A DNA stretch of 64,000 nucleotides, taken from positions 352,001 through 416,000 of the forward strand of contig CAVXYC010000020.1 in assembly GCA_963765765.1 (NCBI GenBank), read 5' to 3'. This document shows, piece after piece, positions 1-64,000 of this stretch (the stretch's first letter is position 1; each line of letters begins with the position of its first letter). Below the pieces are notes generated by a model. That model was not told the origin of the DNA and made no database searches. It saw nothing but the letters and a program-made list of their open reading frames with translations. Source of the stretch: an uncultured Chloroflexia bacterium. Lineage in GTDB: Bacteria > Chloroflexota > UBA6077 > JACCZL01. The translations under genes and the position numbers were made by a program.

Positions 1-720
1 GGCCAAGGGCATGGTCCGCCACCCCGCCAAATTCCCCGAATCGCTGGCGCAGGAGTTCATCGAGTTCTTCACGAAGCGCGGCCAATTGGTACTCGACCCG
101 ATGGTAGGAACGGGTAGCACGCTCGTAGCCGCGGCACGCGCTGGCCGCGCCGGAGTGGGCATCGAGCTAAGTGACGAGTTTGCGAGCATCGCCGAGCAAG
201 AGCTCCAGCGTGTGGCCGAGGACGAGCTACTCGATCTTTCAAACATCAGACTGTTCCATGAGGATGCTCGGAATATCGCATCTCTCGAGCTCCCGCCAGT
301 GGACTACTGCATCACCAGCCCACCGTATTGGGACATGCTTCGCCAGAAGGGGTACGAGACTCAGCGAGAGCGACAGGACCGCGGTCTTCCAGTGACGTAC
401 TCAGACGCAGACGACGACCTGGGAAACATCGCCGATTACGATAAGTTCCTCGAGCAGCTCACTCGGCATCTACGTCGAGCATTCACGCCGTACTTCGGCC
501 GGGCGCCTATTTCACGGTCATAGTAAAAAATGTGAAGAAAGGCCCGCGCATGTACCCGCTCGCGTGGGATATCGCCCGCGGCATCAGCTCACACTTCACG
601 CTAAAAGACGAGCGCATCTGGTGCCAGGACGATCAGCGCCTGGCGCCGTACGGCATGTTCAACGCCTGGGTGAGCAACACACACCACCACTATTGCCTGA
701 TGTTCCGTAAGGAGCCGTAA
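1..720 (+). CDS. N4/N6 DNA methyltransferase (probably 5'-partial; frameshift near 470-530)
   Basis: ORFs 11..523 and 532..720. Motifs HPAKFP, motif I LVLDPMVGTGST, motif IV TSPPYW; C-terminal HHYCLMFRK is typical of this family. Confidence 0.85.
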
Positions 721-1317
721 GAAGGGGCCGCATCCCGTGGAGGTGCGGTTCTTCCTGCCGAACCCCCGGCCCGCGAGTTGCGTTGATCAACCAGCCTCCG
801 AGCCGCGCACGTGGGATTCGGTTTCCAAAGGGAGACGATCGGGGACGCTACTTTCTACACATGGCGACGAAGCGATTTGTCGACTTCCCGGGCCGCGGTG
901 GTCTCGTTTGGCGTTCCCGCGACATACCCTATCCAATCGAATTCAAGGCGTATTGGATGGTTCTGGTGATCCAGGCCATTCCGACGAGCCGTAGGTACGA
1001 TCAGGAAAGAAACCCAATCCCGGCTCACATGACGGGAATCAAGCTCGGTGACGCCTCGGCCCAGATCGATGCGGCTGCTCAGATCTAAATGAGCTCGGCG
1101 CCGCCAGCTGCCCAATCGCCGCGCGCGGCTCGGGCGCCAGCTAAAAAAGCTGAGTTGTCACGCAGATGCGGCCGCCTGTGCGTGCCGACACCGCCTGGTA
1201 CGGAATCCATGTGTATGAAGGAGATCGATCTCAGCCCCTTCGGCCTCGTCGATTTACACCATCCCCGAGCGTCCCAGTAACGAGGCACGATCCAAACCTA
1301 CGCAATGGGAGGAAATC

Positions 1318-2003
1318 ATGCGAAAGATTATCTGGGCGGCATTTGTGAGTCTCGATGGTGTCATGCAGGCGCCAGGTGGCCCCGAAGAAGATCCCACAGG
1401 AGATTTCAAATTCGGCGGCTGGACAACGACCTACTGGGACGACGCGATTGGTCAGGCACTCTCTGAGACCTTCGGCCAACACTACGATCTGCTGCTCGGA
1501 CGCAAGACCTACGAGATTTTCGCCGCGCACTGGCCATATATCGAAGTGGATGCATCAAAAAGCTCATTTGACGCTGCGGAGGCCAGCGTTGCCAACACGT
1601 TCAATAAGGTCACGAAGTACGTGGCCAGCCGCACCAGGCCTGAGCTCGCCTGGCAGAACAGCAAGTGGCTGGGCCAGGATGCCGTAGCCGCCGTCCGTGA
1701 CTTAAAGCCGACGACGGTCCGGATCTGCTGATTCAGGGCTCCAGTGACTTCAGTCAGTCACTGCTTGCTGCCGATCTGATCAACGACATTCGACTCATCA
1801 TCTATCCGCTAGCGCTTGCCAAGGGAAAACGCTTGTTCGGCGCCGGCACAATTCCGGGCGCCTTCAAGTTGACCCGCTGCACATCCTCGGAGAGCGGCCT
1901 CATCGCCGCCTCGTACGAGCGCGCTGGTGACATTCAGACAGGTTCCTTCGCCCCGGACACTCCGTCGGATGCAGAGATAGATCGGCGAAAGAATCTCAAA
2001 TGA
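1318..2003 (+). CDS. DHFR-family (RibD C-terminal domain) protein, frameshift near 1710
   Basis: MRKII..FVSLDGVMQAPGGPEED..LLLGRKTYEIF; the other frame continues LLIQGSSDF..YPL.L.KGKRLF to TGA at 2001-2003; GGAGG RBS. Confidence 0.85.
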
Positions 2004-2088
2004 GTAGGTGATCCTATGCGCCCAGGTAGAGCGTGACTTCCCAATTCACAACGATTTTCCGAGAACCATGAACACGAGAGGACAAAAC

Positions 2089-2496
2089 ATGAGCACCAAG
2101 ATCTTCATCAACATGCCGGTAAAGGATCTAAATAGGTCAATGGAGTTTTTCAGAGCGATCGGCTGGACGTTCAACCAACAGTTCACCGACGAGACGGCGG
2201 CGTCTATGGTCATCACGGATGACATTTACGCCATGCTGCTCACCCATGAGAAATTCAGCGAATTTACGGATAGGAAGATCGCCGACACGGGCACGGCGGA
2301 AGTGCTGATCGCTCTTAGCGTGGACAGTAAAGCTGACGTGGATCGAATTGCTGACGCCGCGCTTAAAGCGGGTGGCAAGGAAGCTAAACCGCCACAAGAT
2401 TACGGCTTCATGCAGCTACGCACGTTCCTCGATCTCGACGGCCACCATTGGGAGATCCTGTACATGGATCCCAACCACGTCCAGCCAACGGCGTAA
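2089..2496 (+). CDS. VOC/glyoxalase family protein
   Basis: MSTKIFINMPVKDLNRSMEFF..FNQQFTDETAA..QDYGFM..DLDGHHWE; GAGAGGA RBS before the ATG at 2089. Confidence 0.9.
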   Translation: MSTKIFINMPVKDLNRSMEFFRAIGWTFNQQFTDETAASMVITDDIYAMLLTHEKFSEFTDRKIADTGTAEVLIALSVDSKADVDRIADAALKAGGKEAKPPQDYGFMQLRTFLDLDGHHWEILYMDPNHVQPTA

Positions 2497-2926
2497 GTCG
2501 GCTGACGTCACATCAGGAAGCCCTCACGCTACGGAGGGTCGCTCGGTCATGAACGAGTCCCGTGCTCACTCGTCCATGACCGGCGCGAACGACATGGCTC
2601 ACCGTTCAGCTTGAACGGGCTGACCGATTGGCTCGGTGGTCCCGTCGGGTAAGCTCTCATTGGTGTTATGCGCACCAGATTCTGCGTGGCGCCCACTAGA
2701 ACGAGACGCTCTCGGCATCGAGTCGCTGGGCCATTCGTCGGCCGAACAGCAGTCGGTTGGAGCTTCCTGGGTGCGTGAGCAGTCGATTCGCCGGGCAGCG
2801 GATTGCCCGGCGTCCAGGGTTAGGTACAGCTTCAGGTGATCAGCGTAGTGAACTCCCGCCACTCCGGCGAGTTCCCTCTCAGCCCGCGTACACAGCTGAC
2901 TTGGCTTGGGCTGCGCGGGTAGCAGG

Positions 2927-3646
2927 GTGCTGCTCACGGTCATGACCTACAACGTCGGCAACGGCCTGGCTCGGCCCGAGCGGCTGGTAAGGCTGTTGCG
3001 TGAGGCGGCTGCCGACCTGGTCGGCTTGCAGGAGCTCACCGCCGCGCAGGCGCTGGCGTTGCAGACGGAGCTAGCTAACTTATACCCGTACCAGGTCCTT
3101 ACACCCACTGGCTTCACCGGCAAGGGCGTGCTGAGCCGCTACCCGGTGGTGTCACACGAACGACTCGAGCTGTACCCGGACCGCCCCGACGCGCGAGCTA
3201 CGGTTGAGGTTGAAGGCACACGTCTCAATTTCCTGGTCGCGCACCCACCTCCCCCAGGCTTGAGCGGTCTTCGCATCAACTTCCACCCCATGGCGGTGTC
3301 CCAACTGGACACGCTCGCTACCCTGGCGCTCGAGCATGCGCCCAGCGTACTGGTGGGTGATTTCAACATGACCCCTCGCAACCCGGTGTACGCCCGGTTT
3401 GTGGCCGCCGGGCTCGAGGACGCCTTTGCCACTACCGGCTCCGGCCTGGGTTGGACCTTCCCGAAGCGACTGGGACACTCGGCGCGCATCAGGCATCGGC
3501 TGCACGGATTCCCACTGCGCCTCGTCACCCGATTCGATTACATCTGGACTACGCCAGGATTACAGGCCGAGTCAGCATGGGTTGGCGCCGATGCCGGGTC
3601 GGACCACTTGCCGGTACTGGCTCGAGTCGTGCTTCCGCCCGTGTGA
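2927..3646 (+). CDS. endonuclease/exonuclease/phosphatase (EEP) family protein
   Basis: Motifs VMTYNV, GLQE, GDFN, FDYIW, SDHLPV. Confidence 0.9.
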   Translation: MLLTVMTYNVGNGLARPERLVRLLREAAADLVGLQELTAAQALALQTELANLYPYQVLTPTGFTGKGVLSRYPVVSHERLELYPDRPDARATVEVEGTRLNFLVAHPPPPGLSGLRINFHPMAVSQLDTLATLALEHAPSVLVGDFNMTPRNPVYARFVAAGLEDAFATTGSGLGWTFPKRLGHSARIRHRLHGFPLRLVTRFDYIWTTPGLQAESAWVGADAGSDHLPVLARVVLPPV

Positions 3647-3651
3647 CGCGG

Positions 3652-5652
3652 TCAGACGTGCTGGCTCAGGAACGCGTGCAGCTGCTCGGCCCCGACGATT
3701 GGCTCCGAGAGCGGCCCCCACTCAGACGGGTACAGCAGGAATGGCGCGGTCTGGGCGCCACCGGCGCCGCCGTGGCAGCCGATAAGCTCCTCGAAGGCCG
3801 CCACCTGCCCGGTCTCGGGCTCCCACAGACTGTTCACGACAAGGTCACCGACATCGGTGTAGGTGGACAGGCGCCGCAGGAAGTGGGACGTGCTGGGGCT
3901 TAACCCGGCGAGCGGGTCCTCCCCCGTCACACTGTCATCCTGGAGGTTACGTTGGCCTCTGGGACCCAGCACGACGGGCCCCCCTGCGACCTCCGACTCG
4001 ACGAGCACGAACCCGATGCCCGGATGTCGGACAAGCTCCTCGAGCAGCCCCGGATAAACCCTGTCGATGGCTTCCAGGCTGAGACGCTCAGAGTACTGAG
4101 TAAAGTACACCAGCGCCAGGTTCCCGGAGGCGCAAACCACGACGTTCGCATCGTTGACTGGTGGACGATCTCGGGCCGCCGGATCAAGCGCCTCAGGCCG
4201 CCCGATGCCAAGGTGCTGCACGATCCAGCGCCCCGCGCCTCCCACGGCGCCGCCGAGTGGCGTAACCTCACTGACCAGCGCGTCAACCTGACCCGGGCCC
4301 TCACCACTGCCAGCCGCCAGTCGGACATCCGTGTCAGGCAACAAGCTCCTTACCAGCTCGTCGAGCGTCTGCCCGAACCGCTGGTGAAATGTCGCCCCGG
4401 TACTCTGGCCGTGGTCCGATAGCACGACGAACCGGTATTGACGGGGCGCCCGCCGGGCAGCGCTCTCCAGCTGCTGAAGCTGCCCCTCCATCTTACGCAG
4501 CACACTACGGGCGTCTTCTGTTGCGGGCCCGGCGTGGTGCGCCACCTCGTCGTAGCCAAGGTAGTCCGCATACACGACACGTCGGCCGGCGAACATGTCA
4601 GCCACGATCGTCCACGTTGTGATGTCACGCAGCAGGACCACCGTGATCGAGCGTGCGAGCCGATAACTGCGGTCGCGCTCCATCCGTGGCTGAACATCAT
4701 CTAGGCGCTGCCGGCGGGCCTGCCGGCGCTCCAGCAGCACGTCCCACAACATGGCGCCCAGGGCCCGGTATAGGTTGTAAGGATTGACAAAGTAGTCGTA
4801 GAGGTCGCGTGACCTAACCGTGAGCTGGCCCGACTCACTGGTCAGGTGGCTCATGGTGACCACACAGTGTTCGGCGCCGCCGGCGACGATGTTGGCGACA
4901 CTGGAGCCTTCCTCGCGCAAGAGGCCGTGATCGGTTGACTGGCGCTGGTCGATCAGATGCGCATCGTTGGGGTGGTTGGACACCATCAGGCGACCACTCG
5001 ACTTCTCATACCAGCGGAAGGCAGGAATGTTGGCGTTGTTCCCATACAGGATGCCCGTTTGGCCACTGGTGGTCATTGACGGGAGATCACACTCCCAACC
5101 CTCGAGTCGGTGGCTGCCCGAAGCGAGCCAGCGCGCCAGGGTCGGCAGCCCGCCAGCTTCGAGCTCGTGCCGCAGGATCGGCTCCGCCAGGCCATCGATC
5201 TGGATCAGAATCGTGCCGGGCTCGTTCAGGTCAGAGGTCGGGACGCGGCGCCTCTGCAGCCAACGCACGACGTTTCGATAGAACGAGTCGTCGTCATTGA
5301 TCCCGAGCAGACCGCTGAGGAGCGTATTCAGAATGGCCAGACCGAACGCGAGCAGAAACGCGGTCCAGAAGCCATCAACCGCGAAGCCCGGCACGATCGC
5401 CGCGGCGACGAGCACGATCAGTCCGTTAAGGGCGAAAGCGGTCAGCAAAAAGCGCGCCAGGCCCAGGTTGACCGACAGCAGCATGATTGCGGGCCGAACC
5501 AGCGCGTTGAGCGCGCCGATGACCAGCACCACCAGGAGGCCGCTTTTCCAATCGGCAACAAAGACCCCAGGCAGGAGCCGCACCAGCACCGCCAGGGCGA
5601 CGGCCTCAATGGCCCAGGTGACGAGGCCGCGAATCGTGAGCTTGACTAGCAT
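3652..5652 (-). CDS. 4-TM phage-holin-like domain fused to alkaline phosphatase/phosphodiesterase domain
   Basis: Hydrophobic N-terminus (LNALVRP..F.VDGFW.A) followed by IQIDGL, YDEVAHHAG, SDHGQ and HGG metal motifs. Confidence 0.85.
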   Translation of the reverse strand: MLVKLTIRGLVTWAIEAVALAVLVRLLPGVFVADWKSGLLVVLVIGALNALVRPAIMLLSVNLGLARFLLTAFALNGLIVLVAAAIVPGFAVDGFWTAFLLAFGLAILNTLLSGLLGINDDDSFYRNVVRWLQRRRVPTSDLNEPGTILIQIDGLAEPILRHELEAGGLPTLARWLASGSHRLEGWECDLPSMTTSGQTGILYGNNANIPAFRWYEKSSGRLMVSNHPNDAHLIDQRQSTDHGLLREEGSSVANIVAGGAEHCVVTMSHLTSESGQLTVRSRDLYDYFVNPYNLYRALGAMLWDVLLERRQARRQRLDDVQPRMERDRSYRLARSITVVLLRDITTWTIVADMFAGRRVVYADYLGYDEVAHHAGPATEDARSVLRKMEGQLQQLESAARRAPRQYRFVVLSDHGQSTGATFHQRFGQTLDELVRSLLPDTDVRLAAGSGEGPGQVDALVSEVTPLGGAVGGAGRWIVQHLGIGRPEALDPAARDRPPVNDANVVVCASGNLALVYFTQYSERLSLEAIDRVYPGLLEELVRHPGIGFVLVESEVAGGPVVLGPRGQRNLQDDSVTGEDPLAGLSPSTSHFLRRLSTYTDVGDLVVNSLWEPETGQVAAFEELIGCHGGAGGAQTAPFLLYPSEWGPLSEPIVGAEQLHAFLSQHV

Positions 5653-5969
5653 CAGGCGGCGCGCGTGCGCGTCTTCTCGCTGCACAGACTGTCCACGGTG
5701 CCCAGGTCCTGGATCGCCTCTAGCCGGCGCACGATCACTTTCTCCCAAACCATGCGCTGTGCATTCGCGCTCAGCATGGCGGTCGCAATTATCGACAGGA
5801 ATTCGGTTGTGAGGCCAGCCGCCCAGAGACACCGCGAAAAGCTCGACTCGAGTGGATCCTGGCACCACAGAGCGTTCACCTGGAAGACAAGAGCGCTACC
5901 CACCACCTGTGCTCGGGATGGCACGCGATCCGCTTCGTCGGCAACCCTGACACTTGATGGTCACGGCAA

Positions 5970-6806
5970 TCAGGCGTCGCGAAGCACGCGATCCAGCGTC
6001 TTCGCAAATTTATCCGGGTGCTCGCCAAACCCGCCGTGGTCGCCCGGGAAGACCACCGGATCGATACCGAGCAGGCCTGCCAGTGCCCTGGCGGACCGAT
6101 TCGCGATCTGCCCGTCTGTTTCTTCTCCAACTCCCACAATAACCTTGACCTCACCGGAGCCTAGGCTGACCGTGTCTGGCACGTAATACGAGATCGGCTT
6201 GAGACCGTGCGCGAAGAAATAGTCCAGGTTGCCGCCGATGCGAGCGAACGCTTCCGCGGCCTCGGGAGGCATTTGGGCCGGATCCGGCGGCCCCTGAGCA
6301 CCATCGAGCCCGGCCATGCTCATAAACAGCTGCATCGCCGCTCCTGCGCCATCTCGTCGATACGCGGATTCGATCTCATCAGTTGATCGCATGATCGCCG
6401 ATTTGTCGGGAAGAAGCTGGACGCACGGCGGCTCGTGCGCCACCAGGCGCCGCACGCTCTCAGGATGCCGCGCCGCGAGATTGAGCCCGATCTGCGCGCC
6501 GCCACTGTTTCCGAACACGTACGCTGGACCAGCACCGAACGACTCAATGAGTCGCGCTGCGTCATCGCCGTGCACGTCCATTGATTGTTCGACAGGTGCG
6601 GCATCAAACGTGCTGCGGGAGTTTCCCCGAGGATCGTACGCGACGACCGTATAGCGGTCGGCAAGAGAAGGGACGAGCCCGTCGTAGATGCCGGCGTCCG
6701 TTGGGCCACCAGGGATAAGTAGCAGGAGAGGGCCTGAGCCGTGCGTCTCGTAGTAGATCGAGGCTCCAGGTACCTTGAGCGCCTGTCCGTGTTGAGTGGT
6801 TGCCAT
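5970..6806 (-). CDS. alpha/beta hydrolase
   Basis: GSGPLLLLIPGG, YDPRGNSRS, nucleophile GNSGG, AHEPP, PGDHGG; GGAGG RBS. Confidence 0.9.
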   Translation of the reverse strand: MATTQHGQALKVPGASIYYETHGSGPLLLLIPGGPTDAGIYDGLVPSLADRYTVVAYDPRGNSRSTFDAAPVEQSMDVHGDDAARLIESFGAGPAYVFGNSGGAQIGLNLAARHPESVRRLVAHEPPCVQLLPDKSAIMRSTDEIESAYRRDGAGAAMQLFMSMAGLDGAQGPPDPAQMPPEAAEAFARIGGNLDYFFAHGLKPISYYVPDTVSLGSGEVKVIVGVGEETDGQIANRSARALAGLLGIDPVVFPGDHGGFGEHPDKFAKTLDRVLRDA

Positions 6807-6853
6807 GTGCTGCCTCCATTCGACTCCCCGCCGGGAATCGATTACAAACAGGA

Positions 6854-6880
6854 GACGGATGAGAAGCTACCGAATCGACA
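6854..6880 (-). promoter_or_regulatory. putative ECF-sigma promoter TGTCGA-N17-CGTC
   Basis: Minus strand TGTCGA ttcggtagcttctcatc CGTC upstream of the hydrolase; same motif and spacing at 7118-7144. Confidence 0.45.
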
Positions 6881-6925
6881 GTTTCTGGCACTGATCAGGG
6901 ACGCCTGCCTTACCGTGGAGCTGAA

Positions 6926-7000
6926 TGGCGAGCACGGAGGGATTCGAACCCCGATACCTGGTTCCGAAGAAGAGTGCTCTACCCGCTGAGCTACGGGTGT
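6926..7000 (-). pseudogene. degenerate full-length copy of tRNA-Arg(TCG)
   Basis: Reverse complement ACACCCGTAGCTCAGCGGGTAGAGCACTCTTCTTCGGAACCAGGTATCGGGGTTCGAATCCCTCCGTGCTCGCCA aligns to 22770-22845, but the acceptor and anticodon stems no longer pair. Confidence 0.8.
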
Positions 7001-7117
7001 GCGCATCGCTGAGAAACACTGTCATACGGCTAGCTCAATCACTCAGTGTCGCGGCAACTTCTCGTGCACTGACTAACGTCCGAGCCATGCTTTCATCGAG
7101 CGAGATTTCCCAACCGA

Positions 7118-7144
7118 TGTCGAATCGTGCCTTCCCCGTTCGAC
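7118..7144 (+). promoter_or_regulatory. putative ECF-sigma promoter TGTCGA-N17-CGAC
   Basis: TGTCGA atcgtgccttccccgtt CGAC about 50 bp upstream of the DHFR-like ATG at 7195. Confidence 0.45.
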
Positions 7145-7194
7145 CTATGAGTGAGCTGGTGCTCCGGCCCACGCATTGAAACGGGAGAGAGAAG

Positions 7195-7836
7195 ATGAGA
7201 AAGATCATTTCGGCCGCGTTCGTCAGTCTTGATGGCGTCATGCAGGCTCCGGGCGGTCCTGAGGAGGACCCAACGGGCGGCTTCGAGTACGGCGGTTGGA
7301 CTGCCCCATACTGGGACGAGAACTTCGGTCAGGGCACGGCGGAGAACTTCGGTCGCCCGTTCGATCTTCTGTTGGGCCGCAAGACGTATGAGATATGGGC
7401 TGGTTATTGGCCACATGTCGACGTCGATCCTAGCGCGAGCACGTTCAACGAGCTGATGGCAGCCATCGCAAACAACTTCAACAGCGCCACGAAATACGTG
7501 GCCACACGCTCAGAACCCGAGCTGACCTGGCAGAACAGCAAGTGGCTGGGCGATGACGCAGTGGCCTCCGTCCGCGACTTGAAGGCAGGCGATGGCACGG
7601 ATCTGCTCATCCAGGGCTCCAGCGACTTTTCCCAGTCGCTCATTGCCGCTGACCTGATTGACGAGTATCGACTGCTGATCTACCCACTGATCCTGGGTAA
7701 GGGCAAGCGACTGTTCGGGGAGGGCGTCGTTCCGGTCGCATTCAAGCTGACCCGCTCGGTTGCTTCGCCGAGCGGTGTGATCGTCGCCTCGTACGAACGG
7801 GACGGTGATATCAAGACGGGTTCATTCGAGCTCTAG
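7195..7836 (+). CDS. DHFR-family (RibD C-terminal) protein, paralog of 1318..2003
   Basis: MRKIISAAFVSLDGVMQAPGGPEED..GRKTYE..LIDEYRLLIYPLILGKGKRLF. Confidence 0.9.
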   Translation: MRKIISAAFVSLDGVMQAPGGPEEDPTGGFEYGGWTAPYWDENFGQGTAENFGRPFDLLLGRKTYEIWAGYWPHVDVDPSASTFNELMAAIANNFNSATKYVATRSEPELTWQNSKWLGDDAVASVRDLKAGDGTDLLIQGSSDFSQSLIAADLIDEYRLLIYPLILGKGKRLFGEGVVPVAFKLTRSVASPSGVIVASYERDGDIKTGSFEL

Positions 7837-7905
7837 AGGTAGACAGCCCGAACCGCAAGAATTCATCACTTGATCAACTCGACCACAAATGAAAGATGAG
7901 ACACT

Positions 7906-8331
7906 ATGAGCTACAAGATTTGCGTCAACCTGCCGGTAAAGCACCTGAAAAAATCAATCGAGTTCTTCAAGGCGCTCGGCTGGACGTTCAACCCCCAGTT
8001 CACCGACGAGACAGCAGCCTCACTGGTCATCTCAGACGAGATCTATGCCATGCTGCTCACGCACGAAAAATTCAGTGAGTTCACCGACCGGAAGATAGCC
8101 GACCCGGGCACGGTAGAAATGACGATCGCCCTCGGCGTCGATAGCAAGGCTGAGGTCGACCGCATCGCGGACGCCGCCATCGCAGCCGGCGGAAAGGAAG
8201 CCGAACCCCCGCAGGATTACGGCTTCATGCAGCAACGGAGCTTTCTCGACCTCGACGGACACGGTTGGGTGGTTCTCTACATGGATCCTGCCCAGGTTGC
8301 AGGCCGCCTCATAATGTTCCGAGCATCCTGA
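7906..8331 (+). CDS. VOC/glyoxalase family protein, paralog of 2089..2496
   Basis: NLPVK..FNPQFTDETAA..QDYGFM..DLDGH. Confidence 0.88.
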   Translation: MSYKICVNLPVKHLKKSIEFFKALGWTFNPQFTDETAASLVISDEIYAMLLTHEKFSEFTDRKIADPGTVEMTIALGVDSKAEVDRIADAAIAAGGKEAEPPQDYGFMQQRSFLDLDGHGWVVLYMDPAQVAGRLIMFRAS

Positions 8332-8432
8332 GCCGGCACGTAAACGGAGCGCAATTCAACCCGGTCGTGGGCGAATCGGCGATGCCGGTTCGCTCGCGAT
8401 TGGCAAATGACCGCCAGGAGAAGGGATCAGAC

Positions 8433-8800
8433 ATGAAGCGAGAAAGCATCGCCTACTGGGTCTTCAACGGGCTCTTCGCCGCGTTCATGGGACTGGGAGC
8501 GATTCCTGACAGGATAATGATTCCGGAAGCGGTCGAGCTGTTCGATCTGCTTGGGTATCCGACCTACTGCTACCGTTTCTCGGTATCGCCAAGTTGCTCG
8601 GGGCAGCGGTTGTGTTACTGCCCGCTCCAGCCACGCTCAAAGAGTGGGCATATGCCGGGCTAGCCTTTGACCTGCTGGGCGCGCTGTACTCCCATCTCAG
8701 GATCGCGACACGAGCTATGGTGGGGCCCGATGATTCCCCTCGTGCTCCTGGTGCCCGCGTACGTCCTTTATCGGAAACGACAATCGCCCGCCGGTGCTTC
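8433..8800 (+). CDS. DoxX-like membrane protein (frameshifted; end approximate)
   Basis: IAYWVFNGLFAAFM..LLGYPTY / LGIAKLLGAAVVL.P..LKEWAYAGLAFDLLGALYSH spread over two frames. Confidence 0.75.
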
Positions 8801-8883
8801 GATTTCAGGGCTCAACTGCCTGACTGTCGCGCCAGCGGGGTTCGCCAGGTCGGGCCATCCACACGTCCCGTCCGCTCACGACG

Positions 8884-9090
8884 CTAGCGCCGGACCAGGT
8901 ACCTGAGGTGGAGGGCACGACGACCCTGGAATACGACCGGGTCGTCGAGGAGCTGGTGCCGCGACCCAGCCCTGCGAAGGGAATTCCATCGCCGACCAGC
9001 ACGGGCACAAGGCTGACGCACACCTCGTCCACCAATCGGAGCCCGAGCGCCTGCTGAGCGATGTTCGCGCTCGCGATACGGACGTCTTCA
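8884..9090 (-). pseudogene. C-terminal remnant of a DHFR-family protein
   Basis: Fragments ASANIAQQALGL, LVDEVCVSLVPVLVGDGIPF and HLRYLVRR*; no N-terminus. Confidence 0.65.
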
Positions 9091-9310
9091 GCACCAGGAG
9101 GCTCTTAATGCGCTCCAGTAGATCATGAGCGACTTACTTGATCTCGGTGCGCTCCTCGGTCGTGAGTTCGGGGGAGGGGCGGGTGAGGATGTCGAAGATG
9201 ACTAGCTCTTCCTCAATTGGGTTTCACAGACGTGCCACTCCTGCTCATCATCCAGGCTGTTACTTAGTTTGAGTAGCTCCTCATAGAGCTCGTCGATACT
9301 GGAGCTCGTC
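9088..9310 (-). pseudogene. hsdR: type I restriction subunit R (HsdR) C-terminal remnant
   Basis: SIDELYEELLKLSNSLDDEQ.. then EELVIFDILTRP..ELTTEERTEIK*VAHDLLERIKSLLVL resembles the HsdR C-terminal (DUF3387-like) region; contains an internal stop. Confidence 0.65.
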
Positions 9311-9357
9311 GATACTGCAGCTGCCGACATTAAGCCCCCGGCGGACATCCTGGATGT

Positions 9358-9421
9358 GCATTTGAACTGAAGATTGAGGTGCGCCCGGAGGGATTCGAAC
9401 CTCCGACACCTGGTTCCAAAG
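9358..9421 (-). repeat. att site: 3' half of tRNA-Arg(TCG) plus about 20 bp of downstream flank; direct repeat of 22751-22814
   Basis: gcatttgaactgaagattgaggtgcgcccggagggattcgaacctccgacacctggttccaaag versus gcatttgaactgaaaatgatggcgcgcccggagggattcgaacccccgacacctggttccgaag. Confidence 0.9.
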
Positions 9422-9772
9422 TTCGGAGCGGTCGTGCGACCCAGTGCTGCGCCCACCATTGCTGAACTGACGGAACTACCTTCCGTGCGGCCGAGAGCCG
9501 CCGGTTCGACGCCTGTCTGACCAGGATTGGGATCACCATTGGGCTCAACTTGCTCGGTGGACTGAACACAAGGAGTCCGGTGAGCGCCAGATCAGCGCCC
9601 GTCTGAGCCAAGTGGCCAGAGCCACCTGGGCCCGCCTTTTACCCGCACCGCTTTGGAGGGTGTGATGTCGCGGCAGACGACCTGTCGATGATTGCACCAA
9701 GCTGGCCGAGAAGGACGGCCTGTGCCGTGATGACTACATCAGGTGGCGCCAGTCGGCTCACAGGGCCCCCGG

Positions 9773-10215
9773 TGACCGTGCCCGCAACCCCGTCACTCAA
9801 CCCTCTCCCGGCCAAGTTTGGGATCGGGTCAGGAGGGCTCGAACGTGCTGGCTCTGGATCGGAAACATCAAGAATGGCTACGCCCGCTATTGGGACGGGA
9901 AGACCCCAGGTCGGCCCACCGTATCGCCTACGAACACTCTGTCGGCCCGATACCCGGGGAACGTTCTCGCCAGTACCTGCCCTGACGGCCCTCAGCATTG
10001 CGTCTACTACGGGACTGGACCCCCGCCCGCCTCGGGCCAGCGCTACGACCGCGCCCTGGGCATCATCGGGACCGGGACGCTGCCGAACAGAGGCTGCCGC
10101 AATGGCCACCTCCAGACGCCCGAAAGCGTCGGCTCCGCCAGGACTCGCGTCACCGCTCTGCCTGGAATGCCAGCGTATCGCCCGGGTGCGCCAAGCCGCC
10201 CGTGGGGCGCACTTG
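9773..10215 (+). pseudogene. phage-type HNH endonuclease-like gene, multiply frameshifted
   Basis: Joined frames read KFWDRV..TCWLWIGNIKNGYARYW..AHRIAYEHSVGPIPG..TC..HCV..CRNGH..CLEC, the layout of phage HNH proteins with a C-terminal Zn finger. Confidence 0.7.
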
Positions 10216-10265
10216 GACAACTCGCGTACTGGGACGCAATCCCACCGGGAGGCTCGGCAAACGCA

Positions 10266-10290
10266 CAAAAACGGGGCCCTCGTGGCCCCG
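10266..10290 (-). terminator. rho-independent terminator
   Basis: Minus strand CGGGGCC-ACGAG-GGCCCCG followed by TTTTTG. Confidence 0.6.
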
Positions 10291-10406
10291 GCGTTGCAGA
10301 GCTATCCCGGTTCATCGTTGCCAGACCGAACGGGACCAGGTAAGGCCGCCTGGGGGCACATCCGTCTGCTGCCCGGGAGGACTACACGCTCGCATCTCCA
10401 TGGGTC

Positions 10407-10438
10407 TTGACAGCTGCCCGGGCGTATGCAATATTGCA
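10407..10438 (+). promoter_or_regulatory. sigma70-like promoter with an overlapping palindrome
   Basis: TTGACA-17 nt-AATATT; the palindrome TGCAATATTGCA covers the -10; GGAGG RBS and ATG follow at 10478. Confidence 0.45.
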
Positions 10439-10477
10439 CGGGTACCGCGTCTGCAAGCTCCTCGTGGAGGTCCCGCC

Positions 10478-11517
10478 ATGCTGCACCGTGCCGTTCGGTT
10501 CCTGATGCTGACGTTCCTGTTGGCCGGAGCTCGGCGTTCGCCCTGCTGCCGGTGGGGACGGCGATTGCGGCCCCACCGACGCTCACGGTGAGATCGCTCA
10601 ATGCGGGCCTGGCACTACTCGGATCAACGCTGACGGCCGCATGCTCGACGCCGAACACACTGACCTTTAGCGCTTCGGGAGTGCAGTCATCGAGTCCCGA
10701 ATGCCCCTATCCCGGCCCCTTCACGGAGCAGGGGACCCTGACCCGCGACCCGGCATCGGCCAGTACACCTTCGCGGCGACCTTCGAGATCCAGAGTCACC
10801 ACCGGGACCGTCACTGGCACCAAGAGCGCCGCGTACGTTACATTATCCCAATGGCATTGGCTTCGCTTGTTCCGGCAGCACGGCACGATCGGCTTCAAAC
10901 TTTCCAGCGAGCTACACCGCCCGCATCGAGACTGCCGAGGCGTCTTCAGTGTCAGTCGCACCTTCTTTAGACTGTCCTGGCTCCTGCTGTGCCTCACCTG
11001 CCCATCGCAGCGACTGCACTAGGACAATGTTCACTCGTCGCAGCAAGAAGCTGACCCTGCGTCGTTAAGACGCTCGCGGCAAGCACCGCACCAGCCGACG
11101 CCGACCGGCGCGGTCGCCTGGACCCGTCCTCCTTCCGCCGCCTGCGCGACGATGTCCTCAACGCGCTCCGGGGGCGGGCAGCGCTATGTCCGCCTGTACG
11201 AAACCCACAGCCCGGAGATCGTCCGCCTGATGCTGGAGGATTCGAATCTGCGCACCGAGCTGCGGGACGGGCTGCTGCTGTGGCAGGCCGATCTGGCGGC
11301 GCTGGCCGACGGGCGCGGCGGCAGTGCCACGATCGACGCCGAGCAGGTGCGGGCGGCCGAGGCGGTGCTGGACCGATTAGCGGCAAAAGGCAGTCCGAGG
11401 CTACGCCGGGCGATCGAGCAGGAGCGCCGGGCGCACCCGCCCGCGAGCTTCGTGGGCAAGCCGCTCGACCGGGCGCTGGACGAGCTACGCGCGGGCAAGC
11501 CGGAGCGGGACCGTTGA
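10478..11517 (+). CDS. secreted protein with a CFI-box-CTERM-like C-terminal domain (several frameshifts)
   Basis: Signal peptide MLHRAVRFLMLTFLLAG..; C-terminus PCVVKTLA..SFRRLRDDVL..GQRYVRLYETHSPEIVRLML. Confidence 0.55.
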
Positions 11518-11625
11518 CTCGGGTCGGGCTGATGCGAACGAGGCGCGCCCAGCGGCATGAGAACCGACCTCCGGTTCGGGCAGGCTGTTCCCCCAAACGG
11601 CGCGCCTTGGCGGTCGAGATTCACA

Positions 11626-12934
11626 ATGACAGCGCGGCATAACGCGACTGTATACGTGGGCATGAGCGCGGATCTCCTCCATCCCGGTCATCTCAAAGTA
11701 ATCGAAGCCGCGCGGCAGCTGGGACACGTCATCGTGGGGCTACTCACGGACAAGGCGATCGCGAGCTACAAGCGCTTGCCCTACTTGAGCTACGAGCAGC
11801 GCGAGATTATCGTCAGAAACATCAAAGGCGTGGAGGAAGTTGTCGCTCAGGAAACGCTCGATTACGTGCCAAATCTCAACAGACTCCGACCAGACTTTGT
11901 AGTTCACGGTGATGACTGGATTGAGGGCGTGCAGCGGAAGACGCGCGAGCGGGTGATACAGGCCCTCCGGAAGTGGGGAGGAGAACTCGTCGAATTCCTT
12001 ACACTCAGGGAATTTCTTCAACGCTCTCAATCGTCAGCTCCGAAAGATTGGTACCACTCCTCAGATCCGCTTGAAGCGCTTCAGACGCCTACTGAACTCG
12101 AAGCTACTTGTGCGCGTCCTCGAGGCGCATAACGGGCTCACCGGACTGATCATCGAGAATACCGAGATTACCGTGGAGGGAGTGCCTCGCGAGTTCGACG
12201 GCATCTGGATCAGTAGCCTGACGAATTCAGTTGCGAGAGGCAAACCAGACATCGCACTTGATGTAAATGCTCGGCTCAACACGATTAACGAGATCCTCGA
12301 GGTCACCACCAAACCAATCATCGTCGACGGTGACAATGGCGGGCAGCCAGACCATTTCACCTTCCTGGTTCGGACGCTTGAACGACTGGGGGTGTCCGCC
12401 GTAGTCATTGAAGACAAGGCTGGGGAGAAGAGAAACTCACTCTTTGGCCAGGATGCGGGCCAGTGTCAGGACAGCATCGACAGGTTTACGAAGAAAATAT
12501 CCATCGGCAAGCGAGCGCAAGTCACGGAAGATTTCATGATTTTCGCGCGAATCGAAAGCTTCATTCTTGGCAAAGGATATGTCGATGCCGTAACGCGTGC
12601 GAGGGCGTACAGCGAAGCCGGAGCCGACGGAATTCTGATTCATAGCAATAAGAGCACTGGAGCCGAGGTCGTTGCGTTCTCTCAGGAGTTCGCGACGTTC
12701 ACGAATCGAGTACCACTTCTAGTCATTCCGACTATGTACGATAGCGTCCACGACGACGACCTGACCAAGTTGGGAATTAACGTCGTAGTGTACGCGAACC
12801 ATCTGCTGCGAAGTGCCTACCCCGCGATGGTCTACACTGCCGAGGTCATCTTAAGAAACGGAAGAGCGTTTGAAGCAAGAGAGCACTTGATGCCGGTGGA
12901 CGATTTAATCACGCTAATACCTACGCCCCCATGA
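11626..12934 (+). CDS. pepM: cytidylyltransferase-phosphoenolpyruvate mutase fusion (frameshift near 12000)
   Basis: N-terminal HPGH (HxGH) CyTase domain with VVHGDDW; PepM part [14 protein letters not shown] and signature [10 protein letters not shown] (EDK-X5-NS). Confidence 0.93.
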
Positions 12935-14097
12935 TGCTGGAGCCTCGAGACTTTTTTGACAGTCTTGGCAAGGCTGGTGTCAGTTTTTATACGGGTGTCC
13001 GGATTCGTTGCTCAGAGACTTCAACGCGTATGTCGCTGAGCATCAAGCCAACCACGTCGTCGCGGCCAACGAGGGGGGTGCAATCGCCCTTGCCGCTGGA
13101 CATTATCTCGCTACCGGGCAGCTCGCATTGGTATACATGCAAAATTCCGGCTTGGGAAACGCCGTCAATCCGCTCGTGTCCCTCGCGGATCCCGTCGTCT
13201 ACGGCATCCCGATACTCCTCCTGATTGGCTGGAGAGGTGAACTCGGGAAGAGGGACGAACCCCAGCATATTAAGCAGGGAGCGATAACGTTAGAGCTCCT
13301 AGAGGCTCTAGGGATGCCGTACGCCGTGATCGATGCGTCGACTGGAGGATATCGAGTTAGTAACGCGTGAAGCGGCAGCGATTGCAAAGGCCAAGTCATG
13401 CCCATATGGACTCGTAGTCCGGAGAAAACCTCAAAGAATACACACTTCAGAAGGATCTCCGGACGCGCTATTCGCTTACGCGTGAAGACGCATTAAAGGC
13501 CATCTTGGAAACAGTCGGCGACAACGCTGCCGTTGTGAGCACGACGGGAATGGCATCGCGAGAGATATTTGATACCGGGACGCACTGGACCAGAGCCACG
13601 CCCGTGACTTCCTCACGGTGGGCTCGATGGGTCATGCGTCGCAGATTGCGCTCGGTATCGCGCGCGCCACACCAAATCGAGATATTTACTGCCTGGACGG
13701 TGATGGCGCTGCGATTATGCACCTGGGTGCACTAGCCATCGTAGGCTCTCTGGCACCCGCGAACTTCCGCCACATGATCATCAATAATGGCGCGCACGAT
13801 TCGGTCGGTGGCCAGCCAACGGCCGGGCTCGATATCGATTTTTCCGGAATTGCGCTGGCCTGCGGTTACACAAACTGCATGGTGGCCGGGTCGGAGGACG
13901 AGATCGCGAGTGGCATGCAAGCGCTCATCTCCGTGCCAGGCCCTACGCTCCTGGAAATCAGGGTGACTAAGGGTAACCGGTCGGATCTTGGTAGGCCTAC
14001 AACAACACCTTTGGAGAACAAGGCACTATTCATGGAGTTCTTACGCCGTGAAACCAGCGGCGCACATTGGATTCGGCAGCGTCCAGCATCTCGGTGA
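12931..14097 (+). CDS. aepY: phosphonopyruvate decarboxylase (frameshifts)
   Basis: FYTGV(PDS)LL, ANEGGAIALAAG, YMQNSGLGNAVNPL.SL, DEPQHIKQG, GSMGHASQIALG, DGDGA..MHLG, NNGAHDSVGGQPT. Confidence 0.92.
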
Positions 14098-15150
14098 TTT
14101 ACTGCCGGGGTACGACGCGCACGCGGTGCTCCTTGTCACAGGAGGTGCGAGTTATTCGCTTCCGGTGCTGAAAAGGCCCTCGACCTCACCTGCGACTGCA
14201 GGAACTCCATCGCTTCTCCGGGTTCTCGAATAACCCGAAGCTGGGGGACGTTGAGTCCGGCATTGAGCTCTATCGGAAGGTGAAGCCCGACGTCGTTGTG
14301 GCCGTTGGTGGCGGTAGCGTGATCGACATGGCGAAGCTCATCAATGTGTACGCGGCCGAAGGTGTCTCGGGCAATGTGACGGTCGGCGTGCCACTGATCG
14401 CGATCCCCACGACCGCTGGTACGGGCAGCGAGGCTACTCAGTTCGCACGGTTTACATCGAAAAGCAGAAACACTCAATCTCGAACGAGGCGCTACTGCCC
14501 GATGTGGCAATCGTCGACCCGGCGCTGACTCGGAGCTTACCGCCGCTCGTGGCAGCGGCCAGCGGTATGGACGCGCTGAGCCAGGCTATCGAATCGTACT
14601 GGTGTGTCAACTCAACAGACGAGTCGAAAGATTTCGCAAGAGAAGCGATCGGTCGGATCGTGCCCCACATTAGAGAGGCTGTGCACGCGGCGTCCGACGA
14701 ACCGAGGCTAGCAGTGGCGCAGGGCGCACACCTCTCGGGCAAGGCTATCAACATCACGAGGACCACGGCGCCCCATGCACTGTCCTACGCATTGACATCC
14801 CGGTTTGGTGTTCCCCATGGCCAGGCGGTGAGCCTTACTTTCCGGACATGTTCGAGTTTAATCAGGGAGTCACGGCGGAGGATACGACAGACACCAGGGG
14901 CGCTGAGTATGTTAAGCGGATCCTTGGAGATATATGTGCCTTTCTCGGATGCCGCACCGTGACTGATGCCAGCGGAATGCTTCGACAGCTCATGCTTGAC
15001 ATCGGCTTGGCAACAACCTTTGCTGAGTTGAAGGTCGATAGACAGCAGGCGATCGAAGTTATGGTTCGTGAAGTCAACGCGGAGCGCCTCGTTAATAATC
15101 CGAGACGCCTAACGGCGGAGCACTTGCGAATGTTACTTGGCGGCCTTTGA
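14048..15150 (+). CDS. Fe-dependent alcohol dehydrogenase, probable phosphonoacetaldehyde reductase (frameshifts)
   Basis: GGGSVIDMAK, PTTAGTGSEAT, DALSQAIES, AINITRTTAPHALSY, HGQAV, C-terminal RLVNNP; lies directly after ppd. Confidence 0.88.
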
Positions 15151-15153
15151 GCC

Positions 15154-16316
15154 ATGGAACCGCCGATTGTCCTTGCATCCCCTCGAGAGCCATCGGGCGG
15201 TTCGTGGCTCATCAACTGCCTCCTCGAACTCGGCGTCCGAGTCAATCTCCAGCCCACAGCGGATCGCATCTGGCGCGGTGCTAGCGGCCGCCAGCGGCCC
15301 TCTGTCATGTGGCAACCTGCGGAGAACGGCCGCTGGCGGCTGAATCCACGCGCCGAGGAGCTAAAGAAGTGGCTACCGATCCTGGGACACCAGGAAACGC
15401 TCCACTTTCGAGACGATCTCGAGGTGCTTTACGTGCAGGATCTGCCACAGGTCGACCTCACCAGCGCGCGCACGGTACTCTTCGTCCGGGACCCGCGAGA
15501 CGCAATCCATTCGCTGTATCGACGCATCCAACCCGAAATGTCGCTCGAGGACTTTGTTGCCTTCCCGCATCCGGTGACGCTTCTCGATGCCATTGACCAC
15601 TGGCGGCTGTTCACCGAGTGCTGGCTTGCAGTCGATGGCACGCTCATCTACCCATTCGAGGACTACAAGGCGGACGCTCCAGGTCTCTTGAGCCGGATCG
15701 TCAGAGACCTTGGGCTCGTGGCCTCACGAGAGGAGATCACTCGGGCCGCCAACGAATCAACCTTTGAGAAAGCACGGGCTGGCGATCAACGGTACCGTTC
15801 GTCGCATCCAGGAACAAGAACATTGCAATGCGCGCGGGACAGGTTGGCGAATGGAAGACCTCGCCTGAACTCCGCCAACTGTCCCGCGAGATCGAGAGAC
15901 GCATGGGGTCCATCCTGATCAAGCTCGGCTACATGCCTCACGACGAGCTAGAGGCAGTTTCCAACATCGGGAGTACTTCGCAGTTCCACTTTCTCAGAGC
16001 GTTTGAACGCATCGAGCTGCCATCAGATTTGCGCAAAGTTGTGAAATCCAGCGACCCGATGGCGTGCCCGAGACTTCCAGCAATACTGAAACTAGCATCC
16101 ACTGCTGACGCTGATCTTATGCGACGCGCGCGGTTGCACCCGCTTGAGGCACGTACCTTATTCGATACTCTCCAGGAGTACGTCGCTGCTTGGCATGACT
16201 GCTATCGCGGTCGATTTAACGCGGCTCGGGCGGCATTCGATGATGGCGCCGCCTATCACATGACTCGGATTCGCGAGCTTATGACGAGTCGCCGCCTCGC
16301 ACAGAACTTGGAGTAA
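15154..16316 (+). CDS. sulfotransferase-fold protein with C-terminal extension (frameshift near 15815)
   Basis: 5' loop-like LASPREPSGGSWL, 3'-phosphate-binding FVRDPRDAIHS, FEDYKAD, STFEK and RAGQVGEWK (RKGxxGDWK-like). Confidence 0.8.
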
Positions 16317-16322
16317 GCTCGA

Positions 16323-17695
16323 TCAGGCTGACCCGCTAGCCTCCGCCTCGTCACTCGCCAAATCGCCCGCTGCATGAGCCATTGATGGGACAAAGGAGGG
16401 CAGGATAGTACGAAGGCGTCCCGTAGACGCTAGATGCATGAGTAGGCTGTGGCTGTCGCCCGTTTCGTTCTGTAGATGCACTGTCACGCCGGGACAGTCG
16501 GCCAGCCAGTCGGCGAATTCTCTATCGCGCTTATTCAGGGCGGAGTACCAGATGCTATACCGCGTGACTCCGTTGTACTCGGAGAGTAGGCTCCTGAGCC
16601 GCGCCATGGCTTCGTCAGAGCCATTGAGTCGCACGGTGCGCGGCGAAAACGCCCACACTGTCTGCATTCTGCACAGATGCCCAAACGTTAACGCTCCGTA
16701 ACTGCCGCTCGAATAACCGACACTATGTAACTCTCGCACGTGCGGGAGGGAGCTGGCATAAGACGATATCCAGCCCGCTAAAGACTCTGTGTCTGGGATC
16801 TCAGCGCTAATCCCATGAGTAAAGTTCTCGAGATAGGGATCACGGATATACAGTAAATTGCGCCGGAGAAGACCCCATCGTCTCATAGCTTCTATCTGGG
16901 AGCCAGTAGCTTTACCATCTCGACTACCCATTATGGCATCAATACCACCAAATATTACGAAGAGCTGCGCACAGTCTTTCCTCTCTAACTGCACGACCGG
17001 TTTTCTTGATTCAGACTGCTTGAGCAAGTAATTCCGAAACCATGGTAATTCCGAGAAGGATGGCGGCACTTTATCCAAGAATTGCAATATCTGACTCGCT
17101 ATCCGAGTAAGCCGATAGCCTGATGTAATCCCCAGTTGCGAGTCGGCAGTTGCTAAGAACTGAATGACCCGTTCAGATAGCAGGCTTTCAGCTTCAACTG
17201 GAGATAACGCAGCTGTGTCAAGCTGCAATTCAGAATTGCTACGCTCATAAGGGTGAGTGACCCCGATAAAGCAATCATATTCAGAAGCAAAGGCTCGCTG
17301 ATAATTTCCCTTAGTATCCCGGGCTGAGCAGACAGCCACAGGGCAGTCGAGATAAACTTCGAAGAATGGGCTTAATCGATTCCGAGCCATGACACGCATA
17401 GATGCACGATGTGCAATTGCTGCAATGACAACCACTTTCCCCGACTTCATCTCCGTGCTGGCTTCCTCGACTAGTCTTCGCCACACAGCCTCCCGGTCCT
17501 GGGGCGATGTCCGTAACGGCCTCCAGAGTCGGGCTCGAAACTCTTCACCGTCAATCAGCACAACGTTGTCAATCCCGAGCTCATTCAAGCGGGATACCAA
17601 CGCACGGGCCAGGGTCGTCTTACCGGATGCAGACAACCAGTGAGCAAGATTGCGGCGGAGGGCCATGCTTGCACGTTGCTTGGATGCCCGCTCAC
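16323..17695 (-). CDS. CysC/adenylylsulfate-kinase-like domain fused to an alpha/beta-hydrolase-like domain
   Basis: Restoring one T near 17638 gives AILLTGLSASGKTTLA from a GTG at 17695 that overlaps the upstream TGA. LIDGEEFR, EVYLDCP..C.ARD.KG.Y, PYE; C-terminal domain has VGYSSGSYGA (GxSxG). Confidence 0.8.
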
Positions 17696-18435
17696 CTGCG
17701 CTTGCCGATCCAGACGCGCGTCGTATACGGTATGCTGGCCGTCTCCGGACACTCTCGCAACACGAGATCTTCGATCGTCGTTACAATCTCGTTGAAGCGG
17801 CTCCCCGCTTGACGCACTAATGTCGCGTGCGAGGACCAGGCAGCAAGCCAGGCTTTGGTGCTCTGTTCGTACACAAACGATACTTCGAAGCGGTGAACCG
17901 AGGCGAACAAGCCAGAAGATTCGATGAATTTGGATTGATCTGCGCGTCGATCGCCGTAGCTATAGCTCGGCACTTCCCGCTGAATCAGGGTCTCGATTTT
18001 GCTCTGTAAGGGATCATCGAGATCGCGATGATTGAATAGGACCGCCAGCTGACCGCCGCTGCGAAGTAATCTCCGGGCTTCGCGAAGCGTCGCATCGTAG
18101 TCCGCCACCCCAAACGATGAACCGTAGGTCAGAAGGGCGAACGCACCGTCTTGCAGACCGGTCTGCTCCATCAATGCATCGTGCCACCAAACGTTGGGCA
18201 ATCCCGAGGTTCGCGATTCGCCAATTTCCCTCATTCGTGGATTCGGTTCGACAGCTATCACATCGAGATTTCGAGCTGCAAGCTTCAGTGTCAGATGACC
18301 GGTCCCGGCACCGAGGTCCAACACGGGGTCACCCGCATTCAGATGAGCGACTTCAACCAGCGTGTCAATTGCGCCATCGGCGTAGTTTGGCCGGTGGGAA
18401 TACGATTCGGCCAAAGCCGTGTAGTCCCACTCCAT
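17692..18435 (-). CDS. class I SAM-dependent methyltransferase
   Basis: MEWDYTALAESYSHRPNY, VLDLGAGTG, AVEPNPRMR, C-terminal IPYTTRVW. Confidence 0.9.
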   Translation of the reverse strand: MEWDYTALAESYSHRPNYADGAIDTLVEVAHLNAGDPVLDLGAGTGHLTLKLAARNLDVIAVEPNPRMREIGESRTSGLPNVWWHDALMEQTGLQDGAFALLTYGSSFGVADYDATLREARRLLRSGGQLAVLFNHRDLDDPLQSKIETLIQREVPSYSYGDRRADQSKFIESSGLFASVHRFEVSFVYEQSTKAWLAAWSSHATLVRQAGSRFNEIVTTIEDLVLRECPETASIPYTTRVWIGKRR

Positions 18436-18493
18436 GTTCGCTTTCCTTTCGACGACCATCTCGGCCCTGCACAGAGACTTGAAGGCCGCGCAG

Positions 18494-18769
18494 TTACGGT
18501 GAAGGCGGCTGGTCGATGTAGTGGGCAATGAGGTCGCTTAACGTCCCGATAGTTCGGAAATACTCCTCCTGAAAATCGGCCTCCAAGAATTCGAAGTTGA
18601 AGCGTGTCTCGAGTGCCGAGATGAGTTCGACGACGCTGAACGAATCAAGACCTAAGCCGCCATCAAACAGCGGAGTATCTCGGCCAAAGACTCCAGTAAT
18701 CTCCGGCGGGTTGAACTCCTCCTTTATGATGCCTTCAATAGCACCGACGATCTCATTCTGGTCAGGCAC
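18494..18769 (-). CDS. acyl carrier protein
   Basis: 91 aa, acidic, phosphopantetheine site GLGLDSF. Confidence 0.88.
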   Translation of the reverse strand: MPDQNEIVGAIEGIIKEEFNPPEITGVFGRDTPLFDGGLGLDSFSVVELISALETRFNFEFLEADFQEEYFRTIGTLSDLIAHYIDQPPSP

Positions 18770-18903
18770 GCGACTCGTGTCTCCCCGTTAGTAGCTTTCG
18801 TGATGAGCTCGGTACCGCGCGTTCTGAATCGTGCGCGAAGCGGACCAACCGCTGATGGGCCGTCCTTTGCAGCCCCTCGACATGAGACTCCCGGAGCGTT
18901 GTG

Positions 18904-20316
18904 TCAGGATATCATGGCGGCTAGCGCCAGACGATCAGGCTTCGCCATGGCCGTCAGCGGCAATTCGTCCACGAATAGAAAACGATCGGGTACCGCATGC
19001 CCGGGCAGATGGTCAAGCGCCATTCGACGCAGGGTCGTAACGTCCGGCGTAACGTCCGGGCTCGTCGTGCAGACGGCCACCAGTTCCCTGCCTCTCGCCG
19101 TCGTCCCGCCTAGAACAATCACCGCACGCTCAATGGCGCCCAGTCGTTGCAGTGCGCGTTCGATATCCGCGAAGACCACCAGGAAACCATCCCGCTTGAC
19201 GCTATCGTCGAACCGACCGGCCAGGTGTAGCCGTCCTGTGGCGTCCACTCGACCCAGATCCATCGTGCGATACCAGCCGTCCCGGTAGAGTGATCGTGGC
19301 TTCCTAACTATCCCGTCTATATCGGCGTAGCCTGCACAACCGTACGGATGGTCAAAACGCAACGGGAAGGGCTCGTCTGCCAGCCGAGAGGCGCTAGGCG
19401 GCGCCAGCCTCAGACCTGGTAACGGAAGTTCCGGCCGTGTCTCGCCGCTCGAGAAAAGGGTCATCCGGGCTGCCGGCGGAAATGGCGCCCAATTCTGTCG
19501 AACCATACAAACTGACCGTACAACCATACCGTCGCTCATACTCAGCAAATGTGTATTCGTCGGTGGCATCGCCTGCTAGGACCGTGAGTCGGGTACGGTC
19601 TGGCCCTGCTTTCGCCCCTTCACTAGCAGAGCACAGAATGCAGGGGTGAGGAAGGCAACCGTGGGCTCGAATTCCGATTCGGCCCGGAGGTACTTCAGGA
19701 GGTTCGCCTCGGGTATCAGGCGAACCGACGCTCCGGCCAGCGCGGCCAGGGAGGAATGCCGCCCCAAATCCATACATGTGTGCCAGTGCAACGGGGATCA
19801 CGACCCGGTCCGACGCGTCCATTTTCAGGCGAGTCAGCAGTTGCGCGCGTTGCCCAGCAAAATTTCCGGCTTCATAAGCCACGATCTTCGGGCTTCCTGT
19901 TGTGCCCGATGTCCTGAGATAGACGTACGAAGGCGCCCCATCGCTCTCATGATGAGTTTCTTGTCCAATCTCCGGACGATCCGAAAATATGGCCGGCCAT
20001 CCCAGCTTGGGTGACGGCTTGGCCGTCGGTGTCGAGCAGAACTGTGCGGCAGAACGCTGGCAAGGCCCCGGGCACTACTTGACCGCTCTCGACGGAATCG
20101 GCCGCCGCCATAACAACACGGATTGCTCGCGGGAGAGGAGTGCAAGGAGAGCCGCCCCGCTACGAGCGTCGGTGCGAACGTGCAGTGCCACGCATTCGCC
20201 AGGCGAGACACCATTTTCGCTGAGCCATGCGTCCCACCGTGGCGCTGCGCCCGTACCTGTTCGTACGTAACGGCACCGTGCTCGTCCGAAATGTAGCCGT
20301 CGCCCGTAACCGCCAT
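18904..20316 (-). CDS. AMP-binding acyl-CoA/acyl-ACP ligase (frameshifts; start approximate)
   Basis: TSGSTGSPK-like loop near 19900 (split by a frameshift), LAHMYGFG, YGSTELG, YRTMDLG, GRFDDSVKRDG, LPLTAMAKPDR. Confidence 0.85.
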
Positions 20317-20547
20317 CCTTAGACTCTAAGATTTCTCGCCGGTGGTAGCGACGTCGTCCCCGCGTGGCCACCACCGGTCTGTCCTGGGGCTGGTCGCGAT
20401 CTTGCCCCTGATTGACTTGACCGCCGCTCGCTGCAGGCGCATCACACCGTGCTTCCGGCGAAGCGATATCGTCCGCTGGGGCTGCACGAGGCGGCACCGA
20501 TTTGCTCGTTTCAATGCTCCACGCTATTGAGAGATGAGAACTCCATG

Positions 20548-21341
20548 CTAGCAGGGCACCGTAACAGACCTGCTGCGGTCCTTCACCTCTTTCGTCATCC
20601 ATATGAGCTTTTTCTCTCCCAGGCCGACGATACGGGGTTTCTGACATCCGACCTCATTTCGCCAGAATTCCGTGTCCGCAAAGACGTCGATTACGAGAGG
20701 AAGATGACCATCCTAGAGTAGAGTGTGCCACCATTCATAAGCAGCGGATAGAGATACTTCAGGCAAGTGCGCGTTGAAGCAGCGAGGTCCACATCCATGT
20801 AATTGCTGCGATCGATTTGCGGAACCGGGCATGGTTTCTTCGAACCATCCAGGCACGAAACGGCACACCTCTGGACGGCCGAATCGTGCTACATTCGCCT
20901 TCACCTCGTCTATCGTTCCGCAGTATGAGCCCTTCGCAAATTTTTCCGGCCGACCGAAATGTTCCGGTCGTGCGGCTCGTTGTTGTACGGCAGGCCTTGG
21001 AAGGAATCGAAAACAACAAGCTCCCGACCAGCGAAGGCTGCCGCCAAACTAAACTTCGCGGTGCTCATCCCCTATAGGCTCCGGCCTCAACCACGACACC
21101 CGAACTGCTCGGTGGGAGAGAAAATCGTACGCATGAATACCAACATCTCCTCTTGTCGGTGAGGACTGTCGATGGCGAAGCTTGCCGCGTAGAGTTCCTT
21201 CACGATCCGCAGGCGGTCACTGAACGAAATGGACAGAGCGTGGTTGAGCACGAAGGCTGCGCAGGCCAGAAGGTCGCGCCGCTCTCGGATGGCGCGACGA
21301 ATACTGTAGGGCGGTCGGGTTAGGACGGCTTCTGCTGACAT
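20548..21341 (-). CDS. TylF/MycF/NovP-family O-methyltransferase (frameshifts)
   Basis: VVEAGAYRG.ST, VFDSFQGL, FVPGWFEETMP, DVDL.ASTRTCLKYLYP, DGHLPLV. Confidence 0.85.
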
Positions 21342-22044
21342 ATCCTTGCTGGCGAACAGATACCGATCTCATCTCGGCAGACGTCGATGAACCCGGGCGG
21401 TCGACAACTGTTCGCTCAAACGCTGGCTCGTCTGGCAATGCTGCCCGTTGCAGTAACGGACCGCGGAGGCACAAATGCCGTCGGCAGTCGCTCCCCCCTC
21501 CGTCACGAAAGGCTTGGGTTGGGGAACCAGGGACGTGGGCGGAACCGTACTCCGAGTGTTTGCGGGAGTCAAGTGTTATGGCGCTCTCGTTGGCCAGGAC
21601 TTGCCTTGTCTCTGCGCGGCTGGCCTCCGCGGTCTTCGCCTTTTGGGCTCCTCTACGGTTCTGTAGCATGCCACTGCCCTGGCAAAGCCGCGACGCCGAG
21701 CATCACCATGGTGCTGGCCCCCAGTTCGCGATCTGCGCCAGCCCGAGCTTTAGGGCCAGTTCTCCAGCGTCCTGCACATCGATCGCCTACTCGCCATCGG
21801 CAATTCCTTACTCATGACCAGATCTGCATCGGAACGCCCATATTATGCTCCCCGCCCGCGCGCAATAGCCCACTTGCCCACTGAGTTGGGCCACACTGAT
21901 GCTTTCTTGGAAGAGTTTCTTTTCCTTCACGGTTCGGCGTTGAGGACAGTGCCTGTTTCACCAGAGCCGAACTCATAGGGTCTCTCGGTTGAGAGTGGCA
22001 TATGACGGTCGTATCGGTGGCTCTCGTTGCAGCTCTCATACATC

Positions 22045-22068
22045 AGTAGTCCGTGGAGTAGTCCGTGG
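22045..22068 (+). repeat. tandem 12-bp repeat (AGTAGTCCGTGG x2), resembling an integrase arm-type site
   Basis: Exact tandem copy about 700 bp from the tRNA att site. Confidence 0.55.
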
Positions 22069-22227
22069 CAGACCCGACTCCCGAAGTGCCGCCGCCCGGT
22101 TGGAATGAACAGCTTCTCGACGCTCCACTCGAGGGCGGCGAATGCCGCACCGTCTTCGCCGGTCTCGGAGCCTGGCATCGTCCGTCATCGGCACGGAAGC
22201 GGGCTACCTCATCCAGCCCCCCGCAGA

Positions 22228-22433
22228 TTCGTAGGCGAAATGGTGGGTCGACCTCCATGTCTTCCCGACCCAGTAGCGGGCGAACGCTTTCTTGATGTTT
22301 CCGAGCCATAGTCAGCATGTTCGAATTCTCTTGACCCGATCCAGAAGTTGGCCGGGAAAGGGTTCAGTGCCGAGGCTGCTGGCACGGTCATCGGTGACCC
22401 TAAGTGAGCCGCCTGGCGCCACCTGATGTAGTC
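22228..22433 (-). pseudogene. second, inverted and truncated copy of the HNH-like gene start
   Basis: Reverse complement GACTACATCAGGTGGCGCCAGGCGGCTCAC..CTCGGAAACATCAAGAAAGCGTTCGCCCGCTACTGG..GCCTACGAA aligns to 9732-9934. Confidence 0.75.
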
Positions 22434-22769
22434 CTTAGATTAGTGCTTGAGTGGTCTGCGTCGCGGTCAGATTAGCTGCTTCGACGGGAAACACGCCCGT
22501 CGCGTCAGCAGGGTAACTTGCGACGCTATCAATGTGCCGCAGCAGCAGGGCCGTGCCTGAATTTCGGAGCGCCACAATCGCTCGCGGACCGCTGGTCCCG
22601 ATCCCACTTAAGCAAAATCCACACTACGACACCCGCGACCGCAGCTCCCTCAGGGTTCTGCTGCGAAGTTCCACAGGATGTCACCCCTATCGGCTTCAGA
22701 ACGAATGGAGGTAACCGCAGCAAACGCGCTGCTCGCAGCACAGCTAACGGGCATTTGAACTGAAAATGA

Positions 22770-22845
22770 TGGCGCGCCCGGAGGGATTCGAACCCCCGAC
22801 ACCTGGTTCCGAAGACCAGTGCTCTATCCGCTGAGCTACGGGCGC
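22770..22845 (-). tRNA. tRNA-Arg(TCG)
   Basis: GCGCCCGTAGCTCAGCGGATAGAGCACTGGTCTTCGGAACCAGGTGTCGGGGGTTCGAATCCCTCCGGGCGCGCCA; full cloverleaf with CCA. Confidence 0.95.
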
Positions 22846-22905
22846 CTACGATGTCCCTTGTCGTTGCACGACGCGGCGCCCGCGTCCAGACTCAGGAGAG
22901 ATGCA

Positions 22906-22982
22906 TGGGGTGAGCGAGGGGATTCGAACCCCCGATCTTCAGGGCCACAACCTGACGCCTTAACCGCTAGGCCACGCCCACC
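22906..22982 (-). tRNA. tRNA-His(GTG)
   Basis: GGTGGGCGTGGCCTAGCGGTTAAGGCGTCAGGTTGTGGCCCTGAAGATCGGGGGTTCGAATCCCCTCGCTCACCCCA; includes G-1 and CCA. Confidence 0.95.
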
Positions 22983-23023
22983 ATGCACTGACGCGCGGCG
23001 ATGATCGCCGCGCTCGGTCTAGA

Positions 23024-23053
23024 ATTATAGGCAGCCCGTCTACCTCCGTCCAA
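23024..23053 (-). promoter_or_regulatory. sigma70 promoter of the His-Arg tRNA operon
   Basis: Minus strand TTGGAC-18 nt-TATAAT about 40 bp upstream of tRNA-His. Confidence 0.6.
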
Positions 23054-23167
23054 CCCCTTGCCTGAATTCCACGAGTAGCTCCAATGAGGATGCTACTCCC
23101 TCAAGGTCCGGACGGAACGCCCATGGGCCACCATTCCATATGAACCACAATTTTTAACGGACACAGG

Positions 23168-23881
23168 ATGCGCTGCTCAATCGTCATTCGAGCCAAGAAC
23201 GAGGCCCAGTTTATCGGTGACACGTTGGCGGCGATCACTCAGCAGGAATTCTCCAGCGACCTGGAGATCATCGTTGTGGACTCTGGATCCACCGATGGAA
23301 CGATCGATATTGTCAAAACATTCCCGGCCACCCTGCTACAGATTCCACCTGAATCGTTCACGTACGGGCGAGCGTTGAATATCGGCATCGAGGCCTCCCA
23401 CGGCAGACATATCGTGAGCGTCAGCGCCCACACCCAGCCAATCGGAAAGCGCTGGTTGGAGTACCTCCTGGAGCCATTGGCCGATGAGCGGGTCTGCGGC
23501 AGCTATGGTCGCCAGATCCCTCGCCCTAATGCGACTCCTCTTGAAGTGTTCGGCATGCATTACACGGGGGTGGCCAGTGTCCACCGACGGGTGCAACGGT
23601 CGAATGCAATGTTCTCCAACGCGAATGGCGCTATCCGACGCGACCTATGGGAGACCGAGCGCTTCGACGAGCACGTCGCCGGAGCCGAGGACCTCGTCTG
23701 GACTCGGATCATGCTGAGGCGTGGTTATGAGATCGTCTTCGAGCCGCGTGCATGCGCCTATCATTCACACGGCGTCCCGCTTGGAAAGCACGCGAGGCAG
23801 ATTCTGCGCGATCTGCCGACCGTCGCTCGCTCGATGCTAGGCATAAGCGGCGCCGGCACTCACGCCCATGATTCCCGATAG
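23168..23881 (+). CDS. GT2 glycosyltransferase (rhamnosyltransferase-like)
   Basis: SIVIRAKNE, VVDSGSTDGT, F.YGRALN.G, YGRQIP, AED, YHSH. Confidence 0.9.
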   Translation: MRCSIVIRAKNEAQFIGDTLAAITQQEFSSDLEIIVVDSGSTDGTIDIVKTFPATLLQIPPESFTYGRALNIGIEASHGRHIVSVSAHTQPIGKRWLEYLLEPLADERVCGSYGRQIPRPNATPLEVFGMHYTGVASVHRRVQRSNAMFSNANGAIRRDLWETERFDEHVAGAEDLVWTRIMLRRGYEIVFEPRACAYHSHGVPLGKHARQILRDLPTVARSMLGISGAGTHAHDSR

Positions 23882-23911
23882 ACAGCCCGTGACTTCGGAA
23901 AGCCCAGACTC

Positions 23912-25330
23912 ATGAATGCGACTGCACCGGGTCACTGGCGACCAACTCGCGATCTCATGATCTCTGCAGTGCTGGTTGGTGTTATCGCAGCGGGTATCCG
24001 CATCGCCTTCAATCCGCTGATCCCTCCGCTGCTGAACCCGGACAGTGAGGGCTATGTGCAGGCGGGGTGGAATCTGTTCCACGGGTCTGGCCTTGATCTC
24101 GGCTTACGGAGAACCCCAGGGTACGGAATGTTCATTGCGGCGGCCTTCGGTCTGCTGGGGGAGCGACTCACCTCCATCGTCGCGGCGCAACACGCTCTCG
24201 GTGTCATTAACGCCCTGCTCGCGTTGGCGCTTGGACGAATGGTCCTGGGCACCGTCGGTGGGCTGGTGATGGGAATCCTGACCGCGCTTTCCGGTCCCTT
24301 GTTGCTCTACGAGCATTTCGTCATGACAGAGATGCTCTCCACCACAGCCCTCCTCGTAGCGACAATTGCGATGCTTCATGCTTTAGCAGCGCGTACATTT
24401 GGCTGGGCGATGATCGCGGGTCTCTGCACGGGCGTGGCACTGCTTTGTCGGCCGGCCCTGCAAATCGTGATGTTTGTCGGCGTAGCTGGCTTCGCCATCA
24501 TGTTCTGGCGCTCTCCACGGCAACTGGCCCTCACCGCTGGAGCGTTCATCGTTGGCACGAGTGTCTTCATGCTTCCGTGGATGCTCAAAAACGTGGTGAT
24601 ATACGACGCGTTCACAATGGCTGGCTCCGGTCGTCATCTCCTATTCCGCCTGATCAGGTCAGATGCTGGGTTCAGCTTTGCTCGTCCGGAGGGTTTGACG
24701 ACGCCCGAGCCAGAGCCCATGGCGGGAGCCAGACGAATTCTGATGGAGCAGGCTGCCAAACATGACGGCAGCTCTAATTACCAGCGATTTCGCGAAGAGC
24801 TTGGCCTCAGCGAGGCTGAGACCAACAAGCTTCAGACGTCCCTCGCACTCGAGGCGATTCGACAGCAGCCCGTCTACTTCCTCATGGGCACGCTGGACAT
24901 CTTCGGTCGGGTATTCGTTGGCGAGCCGATAAACCTTCGCCGCGAAGGGTCCGATCTGTCAGAAGTCGATTGGGATAGGCCCATCCGCCATCTCGTGAAT
25001 CCGACGCCTCCCCGGGGAGACCGCAACACCGCACAACTATTGCTCAGCATCTGGGACCCCGGCCGCTGGGGCGCGCTCATCCCAGCAATCTTCACCATCG
25101 GCGTTCTCAGCGCAATGCTTCGGCGCTCGGGGCCGGTGCTCATGGTCGCGGTGATCGCACTGGCGCCGCAGGTTCTCGGAGCCGCCATGGCGGGTTACGC
25201 GCTGCGATTCCGCTACCCGTTTGACCCGCTCATTGCTATCGTGGCCTGGTACGGAATCTGGAGCGCCGTTGCCTTGCTTGCCGGCTTCTCGGCCGGGCGC
25301 TTTACTGGCGCACAGAGACAGCCCGCGTAG
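23912..25330 (+). CDS. multi-TM GT-C/ArnT-like glycosyltransferase
   Basis: PDSEGY, RTPGY, EHFVMTE, LCRP, PWMLKN, RFRYP motifs; many TM segments. Confidence 0.75.
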   Translation: MNATAPGHWRPTRDLMISAVLVGVIAAGIRIAFNPLIPPLLNPDSEGYVQAGWNLFHGSGLDLGLRRTPGYGMFIAAAFGLLGERLTSIVAAQHALGVINALLALALGRMVLGTVGGLVMGILTALSGPLLLYEHFVMTEMLSTTALLVATIAMLHALAARTFGWAMIAGLCTGVALLCRPALQIVMFVGVAGFAIMFWRSPRQLALTAGAFIVGTSVFMLPWMLKNVVIYDAFTMAGSGRHLLFRLIRSDAGFSFARPEGLTTPEPEPMAGARRILMEQAAKHDGSSNYQRFREELGLSEAETNKLQTSLALEAIRQQPVYFLMGTLDIFGRVFVGEPINLRREGSDLSEVDWDRPIRHLVNPTPPRGDRNTAQLLLSIWDPGRWGALIPAIFTIGVLSAMLRRSGPVLMVAVIALAPQVLGAAMAGYALRFRYPFDPLIAIVAWYGIWSAVALLAGFSAGRFTGAQRQPA

Positions 25331-25403
25331 ATCACCTTGGTTAGCATGCCCACGTGCTAGACTCCTCGCCGCCCATACCACCGATATCCTGGAGGGCTCA
25401 CCC

Positions 25404-26552
25404 GTGACCACACACTCATCATCAGCAGAGCCGCGCCTTCCCGATCCGATTCGACAGCGATCCGAGTTCCTCAATTCTTATGTCGTGGCGGCTGAGGAAA
25501 AAGTGGCTGAGCCTTTTCGCGGCGTCACCGCGGACGGCAACGTCCTCCCGGGTCTCTACCCGATTCGCTCGACAGGTATTTCGACAGCGCCCATCCTGGC
25601 GGCTGCCCGCGCCTGGCTTGCTGCGCTAGGCCCCGAACAACGACAACAGGCCATGTTCTCGGTGGACCACGATCACTGGCGCCGCTGGAGCAACATCCAT
25701 CCGCCTCTTCTTCGCCATGGCGTGTGCTTGATGGAAGCCAGCGAGTCACAGCGCAAACTGGCATACGATCTGCTCGCCTCTGGTCTCAGCGTCGCCGGAC
25801 TTGATGCCGCGATGGGCGTTATGAGACTCAACGAGACCGTGGGCGAGATGACCGGCCGCTTCGACGAATACGGCGAGCAGCGATACTGGGTGAGTATCTT
25901 CGGTGAGCCGTCCGCAGACCAGCCCTGGGGTTGGCAGATTGATGGCCATCATCTCAATTTGAACTACTTCGTACTCGGAGACCAGGTAGTGCTGTCCCCG
26001 CTCTTTATGGGCTCCGAGCCCGTGATAGCGGCGGAAGGGAAGTACGTTGGCACGGCGGTCTTTCGCGCTGAGGAAGAGCGAGGCCTCGCCCTCATGCGAT
26101 CCTTAACGGATGATCAGCGAAATGCCGCAATCATCGGCGACGAGCTGCCGCACGACGTCTTCGGTACGGGGTTCCGTGACAATCTGATTCTGGAGCCTCA
26201 GGGCATCCTCTTCGATGACCTGAACGCCGACCAGCAATCTGGTCTTCGGGCCGTCATCGATACGTACGTCAATCGACTCCGCCCAGGTCATGCCGAGATT
26301 CGGATGGAGGAAGTCGTGGACCACGTCTCGGAGACACGCTTCGCATGGATCGGTGACGTGACCGACGACGGTGTCTTCTACTACCGCGTTCAGAGTCCCG
26401 TGATCCTGCTCGAATTCGACCATCAGCGCGGTGTCGCATTTCGCGGCACACCCGTTTCCAGAAACCACATCCACACCGTGATCCGAACGCCCAACGGAAA
26501 CGACTACGGCCGAGACCTGCTGCGGCAGCATTACGAGCGGTACAAACACTAG
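25404..26552 (+). CDS. DUF3500 domain protein
   Basis: PWGWQIDGHHL.LN, YYRVQSPVILLEFDHQ, NHIHTVIRTPNGNDYG. Confidence 0.88.
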   Translation: MTTHSSSAEPRLPDPIRQRSEFLNSYVVAAEEKVAEPFRGVTADGNVLPGLYPIRSTGISTAPILAAARAWLAALGPEQRQQAMFSVDHDHWRRWSNIHPPLLRHGVCLMEASESQRKLAYDLLASGLSVAGLDAAMGVMRLNETVGEMTGRFDEYGEQRYWVSIFGEPSADQPWGWQIDGHHLNLNYFVLGDQVVLSPLFMGSEPVIAAEGKYVGTAVFRAEEERGLALMRSLTDDQRNAAIIGDELPHDVFGTGFRDNLILEPQGILFDDLNADQQSGLRAVIDTYVNRLRPGHAEIRMEEVVDHVSETRFAWIGDVTDDGVFYYRVQSPVILLEFDHQRGVAFRGTPVSRNHIHTVIRTPNGNDYGRDLLRQHYERYKH

Positions 26553-26557
26553 TCCTC

Positions 26558-26610
26558 AGTGATGAGTGAGAGACCCAGTCACTCCACTCATCACCCATCA
26601 CTCATCACTC
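26558..26610. repeat. short heptamer-type tandem repeats (CTCATCA/TGATGAG) forming a hairpin
   Basis: agtgatgagtg...cactcatcacccatcactcatcactc, intergenic. Confidence 0.5.
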
Positions 26611-26621
26611 GGAGTCCTTAC

Positions 26622-27674
26622 ATGCCAGATCGCATCAGACTCGGAATCATCGGCGCAGGCGGATTTACGAAGGGACGCGTCCTGCCCAACTTCCAGAAGC
26701 TCTCGGACGTAGACGTCGTGGTTGTTTGCAATCGCCACCTGGAAAGTGCTCAACAGGTTGCCGGTCAGTTCAACATCCCTGACGCCACCGATGACTATCG
26801 GGCGGTGCTGGAGCGTAGCGACGTGGACGCCGTCTTTATCGGCACTCCGCCCTACCTTCACAAGGAGGCCGTGCTAGGAGCCCTGGACACGGGCAAGCAC
26901 GTGCTCTGCCAGACTCGCATCGCGCTCACACCCGAGGAAGCTCACGAGATGCACGAGGCGGCACAGGCGGCCGCAAAACGCGGCGTCAAAGCCATGCTGG
27001 CACGCCCGGCGCCATACGCGCGCTACCAGAAATATCTGAGCCACATGATCCAATCCGGCCACTTCGGCGAGTTACGTCAAGTGATGGGGTACTGCATCTG
27101 GCCGAATTACGCGAAGCGCGACACGCCTCGGGATTACCGACAGACCCACGGCGTCTTCGGCCCATACAACGCGATGCAGCTGGGTCTCTACTGGGATGTC
27201 ATGTCTCCGTGGGTCGGGACGGCTCAGCGCGTTCTGGCGCACGGCCACACGTTCGTCACCGAACGCCCGGACGGCGTCGGCGGACCGCTGGCTCCAGTGG
27301 AGAAGCCGGACAGTATTACTGCCATTGCCGAGACCGACCGTGGCGTCGTTGCCTCGAACGTCCAGTGGTGGGCCGGCTTGTTTGGAACGAACCGTGTTGA
27401 GCTCTATGGCGAGGAAGCAACGGCAATCTACTACAACCAGGATGACCTATTGGTCGGGGCGCGAGCCGGCGATGCGAAGCTGGAGCCTATGAACGTCCCC
27501 ACCGAGTACGACGACCCCTGGCACGTAGAAGCGGACTTCGCGGCCCTAATTCGTGGAGATATCCAGGAAGCGCCGTTCACGTTCCTGGATGGTATCCGCA
27601 ACATGGAGTATCTGAAGGCCGTGAACGAATCTGTGAACGAGGGACGCTGGGTGGACGTTGGAGGAACTTCATGA
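26622..27674 (+). CDS. Gfo/Idh/MocA family oxidoreductase
   Basis: RLGIIGAG, DVDAVFIGTPPYLH, GKHVLCQ. Confidence 0.9.
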   Translation: MPDRIRLGIIGAGGFTKGRVLPNFQKLSDVDVVVVCNRHLESAQQVAGQFNIPDATDDYRAVLERSDVDAVFIGTPPYLHKEAVLGALDTGKHVLCQTRIALTPEEAHEMHEAAQAAAKRGVKAMLARPAPYARYQKYLSHMIQSGHFGELRQVMGYCIWPNYAKRDTPRDYRQTHGVFGPYNAMQLGLYWDVMSPWVGTAQRVLAHGHTFVTERPDGVGGPLAPVEKPDSITAIAETDRGVVASNVQWWAGLFGTNRVELYGEEATAIYYNQDDLLVGARAGDAKLEPMNVPTEYDDPWHVEADFAALIRGDIQEAPFTFLDGIRNMEYLKAVNESVNEGRWVDVGGTS

Positions 27675-27699
27675 GCTTCCCACGGCCTGATGATGAGCT

Positions 27700-28506
27700 T
27701 CAGACGTCTGGCGCCGACTGAAGCTCATCATCAGCCTCCACGCGACTCACCCGACGGTTGGCGCCGCGCGGGCGCTGGAGATCAGCGGAAATCGCGCTCG
27801 CGGAGGTCATAACAAGGTCAATTACTCGCTGAAATCGTGGCCGGGCAAGCCGCTGCGACGGTCCGGCAACTGTGACTGCCGCCACTACCACGCCTCGCGA
27901 ATCGCGGACAGGTGCTGAAACGGAACGGATGAGCATTTCCCGTTCCTGGTCATTGACTGCAAATCCATGTTCGCGCACATCGTGCAGTGTCTGGCGGAAT
28001 TGATCGGGTTCCGTGATCGTTCGAGCGGAATGTTTTGGCAGTCCGTGACGTATAAAGCGCTCGATCTCCTGCTCGGGCTTCCAAGCGATGAGCACCTTCC
28101 CCGTTGCGGTGCAATGCACCGGCCCGCGTTCACGTGGGCCATGCGTAACGCGAAGATTGTGGGGACTTTCAACGCGCTGGACGTACACCACATCCAGATC
28201 GTCAAGCACTCCGAGCAGGATCGTCTCTTCGGTGATACGGCCGATCTCCATCATGTGTGGCAGCGCCGGACGGAGGTCTACCTCGCTCAGCGCCACCTGA
28301 CCGAGCTCATAGAGCCCTAACCCCAGGCGGTAGCGCGCTGAATGCGCGTCTCTACGGATCAGGCCCTCGGACGCGAGCATAGTCAGCAGACGGTGAGTAT
28401 TGCCCTTGCTGAGCCCAAGGCGACGGCTGATCTCGGACAGCCGTAGCTCCGGTTCATCCTCGGAGAACGTACGAAGTATTCTGATTCCTTCGATGAGTGA
28501 GGACAC
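27700..28506 (-). CDS. IclR family transcriptional regulator
   Basis: HTH LSEISRRLGLSKGNTHRLL, YRLG, HCTATGK, SVSAPV. Confidence 0.93.
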   Translation of the reverse strand: MSSLIEGIRILRTFSEDEPELRLSEISRRLGLSKGNTHRLLTMLASEGLIRRDAHSARYRLGLGLYELGQVALSEVDLRPALPHMMEIGRITEETILLGVLDDLDVVYVQRVESPHNLRVTHGPRERGPVHCTATGKVLIAWKPEQEIERFIRHGLPKHSARTITEPDQFRQTLHDVREHGFAVNDQEREMLIRSVSAPVRDSRGVVVAAVTVAGPSQRLARPRFQRVIDLVMTSASAISADLQRPRGANRRVSRVEADDELQSAPDV

Positions 28507-28560
28507 TGCTTCGCCCCATGCACGTAGTGTGGTCCAACAAATTTAGCCGTAAGTTAGTAT

Positions 28561-28590
28561 GCAGTTGTTCGAATCTTTTGAACAAACTGC
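28561..28590. promoter_or_regulatory. imperfect palindrome, candidate IclR operator
   Basis: GCAGTTGTTCGAATCTTTTGAACAAACTGC between divergent iclR and the oxygenase gene, next to a TAGTAT -10. Confidence 0.45.
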
Positions 28591-28654
28591 ACGACGATCG
28601 GAACGGTTGTCGATTAGAGTCATAGGTAATCAATCTCACAATCAGGAGCAGAAT

Positions 28655-29951
28655 GTGCTGAGAGAGGACGAGAATCGGCGGTTGAACGAGACTGGCCGGG
28701 GTACGCCGATGGGCGAGCTGATGCGCCGCTACTGGCAGCCGATCGCCGCGGCCGGCGAGCTCGATGAAACGCCGGTCAAGCAGGTTCGGCTCCTGAGCGA
28801 GGATCTGGTTCTTTACAAGGACCACAACGGCACGTTCGGACTCGTGGATTTGCACTGTCCGCACCGTCGCGCGGACATGAGCTACGGGATCATCGAACAA
28901 GAGGGCATCCGCTGCAATTACCATGGCTGGCGCTTCGTCCAGACCGGCCAGTGTGTAGAGCAGCCATTTGACGACATCGCTCATCCCGGACGTCGACTTC
29001 AAAGCTAAGATTCAGATCAAGTCCTATCCCGTGCGCGAGCGCGGCGGGCTCCTCTGGGCGTACCTCGGCCCCTCACCAGTGCCCGAGGTGCCGAACTGGG
29101 GTCCGTTCACGTGGGAAAACGGTATCGTTCAGATGGTGTTCACCGAGATCCCCTGTAACTGGTTCCAGTGCCAGGAGAACTCGATTGATCCGGTCCACTT
29201 CGAATGGCTTCACAGCTACTGGTCGTACGACCTTGCTGGCCGACGTGGGAAGCCCGCGCCCCGTCATCTGAAGGTTGGGTTCGACGAATTCGAGTACGGG
29301 TTCGTGTACCGGCGCGTTCAGGAAGGCTTCACCGAGGAGCATCCGCTCTGGACCGTGGGACGCACCTGCCTGTGGCCCAACGCGCTTTACACGGGCGACC
29401 ATTTCGAGTGGCGTGTCCCGGTCGACGATAACACCACGCTGAGTGTGGGATGGTTCTTCGATGGAGTGGCGCCCGGCCATGAGCTCCCCACGAACCAGCG
29501 ATACTTCCACTGGTACTCACCGCTGAAGGACCCACTCACGGGACGTTGGATCAATTCGCACGTGATGAATCAGGACTTCATCGCCTGGGTTGGTCAGGGC
29601 GCTCAAGCACAACGCTCATTGGAGCACTTAAGCCCCAGCGATCGCGGGATCATCATGATGCGCCAGAAGATGTTCGAGCAGATGAATGTCGTTGCCCGCG
29701 GTGAGGATCCCAAGTGCACACTCCGGAAGGGCGTTGCTCCAGAGATTCAGGAGCTGCCTCACCCAAACGCGCTCACGCGGGGCGGGTCAGAAAGCCGCGA
29801 CGTCCGATTTCCCTTCCTGGCTGGGCAACCGCCGGAGATCGCCGAGATCTACCGCAAGGTGAAGGAGACCTGGTTCGATTCATCGATACCCATGCCTGCG
29901 AACATTCAGGATCAGGGATTGAGTCTGAGCGGGACCGCCTCGCGAGAGTAA
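28655..29951 (+). CDS. Rieske aromatic oxygenase/O-demethylase alpha subunit (frameshift near 28990)
   Basis: GTPMGELMRRYWQP, CPHRR..CNYHGW, ENSIDPVHFEWLH, QD, EHLSPSDRG (LigXa/phthalate 4,5-dioxygenase-type layout). Confidence 0.9.
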
Positions 29952-29966
29952 GACCTAGATTCCCAA

Positions 29967-30062
29967 CGTAGTGGGGTTCCCTTTGCGGGCATCGCCTAGA
30001 TCTCAATTGGCGCGATGGCAGTTTGGACTTCTAGGCGGCGCCCCGCAAGGGAACCCACTACG
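29967..30062. repeat. REP-like inverted repeat
   Basis: cgtagtggggttccctttgcggg..gcctaga / tctaggc..ccccgcaagggaacccactacg between convergent genes. Confidence 0.7.
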
Positions 30063-30063
30063 A

Positions 30064-30537
30064 TTAGCCCAAATTATTCGGGGTAGGCGAGTCGACCTCG
30101 AACTTGATCCAGTAGTTGTTCGTGTGGTGTCGCTCAAACCCGAGCCGCTGATAGAGCCGGTTGGCGACTTCGCGGCGGGGATTCGTATTGAGCTCGATGA
30201 CCGACGCCCCGCCTTCGTGAGCGAGCCTGACCGCCTCGTTGGTTAGCGCGGAGCCGGCGCCGCGTCCGCGCGCTGGTTCGTCCACAATCACATTCTCAAG
30301 TCGAGCGTGCTTGCGTGAAGGTGTCCGATAGAGAACCACGGTCGCTGTACCGATGACTTCGGCTGATTCGGGGTCACGGGCAATCAGCAAGGTCGTCGCG
30401 GGTGACTCCACCACCTGGTCTAGCTCCGCAACTGTTGGCGGCGACAGCGTAGGATGCGACTGCGGAAGCAATCGCTCGAACGCCGCCACGAGCTCCGGTG
30501 TGATTGATCTGACCGTCTCGACGACGATCTCCGCCAC
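30064..30537 (-). CDS. GNAT N-acetyltransferase
   Basis: VIVDEPARGRGAGSAL, ANRLYQRLGF. Confidence 0.9.
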   Translation of the reverse strand: MAEIVVETVRSITPELVAAFERLLPQSHPTLSPPTVAELDQVVESPATTLLIARDPESAEVIGTATVVLYRTPSRKHARLENVIVDEPARGRGAGSALTNEAVRLAHEGGASVIELNTNPRREVANRLYQRLGFERHHTNNYWIKFEVDSPTPNNLG

Positions 30538-30538
30538 G

Positions 30539-31340
30539 CTAGTCTCCGGCGAGATCAGAGAGCGCTAGCCCTGCTCGACGCAAAGCAGCATCGAAGAACA
30601 CCTGTCCTCGGCGCACCCCGGTAGCTTCCAACGCACCGCGTGCCTTGGACAGCTGGCGCGGAATCGCATCCAGCACCTCTGGCCGAACCTGCTGGTTAGC
30701 TCCTGACATGGAATCGGAGGCCATCTGCACTTCGCAAGCGCGCTGCAATCGCCAGTAATCCTCAAAGACCGCGGGCACGTGACTACCCACCAAAACCAGT
30801 CCATGATTTCGCAGAATCAGGACGCGCTTCGCCACCCAGGTTCTCGGCCAGGCGCTTGCGCTCATCAACATCCGTCGAGATGCCTTCAAACTCGTGGTAA
30901 CCAACATCACCGAAGAACTCTGCGCTGTAGAAGTTGTCGTAACGCAGGCCCTCTCCTTTGCAGGCGACGGCCATACCAGCGGTCGTGTGCGTGTGGACCA
31001 CGCAATGAGCATCGTGGCGTACGGCATGGATGGCACCGTGGATGACGAAGCCAGCGAGGTTTACGGGGTATTCCGAGCCGTCCAGGACGTTTCCTTCGAG
31101 ATCAATCTTGACGAGGTTTCTGGCGGTCACCTCGGAGTAGTTCAGTCCATATGGATTGATCAAGAAGTGCGGCTCAGAGCCTGGGACGCGGAGCGTGATG
31201 TGGTTGTAGATCATCTCCGTCCAGCCCTGAGCATCCACCAGACGGTAGAACGCCGCGAGCTCGAGACGAAGCTGCCACTCCTCGGCAGTCACGCCGTGCG
31301 ATCTCAGCGATTGCGGAACGAGCAGGTCAAGCGTTGCCAT
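30539..31340 (-). CDS. class II aldolase/adducin family protein (frameshift near 30830)
   Basis: IYNHIT.RVP, INPYGL, AGFVIHGAIH, HTHT, LILRNHG. Confidence 0.9.
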
Positions 31341-31440
31341 TGATTGCCTCCAGAGAGCCGACGATGGCTATTAAAACAGGACCGCCCTCCGCCGCGGCGC
31401 GGGCAGAGGGCGGTTACTTCAGTGTACGAGGCGTTCGCTT

Positions 31441-32208
31441 CTAGGAAAGAGTTCGATCAAAGAATTGGAACACCTTGCTCCACCCGTCCATGGCCTGCTG
31501 CTGTCGATAGTTCGGGCGGTCGTAGTAGAAGAAGCCGTGTCCCGCGCCGTCATAGCGATGGAACTCGTACTGCTTCCCGTTCTTCTTTAAAGACTCTTCC
31601 AGAGTGTCCACCTGCTCTGGGGTGGGCGCCTGGTCCTCGTTCCCGAAGATCCCCAAAATGGGGCAGTTGATCTGGGGAACGTAGTCAATTGGCGCGACGG
31701 GTTGCTGCGGCGTGAGCTCATCAGGGCCGGCGGTGACACGCCCGCCCCACAGGTCTGCTACTGCGTCGAACTTTTGTGTGCGTCCCGCTACGAGTACGGC
31801 GTTACGTCCGCCTGAGCACGTTCCGATGATACCTACCTTGCCACTCGCCTGCGGCAATGAGCGAATGTACTCGAGTGCACCTTCGCAGTCGCCTACGACG
31901 CTGTCATCGGCCACGCCACCCTCACCGCGGATCTTTGCGGTGACATCGTCTGGCTTACCGGTGCCGGCGCGAGTGTAAAGGTCAGGACACACGGTGATGT
32001 AGCCATGGTGGGCGAAACGGCGAGCCGTCTCCCGATAGAACTCGTCCCAGCCGGGCATGTGGTGAATGAGGACAATACCGGGAAACGGCCCCGGTCCTAG
32101 CGGACGCGCCACGTAACTCATGACGTAGTCGCCGTTGTAGCCCTTGACCTTCGTCGTCTCGGCGATCTGTCCCTGATAGTCGCCAGTGTTGAAATCATTC
32201 CACTGCAT
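31441..32208 (-). CDS. dienelactone hydrolase family protein
   Basis: GTCSGG nucleophile, GNED, YDGAGHGF. Confidence 0.9.
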   Translation of the reverse strand: MQWNDFNTGDYQGQIAETTKVKGYNGDYVMSYVARPLGPGPFPGIVLIHHMPGWDEFYRETARRFAHHGYITVCPDLYTRAGTGKPDDVTAKIRGEGGVADDSVVGDCEGALEYIRSLPQASGKVGIIGTCSGGRNAVLVAGRTQKFDAVADLWGGRVTAGPDELTPQQPVAPIDYVPQINCPILGIFGNEDQAPTPEQVDTLEESLKKNGKQYEFHRYDGAGHGFFYYDRPNYRQQQAMDGWSKVFQFFDRTLS

Positions 32209-32327
32209 AGTTTCCCTCCACGCCAGCGTGCCCACTGAAGATGACGGACAATGCCGCGGTCTGTCAAGGCGCAACCAGCCTGAGACCCTGAACAGAGCCG
32301 CATCCCGTGAGAGTGCGGCTCTGCAGA

Positions 32328-32852
32328 TCAGGAAGCGTACGCGAGTAGCTCCGCGGACAGCGCGTCAAGCTGCTCATCCAGCTCAGACGGCAACGGATCA
32401 TTGGGATATCCGCCCAGCTCCGGATCCGTGGCGTAAATCGCGCGCGCCGCTGAGATACCCGGCCAGACTGGCCACCAAGGGCGCAGTCCATGGTCCACCG
32501 CCAGCATGTGCGCTGGCGAGGCTCCCGTGGCGATGAGTCCTACGATTGATCCAGCAAGGGCATCGCGCGGCAGAAGATCGAAGAATGCCTTGAGCTGTCC
32601 CGTGTAGCTCGCACGATATATCGGCGTACCTACGACGAGAATTCGCGCGTTTGTGGCCTTTTCCAGGGCGGCAGCCACTTCCTCGTCTTTCGTGCGGTAG
32701 AGAAGTCCGTCCGCGGAAAGCTTGGCCAGATCGATGAGCTCGGTTTCCGCGCCGCCCGCCCGTAAGCGATTCAGCAGATCGCTCACCAATGCTCCCGACC
32801 GAGACGGCGAGCTTATGCTCCCGGCGAGTCCGATTGCCATCGCCCCGCTCAC
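32328..32852 (-). CDS. NADPH-dependent FMN reductase (SsuE/MsuE-like)
   Basis: GSISSPSRS, GTPIYRASYTGQLKAFFDLL, ATGASPAH. Confidence 0.88.
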   Translation of the reverse strand: MSGAMAIGLAGSISSPSRSGALVSDLLNRLRAGGAETELIDLAKLSADGLLYRTKDEEVAAALEKATNARILVVGTPIYRASYTGQLKAFFDLLPRDALAGSIVGLIATGASPAHMLAVDHGLRPWWPVWPGISAARAIYATDPELGGYPNDPLPSELDEQLDALSAELLAYAS

Positions 32853-33928
32853 CCGACGCTCCGGACGGCCGGCTGGCGAAGCCCCATGCGCTCCAGGCGA
32901 GGCAGGACTTCCTGTGCGAACATGGGGAACTCGTCGAGATAATTCACGAAATGCAGCACCATTCCATCGAAATTGGCCGCGTGGACCTCAGCCAGACCTT
33001 CCGCGACTTTGTCAGGATCGCCAATCGCGCAGAAGTTGCCCCGCCCGAGAACCCGCTCGGCCAACGGCTTGGCGCCGCTTCCCCGCACTCCGCCAATCGC
33101 TTCATGATCGGCATGCGCCACGCAATAATCGGCAAACTCCTGGGCCTCAGAGGTGCTCGAGCGACAGATGACACCGACTGGCGTCCATACCTGAATGGTT
33201 CGGCCGGCCTCGGCAGCACGGCGTTTGGTGTCCGCGATTCGGTCTCCACTCTTGATACCGTCGAAATGCATGTCTGAAAGCCGAAGTGCGAAGTCACGAC
33301 CAACTTCCGACATACCAGCATTCATCATGAGCGGCGCCCGACCTCCATATGGGAGCGGTCGTCCCTCGATATTTCGAAGTTGGAAATACCGCCCATCGAA
33401 GTCAAATGGCTCATCCCCATTCCAGATTCGACGAACAATGCTCCACCATTCTTCCGCCTGGTCATAGCCAGCGTCGTGCCCCTGGTGCTCCACACCAAAC
33501 ATCCCGAATTCGTCTTCGTTCCAGCCGCACACCAGGTTCACGCCGAACCGACCACGGCCGATGTGGTCTGCCGTGGCCATCTGCTTTGCAGCGAGCACAG
33601 GCGGCACTAAAGGCACATGCACTGTGGAAAAGACGTTGATGTGTCGCGTTGCGGCCAGCAATCCACACGCCCAGGCCGTCGACTCGAAGCTCTCGCCGTT
33701 CGGATTGGTAATCCCGCCGTAGCCCTTCCAGCGAGCAATCGGCACCATCGCTTCAATGCCGGCTTGATCCGCACACTGGGCCAGAGCCAGGTTGTGCTCC
33801 CAGGTGGCATCCCAGCGCTCGGGAATATCGATGTACGTGCGACCGCTGGAGACATTGGCGCCAAAGATCCCGAGCTTGAGTTGGTTGCCGCCAATCAGGC
33901 CGGGATTTCGATCGAACATCTTCATCAT
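32849..33928 (-). CDS. LLM class flavin-dependent monooxygenase
   Basis: LKLGIF, PIARWKGYGG, AKQMATADHIG.GRFGVNLVCGWN, NAG.S. Confidence 0.92.
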   Translation of the reverse strand: MMKMFDRNPGLIGGNQLKLGIFGANVSSGRTYIDIPERWDATWEHNLALAQCADQAGIEAMVPIARWKGYGGITNPNGESFESTAWACGLLAATRHINVFSTVHVPLVPPVLAAKQMATADHIGRGRFGVNLVCGWNEDEFGMFGVEHQGHDAGYDQAEEWWSIVRRIWNGDEPFDFDGRYFQLRNIEGRPLPYGGRAPLMMNAGMSEVGRDFALRLSDMHFDGIKSGDRIADTKRRAAEAGRTIQVWTPVGVICRSSTSEAQEFADYCVAHADHEAIGGVRGSGAKPLAERVLGRGNFCAIGDPDKVAEGLAEVHAANFDGMVLHFVNYLDEFPMFAQEVLPRLERMGLRQPAVRSVG

Positions 33929-33937
33929 CTGGGCACG

Positions 33938-34027
33938 CTCCTCGCCCCTGGAAGAGGGTTAGGGTGAGGGAGCACGATGTCCACCACCGCGAAACCCTCA
34001 CCCTAGCCCTCTCTCACGGGCGAGGAG
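33938..34027. repeat. REP-like inverted repeat (CCCTCACCCTAACCCTCT family)
   Basis: ctcctcgcccctggaagagggttagggtgaggg..ccctcaccctagccctctctcacgggcgaggag; related copy at 58915. Confidence 0.75.
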
Positions 34028-34033
34028 CCGGTG

Positions 34034-34657
34034 CTACCGCAGCGGCGAGAACGCCGCCGGCACCATATGCCGCACAAGCTGCACCATGGGCCGGGCCTCA
34101 CTGTGCGGTGGCCAGAGGTGCTTCTCTCGCAGCTCGGTGCGGACTTCGTCGCGATGATCCCAGTTCTTGTAAGGGAACAGCTGGTAGAGACGATTCAGAT
34201 TGCCGAGCTCGCTGGTCCAGATGCCGCCCACAGGGTACACATCGTTTCGAGCTGGATATGCCGCGGCAAAGGTCTCAGCCACACTCGTCGTTGCGCCGGA
34301 CCCGTAGGTGTACATCCGCAGCTCATACAGACCACCCAGCTCGTTCACACCCGTGTGATGGTGCATGCCCTTGATTGGCGTGATGATGTCTGACTCCTGC
34401 GAGATGAGCAGGTCGTTTGTGTCGGGCGGCCACTTCCCGCTGGGATCCTTCGACGCGGCGACACGCGTGTCGGCACGTTGCTGCAGCGTGTCATAGCCCC
34501 AGATGTGGACGATCTGATTCAACGGCCCAATCTCTGTGTGCCACATACCGTAAAGCTGCGAGTACTTGAGGCGCGTCTCCAACGCCTCGCCAAAGCGCTT
34601 CTCATACTCCGGCACGTTGCCCGGCTTCAGGGTGTAGGTTCGAATCTCGTAGATCAT
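34034..34657 (-). CDS. NIPSNAP family protein (two domains)
   Basis: MIYEIRTYTLKPG, W.TEIGPLNQIVHIW.Y; second repeat YELRMY. Confidence 0.9.
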   Translation of the reverse strand: MIYEIRTYTLKPGNVPEYEKRFGEALETRLKYSQLYGMWHTEIGPLNQIVHIWGYDTLQQRADTRVAASKDPSGKWPPDTNDLLISQESDIITPIKGMHHHTGVNELGGLYELRMYTYGSGATTSVAETFAAAYPARNDVYPVGGIWTSELGNLNRLYQLFPYKNWDHRDEVRTELREKHLWPPHSEARPMVQLVRHMVPAAFSPLR

Positions 34658-34763
34658 AAATCTCCCCTTTGAGCGTGTCAGAGCATTGTAGAACAGGGGT
34701 CAGGGGTTTGGGCGTTAGGGAAGAGTGAACGGCGGCTCTCGGTCACGTGGGTCCACTCATCAC

Positions 34764-35858
34764 TCAGTCAAAGACTACGACCCCTCGGGCCACCTGGCCG
34801 CTTCTCAGAGCGTCGAAGCCTTCGTTGATTTCGTCCAGGCTGTAGGTTCGACTAATGAGGGCGTCCAGCTCCAGCTTGCCGTCAAGGTAAAGATCGACCA
34901 GGATGGGGAAATCCAGGTTTGGCCGCACCGATCCGTACATCGTGCCCTTGAGAGTCTTCTCCAGGAGAGCCATGGAGTAGGGCTGCACTGGCGCGCGAAC
35001 GCTCATTGCGGCCATCCCGACGATGACGGCTGTACCGCCAGGGCGGATGGAGTCGAGAATTTGAATCGTCGTAGCTTCGCCGCCGATAGCGTCGAATGCG
35101 TAGTCAACGCCCCGTCCGCCCGTCAGGGCACGGACTTCTTTAACCACCTCATCACGCGAAGCGTTCAACGTGTGGGTGGCGCCGAACTCCTTGGCGTACT
35201 CCAATTTGTTATCCAGGAGATCGCAAGCAATGATCGTCCGCGCACCGGCAAGTCGGGCGCCCTGAACAACATTCAGACCCACCCCGCCACAGCCCACAAC
35301 GAACACGGATGATCCAGCCGGCACCTGCGCGCATCGTGTAACCGCGCCCACACCGGTTGGCACAGAGCAGCCTGTCAGCGCTGCCTGTGGAAAGGGCATC
35401 TCCTTGCGGATCGGCACCAGCATCTCCGCCGGGCAAACGACCTGCTCGGAGAACGTGCCAATGCGCGCCATCTGAAAGATCTCCTGGTCGCCCCGTCGCA
35501 GTCGCGTCGTTCCGTCGAGCATGCCCCAGCGGGGCGAGGTGTGCCCATCACAGAGAATTGACCGTCCCGTCGAGCAGTACAGGCAATGACCACATTGCGG
35601 GCGAAACGAAAAGATGACGTGATCGCCAACCGAGATGCCCGCAACATCAGGACCAACCTCTTCAACGATGCCGGCGGCTTCATGTCCCAGCACCATGGGC
35701 AAAGGCACTGTCCAGTCGCCATTCATGATGTGCCAATCGCTGTGGCACACTCCGGCCGCCTTCACACGCACTCGCGCTTCACCGGCCTTCGGCCCCTGCT
35801 GCTCGAGCTCGATGATCTCAAGAGGCGCGTTGGCCTCGTACAGAACGGCGGCTTTCAT
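34764..35858 (-). CDS. Zn-dependent alcohol dehydrogenase
   Basis: GVCHSD, GHEAAG, CGHCLYC..C, GCGGVG. Confidence 0.93.
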   Translation of the reverse strand: MKAAVLYEANAPLEIIELEQQGPKAGEARVRVKAAGVCHSDWHIMNGDWTVPLPMVLGHEAAGIVEEVGPDVAGISVGDHVIFSFRPQCGHCLYCSTGRSILCDGHTSPRWGMLDGTTRLRRGDQEIFQMARIGTFSEQVVCPAEMLVPIRKEMPFPQAALTGCSVPTGVGAVTRCAQVPAGSSVFVVGCGGVGLNVVQGARLAGARTIIACDLLDNKLEYAKEFGATHTLNASRDEVVKEVRALTGGRGVDYAFDAIGGEATTIQILDSIRPGGTAVIVGMAAMSVRAPVQPYSMALLEKTLKGTMYGSVRPNLDFPILVDLYLDGKLELDALISRTYSLDEINEGFDALRSGQVARGVVVFD

Positions 35859-36007
35859 GGTTACGGCCTCCTGTGTTGATGAGTGAGCGCATTGTCCACT
35901 GGGCTGGTCGATCTTAGCGCGATTCACACAAGATAGGCAGGCAAGGGCTGGCACCACCAGCCATCGATACATTCATCAAAGAGCATCGCGCTTTCAGGAG
36001 ACACCAC

Positions 36008-36412
36008 ATGCTGCGAGGATTCGCCACGATCAATCTATTCGCCGCCGACCACGAGGCCGCAAAGGCCTGGTACACGGAGTTTCTAGGCGTCGAGCCCTAT
36101 TTTCAGAGGCCCGGGTACGTCGAGTTTCGGATTGGCGACTATCAACATGAGCTCGGAATCATCGACAGCAAATACGCCCCACAGCTCAACTTCAAGGCCG
36201 GCCCCGCTGGGGCCATCACGTATTGGCACGTTGACGATCTGCAGGCGACGCTCGAGCGGCTTATCTCACTGGGCGCCAAAGAGCTCGAAGGGATCAAGGA
36301 ACGAGGCGAGGGATTCGTGACCGCGTCAGTTGTTGATCCGTTCGGGAACATTCTGGGCATCATGTACAACAAGCACTATTTGGAAGTGGTAAGTAGGCAG
36401 GGATCCGCCTGA
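36008..36412 (+). CDS. VOC family protein
   Basis: AKAWY..LG.EPYF, YWHVDD, ASVVDPFGNILG. Confidence 0.88.
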   Translation: MLRGFATINLFAADHEAAKAWYTEFLGVEPYFQRPGYVEFRIGDYQHELGIIDSKYAPQLNFKAGPAGAITYWHVDDLQATLERLISLGAKELEGIKERGEGFVTASVVDPFGNILGIMYNKHYLEVVSRQGSA

Positions 36413-36485
36413 GCTGACGACCTGGCGATGGGTCTTCTGGGCTGCTCGCCACGGCCCTGGGCCGGAGACTCCCCCATCATCAGGA

Positions 36486-36582
36486 CTCCTTGTCATCCTG
36501 GAGCGCAGCGAAGGATCTAGCCCGCCGGTGCTCAGGACTCCGGTGGGGAAGATCCTTCGCTGCGCTCCAGGATGACAGGGAG
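36486..36582. repeat. REP-like inverted repeat (GTCATCCTG..GAAGGATCT family)
   Basis: tgtcatcctggagcgcagcgaaggatct and agatccttcgctgcgctccaggatgaca form perfect 28-bp arms. Confidence 0.85.
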
Positions 36583-36637
36583 CCAGCTATTAGATGCGTT
36601 GGCTCTCTTGTTAGATTCCTAACCAGCCCGCCCAGCG

Positions 36638-37046
36638 CTAGTGCAGCGCCGACTGCACCGCATCGTACGTGTACCGAGGCGCGTAGTCGGGGTTCAGCGA
36701 CGAGGCTCTGATTTGCCGCTCCGCCGGCGGAATTCGGTCCGCCGTCCAGACGGAGCACTCACCCAAGGCCTCCCTTGCTTGCAGCACCCACAACATTGTC
36801 GAGGTGGTTCGGCTCGTCCCGCTCCCAGGGGAAGCGGCCTCGGGACTGATCGATCGACTTCCATTCCAGCGTGTGGCGCATATACCCACAGCCCGCGGCG
36901 CGGGCCTGTTCAACGCTCCAGGAGCTAATCCCTGAAACGCTCACCCCAACAGCCAGGTCCTGACGCACGCCCTGGGCGAACGAGGATTGAGGCGAAAGAC
37001 AGAGCAGCAGAACGATAAGCGCACTAATCCGCGGGAAATGACGCAA
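36638..37046 (-). pseudogene. truncated secreted glycoside-hydrolase-like protein
   Basis: Signal peptide, then AGCGYMRHTLEWKSIDQSRGRFPW..LDNVV.AA (GH-A-clan-like N-terminus); short and frameshifted. Confidence 0.45.
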
Positions 37047-37107
37047 ATGGATACATCAAATATGCGCAATCATCGATCGGAAGGCCGCACCGTTGATTAT
37101 CAGGCGG

Positions 37108-37761
37108 CTATGCCGCGAGTCGTCGTTTTCGGTACCAAACGGCGGCGCGGACCCCCAGAAGGATTGCTAGCACCAGCGCGTACGTGAACGGTTGCGACAC
37201 GTCGATCTTCACGCGCCAGATGAAATGAATGACTGCCAGGATACCCGCAATATAGGCCAGTCGGTGAAGTAGCTGCCAGCGCTTAAAGCCCAGCTTCCGA
37301 ACCCACGCCGTCGTCGATGTGATTGCCAGCGGGATCATCAGCACGAGCGCCAGCATGCCAACAGTAATGAACGGCCGCTGAATGATGTCCTCAACGATGA
37401 CACGCCAATCGAACACCTGGTCCAACACCATGTACGTGAAGAAGTGAACCAGCGCATAGAAGAACGCAAACAACCCAAGCTCACGGCGCACTGCAATCTG
37501 CCAGGTCCACCCGAAGATGTAGCGCGCCGGAGTGCAGGCTAGCGAAGCCATGAGAAAGATCAACGCGGTGAGTCCAGTCTCATTCTCAACCAGCGCGATT
37601 GGATCTGCTCCGAGCTGTCCCTGTGATCCGCGCACGATCAGCGAGACAAGTGGCATGAGAGCGCCCAGGAAAATGCCAGGTTTCAGCCAGGGACGTGCCT
37701 CACGACGCGACGGCGTTCGCTTCCGCGAGGCCGCCTCGGATGGAGCTGCTTCGCTTGCCAT
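37108..37761 (-). CDS. msrQ: protein-methionine-sulfoxide reductase heme subunit
   Basis: LGADPI..TG..AL..LACTP, RRELGL.AFFY..H, RPFITVG, W..LHRL.Y. Confidence 0.92.
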   Translation of the reverse strand: MASEAAPSEAASRKRTPSRREARPWLKPGIFLGALMPLVSLIVRGSQGQLGADPIALVENETGLTALIFLMASLACTPARYIFGWTWQIAVRRELGLFAFFYALVHFFTYMVLDQVFDWRVIVEDIIQRPFITVGMLALVLMIPLAITSTTAWVRKLGFKRWQLLHRLAYIAGILAVIHFIWRVKIDVSQPFTYALVLAILLGVRAAVWYRKRRLAA

Positions 37762-37762
37762 C

Positions 37763-38751
37763 CTAGAAGTAGGTCCGTAGATCCATACCGGCGTAGAGCC
37801 CAGCCACCTGCTCACCGTAGCCATTGAACGGAAGCGTTGGCCGACGACCGAAGTCGCCAATGCGTCGCTCGCTGGCCTGACTCCAGCGTGGATGGTTCAC
37901 TTCAGGATTCACGTTGGCGTAAAATCCGTACTCCCGAGGCGCCGCGATGGCCCACGTATTCTCCGGCCGTTTCTCAGTGAAGCGAATCTTCACGATCGAC
38001 TTCACGCCCTTGAAGCCGTACTTCCACGGCACAACCAGTCGCAAAGGTGCGCCACTCTGGTTTGGCAGCATCTCCCCATACAGGCCCGTGGCGAGGATAG
38101 TGAGGGGATGCATGGCCTCATCCATCCGAAGACCTTCCACGTATGGCCACTTCAGAACTCGTGAGCGCTGACCCGGCATCTGCTCGGGATCCTGTAGCGT
38201 GACCATCTCCACGTATTTCGCGTTTCCCGTGGGCTCTACGCGGCGGATTAGATCACCGAGCGGGAAGCCCATCCAGGGGATGACCATTGACCAGGCCTCT
38301 ACGCAGCGCATGCGATAGATCCGCTGCTCCTGGGGAAACCAGCTTAGAAGCGTATCGATATCGATCGTCTGCGGCCTTGCCACCTCGCCTTCGATCTCGA
38401 CCGTCCACGGACGAGGTCGAAGCGTGTGGGCGTTACGCGCAGGATCGTCTTTATCGAGACCGAATTCGTAGAAGTTGTTGTAGGTAATCACGTCCTTCTG
38501 CAATGTGAGCGGCTCGTCCGTGTCAAATGAGGATCGTCGCCACGGGCTTCGGCACGTCAGCCCCGGGCAACGCTGCCACCTCTGGTAGATCGGGCGGAGG
38601 TCCCATCCCCACAAGCAAGGACAAGCCTCCGCTCACCACGGCCGCGGTACCCAGCGTGAGCGCGCCGTTCTTGATGATCTCGCGACGGTTGACGTAGAGC
38701 GCCTTTGGCGTGATCTCGCTGCTGGGTGGCTCAAGAGGTGAAATTCTTCAT
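37763..38751 (-). CDS. msrP: protein-methionine-sulfoxide reductase catalytic subunit (frameshifts in N-terminus)
   Basis: SSEITP..NRRE Tat motif; [41 protein letters not shown]. Confidence 0.93.
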
Positions 38752-38942
38752 GTCGCGTATCATCGCACTACTCAGCCAACAATTCGAAAAAAGCTTACGT
38801 GACCTGGTGGCAATATCCGCACGTGCCGCTCGGCCTCCGTACCAGGAGCTCCGATTCACGGGACTCGCCTCGTAGTGCGGAAATTATTCCGCACGACAAG
38901 CATTGGCACGCTCAGATGGCGAACGTAATGATGAACGCGCTG

Positions 38943-40442
38943 CTAACCGAGCGCCCAGTCCCTGGACCGCGCCACCGCGCGCAGCCAGCCAGCATAGAGC
39001 GCCTCTCGCTCGTCCTCGGACGCCTTGGGCTCATACGTCTTCTGGCTCGCCCATTGGGTAGGTAACTCTGCTTGAGATTCCCAGAGTCCCACGCCCAATC
39101 CTGCCAGACAGGCAGCTCCAAGTGCGGTCGTTTCCTGCATGCCGCTAACCTGTATGGGGACGCCGAGTATGTCCGCCTGAAACTGCATCATGAATCCGTT
39201 GGCAGTACCGCCCCCATCAACGCGGAGTGTACGGATAGACTGGCCCGCCTGGCTCATCGCGCCAATGAGATCGCGCGTTTGATAGGCGATGCTCTCCAGT
39301 GTCGCCCGAGCGATGTGCTGGCGCGACGTGCCGCCGGTGAGCCCGATCATAAGGCCACGCGCATACATGTCCCAATACGGTGCACCCAGGCCAACGAATG
39401 CTGGAACGAAATAGACCCCACCGTTGTCCGTAACGGAGCGCGCCAGCGCCTCGGATTCTGCCGCGGTACGAATGATGGCCAGGCCGTCACGAAGCCACTG
39501 CACGGCGGCACCTGCCGTGAAGACGCTGCCCTCGAGCGCGTAGGTACGGTGATCGCCGACGTTACACGCGATCGTAGTAAGCAGGCCTCCGTCCGATCGA
39601 CGCGACTCAGAACCGATGTTGGCAAGCAAAAAGCATCCGGTGCCGTAGGTATTCTTCGCCTCACCGGCCTGGAAGCACGCATGACCAAAGAGGGCTGCCT
39701 GCTGATCACCGGCCATACCACTGATCGGTATCGGAGCACCGAACATTTCGGGCTCAGTCTCACCGTAAGTCTCAGCGCTCGAAACAATCCGAGGCAGCAT
39801 GGACGGCGGCACATTGAGAATGTTCAGCAGATCTGAATCCCATTCAGCAGTAGATAGATTCAGGAGCAGCGTGCGGGAGGCATTGGTCACGTCGGTGACG
39901 TGTGCTCGTCCGCCGGTCAGCTTCCAAACAAGCCACGTCTCGATGGTGCCGAAAAGGAGCTCGCCCGATTCGGCACGCTCCTGCGCCCCATCAACTCTAT
40001 CGAGGATCCAGCGAATCTTCGTGCCGGAGAAATAGGCGTCGAGGACGTAGTCCGGTGCGCTCACGAAAGAGCGGCTCTAGTCCATCCGTGCGTAGTCGGT
40101 CGCAAATCTCCGATGAGACCCGACTCTGCCACACTACGGCGGGGTAGATTGGCCGCCCGGTGGCTCGTTCCCAAACTACGGTGGTCTCGCGCTGATTGGC
40201 AATGCCGATAGCCGCGACATCCTCCGCTCTTGCTCCCGACAGCTCCAGCGCCATACGACCGACTGAGACAGTTGTGTTGAATATCTCCAGCGGATCGTGC
40301 TCAACCCAGCCCGGCTCGGGGAAATGTTGCCTGATCTCGCGATCGGCCGTAGCAATGACCCAGCCGCCAGCGTCGAACACGAGCGCCGCGGAGCCGGTTG
40401 TACCTTGATCAAACGCAAGGATGAAGCGCTGAATGAGAACAC
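38943..40442 (-). CDS. glpK: glycerol kinase (frameshifts)
   Basis: [55 protein letters not shown]. Confidence 0.95.
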
Positions 40443-40860
40443 CTCAGCGGCGTGGGGAGCGGATACGCCCGCGGGATTTCGAAGCCTCGACCGACGGTTA
40501 GAAGCCCGTTGGGAAAGTCATCCAAAGAGTAGCATAGCCGTCCATTTAAGACGGCCCATGGCCACGGCTAATGTCGTTCACTCGGGCTTGCTACAGCAGC
40601 ACTTGGTACGTCGATGTGCCCGGTGCAGCCCTCGACATCATCGTGTGCGTGGCTTAGTGGCCGAGAGGCTGGCAGTGAAGGCGCTGTAGGCGGGTCGGCG
40701 ACAGAGGACATGGCCGGAGTATGCCAACTGACATTGGGCACGGGGCGAGCTCTTGCTACGCTGGTGGGGCCGGCCATGCTGCGCCGATGCGGGCGCTCGG
40801 ACTAGAACAGCATTGTCTGGGCCAGTGCGGAATTTTGCTAGGGTGAGGCGAGAATACGAC

Positions 40861-41796
40861 GTGCGCGTGACGTTCTACGGCGTCCGTGGCTCGGTGCCGA
40901 CTCCCGGACCGTCGACCGTGCGGTATGGCGGAAACACTTCCTGCGTCGAGGTGCGCCTGGCTGACGGCTCGCTCATCGTCTTGGATGGCGGGACCGGCAT
41001 TCGCGAGCTCGGCAAGAAGCTCATTCAAGATTGCTTCACCGATCGAATCCATCTACTGGTCACGCACCCGCACCTGGATCACATCATTGGGCTGCCTTTC
41101 TTCGGGCCGATCTATCGCAAGGAGACCCACGTCGTGCTCTACCCGTTCGGAAGCCGCCGGGCCGACCGATGGAGCCGGCCCATCGTCTTCGACGGCGAGC
41201 ATTTCCCCGTCCAGTTCGCCGAGCTCCCTTTGCGGCTCGAATATGTGCACTCAGACGGAGATGAAGTCCGCATCGGCTCGGCGAGTGTCCGCCGCATCCG
41301 GCTGAATCACCCCGGCGGCTCGAACGGCTTCCGTATCGACGACGAGGATGGCGCATCGCTGTGTTACATGACGGACAACGAGCTTGACTCGCCGGGCATG
41401 GTAAACGCGTCGCCCACGGACCTGGCGCGGTTCGCCCTCGGAACGGATCTACTCATCCACGATGCGCAATTCCTCCCCTCGGACCTTCCAGCCAAGAAAG
41501 GGTGGGGCCACTCGCTGGTCGGAGAAGCCCTCGAGCTAGGCCGCGATACCGAAGCCCGCGGGGTTGCTGTCTTCCATCATGACCCCGAGCGCGACGATGA
41601 TGCGATGGACCGAATCGGCGTCGATGCCGCCCGCTGGGCGCGGGCACACGCGCCCGCGATGCAGACGTTCGTCGCGCGCGAAGGGCTCACGCTCGAGGTT
41701 TCGTCTCGGGGAGCGACTATTCACCATCGCGTCGCCCGAAGCGTTGTCCGGCAGCGAGACTCAGAACGTGGCGCCCTCGGTCAACGTCCAGCTTGA
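40861..41796 (+). CDS. MBL-fold metallo-hydrolase
   Basis: YGVRGSVP.PG..T.RYGGNTSC, THPHLDH, GWGHS, FHHDP. Confidence 0.9.
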   Translation: MRVTFYGVRGSVPTPGPSTVRYGGNTSCVEVRLADGSLIVLDGGTGIRELGKKLIQDCFTDRIHLLVTHPHLDHIIGLPFFGPIYRKETHVVLYPFGSRRADRWSRPIVFDGEHFPVQFAELPLRLEYVHSDGDEVRIGSASVRRIRLNHPGGSNGFRIDDEDGASLCYMTDNELDSPGMVNASPTDLARFALGTDLLIHDAQFLPSDLPAKKGWGHSLVGEALELGRDTEARGVAVFHHDPERDDDAMDRIGVDAARWARAHAPAMQTFVAREGLTLEVSSRGATIHHRVARSVVRQRDSERGALGQRPA

Positions 41797-41902
41797 ATCA
41801 CAGGTGCTCACTCGAAATAACACTTGCACACCGAGTGCCGAGGCGACAACCCCACCAACCGTGAAAACGACGGGTGCCGAACTCAGATTCAGTCGTTTTC
41901 GC

Positions 41903-41946
41903 GGTACGCCCCGGTGGATTCGAACCCCCGACCAACGAGGTAGAAG
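41903..41946 (-). repeat. displaced 3' half of a tRNA-Arg(TCT) allele (att site)
   Basis: Reverse complement CTTCTACCTCGTTGGTCGGGGGTTCGAATCCACCGGGGCGTACC; matches 55273-55316 at the anticodon loop, variable region and T-loop. Confidence 0.7.
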
Positions 41947-42024
41947 TCCGATGGATAGCTGTCCATAGTCGTCCAGAACAATGCGCTGCTACTCGAAAGC
42001 AGTCGTTACGAACGCTTTAGGTCC

Positions 42025-43256
42025 CAGGGTCTTTTCGTTGTTCGATTGTGACGATGGGGCCACGAGGAAGGAGTGTCGACCGGCGAGGCTGGGGATCTCC
42101 CCTCGAGCGAGGTGGGGAATTCTCCGGGAGGGGACGCATGGACGCGGTCATTCCATCGTTACTCGAAGCCTTGGCCCCGGTGCCGGATCCACGCCATCGC
42201 CGCGGCTGCCGGTACTCCGTGGCGGCGATCCTGATGTTCGCCGTGTGCGCCATGGTGTCGGGGGCCCGCAGCTTGTATGCGATCGCCCAGTGGGGGCGGG
42301 ATCAGGGCTCGGCCCAGATCCGCGGGGCGTTCGGCATCACCCGGGCCACTACCCCGAGCGTGGCGACGGTGTTTCGGGTCTTTCGCGATCTCGACCGCGA
42401 CGCCTTCGAACGGGTTCTGGCCGAGTGGCCCGCGTCCAGGGGGCCGTTTCCACGGGGGCGGTGGCGCTGGACGGCAAGCACCTCCGCGGAATCCACGGCG
42501 AACAGATTCCGGGCGTGCATCTGGTGGCCGCCTTCGCGCATCGGGATGGGCAGGTGCTGGGCCAAAAAGGGGGACGCTGAAGGAGCACGAGCTGCGCCTG
42601 GCGGAGGCGCTGCTGGCCGATCTCGACCTCCACGGCGTCACGGTCACCGGTGACGCCCAATTTTGCGAGCGTGCCCTAAGTCATCAGGTGGTCGCGGCGG
42701 GCGGCGCGTATTTCTGGGCGGTCAAAGACAACCAGCACCGGCTCCTGGAAGCGTTGGTGGCGCTGTTTACCCTGGAGCCCCCACCCGGTGACGTTCGCTC
42801 GGCGGCGCAGCGCGGCCGGGACGGCGATCGGCAGGAAGAGCGCACGCTGCGGACATCGACGCTCCTGAACGACTACCTCGATTGGCCGCATGTGGCCCAG
42901 GTCTGCACCATTCGACGGGTTGTCACGCGGCACGGGCGGACCACCCGGAAGCCGGGTATGCCCTCACGAGCCTCCACCCGGATCAGGCCGACGCCACCAG
43001 CCTGGCCGCCCTTTGGCGGGGCCATTGGAGTATCGAGAACTGCTTGCATTGGGTGCGCGACGTCACCTTCGATGAAGATCGCAGCCAGATTCGCACGGGC
43101 CATGCGCCCCAGGTTGTGGCCGCCCTGCGCAATACCGCCATCGGGATCCTGCGCCGCGCCGCCATACCAACATCGCGGCGGCACTGCGCACCTATGCCGC
43201 AAGGCCGCTCGCCATCTTGGCGCTCACCGGGGTCACGTGACAATGAAAAGACCCTG
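42025..43256 (+). mobile_element. ISAs1-family insertion sequence
   Basis: Terminal IRs CAGGGTCTTTTCGTTGT / ACAATGAAAAGACCCTG; 10-bp target duplication CTTTAGGTCC at 42015-42024 and 43257-43266. Confidence 0.95.
42138..43240 (+). CDS. ISAs1 transposase (frameshifts)
   Basis: VPDPR.RRG.RY, ALDGK.LRG, TGDA.FC, VKDNQ, RGHWSIENCLHWVRDVTF.ED. Confidence 0.92.
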
Positions 43257-43436
43257 CTTTAGGTCCGCCGTGTATTGCCACAGTCCAGCAGGATTGCTAC
43301 AAATTACACGATCCTGCAGGGCTACCACTGAATCTGTTCCTGGCCTTTATCCGATTGGCTACCCTACTGATGGAAGCAAGGCAATGAGCAGCGCGATCGG
43401 AACGGTCCACACCGGCCGCGCCAAGGCCGTCGTCAC

Positions 43437-44306
43437 CTAGACCTCGAAGCAGTCCGGCCCGGCCGTCACCTGACCATCGAACCGCTGGCCATGCCAGTCG
43501 GCGAAACAGTTGGACACGACCCGCCGGGGCTGGGGCGCGTTGACGCCCCACTCGTACTCGTCCACGTAATCGTCGTCGGTGTCGTGGTCGCTGTCGACCT
43601 TCACGGTGGTGCAGAATTGGCCGGATATCGTGACGAGATAGCGGCTCTCGATGCGGGCAGAGTCGAAATCGTGGCCCCAGGTCTCGATCTCCGCACCCAT
43701 CGACCAGTAGAGCGCATAGCGCTTCTTCCACGCCTTGAACCGCAAGTGATCACCACTGTGGAAGAAGTCCCGCTGAGACGGGTTGGTCGACGCCAGCGCC
43801 ATGACTTCGCCGGTGCATTCGACCAGCGCAAAGTCGCCCTGCCCGAGCGCGGCCTGCGCGGCCTGCAGGTCGCGAATCGCGCCGGAGAGCACTCCGAGAT
43901 CCATCCGGCCGATCCCGCCGGGCCGCCGGGCGGCGGACTCCAGCTCTGCCGCCGCCAAGTCAACTCGCCGGCCGCCGAGGACCAGCCCCCCGGCGGGGTC
44001 GGTGATCAGGTCGAGGACCGGGTCGCCGAAAGTGAACGCGGGGTCCCCGTCGGAGCTGCGGCGATCGTACTTGCCGAAGCGCACCGCGGTGCCTTGCAGT
44101 CCGCCGCCCGCCACCTCCAGTGACAGGAGCCGCGCGAGGTACTCGACGAGCTCCTCCGGGTCGCGGAACTCCCAGCGGGCCGGGGTTAAGAAGCCGCCCC
44201 GTTCGGGGAAGCGGAACTCAAGCCGCGCCTGATCGCGCTTGACGAGTTCGCAGTTGGACGGTGCAGTGAGGTCAATCGGCCTAGCCCTTCCGGCGCGGTT
44301 TGGCAT
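43437..44306 (-). CDS. hypothetical protein
   Basis: 289-aa ORF with strong GC3 bias and AAAGGAG RBS; no family recognised. Confidence 0.7.
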   Translation of the reverse strand: MPNRAGRARPIDLTAPSNCELVKRDQARLEFRFPERGGFLTPARWEFRDPEELVEYLARLLSLEVAGGGLQGTAVRFGKYDRRSSDGDPAFTFGDPVLDLITDPAGGLVLGGRRVDLAAAELESAARRPGGIGRMDLGVLSGAIRDLQAAQAALGQGDFALVECTGEVMALASTNPSQRDFFHSGDHLRFKAWKKRYALYWSMGAEIETWGHDFDSARIESRYLVTISGQFCTTVKVDSDHDTDDDYVDEYEWGVNAPQPRRVVSNCFADWHGQRFDGQVTAGPDCFEV

Positions 44307-45793
44307 GGTGAAACTCCTTTTTCTCCGGCCAACGCTCTCAGTCGGTGCATCGAAGGTCGTCAATCGCGTCGTGAAGCCGCGGAGGAAAGCGCGGCGCAGT
44401 TTACGCTAGCTCTCGCGCCGTGATGGTCAATCCCCCAATCTGACTACGACGCTGTCGAGATTCTGAAACGCCTGAGCCTACGACGATGGCGAATGTCTGC
44501 GTCCGAGCAGGGGAAACTGGTCCGACTTGCCCATCGAGAAGGCCGCCTAAGGGGCCCGTGTGGGCGGTGAATGGTTCGCTGGTCAGGGGCCGGAGCTAAT
44601 TCAGCCGATCAGCTCGGCGTGATCGCAGAATCTCCGCTGGTCCTGGTCGTCGATGCTTATACTCTTCGTCGAAATGACAAACGCCCAAACTACGCAAGCG
44701 CTTGCCTGCTTTCACTGTGACGCCGCCATCAGCACCCGGGGCAGGACGGCTGTCATGCTCGAGGCGATCGCCAGCGGAGTGGCGCTCAAGCAGCGCCAGG
44801 ACCGGGGCGCCTGGGCCGACCCGTGGGTCTGTTCGATGCACCGAACCAAACGCACGTGACGGTGAAACACACACTCCCCAATCCGTAATGATCTCGATGG
44901 ATTAACCCCATACCGTTGTCGTTGGTATAGGGGCTTCCCCGGAGCCTCGGCGTGCGGGTGTGCGGACGGTGTGGAACTGACCGTCCCCGCTCTAGCTTCG
45001 CCGTTCGGCGCCCGCCTACAGCATGCATGGACGCATGCACGCCGAATGCGCGAAAGACCGCACGCCCCGACGAGCATGAATGCATACAGACGCGCCTGTC
45101 ATCACTTCAACACGATCCAATCAGGAGAGAAAAGGATGAAATCACGCGATCACGATGCGCTGGAGACCAAGCTCCGTGAGTTGGTGAGTAACGCGAACCA
45201 GGACAGGGACGAACTGCTGCTGACGCTTCCGGGTGGCGCTTCACACCGTTGAGCGGAGCCCGTCGGAAGAGGCGGTCAGGGCGCTGCGATTGGCCGCGGC
45301 TCCCATCTTGGACAAACTCCGAGCGGAGTATCGGGCTGCCGACACACGGACGGCGATGGCCTCGCGATGTTCCGCTGGCTGCGTGCCAAGCTGGCGAACC
45401 GCGACTCGGCGGCAGCACGCGACTCGGGTAATGTGACGGGAAGGCATGAACCATAATGCACAGCTCGCTGAATTCGGCGATGTTCAGCTCGGCCGAGTTG
45501 GGTGCTCCGGCAGCGAACCTCAGGACATCTCCCGGGCTCTGCGCCGGCATATCGCTCTTTCTCTGCCGATCACCTGACGGATGAAGAGCTCGGCGTCCGG
45601 TACGATCTAAGAGGTGTCGTCTGACCGAGCTGGTTGGCTCGACTCTGCTCGATCGAGCTGGTCTCGCAACCTGAGGTCGTGTTTGAGGCTCACGAGTTCG
45701 ACGCGATCTCCATAGTGGGAGGGCCGTACTTCCTCATGGAGCCATCGAGGTGCATCTTACCCCTGTCCTACCGAACGGTAGCGTCGACGACCC

Positions 45794-47296
45794 GTGATGA
45801 ACTCCGCCCGTATTGCCATCGGTCCGTTGTTAATTGCCGTAGGCGTACTGATAGTTCATCTCGCTACCAGCCATCAGTACGGGTTTCATCGCGATGAACT
45901 GGGATTTCTGGAAGATTCCCGATTTCTCGATTGGGGCTACGTCTCGTATCCGCCGGTGACACCACTCCTGGCTCGCGTAGCCAGCGAGCTGTTTGGCGCC
46001 TCCCCCGCGGGCATGCGGATGCTTCCTGCGATTGCACAATCAGTGGCGGTTCTGCTGTCCGGATTGATCGCGCGAGAGCTTGGGGGCGACCGATGGGCTC
46101 AAACGGTCGCGGCCGCCGCGGTGGCCATTGCTCCTTTCGCTGTTCTCACGGGCGGCCTATTCCTGTACGTCTCGTTTGAGTACGTCATCTGGGTGGCGAT
46201 CGGCTACTGCGTCGTCAGACTTCTGAAGTCGAGCGATCCGCGGTGGTGGGTGCCGATTGGTGCTCTCGTGGGACTCGGACTGATGACCAAGTACACCGTC
46301 GCCGTGTGCGCGATCGGGCTAGGAGTCGGTCTCCTATTGACCCAGGCGCGAGGCATCATTCGATCACCGTGGTTGATCGCTGGAATCTTGATCGCTGTGG
46401 TGACGATCACCCCCAACCTGATCTGGCAGGTGCAGCACACCTTCGTCTCGCTTGAGTTCTTACAAAGCATTCGCGAGCGCGACGTGCGGATTGGTCGAAC
46501 GCAGGGATTCCTGCCCGAGCAGCTCTACGTTGGCGCGAGCGTGGTGACGCTCCCTCTCTGGCTCGGAGGACTCTGGTTCTACTTGCGGTCTGCCTCCGGG
46601 GCTCCATTCCGCACATTGGGGTGGATGTATCTCGTCTCGTTTACCGTGTTCCTGGTCTCTCAGGGGCGCTCCTACTATCTTGCACCCGCGTATCCCACGT
46701 TGCTTGCGGCTGGAGCTGTAGCTCTGGAAGGACTGATCGCTCATCGATCGCGTCAGTTCCGACGAATCACCACTACTGGGGTCGGTTTCACCCTGGTAAT
46801 CGGGGGGCTGGTCAGTGCCGGGCTGATGCTGCCGATTGCGCCCATCAACTCTCCGCTTTGGGAGATTTCGTCAAAGGTTCACGATAACTTCACCGAGCAA
46901 ATTGGCTGGGATGAGCTGGTGGAGACGGTGGCGGCCGTCTATCACGCGATTCCTGAAAATGACCGCGCGGGAACCGCGGTTCTCGCGGCGAACTACGGCG
47001 AGGTGGGTGCTCTCAATCTGTACGGTGCCACGCATGGATTGCCGAGCCCGTTGAGTGGCGTCAATACATCCTAGTATCGAGGTCGCAGTAGTCCAGAGCC
47101 GACGCAGTTCATCGTCCTCGGCTATCGCCGGGACGCGGCGATGACGTTCTTCGAACACTGCGAGCCTGCGGCGATGCTCTCCTTTCGCTCGGGACTGAAG
47201 AACGAAGAGAGCCGTGACCATCCGGACATTTTCCGATGTGACGGGTTGCTTCGGCCCTGGCCGGAGACATGGATGGCACTCCGACACTTCGGCTGA
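45794..47296 (+). CDS. GT39/ArnT-like glycosyltransferase with an in-frame TAG at 47072
   Basis: YGFHRDEL, L.WGYV.YPP, TKYT, PNL.WQ, GRSYY, NYGE.GA; the frame continues after TAG to TGA at 47294-47296. Confidence 0.85.
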
Positions 47297-47350
47297 TCAC
47301 CAGTCTGCGGATCGCCGAAATCCGTTCGAGTGGATTGGGTGCCCGACTCT

Positions 47351-47469
47351 GACCCCGTGATACCCTGACGTTCAGCATGTATGGACGCTACTCACTGGGT
47401 GATCCCTGCGACCCCCGTGATACGCTGATGTGCAGGATGTGCGGTCGCTCTATCCTCGGCGATCCCAGC
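47351..47469 (+). repeat. imperfect tandem duplication of about 60 bp
   Basis: gaccccgtgataccctgacgttcagcatgt..gatccc and gacccccgtgatacgctgatgtgcaggatgt..gatccc. Confidence 0.65.
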
Positions 47470-47520
47470 AGACTGAAAGGATCAAAACGCCTTCAACGCG
47501 GCGATTGAGAGGGATCGAAA

Positions 47521-48024
47521 ATGTCCACGTCTGCTCTCGCGCAAGTCATCGAGGAGTATCACCGAGCGCTGGATGCCTTTGTAAAGGGAGACCCGGAGCC
47601 CGACAAGCGGCTGTATTCGCGGCGTGACGACGTCAGTCTCGCCAACCCTCTGGGCCCGCCTGTCCGTGGGTGGAGCCAGGTGGAAGCAACCATAGACCGC
47701 GCGGCTGCCCCGCTCCGTGAAGGCGAGGTCCGCGGCTTCGAACGGATCTCAGAGTACGTCACGGAAGACGTGGCCTATATCGTCGAGATCGAGCGATACC
47801 GTATGAAGATCGGCGGCGCCGACGCTGTCACCTCCGTGTCTCTTCGCGTGACGACGATATTCCGACAGGAGGATGGTGAGTGGCGTATCGTACATCGTCA
47901 CGCCGACCCCATCACCGGTCCGAGACCAGCGGAGTCTGTCTCAGAGCTGGTGCAGTCCCAACGACCCCAACCAGTCTCGCAGCCCGCCGAGAACGACCCG
48001 ACAACTGGACCAGTGTCGCCTTAG
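47521..48024 (+). CDS. SnoaL/NTF2-like protein
   Basis: FVKGDP, DDVSLANPLGP..RGW, LRVTTIFRQEDGEWRIVHRHAD. Confidence 0.88.
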   Translation: MSTSALAQVIEEYHRALDAFVKGDPEPDKRLYSRRDDVSLANPLGPPVRGWSQVEATIDRAAAPLREGEVRGFERISEYVTEDVAYIVEIERYRMKIGGADAVTSVSLRVTTIFRQEDGEWRIVHRHADPITGPRPAESVSELVQSQRPQPVSQPAENDPTTGPVSP

Positions 48025-48284
48025 CAACGGAACGAAGCCGTTATTGCTGAGTCGGCTCGGCTGCACTCGGGAATGAACTACGGCGCACCGCCTGACCGCC
48101 CCAGCGTGGGACTGGCTTTGTGAACTTAAATCGACCCAGGATGAGCCCCTGGCCGCTGTCTGAAAGCTCCGACAGCGGTTGGATCCATGGCGGTCGAAAT
48201 AGACGGAGCTGTGCCCGGATTTCGTTTCGCGCCAAAACGACCAAGGTGTGGCTCCACCATACGATCTAGATAAGCCGAGCTGGC

Positions 48285-48578
48285 TCAGGCCTTGCGAACG
48301 AGGCCATCTTCCACGGTGCGCACCTCAATCTTGGCGATATGCGGGCTAGTCTGGCCCGAATAGGCGGCCCGCTCGGGCGACGCTTCGTAGACGTTGAGGG
48401 TCTCTTCCGTCTCGAACTGGCGCACCCATATGAACTCGTTCTGCGGCCGGTTGACCCAGGCCGACAGGACGGAGACCCTGTAACTCGCGCTGGTCGGTAC
48501 GATCTTCTCGTTGAAAATATCGATCCAGGAATCCATCATCCCGCGGTTGATCGTGTAAATGCGAACTTGTGTAATCAT
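48285..48578 (-). CDS. NIPSNAP family protein
   Basis: QVRIYTINRG.MDSW, NEFIWVR.F. Confidence 0.8.
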   Translation of the reverse strand: MITQVRIYTINRGMMDSWIDIFNEKIVPTSASYRVSVLSAWVNRPQNEFIWVRQFETEETLNVYEASPERAAYSGQTSPHIAKIEVRTVEDGLVRKA

Positions 48579-48608
48579 GGCGCCAAGACTACTCCCAGGC
48601 AATGAGAA

Positions 48609-48677
48609 GCGTCAATGTGTGACCGCTTTCAAGATGTGGCGGAGGAGGGATTTGAACCCCCGACCAAGGGTTATGAG
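48609..48677 (-). repeat. 3' half of a CAT-anticodon tRNA with flank (att-like); diverged direct copy at 49547-49611
   Basis: Reverse complement of 48637-48677 is CTCATAACCCTTGGTCGGGGGTTCAAATCCCTCCTCCGCCA. Confidence 0.75.
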
Positions 48678-49068
48678 TCCGATGGATGTCCGTCCGTAGC
48701 TGTCCGTACTGGGCCTGGAATTCAGGCGGCGAAGATCACTGTGTGTTGCTACAGTGCGGCGGGGTTACGACATGGGTCGCTACAAAACTGCGTTCTCGCG
48801 GGCGGGGGCGGCGCAGATACCCCTCCGCATTCTGAAGCTGGATCATCGTAGGGCTAGCCGAGCCGTGTGTTGCCTTGCTCGTCATTCCGTCGTGGGTGGC
48901 ATTTCACCACCCGGCCCGAGACCTAAGGGACACATCCTCGATCATTCGCACGCTAGTTACCCAGCCTGAAAGAGGAGTCAGCTTTCAGACGGCGCAGGCG
49001 ACGTGCAAGTTTTGTTGACGCAGGGCCGCGCTAACACGATCATCAACGTGGGCTGACCAACTGGGCCG

Positions 49069-49305
49069 TTACTTCCACAGGTGGTGGAGGACCAGCCCGA
49101 TTTCAACTACCTCACCGACCGCGGTTGCCCACCAATCACGCCGAGACAGTTGCTGTTCCCATCCCAGCCTTGGTCCTACGAGCCCGTGCACCAGCAGCCA
49201 CGGCGCGTAGAGCGCGTAGTATCCAACTAACAGCAGCCCGACTATGAAGTCGGTCCTATGCTCGTTGGCGCTGCAAAGCCCGGGCATCGGCGAGGGTTCA
49301 TTCAT
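49069..49305 (-). CDS. small hypothetical membrane protein
   Basis: Hydrophobic 78-aa ORF overlapping the stop of ORF 49302..49487. Confidence 0.35.
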   Translation of the reverse strand: MNEPSPMPGLCSANEHRTDFIVGLLLVGYYALYAPWLLVHGLVGPRLGWEQQLSRRDWWATAVGEVVEIGLVLHHLWK

Positions 49306-49546
49306 TCACGCGTGAACTCTGCAGGATCCCTTAGGGCGCCATCAACGATGGCAACGGTGGCGAGTGTGGAAAAGGCGACCCATCCGACTATTAGGATCGG
49401 GACGACGACGGCGCTTGCGCCGTTCCAGCGCATCCACAGGACGAGCGAGCGAATCCGGTCAGGTCGTGCTTCGAACGATCCAGGCATCTCAACTCACCCC
49501 ATAGCCAGCACCGCGAGTATTACCATTGAATCTAGGACTGTCAAAT

Positions 49547-49611
49547 GCGTCAATGTGGACCCGCTTTCAAGAGATGGCGTAGGGGGCATTGAACTCCCGA
49601 CCAAGGGCTTA
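49547..49611 (-). repeat. degenerate second copy of the CAT-tRNA 3'-half att repeat
   Basis: gcgtcaatgtggacccgctttcaagagatggcgtagggggcattgaactcccgaccaagggctta aligns with 48609-48673. Confidence 0.7.
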
Positions 49612-49939
49612 AAATAGACCACGCTTCCCGACCAAGGGATTCGGTGCCTTCGGCCAGTTTCTTCGTCCGGATCGCCCGGCTCTGTCCCGCAGTCCCTTGG
49701 TCTGGACCTCGAACGTCGGCGAGGACGGACTCTAGCGTCGCGAAGTCCTGCTTGACAATCGCTTCCATCTGCTTCTGATACCGGGCGATGATTGCGTCTT
49801 CGTTGCCTGGCATCTCGGGCTCCTCTCACCACACGCTCGGAGCGTGGCGCCTGGTACGTCGCACTCGCGGTGCAGGAGGCACTGTAGCCGCCATAATCGG
49901 GAGCGCATCTTCAGGATGCTCTACGCGCGCGAGGGGACC

Positions 49940-51115
49940 ATGTCAGGAACGATCAACCGCGACGTCGCCTACGGCCAGACCACCATCCCCGTCGGGATTC
50001 GCTCCCGCTTCGTGGACAACAACAACGGCATCACCATGCACATCCTGGAGGCCGGCTTCGAGGAGGCCGGGCGGCCACTCGTGCTCCTGATGCACGGCTA
50101 TCCGGAGCTGGCGTATAGCTGGCGCAAGGTGATGCTGCCGCTGGCCGAGGCCGGCTACCACGTGGTGGCACCGGATCATCGCGGCTACGGACGCTCGGGC
50201 GGCACCGACGTCACCTTTGACGATAGCCTCTGGCCGTGGCGGCCCATGGAGCGCGTGCGCGATACCCTCGGGCTGGTCTACGCGCTCGGCTATCGCAGCG
50301 TGGCGATGATCGTGGGGCATGACTTCGGCGCGGGAGTCACGGGCTGGTCCACGCTGATCCGGCCGGACGTGTTTCGCTCGATGGTGCTGATGACGGCGCC
50401 GTTCGAGGGCGCGCCAGCGTTCCCGTTCAATACCGCGAACGAGCCGCCGAAGCCCTCAGCCCCGGCGGGCCCGAGCGTCCACGACGACCTGGCGGCGCTA
50501 CCCCATCCGCGCAAGCACTACCACTGGTACAACGCGCGGCGCGAGGCGAACGACGAGTGGATGGGTGCGAAGCAGGGCATCCACGATTTCCTGCGCGCCT
50601 ACTACCACGTGAAGAGCGCCGACTGGAAGGGAAACGCGCCGCACCCGCTGACGGCGTTCAGCGCAACCGAGCTCGCCAAGATGCCGCGCTACTACGTCAT
50701 GGACCTTGACAAGACGATGCCGGAGAACGTGGCGCTGGACATGCCCACGCCCGAGGAGATCGCGGCGAATCGATGGCTCACGGAGGAGGAGCTGCGCGTG
50801 TGCTCTGATGAGTACACGCGCACGGGCTTCCAGGGCGGACTCAATTCGTACCGCGTCCAAACGGACCCTACCTATTCGGCTGAGCTGCGGGTGTACTCCG
50901 ACCGCACCATCGACGTGCCCTCGTTGTTCATCAGCGGTACGAGCGACTGGGGTGTGTACCAGCGGGCCGGACGTCTGGAGGCGATGCGCGACACGATCTG
51001 CACCGATCTGCGGGGCATCCACCTGCTGGAAGGGGCCGGGCACTGGGTCCAGCAGGAACAGCCCGAGGCCGTCAACCGACTGCTACTGGAGTTCCTCCAG
51101 GGTCAGGCGGGCTGA
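49940..51115 (+). CDS. epoxide-hydrolase-like alpha/beta hydrolase
   Basis: HGYPELAYSWRK, APDHRGYG, GHDFGA, GAGHWVQQEQP. Confidence 0.92.
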   Translation: MSGTINRDVAYGQTTIPVGIRSRFVDNNNGITMHILEAGFEEAGRPLVLLMHGYPELAYSWRKVMLPLAEAGYHVVAPDHRGYGRSGGTDVTFDDSLWPWRPMERVRDTLGLVYALGYRSVAMIVGHDFGAGVTGWSTLIRPDVFRSMVLMTAPFEGAPAFPFNTANEPPKPSAPAGPSVHDDLAALPHPRKHYHWYNARREANDEWMGAKQGIHDFLRAYYHVKSADWKGNAPHPLTAFSATELAKMPRYYVMDLDKTMPENVALDMPTPEEIAANRWLTEEELRVCSDEYTRTGFQGGLNSYRVQTDPTYSAELRVYSDRTIDVPSLFISGTSDWGVYQRAGRLEAMRDTICTDLRGIHLLEGAGHWVQQEQPEAVNRLLLEFLQGQAG

Positions 51116-51246
51116 GAGCAGGCGCTGCCGGAGAAGGGGCCGGAGCGCGGCTATCCCCCGGGGAGCGCGTCGATCCTTGCCGCTTCGTTCCGGTATCCGC
51201 ACCACCTACGAGAATTGACCCATCGAGTACCGAAGGAGCACTAGCC

Positions 51247-51894
51247 ATGTCACTTGTCCGCGTCCACAACTTCTCCATATCGCTCGACGGCTTCGGCACT
51301 GGCGAAGGTCAGAGCCACGACGCACCTTTCGGTCACGCCGGCGAACGGCTGCACGAGTGGATGTTCGCCACACGGTTCTGGAGCGAAATGGTTGGTCAGC
51401 CCGGCGGGAGCAGCGGCATCGACCACGCCTTCGCCCAGCAGCACGGTCCGGGGATCGGCGTCGAGATCATGGGCGCAGGAAAATACGGCTACCCCGGTTG
51501 GCACGAGGATCCGGAGTGGAAGGGCTGGTGGGGTCCCAACCCGCCGTTTCACACACCGGTCTTCGTCCTCACCCATCAACCGCGCCCTTCGATTGAGATG
51601 GAGGGCGGTACGACGTTCCACTTCATCGACGCTTCTCCTGCCGAGACGCTCAAGATGGCCCGCGAGGCGGCGGGCGGCCAGGACGTACGCCTCGGTGGGG
51701 GTCCGACCGTGATCCGCGACTTCCTTGCTGCTGGGCTTATCGACCACATGCATATCGTGGTGGTCCCGATCCTGCTCGGCCGAGGCGTACGCCTCTGGGA
51801 CAGACTGGAGGGCGTCGAGAAGGACTATCAGGTCGAGGCCATCTCCTCGCCCAGCGGAGTCACGCATGTGACGTTCACCCGTGCGGGCGTCTGA
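51247..51894 (+). CDS. DHFR-family (RibD C-terminal) protein
   Basis: FSISLDGFG, WKGWWGPNPPFHTPVFVLTH, GGGP, VPILLGRG. Confidence 0.9.
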   Translation: MSLVRVHNFSISLDGFGTGEGQSHDAPFGHAGERLHEWMFATRFWSEMVGQPGGSSGIDHAFAQQHGPGIGVEIMGAGKYGYPGWHEDPEWKGWWGPNPPFHTPVFVLTHQPRPSIEMEGGTTFHFIDASPAETLKMAREAAGGQDVRLGGGPTVIRDFLAAGLIDHMHIVVVPILLGRGVRLWDRLEGVEKDYQVEAISSPSGVTHVTFTRAGV

Positions 51895-51969
51895 CCCGAC
51901 TCGGTCGAGAACTGAGGGCGCGGGTAGGGCTCGAGCCGTGTTTCATATGCTCAATGAGGAGGTATCTAC

Positions 51970-52443
51970 ATGGCCGACGATAGTGTCAGCGCGACCATGG
52001 TCATCAACTCGCCGGCGGAGGCAATCTTCGCGGTTTTAACCGATCCAGCAAAGCACGCCGCGATCGATGGCACCGGCTGGGTCTGCGAAACCGTCGACAG
52101 CAAGCCGTTGACTGCCGCCGGGCAGATTTTCCGGATGTCCATGTACCACCCGAACCACCCGGACGGGAACTACCAGACGGCCAACCAGGTCCAAGTGTTC
52201 GACCCGCCGAGCGCCATTTCCTGGAAGACAGGCTACGACCCCGGCGACGGTACCCTGCGCTTCGGCGGCTGGTTCTGGCGCTATGACCTCACGCCAGCGG
52301 GACCCTCGAGCACCTCAGTCACGCTCTCTTATGATTGGTCAGCATGCTCGGACTCCGTCAGAGAGCTCATCGGATTCCCGCCGTTCCCTCCGGACCATCT
52401 GGGCAACTCGCTCGCCCACCTCGCCGAGCTGGTTACCTCATGA
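51970..52443 (+). CDS. SRPBCC/polyketide cyclase family protein
   Basis: IFAVLTDP..H..IDGTG, W.WRYDL, VTLSYDWS. Confidence 0.85.
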   Translation: MADDSVSATMVINSPAEAIFAVLTDPAKHAAIDGTGWVCETVDSKPLTAAGQIFRMSMYHPNHPDGNYQTANQVQVFDPPSAISWKTGYDPGDGTLRFGGWFWRYDLTPAGPSSTSVTLSYDWSACSDSVRELIGFPPFPPDHLGNSLAHLAELVTS

Positions 52444-52581
52444 GCAGCCCGCACTCCCAGAGCCCATAGCCTGACTCCTGGTCCAGCGCCCAGATGAGTC
52501 GCGACCGGTAGAAGTCCGTCTCGGCAGGGAACGGATGTACGCTTGCAGTGGCGGCCGGACGCGGGCTAGCAAGCCCGATGG

Positions 52582-53130
<549 letters not shown>

Positions 53131-53213
53131 TCCGTAAGGGTACGGCGGATGGGCTAGCGTAGCAAACTATGCCGTTCACGCCAGCCGCGGTCCATTTTTT
53201 CGATGCTCGTTGC

Positions 53214-53327
53214 GTCTAACGGAAACGCGTTCAGATAGGGGGCATGATCATAAATGCGGCCGGCGAGCGTAGCGAGCAAGGCCGCTTCAGCAGTGATCGC
53301 CCCGACAGCAGCAACGCGGTGTTAGAA
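53214..53327 (-). mobile_element. solitary integron attC site
   Basis: Minus strand TTCTAAC ACCGCGTTGCTG..GGGCGATCA..GCGGCC..GCTCGCTACGCTCG..GGCCGC..TGATCATGCCC..CTGAACGCGTTTCC GTTAGAC: R'' and R' (GTTRRRY) boxes around a long imperfect palindrome. Confidence 0.7.
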
Positions 53328-53660
53328 CTCACAACGCCCTGTGCGCTGACTAAAGATCAGATGGGGTCGGAGAAGCCAGCGAACTCAGCTGGGTGCCGAC
53401 CGCGACGGCGCACTCGCGCCGGAGTTCGGTGAGCAGTAAGCGCGGACGGACGACCGGCGTGAGCAGCTCCGCGACGCCGCGGTAGCCATCATCTGATGCT
53501 TTCGGCCAACCAGCTGCAAAATGCTGGACGCGGCGAGCGACGGACCGTACAACTGGAACGACTGATCGCGTGGTCAGTCGAGAGCTCTGGTGGGACTGAG
53601 ATTTCGCCCGCCATCGCAAACCCCGCTCAAGGCGGGAGGGTAGTGCCAAGGAGGTAAGAA

Positions 53661-54509
53661 GTGGCTGAGCACATCAACGGACCTCTCTACTGGGAGCAGC
53701 TGGGCAAGAGTGGACTGCCGGTGGCGTTCGTACATCCCAATCCGATGGACCACACCTGCTGGATCTACCAGATGGCGCACCTCTCGACCTGGTTCCGCTG
53801 CATCGGCATCGATCTGCCTGGCTACGGCAAGTCTCCGAAGGCCTTGCCTGGCTTGACGATGCAGGACATTGCGCAGGCATGCTGGGAAGCGATCGAGGAT
53901 GTCACGACCGACCCAGCGATCATCGTCGGCGAATCAGTCGGATCGAGCGTGGTCCAGCACATGGCCAACATGCGGCCGGAGCAGACCCTGGCCGTAGTCG
54001 TTTCGGGTACCGGGTTTGGCGGAAACAAGGATTTCACGATCAAGCGTCGCCGCGAGTACAGCGCCCGCGGAGTCGCCTTCCGCCACGACCACACCTTCCA
54101 GGACTACAGCCCCGGGTTTCGCGCCAACCCGCTGGCCAGCTACTTCGCGCGCATCTTCGTTGAGCGCAACCGCTGGGCAGATGCGGACACCATCGTGGAG
54201 ATGTTCCGCGCGCTCGGCGAGCCCGACCCTGAGTGGCTCCATTCCGGCATCAAAGCGCCGATGCTCGTCATCACGGGGAGCGAGGACAACTCACACGACT
54301 CGACGTGGGAGCTACAGCGCAACGTACCCGACTGCGAAGTCGTCAGCATCGGAGGCGCCGGCCACGCCTGCAATATGGAGCAGCCCTGGGAGTGGGACGC
54401 GATCTTCCTGGAGTTCCTGGAGCGGCGGGGCCTCTTCGAGGGCGTCGGCGCCGACATCGCCTCCACGGGTGCGCCTATCCTTGGAGGGAAGGTGCCCGCC
54501 CGAGCCTAA
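53661..54509 (+). CDS. alpha/beta hydrolase
   Basis: IDLPGYGKS, GESVG, GSED, AGHACNMEQP; AAGGAGG RBS. Confidence 0.9.
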   Translation: MAEHINGPLYWEQLGKSGLPVAFVHPNPMDHTCWIYQMAHLSTWFRCIGIDLPGYGKSPKALPGLTMQDIAQACWEAIEDVTTDPAIIVGESVGSSVVQHMANMRPEQTLAVVVSGTGFGGNKDFTIKRRREYSARGVAFRHDHTFQDYSPGFRANPLASYFARIFVERNRWADADTIVEMFRALGEPDPEWLHSGIKAPMLVITGSEDNSHDSTWELQRNVPDCEVVSIGGAGHACNMEQPWEWDAIFLEFLERRGLFEGVGADIASTGAPILGGKVPARA

Positions 54510-54558
54510 ACCCGGCTCGGAGCGACAGTGCAGCGCAAGGGGCGATCTGCGCAAGGGC

Positions 54559-54700
54559 TCATTCTTCGAAGCAGGCGCGCAGACAGCGAAGCACTTCCTC
54601 GAGCCGCTCGGTTGGGATCGCGCCGTACCCCAGGACGAGGCCCAACCGCGTCGACCTGATCGCTATCGATGAGAGCGGACGGACCCGACGGGCCAGGCGT
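54559..54700 (-). pseudogene. C-terminal remnant of a MocR/GabR-type PLP-dependent regulator
   Basis: VRPLSS..GLVLGYGAIPTERLEEVLRCLRACFEE*. Confidence 0.55.
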
Positions 54701-55272
54701 GGGTTACGTTGGACCCGACCGCAAAGGCCAGCACCCACGGGAGTGTCCAGGCCTGGCTTCCAAGGGACTTAGTTGGTCCACTCACCGGATACCAAGCTGC
54801 CGGGTTCGGCGCGGCCGTTATCCGGAGATAATTCTGCTCTTTACGCTTACAGCGTGGTGTCGGGCCAAGAGCAGGCATTGACTTCGCCAGCCGATTTATC
54901 GGCGCTTGCAAACAACATCCTGGGAAGCAAGGCCGTCCGCGACCGCGCAAACATCCAACGTGTATATCGCGAGACTGAACAGTGCCCTCTACCCCGATGC
55001 GCTTGCTACCGTCCCGGAGTCCCGGATACATGGGGAGCGATGATTACGGCCATCGGATCCGGTGGATCCGAGATCGAGCGAAAGGGCAAAGCTCGGAATA
55101 GAACGCCCTCGATGTCGGGACGGACGCTTTGAGTTCGTTGGTCAACCATCGAAAAGTTCTTAGGTCCGACCAGAGACCATGATTCTCTTGCCAGATTTGA
55201 AGCCAAGGAAGAAAAAGTCCGTTGGTCTAGAGCCGTAAATGGAGGCAGAAACGCGCCGATCCTGAGTTTGGG

Positions 55273-55347
55273 GGCGCGCCCGCCGAGATTCGAACTCGGG
55301 ACCAACGGCTTAGAAGGCCGTTGCTCTATCCACTGAGCTACGGGCGC
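55273..55347 (-). tRNA. tRNA-Arg(TCT)
   Basis: GCGCCCGTAGCTCAGTGGATAGAGCAACGGCCTTCTAAGCCGTTGGTCCCGAGTTCGAATCTCGGCGGGCGCGCC; CCA not fully encoded. Confidence 0.95.
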
Positions 55348-55358
55348 GGAATGTCGGA

Positions 55359-55367
55359 ATTATAACA
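55359..55367 (-). promoter_or_regulatory. extended -10 promoter of tRNA-Arg(TCT)
   Basis: Minus strand TGTTATAAT 11 bp upstream of the tRNA. Confidence 0.6.
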
Positions 55368-55401
55368 GTGGCTTAGAGGGCGCCCGAGGTACGCTGAGCT
55401 G

Positions 55402-56019
55402 ATGACAGTCTGGGGATTTCTGTCCGATATCCATGGCAATCTGCCAGCGCTGGAGCGTGCTCTTTCGCAATGCCGCGAACGTGAAGTGGAGCGGTACGCA
55501 TTCCTGGGCGACTTTCTGGGTCGCGGCAATCCCGATGGCGTCATCGATCGCGTGCGTGAGCTTGGTAGCGTCGTGATCACGGGTAATCGAGACATCGATT
55601 GGGCCGATCGAGTCAGTGAACGGACACGCGAGTACGTGAGCGCACTTCCCCACCGACTCACCTGCAAGTCATTCGTCGTGGCTCATGGGGATCCCAAACT
55701 GGACAAGCAGCTTAACGTCAACGATCTTCGCCGCGGAGCGCCAAAGACCTATGACCTGATGCACGACCTTGGCGTTCGCCTCTACTTCTTCGGGCACACG
55801 CACTATGCCAGGACGTGGACAAAGGAAAGCCGCACTTCGCCGCCTTGTCTCGCACCGTCTTCTCGACTTCAGCTGGCTGAGGTCCAGGATAAGGCCGTGG
55901 TCATCGTGAATGTGGGCACTACGGGATTGCCCTTCCCCGGGAAGGGGCCGGCGTCATTCGTCATTCTGGATGACTCGATTGATGGTTATGTCGAGCATGT
56001 AGTGATTTCGAAGTCGTAA
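55402..56019 (+). CDS. metallophosphoesterase
   Basis: SDIHGN, LGD, GNRD, HG, GHTH, NVG. Confidence 0.9.
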   Translation: MTVWGFLSDIHGNLPALERALSQCREREVERYAFLGDFLGRGNPDGVIDRVRELGSVVITGNRDIDWADRVSERTREYVSALPHRLTCKSFVVAHGDPKLDKQLNVNDLRRGAPKTYDLMHDLGVRLYFFGHTHYARTWTKESRTSPPCLAPSSRLQLAEVQDKAVVIVNVGTTGLPFPGKGPASFVILDDSIDGYVEHVVISKS

Positions 56020-56077
56020 CACGTTTGCTCCCCCTCTGGCACTGTAGCTCCCGCAAGCTCGATGATCAGAAGCCACT

Positions 56078-57139
56078 ATGAGAACACTTGTCATCGGCGG
56101 GACCGGTTACATGGGTCACCGCATGCTCGAGCAGCTACTGGAGCGCGGCCACGACGTTGGCGTGGTCTCGCGGGGCAAGCTGCAGCCGGCGGTTCTTCGG
56201 GACGTCCAGCTTTTTCAGGTGGATCGAAAGGACCGCGATGCATTCGACGCCATGCTTGGCAATGAACAGTTTGATACGGTCATCGACAACATCGCGTACG
56301 ACAGTGCCGATATCGAAGCGTCAGTGCGCACGTTCGGCGGGCGAATCGGCCAATACATCCTTACCAGCACGCTCGGGGTGTATCACGACATCACTCCACT
56401 AGCTCCGTTGCCTGAGCCGGCGGCGGACCTCACGTTTGTTACACCGGAGGGCTACACGAAAGGCGGCGCCGGACACGTAACACTCGGGCATGCCTATGCG
56501 GACCAAAAGCGCCGCTGCGAGTGGCTTCTAACCGAACTCGATCCAGAAGTCTTTCGATTCACCATCATCCGGCCACCAATCGTCGTCGGCCGTGATGACC
56601 GAACCCGGCGGATCTGGTGGTTTGTTCAACGCGTGCTGGACGGCGGACCATTCGTGATTCCTGATTACGGCCCGGGACACTTATTCCGACTCGCTTACGT
56701 GGACGACCTGGCTCGCGCTTACGTCGTAGCGGCTGGAAATCCGGCGGCGATGGGCAGGATTTACAACGTCAACAATCCGGAGATTTTCTCCGCCGAAACG
56801 TGGATCGAGGCACTTGGGATAGCGTTGGGTCGCGAAACGTCGTCCGAACGGATCCCAGTTGATCGGCTCGCCAGCGTAGGACTCGAAGGTTATGCGATGC
56901 CCATCGCGGCCCGCCCCTACGGGAACAACATGGGTGATGTCTGTGCGATTCGTTCAGACCTGGGATTCGAGTTCACGCCCCAGGAAGAATGGATTAAAGA
57001 CACGGCTCAGGGCTGCGCGGACAACCCACCTGCTGGAGATTCCGATGGCTACGACCGGCGCTCCGCTGAGCTAGCTGGCGGCCAGAGGATCAGAGCCGCG
57101 CGCGAGCGGATGCTACAGGAGCTTTCGAACGGGACCTAA
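56078..57139 (+). CDS. NAD-dependent epimerase/dehydratase
   Basis: IGGTGYMG, YADQK, IRPPIVVG, YVDDLA. Confidence 0.9.
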   Translation: MRTLVIGGTGYMGHRMLEQLLERGHDVGVVSRGKLQPAVLRDVQLFQVDRKDRDAFDAMLGNEQFDTVIDNIAYDSADIEASVRTFGGRIGQYILTSTLGVYHDITPLAPLPEPAADLTFVTPEGYTKGGAGHVTLGHAYADQKRRCEWLLTELDPEVFRFTIIRPPIVVGRDDRTRRIWWFVQRVLDGGPFVIPDYGPGHLFRLAYVDDLARAYVVAAGNPAAMGRIYNVNNPEIFSAETWIEALGIALGRETSSERIPVDRLASVGLEGYAMPIAARPYGNNMGDVCAIRSDLGFEFTPQEEWIKDTAQGCADNPPAGDSDGYDRRSAELAGGQRIRAARERMLQELSNGT

Positions 57140-57210
57140 AGGACGAAAGGGACATCGGGACACCAATCGACGAAGAGGCGTCCCTGATGTCCCTTTCGTC
57201 CTTTAGGTCC
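57132..57210. terminator. long hairpin between convergent genes, built from about 9-bp GGAC units
   Basis: ggacctaaaggacgaaagggacatc / gatgtccctttcgtcctttaggtcc. Confidence 0.7.
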
Positions 57211-57217
57211 TTGCTAG

Positions 57218-58885
57218 TTACAGGGCCCGCAGCTCGCGCTCTTCTCCCCATACATTTCGTAGAGCGTCAGAGATCTCACCGAGGGTGCACAGCGCTTCCA
57301 CGCACTCGACAATGATCGGCATTGTGTTGTCACGGCCTCTTGCAGCAGTCTCAAGCTTTGCTAGCAGTCGCTGCGCGCCCGCGGAGTCTCGCTTCGCTTT
57401 GACAACCTCTATACGGTCGATCTGTCGCTGGCGAGCGGCCGGATCCGGTCGCAGCAGTTCGGGCTCAGCTTCGGGCTCTTCTTCCTGAAATGCGTTGAGC
57501 CCCACGATCACCCGCTCGCCCGACTCGACCTCACGCTGGAAACGGTAGGCGCTTTCTGAAATCTCGGCCTGGATGTAGCCCCGCTTGACCGCTTGAAGCG
57601 CACCACCCATGTCATCGATGCGCTGAATATAGTCACGAGCGTCCGACTCGAGCCGATCGGTGAGCCACTCAACGTAGTAGGATCCGGCGAGAGGATCTAT
57701 CACCTCACCCACACCACTCTCGTGCGCCAGGATCTGCTGCGTCCGGAGGGCTGTTCTGGCCGATTCCTCAGTGGGTAGCGCGAGGGCCTCATCACGGGCG
57801 TTCGTGTGCAGCGACTGCGTACCGCCAAGCGCCGCGGCCAACGCTTGCACCGTCACGCGGACGACGTTGTTCTGAATCTGTTGAGCCGTAAGGGTGACGC
57901 CGGCAGTCTGGGTATGGAAGCGAAGCATCCATGACCTCTGGTCATTCGCCTTATATCGATCGCGCATGATGTGCGCCCATAGCCGCCGAGCCGCTCGAAA
58001 CTTAGCCACTTCCTCGAGCAGATCGTTGTGCGCATCGAAGAAGAAGGCCAGCCTGGGCGCGAAGGCGTCGATCTCGAGCCCCGTTGCTAGAGCAGCGTCC
58101 ACATAACAGATTGCATTCGCCAGCGTGAAGGCGAGCTCCTGTACAGCCGTGGCGCCGGCTTCGCGCATGTGGTAGCCGCTGATGCTGATTGGGTTCCAGC
58201 GCGGCATCTCGGCGCTGCAGTACGCGAACGTATCTGAGATCAAGCGAATGGACGGCTCAGGTGGATAGATGTAGGTCCCGCGAGCAATGTACTCCTTGAG
58301 GATGTCGTTCTGGGTCGTTCCCGATAGCGCTTCCGGCGATACCCCCTGACGCTTACCCACCGCGATGTACAGCGCCAGGAGAATCGGCGCAGTGGCGTTG
58401 ATCGTCATAGACGTGCTGACCTTATCCAGCGGAATACCGTGGAATAGCATCTCCATGTCTTCCACGGTATCGATGGCAACGCCAACCTTACCGACCTCCC
58501 CTTCCGCCAGGGGATGGGAAGAGTCGTAGCCCATCTGCGTCGGCAGGTCGAACGCTACCGAGAGGCCAGTTTGCCCTCGATCCAATAGGTAGCGATACCG
58601 AGCGTTGGATTCCTCGGCTGTGGCATACCCCGCGTACTGGCGCATGGTCCAGAAGCGGCCGCGATACATGGTCGGCTGGACGCCCCGTGTATATGGGAAC
58701 TCGCCCGGAAATCCCAGTTGCTCTTCCGGACTCCATTGCGCCAGGTCTTCAGCCGTGTAGAGCGGCTGAACCTCGATATCCGAGCCCGTACGGAAGCGCT
58801 TACTGCGCTCCTTGGAGCGCTGCACGGACGGGTCGTAGCGGCGCTGCTTCCACTCCTCAGGGGATTTGGATTGGTCGTCGGTCAT
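57218..58885 (-). CDS. methylmalonyl-CoA mutase, catalytic (N-terminal domain) subunit
   Basis: [55 protein letters not shown]. Confidence 0.95.
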
Positions 58886-58914
58886 TGGCTAATGCGTGTC
58901 GGGCGTTAGCGGAT

Positions 58915-58994
58915 CCCTCACGCCAACCCTCTCCCAGGGGAGAGGGAGCGGTGCTCGCCTCGATCGCAATCTCCCTCTCTCCCTGGGGTGAGGG
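58915..58994. repeat. REP-like inverted repeat (same family as 33938)
   Basis: ccctcacgccaaccctctcccaggggagagggag..ctccctctctccctggggtgaggg. Confidence 0.7.
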
Positions 58995-59013
58995 AGCCAC
59001 GAAAAAGACATGA

Positions 59014-60256
59014 TCAACTCGCCTTCGCTCGCGCCTTCAATCCCTGCCAGAGCATGTTCAAGCCGTCCATCACCGCGCGGCGCTTTACTTCCATGCGCGT
59101 TGTTGACCACACGGCGCTCTCAACCGACACTTCGCCCTGGAAGTCCATAGCAACAAAGCAGGTTCCGGGCCGCTTGTCCTCGAGAGCGTCAGGACCGGCC
59201 ACCCCCGTGGTTGAAATACCGACGTCCGTGCCTAGAGCAAGTCGGACGGCGGAGGCCATTGCGCGCGCGCACTCCTCGCTCACCACACCGTACTTCTCAA
59301 TGGTCTCAGCGCGGAACGCCGTACTGCATTTTCAGCTCGGGCGTATACGTGATAAGCGAGCCCTTGAAATACGCCGAGCTTCCCGCGGCGTCAGTGAAAT
59401 ACGAAGCCAGCAAGCCGCCGGTGCAGGACTCCATGGTCCCCACGGTGAGCCCGGCGTCCTTCATCAGCTTGCCGACCACGGCTGACAAGGTCTCGTCCTC
59501 ATAGCCGTACACCCAATCGCCAATCAGCTCGCGAACCTCGACCTCGAAATCGTCGATGAGCTTTTCCGCCACGTCTCGACTCTCCGCCTTGGCGCCCATC
59601 CGGAGATGCACACCGTCATTCTTGGCGTACGTCGCCAGCGTGGGGTTCGTTGATCGAATGAGCGGCTGTACTACTTCCTCGGCCGCCGATTCGCCCAGCC
59701 CAACCGTCTTGAGCGTGCGGGTGGCGATGACGCCCGTACCGGCAATGATTTGCAGCTTCGGGAGAATCTGCTCCTCCCACATTTTCCGCATCTCCACCGG
59801 TACGCCCGGCATGGTGGCGATGTACTTGCCGTTGGTCTCAACCCACCAGCCCGGTGCAGTACCGATGGGATTCGGAATCGTGGTGGCGGAAGGGATAAGT
59901 GTTGCCTGCTTGATGTTGCGCTCGGGCATCGGACGGTTGCGGCGGAAATACCACGTTCGCAGGTGATTTTCGAGATCCGCCTGCACTTCCATCGTCTCGC
60001 CAAGAGCAGCGGCAATCGCCTCGCGGGTGAGATCATCCTCAGTTGGCCCGAGACCGCCAGTCATGATAAGTAAGTCTGACCGATCGAGCGCCTGCAGCAC
60101 AGCGTTGGTAAGCCTGGTGTGGTTGTCACCGATGTGCGAGATGTAATAGAGATCGATACCGAGGCCGGACATCTGCTGCGACAGGTATTGTGAGTTCGTA
60201 TCCAGGATCTCTCCGAGCAGGAGCTCAGTTCCTACCGCGATGATCTCCGCCTTCAT
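59014..60256 (-). CDS. cinA: competence/damage-inducible protein A (frameshift near 59300)
   Basis: AEIIAVGTELLLG..DTN, GGLGPTEDDLT, ESCTGG, STTGVAGP. Confidence 0.93.
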
Positions 60257-60807
60257 CAGGACTCCCCCTCCACCGTAACCAGGACAAAGCCCTGCTCCAC
60301 GGTCTGCGCCTCCTCGGCGTGGACCGCGGCGACGCGACCATCGCGTGGGCTCGTCAGCTCATTCTCCATCTTCATAGCCTGAAGCACCACGAGTCGCTCG
60401 CCGCGCTTCACAGCCTGGCCAACCTCGACAGGAATTGCCACGATCAGTCCCGGCATCGGTGCCTTTACGTCAAGCTTGGATGCGGAGCCACCCGCCGCAC
60501 GCGTAAGCGCAGCAAGCTGGCGAGCCCGCTCGTCAACCACGCTAACCGAGTACTGCCGTCCCCCGACGACGATGCGTCCTTCGCCACCACGCACCTGCCC
60601 GAAGACTTCGTGCCAGCGATTGCCTAACCGCACCATCCAGCGATGCGGCCCGAGCTTCCGAACTGTCGCCGGCTCGTCTGAGTCGTCAGAACTAACGAGA
60701 AGCTGAATTCCGTCCGTGGAAATGGCAACTTCGACATCTTGATCATCAATAGTGACACTTGCCCGTCGGACGAGGCGGGCGGTCATGGACGTCTCGAACC
60801 GACGCAC
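60256..60807 (-). CDS. biotin carboxyl carrier protein
   Basis: APMPG and AMKMENE biotinylation motif. Confidence 0.9.
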   Translation of the reverse strand: MRRFETSMTARLVRRASVTIDDQDVEVAISTDGIQLLVSSDDSDEPATVRKLGPHRWMVRLGNRWHEVFGQVRGGEGRIVVGGRQYSVSVVDERARQLAALTRAAGGSASKLDVKAPMPGLIVAIPVEVGQAVKRGERLVVLQAMKMENELTSPRDGRVAAVHAEEAQTVEQGFVLVTVEGES

Positions 60808-60820
60808 GAGTTGGAGAAGG

Positions 60821-62348
60821 TCATCGAGTTTGCAGGCCCGCGAGGCGGCCAGCCTTTGCCCAGGCGCTCATGCCGTCGGATGACTCCGACGGAGCGCTGT
60901 TCGGCTTGGCCGCCTCGGACCGCTGGTCCTCGACCAGAACTGCCAGCACACCGACTGTGGGATCGACAACTTCATCGTACTCCGTGGGCCAGACGCGCTC
61001 CAGCCAGCCCGTATCCACCGCACCCTGTTGAAAATCAGCTCGACCGAGGATCCACTGATGCAGAGGGGTATTGGTAGTGGGCCCCAGAACCACGAGCTCT
61101 TCCAATGCTCGCCGCATCCGCGCCAGCGCCTGTGCGCGGTCGGCCCCCCAGGTACACAACTTCGCCAGGAGCGGATCGTAGTAGACGCTCACTTCGAGGC
61201 CCGGACTCCAGAGCACCATCTATCCGCACACCTGGTCCCGACGGCAATCGAGCTTCCAACACCGTGCCAATTGAGGGAAGGAATCGGTTCCCCGCATCCT
61301 CGGCATAGATTCGACACTCGATGGCCGCGCCACGATGATCTATTGCCTCCTGGCCATAGCCGAGCGGTTCGCCAGCCGCGATACGAAGCTGCTCTCGCAC
61401 CAGGTCAATTCCGGTGACTAGCTCCGTGACGGGATGCTCCACCTGCAGGCGAGCATTGACCTCCAGGAAATAGAAGTCGCCATTGGCGTCGAGCAGGAAC
61501 TCCACGGTACCGGCATTCCGATAACCCGATGCCAGCGCCGCGTCAACGCCCGCCTGTCCGAGCCGTGCGCGCAGCTCGGCATCCACGACCGACGACGGCG
61601 ACTCTTCGATGACCTTCTGGTGCCGCCGCTGAATACTGCACTCGCGCTCCCCGAGGTGCACCGCGTTTCCGTGGTGGTCGGCCAGAATTTGGACCTCCAC
61701 GTGACGCGGCCGCTCTAGGTACCGCTCCACGTAGAGCGATCCGTCACCGAACGCGGCGGTGGCCTCGCTGGCAGCAGTTCGGAACGCGGCCTCGATCTCT
61801 TCGGGTCGATGCACCACACGCATGCCCTTGCCGCCGCCGCCTGATACAGCCTTAAGCGCAATTGGATAACCGACATCCTCGGCGGCTTCTGCCGCGAGTT
61901 TGGGCGTGGCCAGCGCCTCCAGCACACCGGGCACGACCGGAACGCCTGCCGCCTGCATGACTTTTCGTGCTGACGTCTTGCTGCCAAGCAGCCGCATCGC
62001 TTCCGGCGTTGGGCCAATGAACGTAAGTCCGGCATCTCGGCACGCTTCAGCAAAGTCGGGATTCTCTGAAAGGAAACCATAGCCGGGATGGATGGCGTCT
62101 GCTCCCGATTCCCGTGCCGCGGTGAGAACCTTCTCAAAGCTCAAATACGACTCGGCCGCCGTGGCACCCTGAAGCGGAATCGAAAGGTCGGCCATGCGAA
62201 CGTGCGGCCATTCGATGTCCGGTTCGCTGTAGACGGCCACACTCTCGATGCCCGCATCGCGACAACCGCGTATGACGCGAACGGCGATCTCTCCTCGGTT
62301 GGCAACTAGCACCCGACGAATCGGGCGCTTAGAGGGGGATGTTGCCAT
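60821..62348 (-). CDS. accC: biotin carboxylase subunit (frameshift near 61210)
   Basis: [58 protein letters not shown]. Confidence 0.93.
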
Positions 62349-63924
62349 GCTTCTTGGGCGGGTTTTGATCGCGTTTGTTTCGAATCATCTCGAGCGCCGC
62401 AATGAGCTTGGGGCGGGTCTCGGCGGGCTCAATGACTTCATCAATGTAGCCTCGAGAAGCTGCGACGTAGGGGTTCGCCAGTCGCTCACGATAATCAGCT
62501 TCGAGCCGACGACGCTCTGCTTCGGGGTCAGATGCATTGGCAAGCTCTTCGCGGAAGATGATGTTCACGGCACCTTCAACGCCCATGACAGCGATCTCCG
62601 CTGTGGGCCAGGCGTAGTTGATGTCACCGCGAATGTGCTTGCTGCTCATGACGTCATAGGCGCCGCCGTAGGCCTTCCGCGTGATGAGCGTTATCTTCGG
62701 AACCGTGGCTTCACAGTAGGCGTACAGCAGCTTGGCGCCGTGACGAATGATGCCACCCTGCTCCTGCACCAGTCCTGGCATGAAGCCCGGCACGTCCACG
62801 AGCGTCACAATTGGAATGTTGAAGCAATCACAGAAGCGGACGAACCGCGCGCCCTTCACCGACGAAGCGATGTCGAGGACGCCGGCGAGCGACAACGGTT
62901 GCTGCGCAACGATGCCGACCGTTCGACCACCGAGCCGAGCGTACCCCACAAGCAAGCTCTTACCGTAATCGGCCTGCACTTCGAAGAACTCGCCATCGTC
63001 GACCACCGACTGTATGACCTCGCGCATGTCATACGACCGTGTTGGCTGATCGGGAATGATCGAGCTGAGCCGGTCGTCCTGCCTATCGATCGGATCGGAG
63101 GCAGGCAACGCAGGCGGGTCTTCTACGTTATTGGATGGGATAAAGCTGAGCAGTCTTCGAACCTGAAGCAGACACTCGACCTCGTTATCCGCGGCAAAGT
63201 GCGCGACGCCGCTAATGCTGTTATGCGCGTCCGCTCCGCCCAGGTCCTCAAAGGTCACGTCCTCATGCGTCACGGCTTTTACTACGTTTGGCCCGGTGAC
63301 AAACATGTGGCTCGTCCCACGGACCATGAAAATGAAGTCCGTGAGGGCGGGCGAATAGACAGCGCCGCCAGCGCACGGCCCCAGAATGGCGGAGATCTGT
63401 GGAATCACGCCGGAAGCCATCACATTGCGCTGGAAGATGTCCGCGTAGGCGCCGAGACTCACAACGCCTTCCTGAATGCGGGCGCCGCCTGAATCGTTCA
63501 GTCCGATCACCGGTGCACCGGCCTTCATGGCCAATTCCATGACCTTGCAGATTTTCTCGCCATGGGCCTCGCTCAGCGAGCCACCAAAGACGGTGAAGTC
63601 CTGGGAGAACACGAAGACTAATCGACCGTCGACCTTCCCGTATCCTGTGACAACGCCATCGCCAAAGTAGCGCTCATCCGCGAGACCAAATTCCGTAGAG
63701 CGATGCGTAACAAATGCATCGAGCTCCTGGAAACTTCCAGGATCGAGGAGGAGATCTAACCGCTCACGCGCCGTGAGCTTGCCGCGCTCATGCTGTTGCA
63801 TGACACGTCGCTCACCGCCGCCGGCGAGCGTTTGCTCGCGCAGTCGCTGCAGCTCCTCGATCCGCTCAGCGGTCGTCAGAGGAGTCCACTCCTTCGGCGT
63901 CGACCGCCGATCACGAATCGCCAT
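62329..63924 (-). CDS. pccB: acyl-CoA (propionyl-CoA) carboxylase carboxyltransferase subunit
   Basis: [44 protein letters not shown]; clustered with the mutase. Confidence 0.92.
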
Positions 63925-64000
63925 CTATGCTGACCCTAACGTTGGTTTACTGGAGCCAGTCTCTCGCGCCCCCGAAACGGGGTCGGCACCGGCCAAAGTC

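Follow-up and report, generated by a model that had tools for sequence, protein, structure and literature searches.

The window, which is the whole 64,000-nucleotide stretch analysed here, carries a convergent islet of nine genes, whose content, order and strands are, by Pfam and homologue matches, those described in a first-pass annotation of this DNA. The islet is filled by these genes and flanked on its right side by two tRNA genes:

11626..12934, plus strand: fusion of a CyTase domain (PF01467) to PEP mutase (CyTase-PepM; Pfam, TIGR02320), with two one-base frameshifts near 11994 and 12023
12931..14097, plus strand: Ppd, phosphonopyruvate decarboxylase (TPP_enzyme_N and TPP_enzyme_C, Pfam), in about five frame pieces
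13988..15150 (start approximate), plus strand: group III Fe-alcohol dehydrogenase (ADH) of the PhpC/FomC type (Fe-ADH, ADH_Fe_C), with four frameshifts
15154..16316, plus strand: ST-like, a sulfotransferase-fold protein and candidate phosphonyl transferase (Sulfotransfer_1), with a frameshift near 15813
16323..17695, minus strand: kinase, an APS-kinase-like domain (APS_kinase) with a C-terminal alpha/beta-hydrolase-fold domain (GYSSG), with a one-base deletion in the P-loop near 17636
17692..18435, minus strand: MT, class-I SAM methyltransferase of the cassette family (Pfam), intact
18494..18787, minus strand: ACP, acyl carrier protein (PP-binding, 33.4 bits), intact
18904..20653, minus strand: acyl-AMP/CoA ligase (AMP-binding, 55.8 bits; AMP-binding_C, 28.5 bits), with about ten frameshifts
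20650..21341, minus strand: TylF-type O-methyltransferase (match to a gene of locus L011), in at least four pieces with six frameshifts
22770..22981, minus strand: tRNA-Arg(TCG) and tRNA-His(GTG)

Pfam applied to the window fragments identifies CTP_transf_like (51.6 bits, 11557-12129) and PEP_mutase (173.2 bits) in CyTase-PepM, Fe-ADH (97 bits) and ADH_Fe_C (63.5 bits) in the dehydrogenase, and class-I SAM methyltransferase domains in MT, while PepM scores 358.9 bits against TIGR02320 (cut-off 319.55). Ppd is 50% identical to its counterpart in L011 over 379 codons, and ligase and ACP are 55% (over 502 codons, without stops) and 49% identical, respectively, to those of locus L005. The TylF pieces have no Pfam match of their own and are 62-79% identical to the intact gene L011:8727-9509 (TylF, PF05711, 70.4 bits). 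As annotated, the islet lacks an ATP sulfurylase; a canonical APS-kinase domain lies elsewhere in the genome (contig C11, 240 bits, in a 660-residue frame).

The annotated gene set is complete, but seven of its nine members are not open as assembled, which the annotation had missed; only MT and ACP are intact. When the window genes are aligned to intact homologues in a frameshift-aware manner, the 2,749 aligned codons contain no nonsense codon and a total of about 32 one-base frameshifts; the window is short of one base at 23 sites and has one too many at nine. CyTase-PepM accounts for two of these events, Ppd for five (without stops against the Ppd of L011), ADH for four (each a missing base), ST-like for one or two, the ligase for about ten and TylF for six, and the kinase has a single disrupting event in its P-loop codons near 17636 with a compensating pair close by. 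The kinase frame closes 37 codons after the GTG start, and the open ORF, of 447 residues from an ATG at 17666, lacks the first P-loop glycine. Short-read contigs of relatives that are 90-99% alike have the corrected length at five sites; an extra T after 12024 in CyTase-PepM is seen in the contig of one relative, indels at 12998 and 13343 in Ppd in relatives' contigs, and indels at 14159 and 14181 in ADH in contigs of two runs. Because about 32 one-base frameshifts come without any nonsense codon, we regard them as most probably long-read assembly errors rather than decay. That the islet is instead a genuinely degraded relic, without function, of a cluster gained by horizontal transfer appears rather unlikely; this reading would concern the status of this copy and not the function of the family. 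Such decay would fit the concentration of frameshifts in the islet (its 10-kb window has a long-ORF cover of 0.298, the 22nd lowest among 1,247 windows of the genome, whose median is 0.713, and six other genes in the window appear whole), a G+C content of 0.54-0.59 that is below that of the flanks, the presence of ST-like in only one of 61 related genomes (G000), and the location of most indel sites outside long homopolymers. Under neutral decay, however, stop codons would be expected; their absence, the lack of any large deletion in the islet alignments and the preponderance of missing bases are the signature of consensus indel error, and differences from the relatives' contigs fall mostly on third codon positions.

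For comparison we collected 47 loci through ST-like (46 species-representative genomes and one metagenome contig), so that its presence in all of them is by construction. Within 10 kb, 44 of these loci, which span about ten phyla, have the kinase and 43 have MT, and this conserved cassette lends comparative support to the annotated role of the sulfotransferase-fold protein as the putative transferase; L038 has neither gene on its 14.8-kb contig. A glutamine-kinase-like PPDK_N/PEP-utilizers protein of about 780 residues is found in 36 loci, a Peptidase_C26/GATase in 32, and an NTP transferase in 37. In L034 the glutamine-kinase-like protein reaches 958 bits against NF004508 (cut-off 501) and the kinase 209.5 bits against NF004041 (cut-off 127), and the GATase has its best NCBIfam match in gamma-glutamyl-CDP-amidate hydrolase (147 bits, under the cut-off of 250). 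Five loci, and likewise the window, have PepM, together with Ppd and ADH, instead of this MeOPN set. The pairing is exclusive: none of the 47 loci has both sets, and none of the five PepM-type genomes has a glutamine-kinase homologue over cut-off. CyTase is fused to PepM in four of the five loci, the fifth being cut by a contig end; the fusion is intact in L011, L012, L014 and L016 (434-448 residues). In L014, ADH, CyTase-PepM, Ppd, MT and kinase follow head to tail on one strand, and intact PepM-type clusters occur in three cultured Rhodobacterales. Beside the cluster of L011 lies a B12-binding radical SAM gene. Four of the five loci also have a bona fide Sulfotransfer_3 gene, which would need real PAPS.

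The window kinase matches APS_kinase with 97.2 bits, its C-terminal domain has an alpha/beta hydrolase fold according to an Atlas look-up of the homologue P0006, and its GTG start does overlap the stop codon of MT as GTGA at 17692-17695. The intact orthologue in L005 scores 99 bits against TIGR00455 (cut-off 138.7) and stays under every adenylyl-sulfate-kinase NCBIfam cut-off, and the window kinase lacks the LDGDN, NIRR and ISP motifs found throughout the canonical clade. Trees of 62 and 66 rows resolve three groups of kinases. One is the canonical CysC clade, another (99*) is linked to glutamine kinase and contains the kinases of Campylobacterales, and the last (98*), with 12 rows, is PepM-linked and includes the window kinase. 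The genomic context is known for seven of these 12 rows, each of them PepM-linked, and a kinase-PepM-NTP_transf_3 fusion (five cluster representatives) also falls in this clade; a fusion of kinase and NTP transferase is seen in P0061. The choice between CysC and Cj1415 posed by the annotation therefore has a divided outcome: a canonical CysC is ruled out by the sub-cut-off TIGR00455 score of the L005 orthologue and by tree position, but the kinase does not belong to the MeOPN-type clade either and forms a third. Its substrate can thus not be read off Cj1415.

MT is 64% identical to its counterpart in L005, without a frameshift, and in the MT tree a 99* branch separates the six PepM-type rows from all others. 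In four Campylobacterales loci, a profile of the cassette MTs matches both tandem methyltransferases located 3' of the glutamine-kinase gene (244-291 bits); these occupy the Cj1419/Cj1420 position and, by profile match, are of the same family. The resemblance to Cj1419 put forward in the annotation, on which the putative methylation step draws, holds at the family level. Its description of Cj1419/Cj1420 as methyltransferases has to be corrected, as by passages of PMC11800397 the two proteins are without an assigned function in print.

The match of the window ST-like to Sulfotransfer_1 lies exactly at the cut-off (22.0 bits versus 22), and the L005 homologue is a single continuous protein of 398-401 residues. 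Compared with PDB sulfotransferases, the family profile yields an E value of 5e-10; alignment to the solved structures shows that the 3'-phosphate-binding R...S motif and RxGxxGxW are kept and leaves the catalytic residues unplaced. The position of the PKxGTTW loop, taken here as typical of sulfotransferases, is occupied by (E)PSGx(S/T)W, and no PKxGTT-like motif occurs among 148 ST-like representatives. Three of ten long representatives scanned are fusions with a methyltransferase (P0162, P0174 and P0214), and P0098 is fused to Sulfotransfer_3.

Taken together, we lean slightly towards reading the islet as a phosphonate version of the MeOPN route, for which we infer every chemical step, the acceptor, and whether transfer or methylation comes first, as follows. 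PepM, Ppd and Fe-ADH would produce 2-hydroxyethylphosphonate (HEP), a step supported by the presence of all three, by the islet PepM being the only one over cut-off in the genome, and by there being no aminotransferase among the islet genes. The CyTase domain fused to PepM would convert HEP to CMP-HEP, in line with the intact fusions elsewhere, and the APS-kinase-like enzyme would phosphorylate the cytidine 3'-OH to give 3'-phospho-CMP-HEP, a PAPS-like donor, as its non-canonical, PepM-linked clade and the kinase-PepM-NTP_transf_3 fusion suggest. ST-like would then move the hydroxyethylphosphonyl group to an acceptor hydroxyl with release of cytidine 3',5'-bisphosphate, and the cassette MT would O-methylate the phosphorus group. 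Each link of the chain proposed in the first-pass annotation has thus gained independent comparative support from sequence, and none is contradicted. Counted against the route were the broken state, as assembled, of the window kinase, ST-like and all HEP genes, the position of the kinase outside the MeOPN-type clade, L038, the Sulfotransfer_3 genes of PepM-type loci, and the weak reverse association in Campylobacterales; counted for it were the cassette, the swap of head-group genes, the kinase tree, the fusions, the discordance between trees, the retained ST-like motifs, the gene order of L014, and that the islet has no other candidate transferase.

Two other functions have to be weighed. Ordinary sulfation, with the kinase as a dedicated APS kinase topping up PAPS, ST-like sulfating the phosphonate product or a lipid or glycan acceptor, and MT as unrelated tailoring, would accord with both Pfam labels, with the retained 3'-phosphonucleotide motifs, and with the extra Sulfotransfer_3 genes and the P0098 fusion. 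We nevertheless consider it quite improbable, in view of the kinase's scores, clade and missing motifs, the canonical APS-kinase domain already present on C11, the 36 loci that combine this trio with the MeOPN enzymes, the fusion of the kinase to PepM and a nucleotidyltransferase, and the altered loop of ST-like. Alternatively, the cassette might be tied to the phosphonate but work differently: for example, the kinase may act on HEP, the acceptor or another nucleotide, with CMP-HEP being transferred without 3'-phosphorylation, and ST-like would then have a role other than phosphonyl transfer. The separate clade of the PepM-linked kinases, which makes the link to MeOPN one of analogy and not orthology, the unplaced catalytic residues, and the absence of such a kinase from five of six fetched Campylobacterales CyTase-PepM loci speak for this. 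It is unlikely, since a protein of sulfotransferase fold whose 3'-phosphate motif is intact requires a nucleotide phosphorylated at the 3' position, and the family of the adjacent kinase makes just such a nucleotide in the MeOPN pathway; moreover, kinase-nucleotidyltransferase fusions place the kinase just after nucleotidyl activation, and the islet encodes no other transferase.

In C. jejuni, Cj1415-Cj1418 yield CDP-phosphoramidate 3'-phosphate, Cj1419/Cj1420 are methyltransferase-like, and Cj1421/Cj1422 are needed for transfer. The proposed phosphonate route would share with it the 3'-phosphorylation of a nucleotide-activated phosphorus group by an APS-kinase-like enzyme, besides the MT family and the trio. 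It differs in that PepM/Ppd/ADH and a PF01467 CyTase supply the head group in place of a glutamine kinase, a Cj1416-type transferase and a Cj1417-type hydrolase, in the kinase clade, and in a candidate transferase of sulfotransferase fold. In fosfomycin biosynthesis, Fom1 (CyTase-PepM) and FomC make CMP-HEP for Fom3; the islet has the same fusion, Ppd and group III Fe-ADH, whereas homologues of Fom3 and Fom4 are absent from the window, which instead encodes the kinase, ST-like and two methyltransferases, so that CMP-HEP would serve as group donor and not as C-methylation scaffold. Pairs of APS kinase and PAPS-dependent sulfotransferase such as NodQ/NodH resemble the islet in domain families, 3'-phosphonucleotide-binding motifs and adjoining genes, but the islet-type kinase falls below the APS-kinase equivalog cut-off and lacks its motifs, ST-like lacks the PKxGTTW loop, and the genomic partners are phosphorus-group and not sulfur genes. 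PntC-type tailoring, in which a PepM-fused transferase nucleotidyl-activates the phosphonate before transfer to a glycan or lipid, proceeds with LicD-type or CDP-alcohol-type transferases. Neither is among the nine islet genes, and the proposed route would add 3'-phosphorylation and a sulfotransferase-fold transferase, with HEP in place of AEP as head group. PMC8942020 describes PntC-type cytidylyltransferases in phosphonate tailoring.

Among 201 sampled Campylobacterales genomes, ST-like occurs in two and a glutamine-kinase homologue in 11, so that transfer in the known MeOPN organisms must rely on a different enzyme. Likewise, the Campylobacterales CyTase-PepM loci without the kinase indicate that CMP-phosphonates are used without it elsewhere. 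In Planctomycete MeOPN-type loci linked to ligase, ACP and hydrolase, the ST-like proteins group with those of the PepM type (99*), whereas kinases and MTs group with the MeOPN type; from this discordance it follows that kinase and MT track the head group and ST-like the acceptor context. In the islet, the ligase and ACP, together with the alpha/beta-hydrolase domain and the TylF methyltransferase, probably serve to make or modify an acceptor that carries an acyl group, and the product may therefore be a lipid-like O-methyl-HEP ester.

The islet consists of nine genes in two convergent blocks at 11.6-21.3 kb of the window, and the coordinates and gene list that the first-pass annotation had given for it turned out to be right. 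The same applies to the GTGA overlap that it had read between the stop codon of the methyltransferase (MT) gene and the GTG of the kinase gene, which is present at 17692-17695, and to the absence of an ATP sulfurylase from the islet.

Genes of the islet, with the frameshift events mapped in each
+ strand: CTP_transf_like cytidylyltransferase domain (CyTase), then PEP mutase (PepM, 11957-12931); 2 events
+ strand: Ppd, thiamine-diphosphate decarboxylase; 5 events
+ strand: group III iron alcohol dehydrogenase (ADH); 4 events
+ strand: borderline Sulfotransfer_1 protein (ST-like); 2 events
minus strand: TylF-type methyltransferase; 6 events
minus strand: AMP-binding ligase; 10 events
minus strand: ACP; intact
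minus strand: class-I SAM methyltransferase (MT, 17692-18435); intact
minus strand: APS_kinase-domain protein with a 260-residue C-terminal extension (kinase); 3 events, one of them disrupting

With 358.9 bits against the PEP-mutase equivalog model TIGR02320 (cut-off 319.55), PepM is the sole match over the cut-off in the genome, G000 (6.49 Mb, 33 contigs). The CyTase domain (PF01467) and PepM are adjacent in the window with two frameshifts between them, and form a single ORF of 434-448 residues, a fusion of the Fom1 type, in the comparison loci L011, L012, L014 and L016. Neither a glutamine kinase nor a gamma-glutamyl-CDP-amidate hydrolase or a Cj1416-type NTP transferase is found in the islet.

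Our central finding is that ST-like, kinase and MT constitute a cassette which is combined with either of two gene sets for the phosphorus head group, but not with both. A motif scan for ST-like in one genome per species yielded 46 loci from about ten phyla (including Planctomycetota, Acidobacteriota, Pseudomonadota, Spirochaetota and Bacteroidota, and further Nitrospirota, Omnitrophota, Verrucomicrobiota, Chlamydiota and Campylobacterota), to which the JGI contig L005 was added as the 47th; as these loci were collected via ST-like, its own presence is by construction, and the informative part is its partners and their exclusive swap. Within 10 kb of ST-like, an APS-kinase-like gene is found in 44 and an MT of the window family in 43 of the 47 loci, along with a PPDK_N/PEP-utilizers protein of ~780 residues (36 loci), a Peptidase_C26/GATase (32) and an NTP transferase (37). 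The PPDK_N/PEP-utilizers protein of locus L034 is a glutamine-kinase homologue (NF004508, 958 bits, cut-off 501), and the best NCBIfam match of the L034 GATase is gamma-glutamyl-CDP-amidate hydrolase, at 147 bits and thus under the cut-off of 250. According to work from the Raushel laboratory, the set of glutamine kinase, GATase, NTP transferase and kinase leads to CDP-phosphoramidate 3'-phosphate, the likely MeOPN donor (PMC11800397).

In five loci (L005, L011, L012, L014 and L016), PepM takes the place of this set, with CyTase fused to it in four, Ppd in three and ADH in three, so that the co-occurrence of pepM with kinase, sulfotransferase-fold gene and MT that had been anticipated from the window is indeed encountered elsewhere. 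None of the five carries a glutamine-kinase, GATase or NTP-transferase gene, none of the 36 glutamine-kinase loci carries PepM, and none of five PepM-type genomes, G000 included, has a match to NF004508 over the cut-off. Loci with neither head-group set are short or cut contigs, with the exception of L038, a Polaromonas sp. contig of 14,788 bases which encodes an ST-like homologue (33% identity) and no kinase, MT, PepM or glutamine-kinase gene, and which alone departs clearly from the cassette. Intact PepM-type clusters are found in three cultured marine Rhodobacterales, namely Actibacterium atlanticum (L014), Alexandriicola marinus and Flavimaricola marinus. Four PepM-type loci additionally have a bona fide Sulfotransfer_3 gene (L005:6140-7264 (+), 107.5 bits; L012, L014 and L016), and none is present in the window. 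B12-binding radical SAM proteins adjoin the cassette in both kinds of loci, that is, in the PepM-type L011 (10924-12972 (-), 683 residues) and in the MeOPN-type L034 (7509-9899 (+), 797 residues); the former recalls Fom3, which methylates CMP-HEP (HEP, 2-hydroxyethylphosphonate).

The kinase likewise distinguishes the two kinds of loci. The window protein matches PF01583 at 97.2 bits, and its intact orthologue from L005 falls below every NCBIfam cut-off for adenylyl-sulfate kinases (TIGR00455 (CysC), 99 bits, cut-off 138.7) as well as below that of NF004041 (PRK05541; 84.3 bits, cut-off 127), a model which we take to represent the Cj1415-type cytidine diphosphoramidate kinase and which the L034 kinase passes with 209.5 bits. 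A tree of 62 rows, from which the fragment of L050 was left out, separates (i) canonical CysC domains, including that of G000 itself, (ii) a clade of 38 glutamine-kinase-linked kinases (starred branch support 99) with the window kinase outside, and (iii) a clade of 12 rows (starred support 98) comprising the window kinase, the PepM-linked kinases, the hydrolase fusions and a triple fusion. The first-pass annotation had framed the kinase as either CysC or Cj1415-like, and the tree instead returns a third answer, a PepM-specific clade. In an enlarged tree, without the long branches of L044 and L048, Campylobacterales kinases adjoining glutamine-kinase genes fall inside the glutamine-kinase clade. 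The PepM-linked clade has the consensus DGEE...I(A/S)H...MR in place of the canonical LDGDN, NIRR and ISP. The kinase domain also occurs in fusions: a 745-residue protein joins it to PepM and an NTP_transf_3 nucleotidyltransferase, an architecture with five cluster representatives, and in P0061 it is fused to an NTP transferase. The C-terminal extension contains a GYSSG elbow and has an alpha/beta-hydrolase fold, as given by the Atlas entry for the homologue P0006, and the architecture of kinase plus extension recurs in eight metagenome proteins with 45-60% identity; a scan of species genomes by kinase-hydrolase patterns gave no relatives, and the metagenome scan gave the single locus L005.

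ST-like is one continuous protein of 390-408 residues in 28 relatives, and its profile retrieves, from a total of 1.84 billion, 200 cluster representatives with E <= 1e-30. Its match to Sulfotransfer_1 (PF00685) is marginal, with 22.0 bits for the window fragment at a cut-off of 22 and 18.3 bits for the L005 protein; the family profile nonetheless reaches solved cytosolic sulfotransferases of the PDB at E 5e-10, which indicates homology at the level of the fold. The 3'-phosphate-binding R-x7-S motif is kept (RDPRDAIxS, aligned to RNPKDxxVS of the solved enzymes), the C-terminal RAGxVGEW is in register with their RKGxxGDW (RxGxxGxW), and R117, S125, R232 and G234 do not vary among 19 sequences. 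In sulfotransferases, PKxGTTW forms the 5'-phosphosulfate loop with the catalytic Lys. At this position, at its N-terminus, ST-like has an invariant (E)PSGx(S/T)W, and a PKxGTT-like motif occurs in none of 148 representatives. The missing Lys carries little weight as evidence, since a related bacterial sulfotransferase-like group with SGASAI also dispenses with it. The profile alignments begin past the position of the catalytic His base, and no conserved His stands out in its vicinity.

Trees of the other two cassette proteins, from which fragments were left out (L045 for MT; L040, L042, L051 and L054 for ST-like), group the loci differently. A branch with starred support of 99 sets the six PepM-type MTs apart from the rest, whereas the six PepM-type ST-like proteins share a clade, again at a starred 99, with four Planctomycete proteins of glutamine-kinase-type loci, three of which carry ligase, ACP and hydrolase genes as PepM-type loci do. 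Hence, kinase and MT go with the head group, and ST-like with the putative acceptor machinery. These groupings fit a kinase that acts on the activated head group, an MT that acts on the transferred phosphorus group and an ST-like protein that joins donor and acceptor.

Beyond what domain identities, cassette, swap, clades and fusions directly display, we infer all of the chemistry of the following route. PepM, Ppd and ADH would yield HEP, which the CyTase domain would convert to CMP-HEP; the kinase would phosphorylate the latter to 3'-phospho-CMP-HEP, from which ST-like would transfer the phosphonyl group to an acceptor hydroxyl, and the cassette MT would then add a methyl group to the P-OH, in the manner of MeOPN. 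The probable task of ligase, ACP, hydrolase domain and TylF enzyme is to produce or trim an acceptor that bears an acyl group; this is the weakest part of the proposal. A glycan or glycolipid acceptor is equally conceivable, considering that L005 also carries a GT1 glycosyltransferase and a thioesterase, and that the PepM-type cluster of A. atlanticum adjoins (L014:780-5382 (-)) a GT2 glycosyltransferase, MdoG (606.8 bits) and OpgC (352.4 bits); these opgG/opgH/opgC-like neighbours represent periplasmic-glucan machinery and offer a possible lead to the acceptor.

Kinase and ST-like might instead carry out plain sulfation with PAPS, for which the additional Sulfotransfer_3 genes of four PepM-type loci and the protein P0098, a fusion of ST-like to a Sulfotransfer_3 domain, could be adduced. 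We disfavour this explanation, because the kinase stays under the APS-kinase cut-offs, a housekeeping CysC is encoded elsewhere in the genome (a canonical APS-kinase domain on another contig; 240 bits, 660-residue frame), the partners are of MeOPN type in 36 loci, and the kinase occurs fused to PepM. It may also be that kinase or ST-like has a different role inside the phosphonate pathway.

Extending the phosphonyl-transfer route to the whole family, one may speculate, with slightly more doubt than confidence, that ST-like proteins are general phosphorus-group transferases for which 3'-phospho-CDP-amidate and 3'-phospho-CMP-phosphonate serve as a PAPS-like currency; they would supply the MeOPN-type transfer in about ten phyla beyond Campylobacter, the PepM-linked clade would form O-methyl hydroxyethylphosphonate esters, and the ligase-ACP-hydrolase module would be exchangeable between head groups.

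Comparison with Campylobacter relates the islet to MeOPN biosynthesis through the MT. Among 201 sampled genomes of the order of L034, 11 contain a glutamine-kinase homologue over the cut-off, and in four Campylobacterales loci, genes for NTP transferase, GATase and glutamine kinase come in this order ahead of two MT genes, with a kinase gene in addition. The HMM of the cassette MT, which includes the window protein, matches both tandem MTs in all four (244-291 bits), so that the resemblance to Cj1419 which had been proposed for the window MT holds at the level of the family: the islet shares the MT family of the Cj1419/Cj1420 positions, and the PepM-type MTs differ in occupying their own branch. 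ST-like is missing from the four loci (best E 0.62) and occurs in only two of the 201 genomes. Next to the kinase, two of the four loci encode Sulfotransfer_3-like ORFs, and another one encodes DUF2972 proteins:

Candidate transferase ORFs of Campylobacterales MeOPN-type loci
L075:12776-14050 (-), Sulfotransfer_3-like, 30.5 bits (cut-off 27)
L076:13117-14529 (-), Sulfotransfer_3-like, 38.3 bits (cut-off 27)
L073:6266-8101 (+), DUF2972, 88 bits
L073:13395-14702 (+), DUF2972, 147 bits

These ORFs are candidates for the transferase of the Campylobacterales loci, and the ST-like profile shows no significant similarity to them (E 0.85 for the DUF2972-type and 0.056 for the Sulfotransfer_3-type ORFs). 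PepM over the cut-off occurs in 18 of the 201 genomes, and the kinase is missing from five of six such loci looked at. In the sixth, L090 (G210:C1:395700-415600), three APS-kinase-like ORFs surround CyTase-PepM-Ppd, and a 613-residue NTP-transferase-like ORF is also encoded, with neither cassette MT nor ST-like present. L090 fits a passing remark by Li and Horsman 2022 on adenylsulfate-kinase genes beside ppm-ppd in Campylobacter ('GCF 385'; PMC8942020).

The copy of the islet in the window is itself not intact as assembled. Seven of the nine genes are closed frames, with MT and ACP intact, and these broken frames had been missed in the first-pass annotation. An alignment of the window DNA, with frame changes allowed, against intact homologues (L005, L011, L014) reveals 32 frameshifts (a base missing from the window in 23 and an extra base in nine), and neither the 2,749 aligned codons nor the skipped ones include a stop. 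The disrupting event of the kinase falls within the codons of the P-loop, for which homologues show AILLTGLSASGKTT, and the Walker A motif GLSASGKT (GxxxxGK(S/T)) is obtained only by translating across a one-base deletion near 17636. The 10-kb interval of the islet has a long-ORF cover of 0.298 (median 0.713), the 22nd lowest of 1,247, and six genes in other parts of the window fit their Pfam models over the full length. In three soil-metagenome runs, contigs contain stretches 90-99% alike to the islet; their cover is patchy (0.19, 0.10 and 0.06 of the islet in the three runs, with nothing of the bins 14670-15036, 15404-15770 and 19808-20908). Relative to the window they carry single-base indels no more than three bases from five of the inferred sites (12024, 12998, 13343, 14159 and 14181), in agreement with the direction of the inferred frameshift at all five, and most of their substitutions are in a single codon phase. 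The frameshift sites are mostly not long homopolymers. Given frameshifts that are many, mostly missing bases, and accompanied by neither nonsense codons nor a large deletion, it is quite probable that they represent consensus indel errors in a part of a long-read metagenome assembly with poor coverage. By comparison, it is unlikely that this copy has truly decayed, as neutral decay should have given stop codons too.

Long ORFs are also absent from 7900-11550 and 21390-22700, and the contig of a relative differs by further indels at 21462, 21493 and 21519, so bad assembly or decay may reach past the nine genes. Four ORFs to the left (9.6-11.5 kb) belong to no Pfam family, and scans of the islet for promoters (one promoter-like site, 4.3 expected) and terminators (five, 9.8 expected) were uninformative. 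Ordinary intact genes at 23912-28506 and 37108-38614 encode a PMT_2 glycosyltransferase, a DUF3500 protein (335.6 bits), an IclR regulator and an MsrP/MsrQ-like pair (Oxidored_molyb and Ferric_reduct). The islet has a G+C content of 0.54-0.59 in surroundings of 0.60-0.66, genes for tRNA-Arg(TCG) and tRNA-His(GTG) lie 1.4 kb to its right (22770-22981 (-)), and G000 is the only one of 61 genomes, from the same genus to the same class, to contain the ST-like family. Low G+C, flanking tRNAs and the absence of ST-like from the other 60 relatives thus suggest that the islet was acquired horizontally as an island. A DNA search of 40 relatives found no counterpart, only short chance-like matches.

Current explanations of the decoration of lipids and glycans with phosphonates invoke cytidylyl activation and, as the next step, LicD-type or CDP-alcohol-type transfer. 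If our proposal is true, a 3'-phosphorylated CMP-phosphonate together with a sulfotransferase-fold transferase would constitute a second, unrecognised logic of phosphonate decoration and, in the PepM-linked clade, a previously undescribed way of attaching phosphonate, and the route predicts phosphonate methyl esters as a new class of products. In the literature searched, which covered main texts outside subscription journals, neither 3'-phosphorylated CMP-phosphonates nor a sulfotransferase-fold enzyme that transfers phosphonyl or phosphoramidyl groups is described; two passing mentions concern related gene neighbourhoods, including one of MeOPN-like genes next to a fusion of PepM and cytidylyltransferase in Borgs (bioRxiv 2024.11.05.622173). 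Papers from 2025 describe the steps of MeOPN decoration as still to be elucidated (PMC12409886). For many bacteria other than Campylobacter, the ST-like family provides a concrete candidate for transferring the phosphoramidate in decoration of MeOPN type. Finally, the intact clusters of marine isolates that are in culture and not pathogenic make the idea directly testable and give it a bearing on marine phosphonate cycling.
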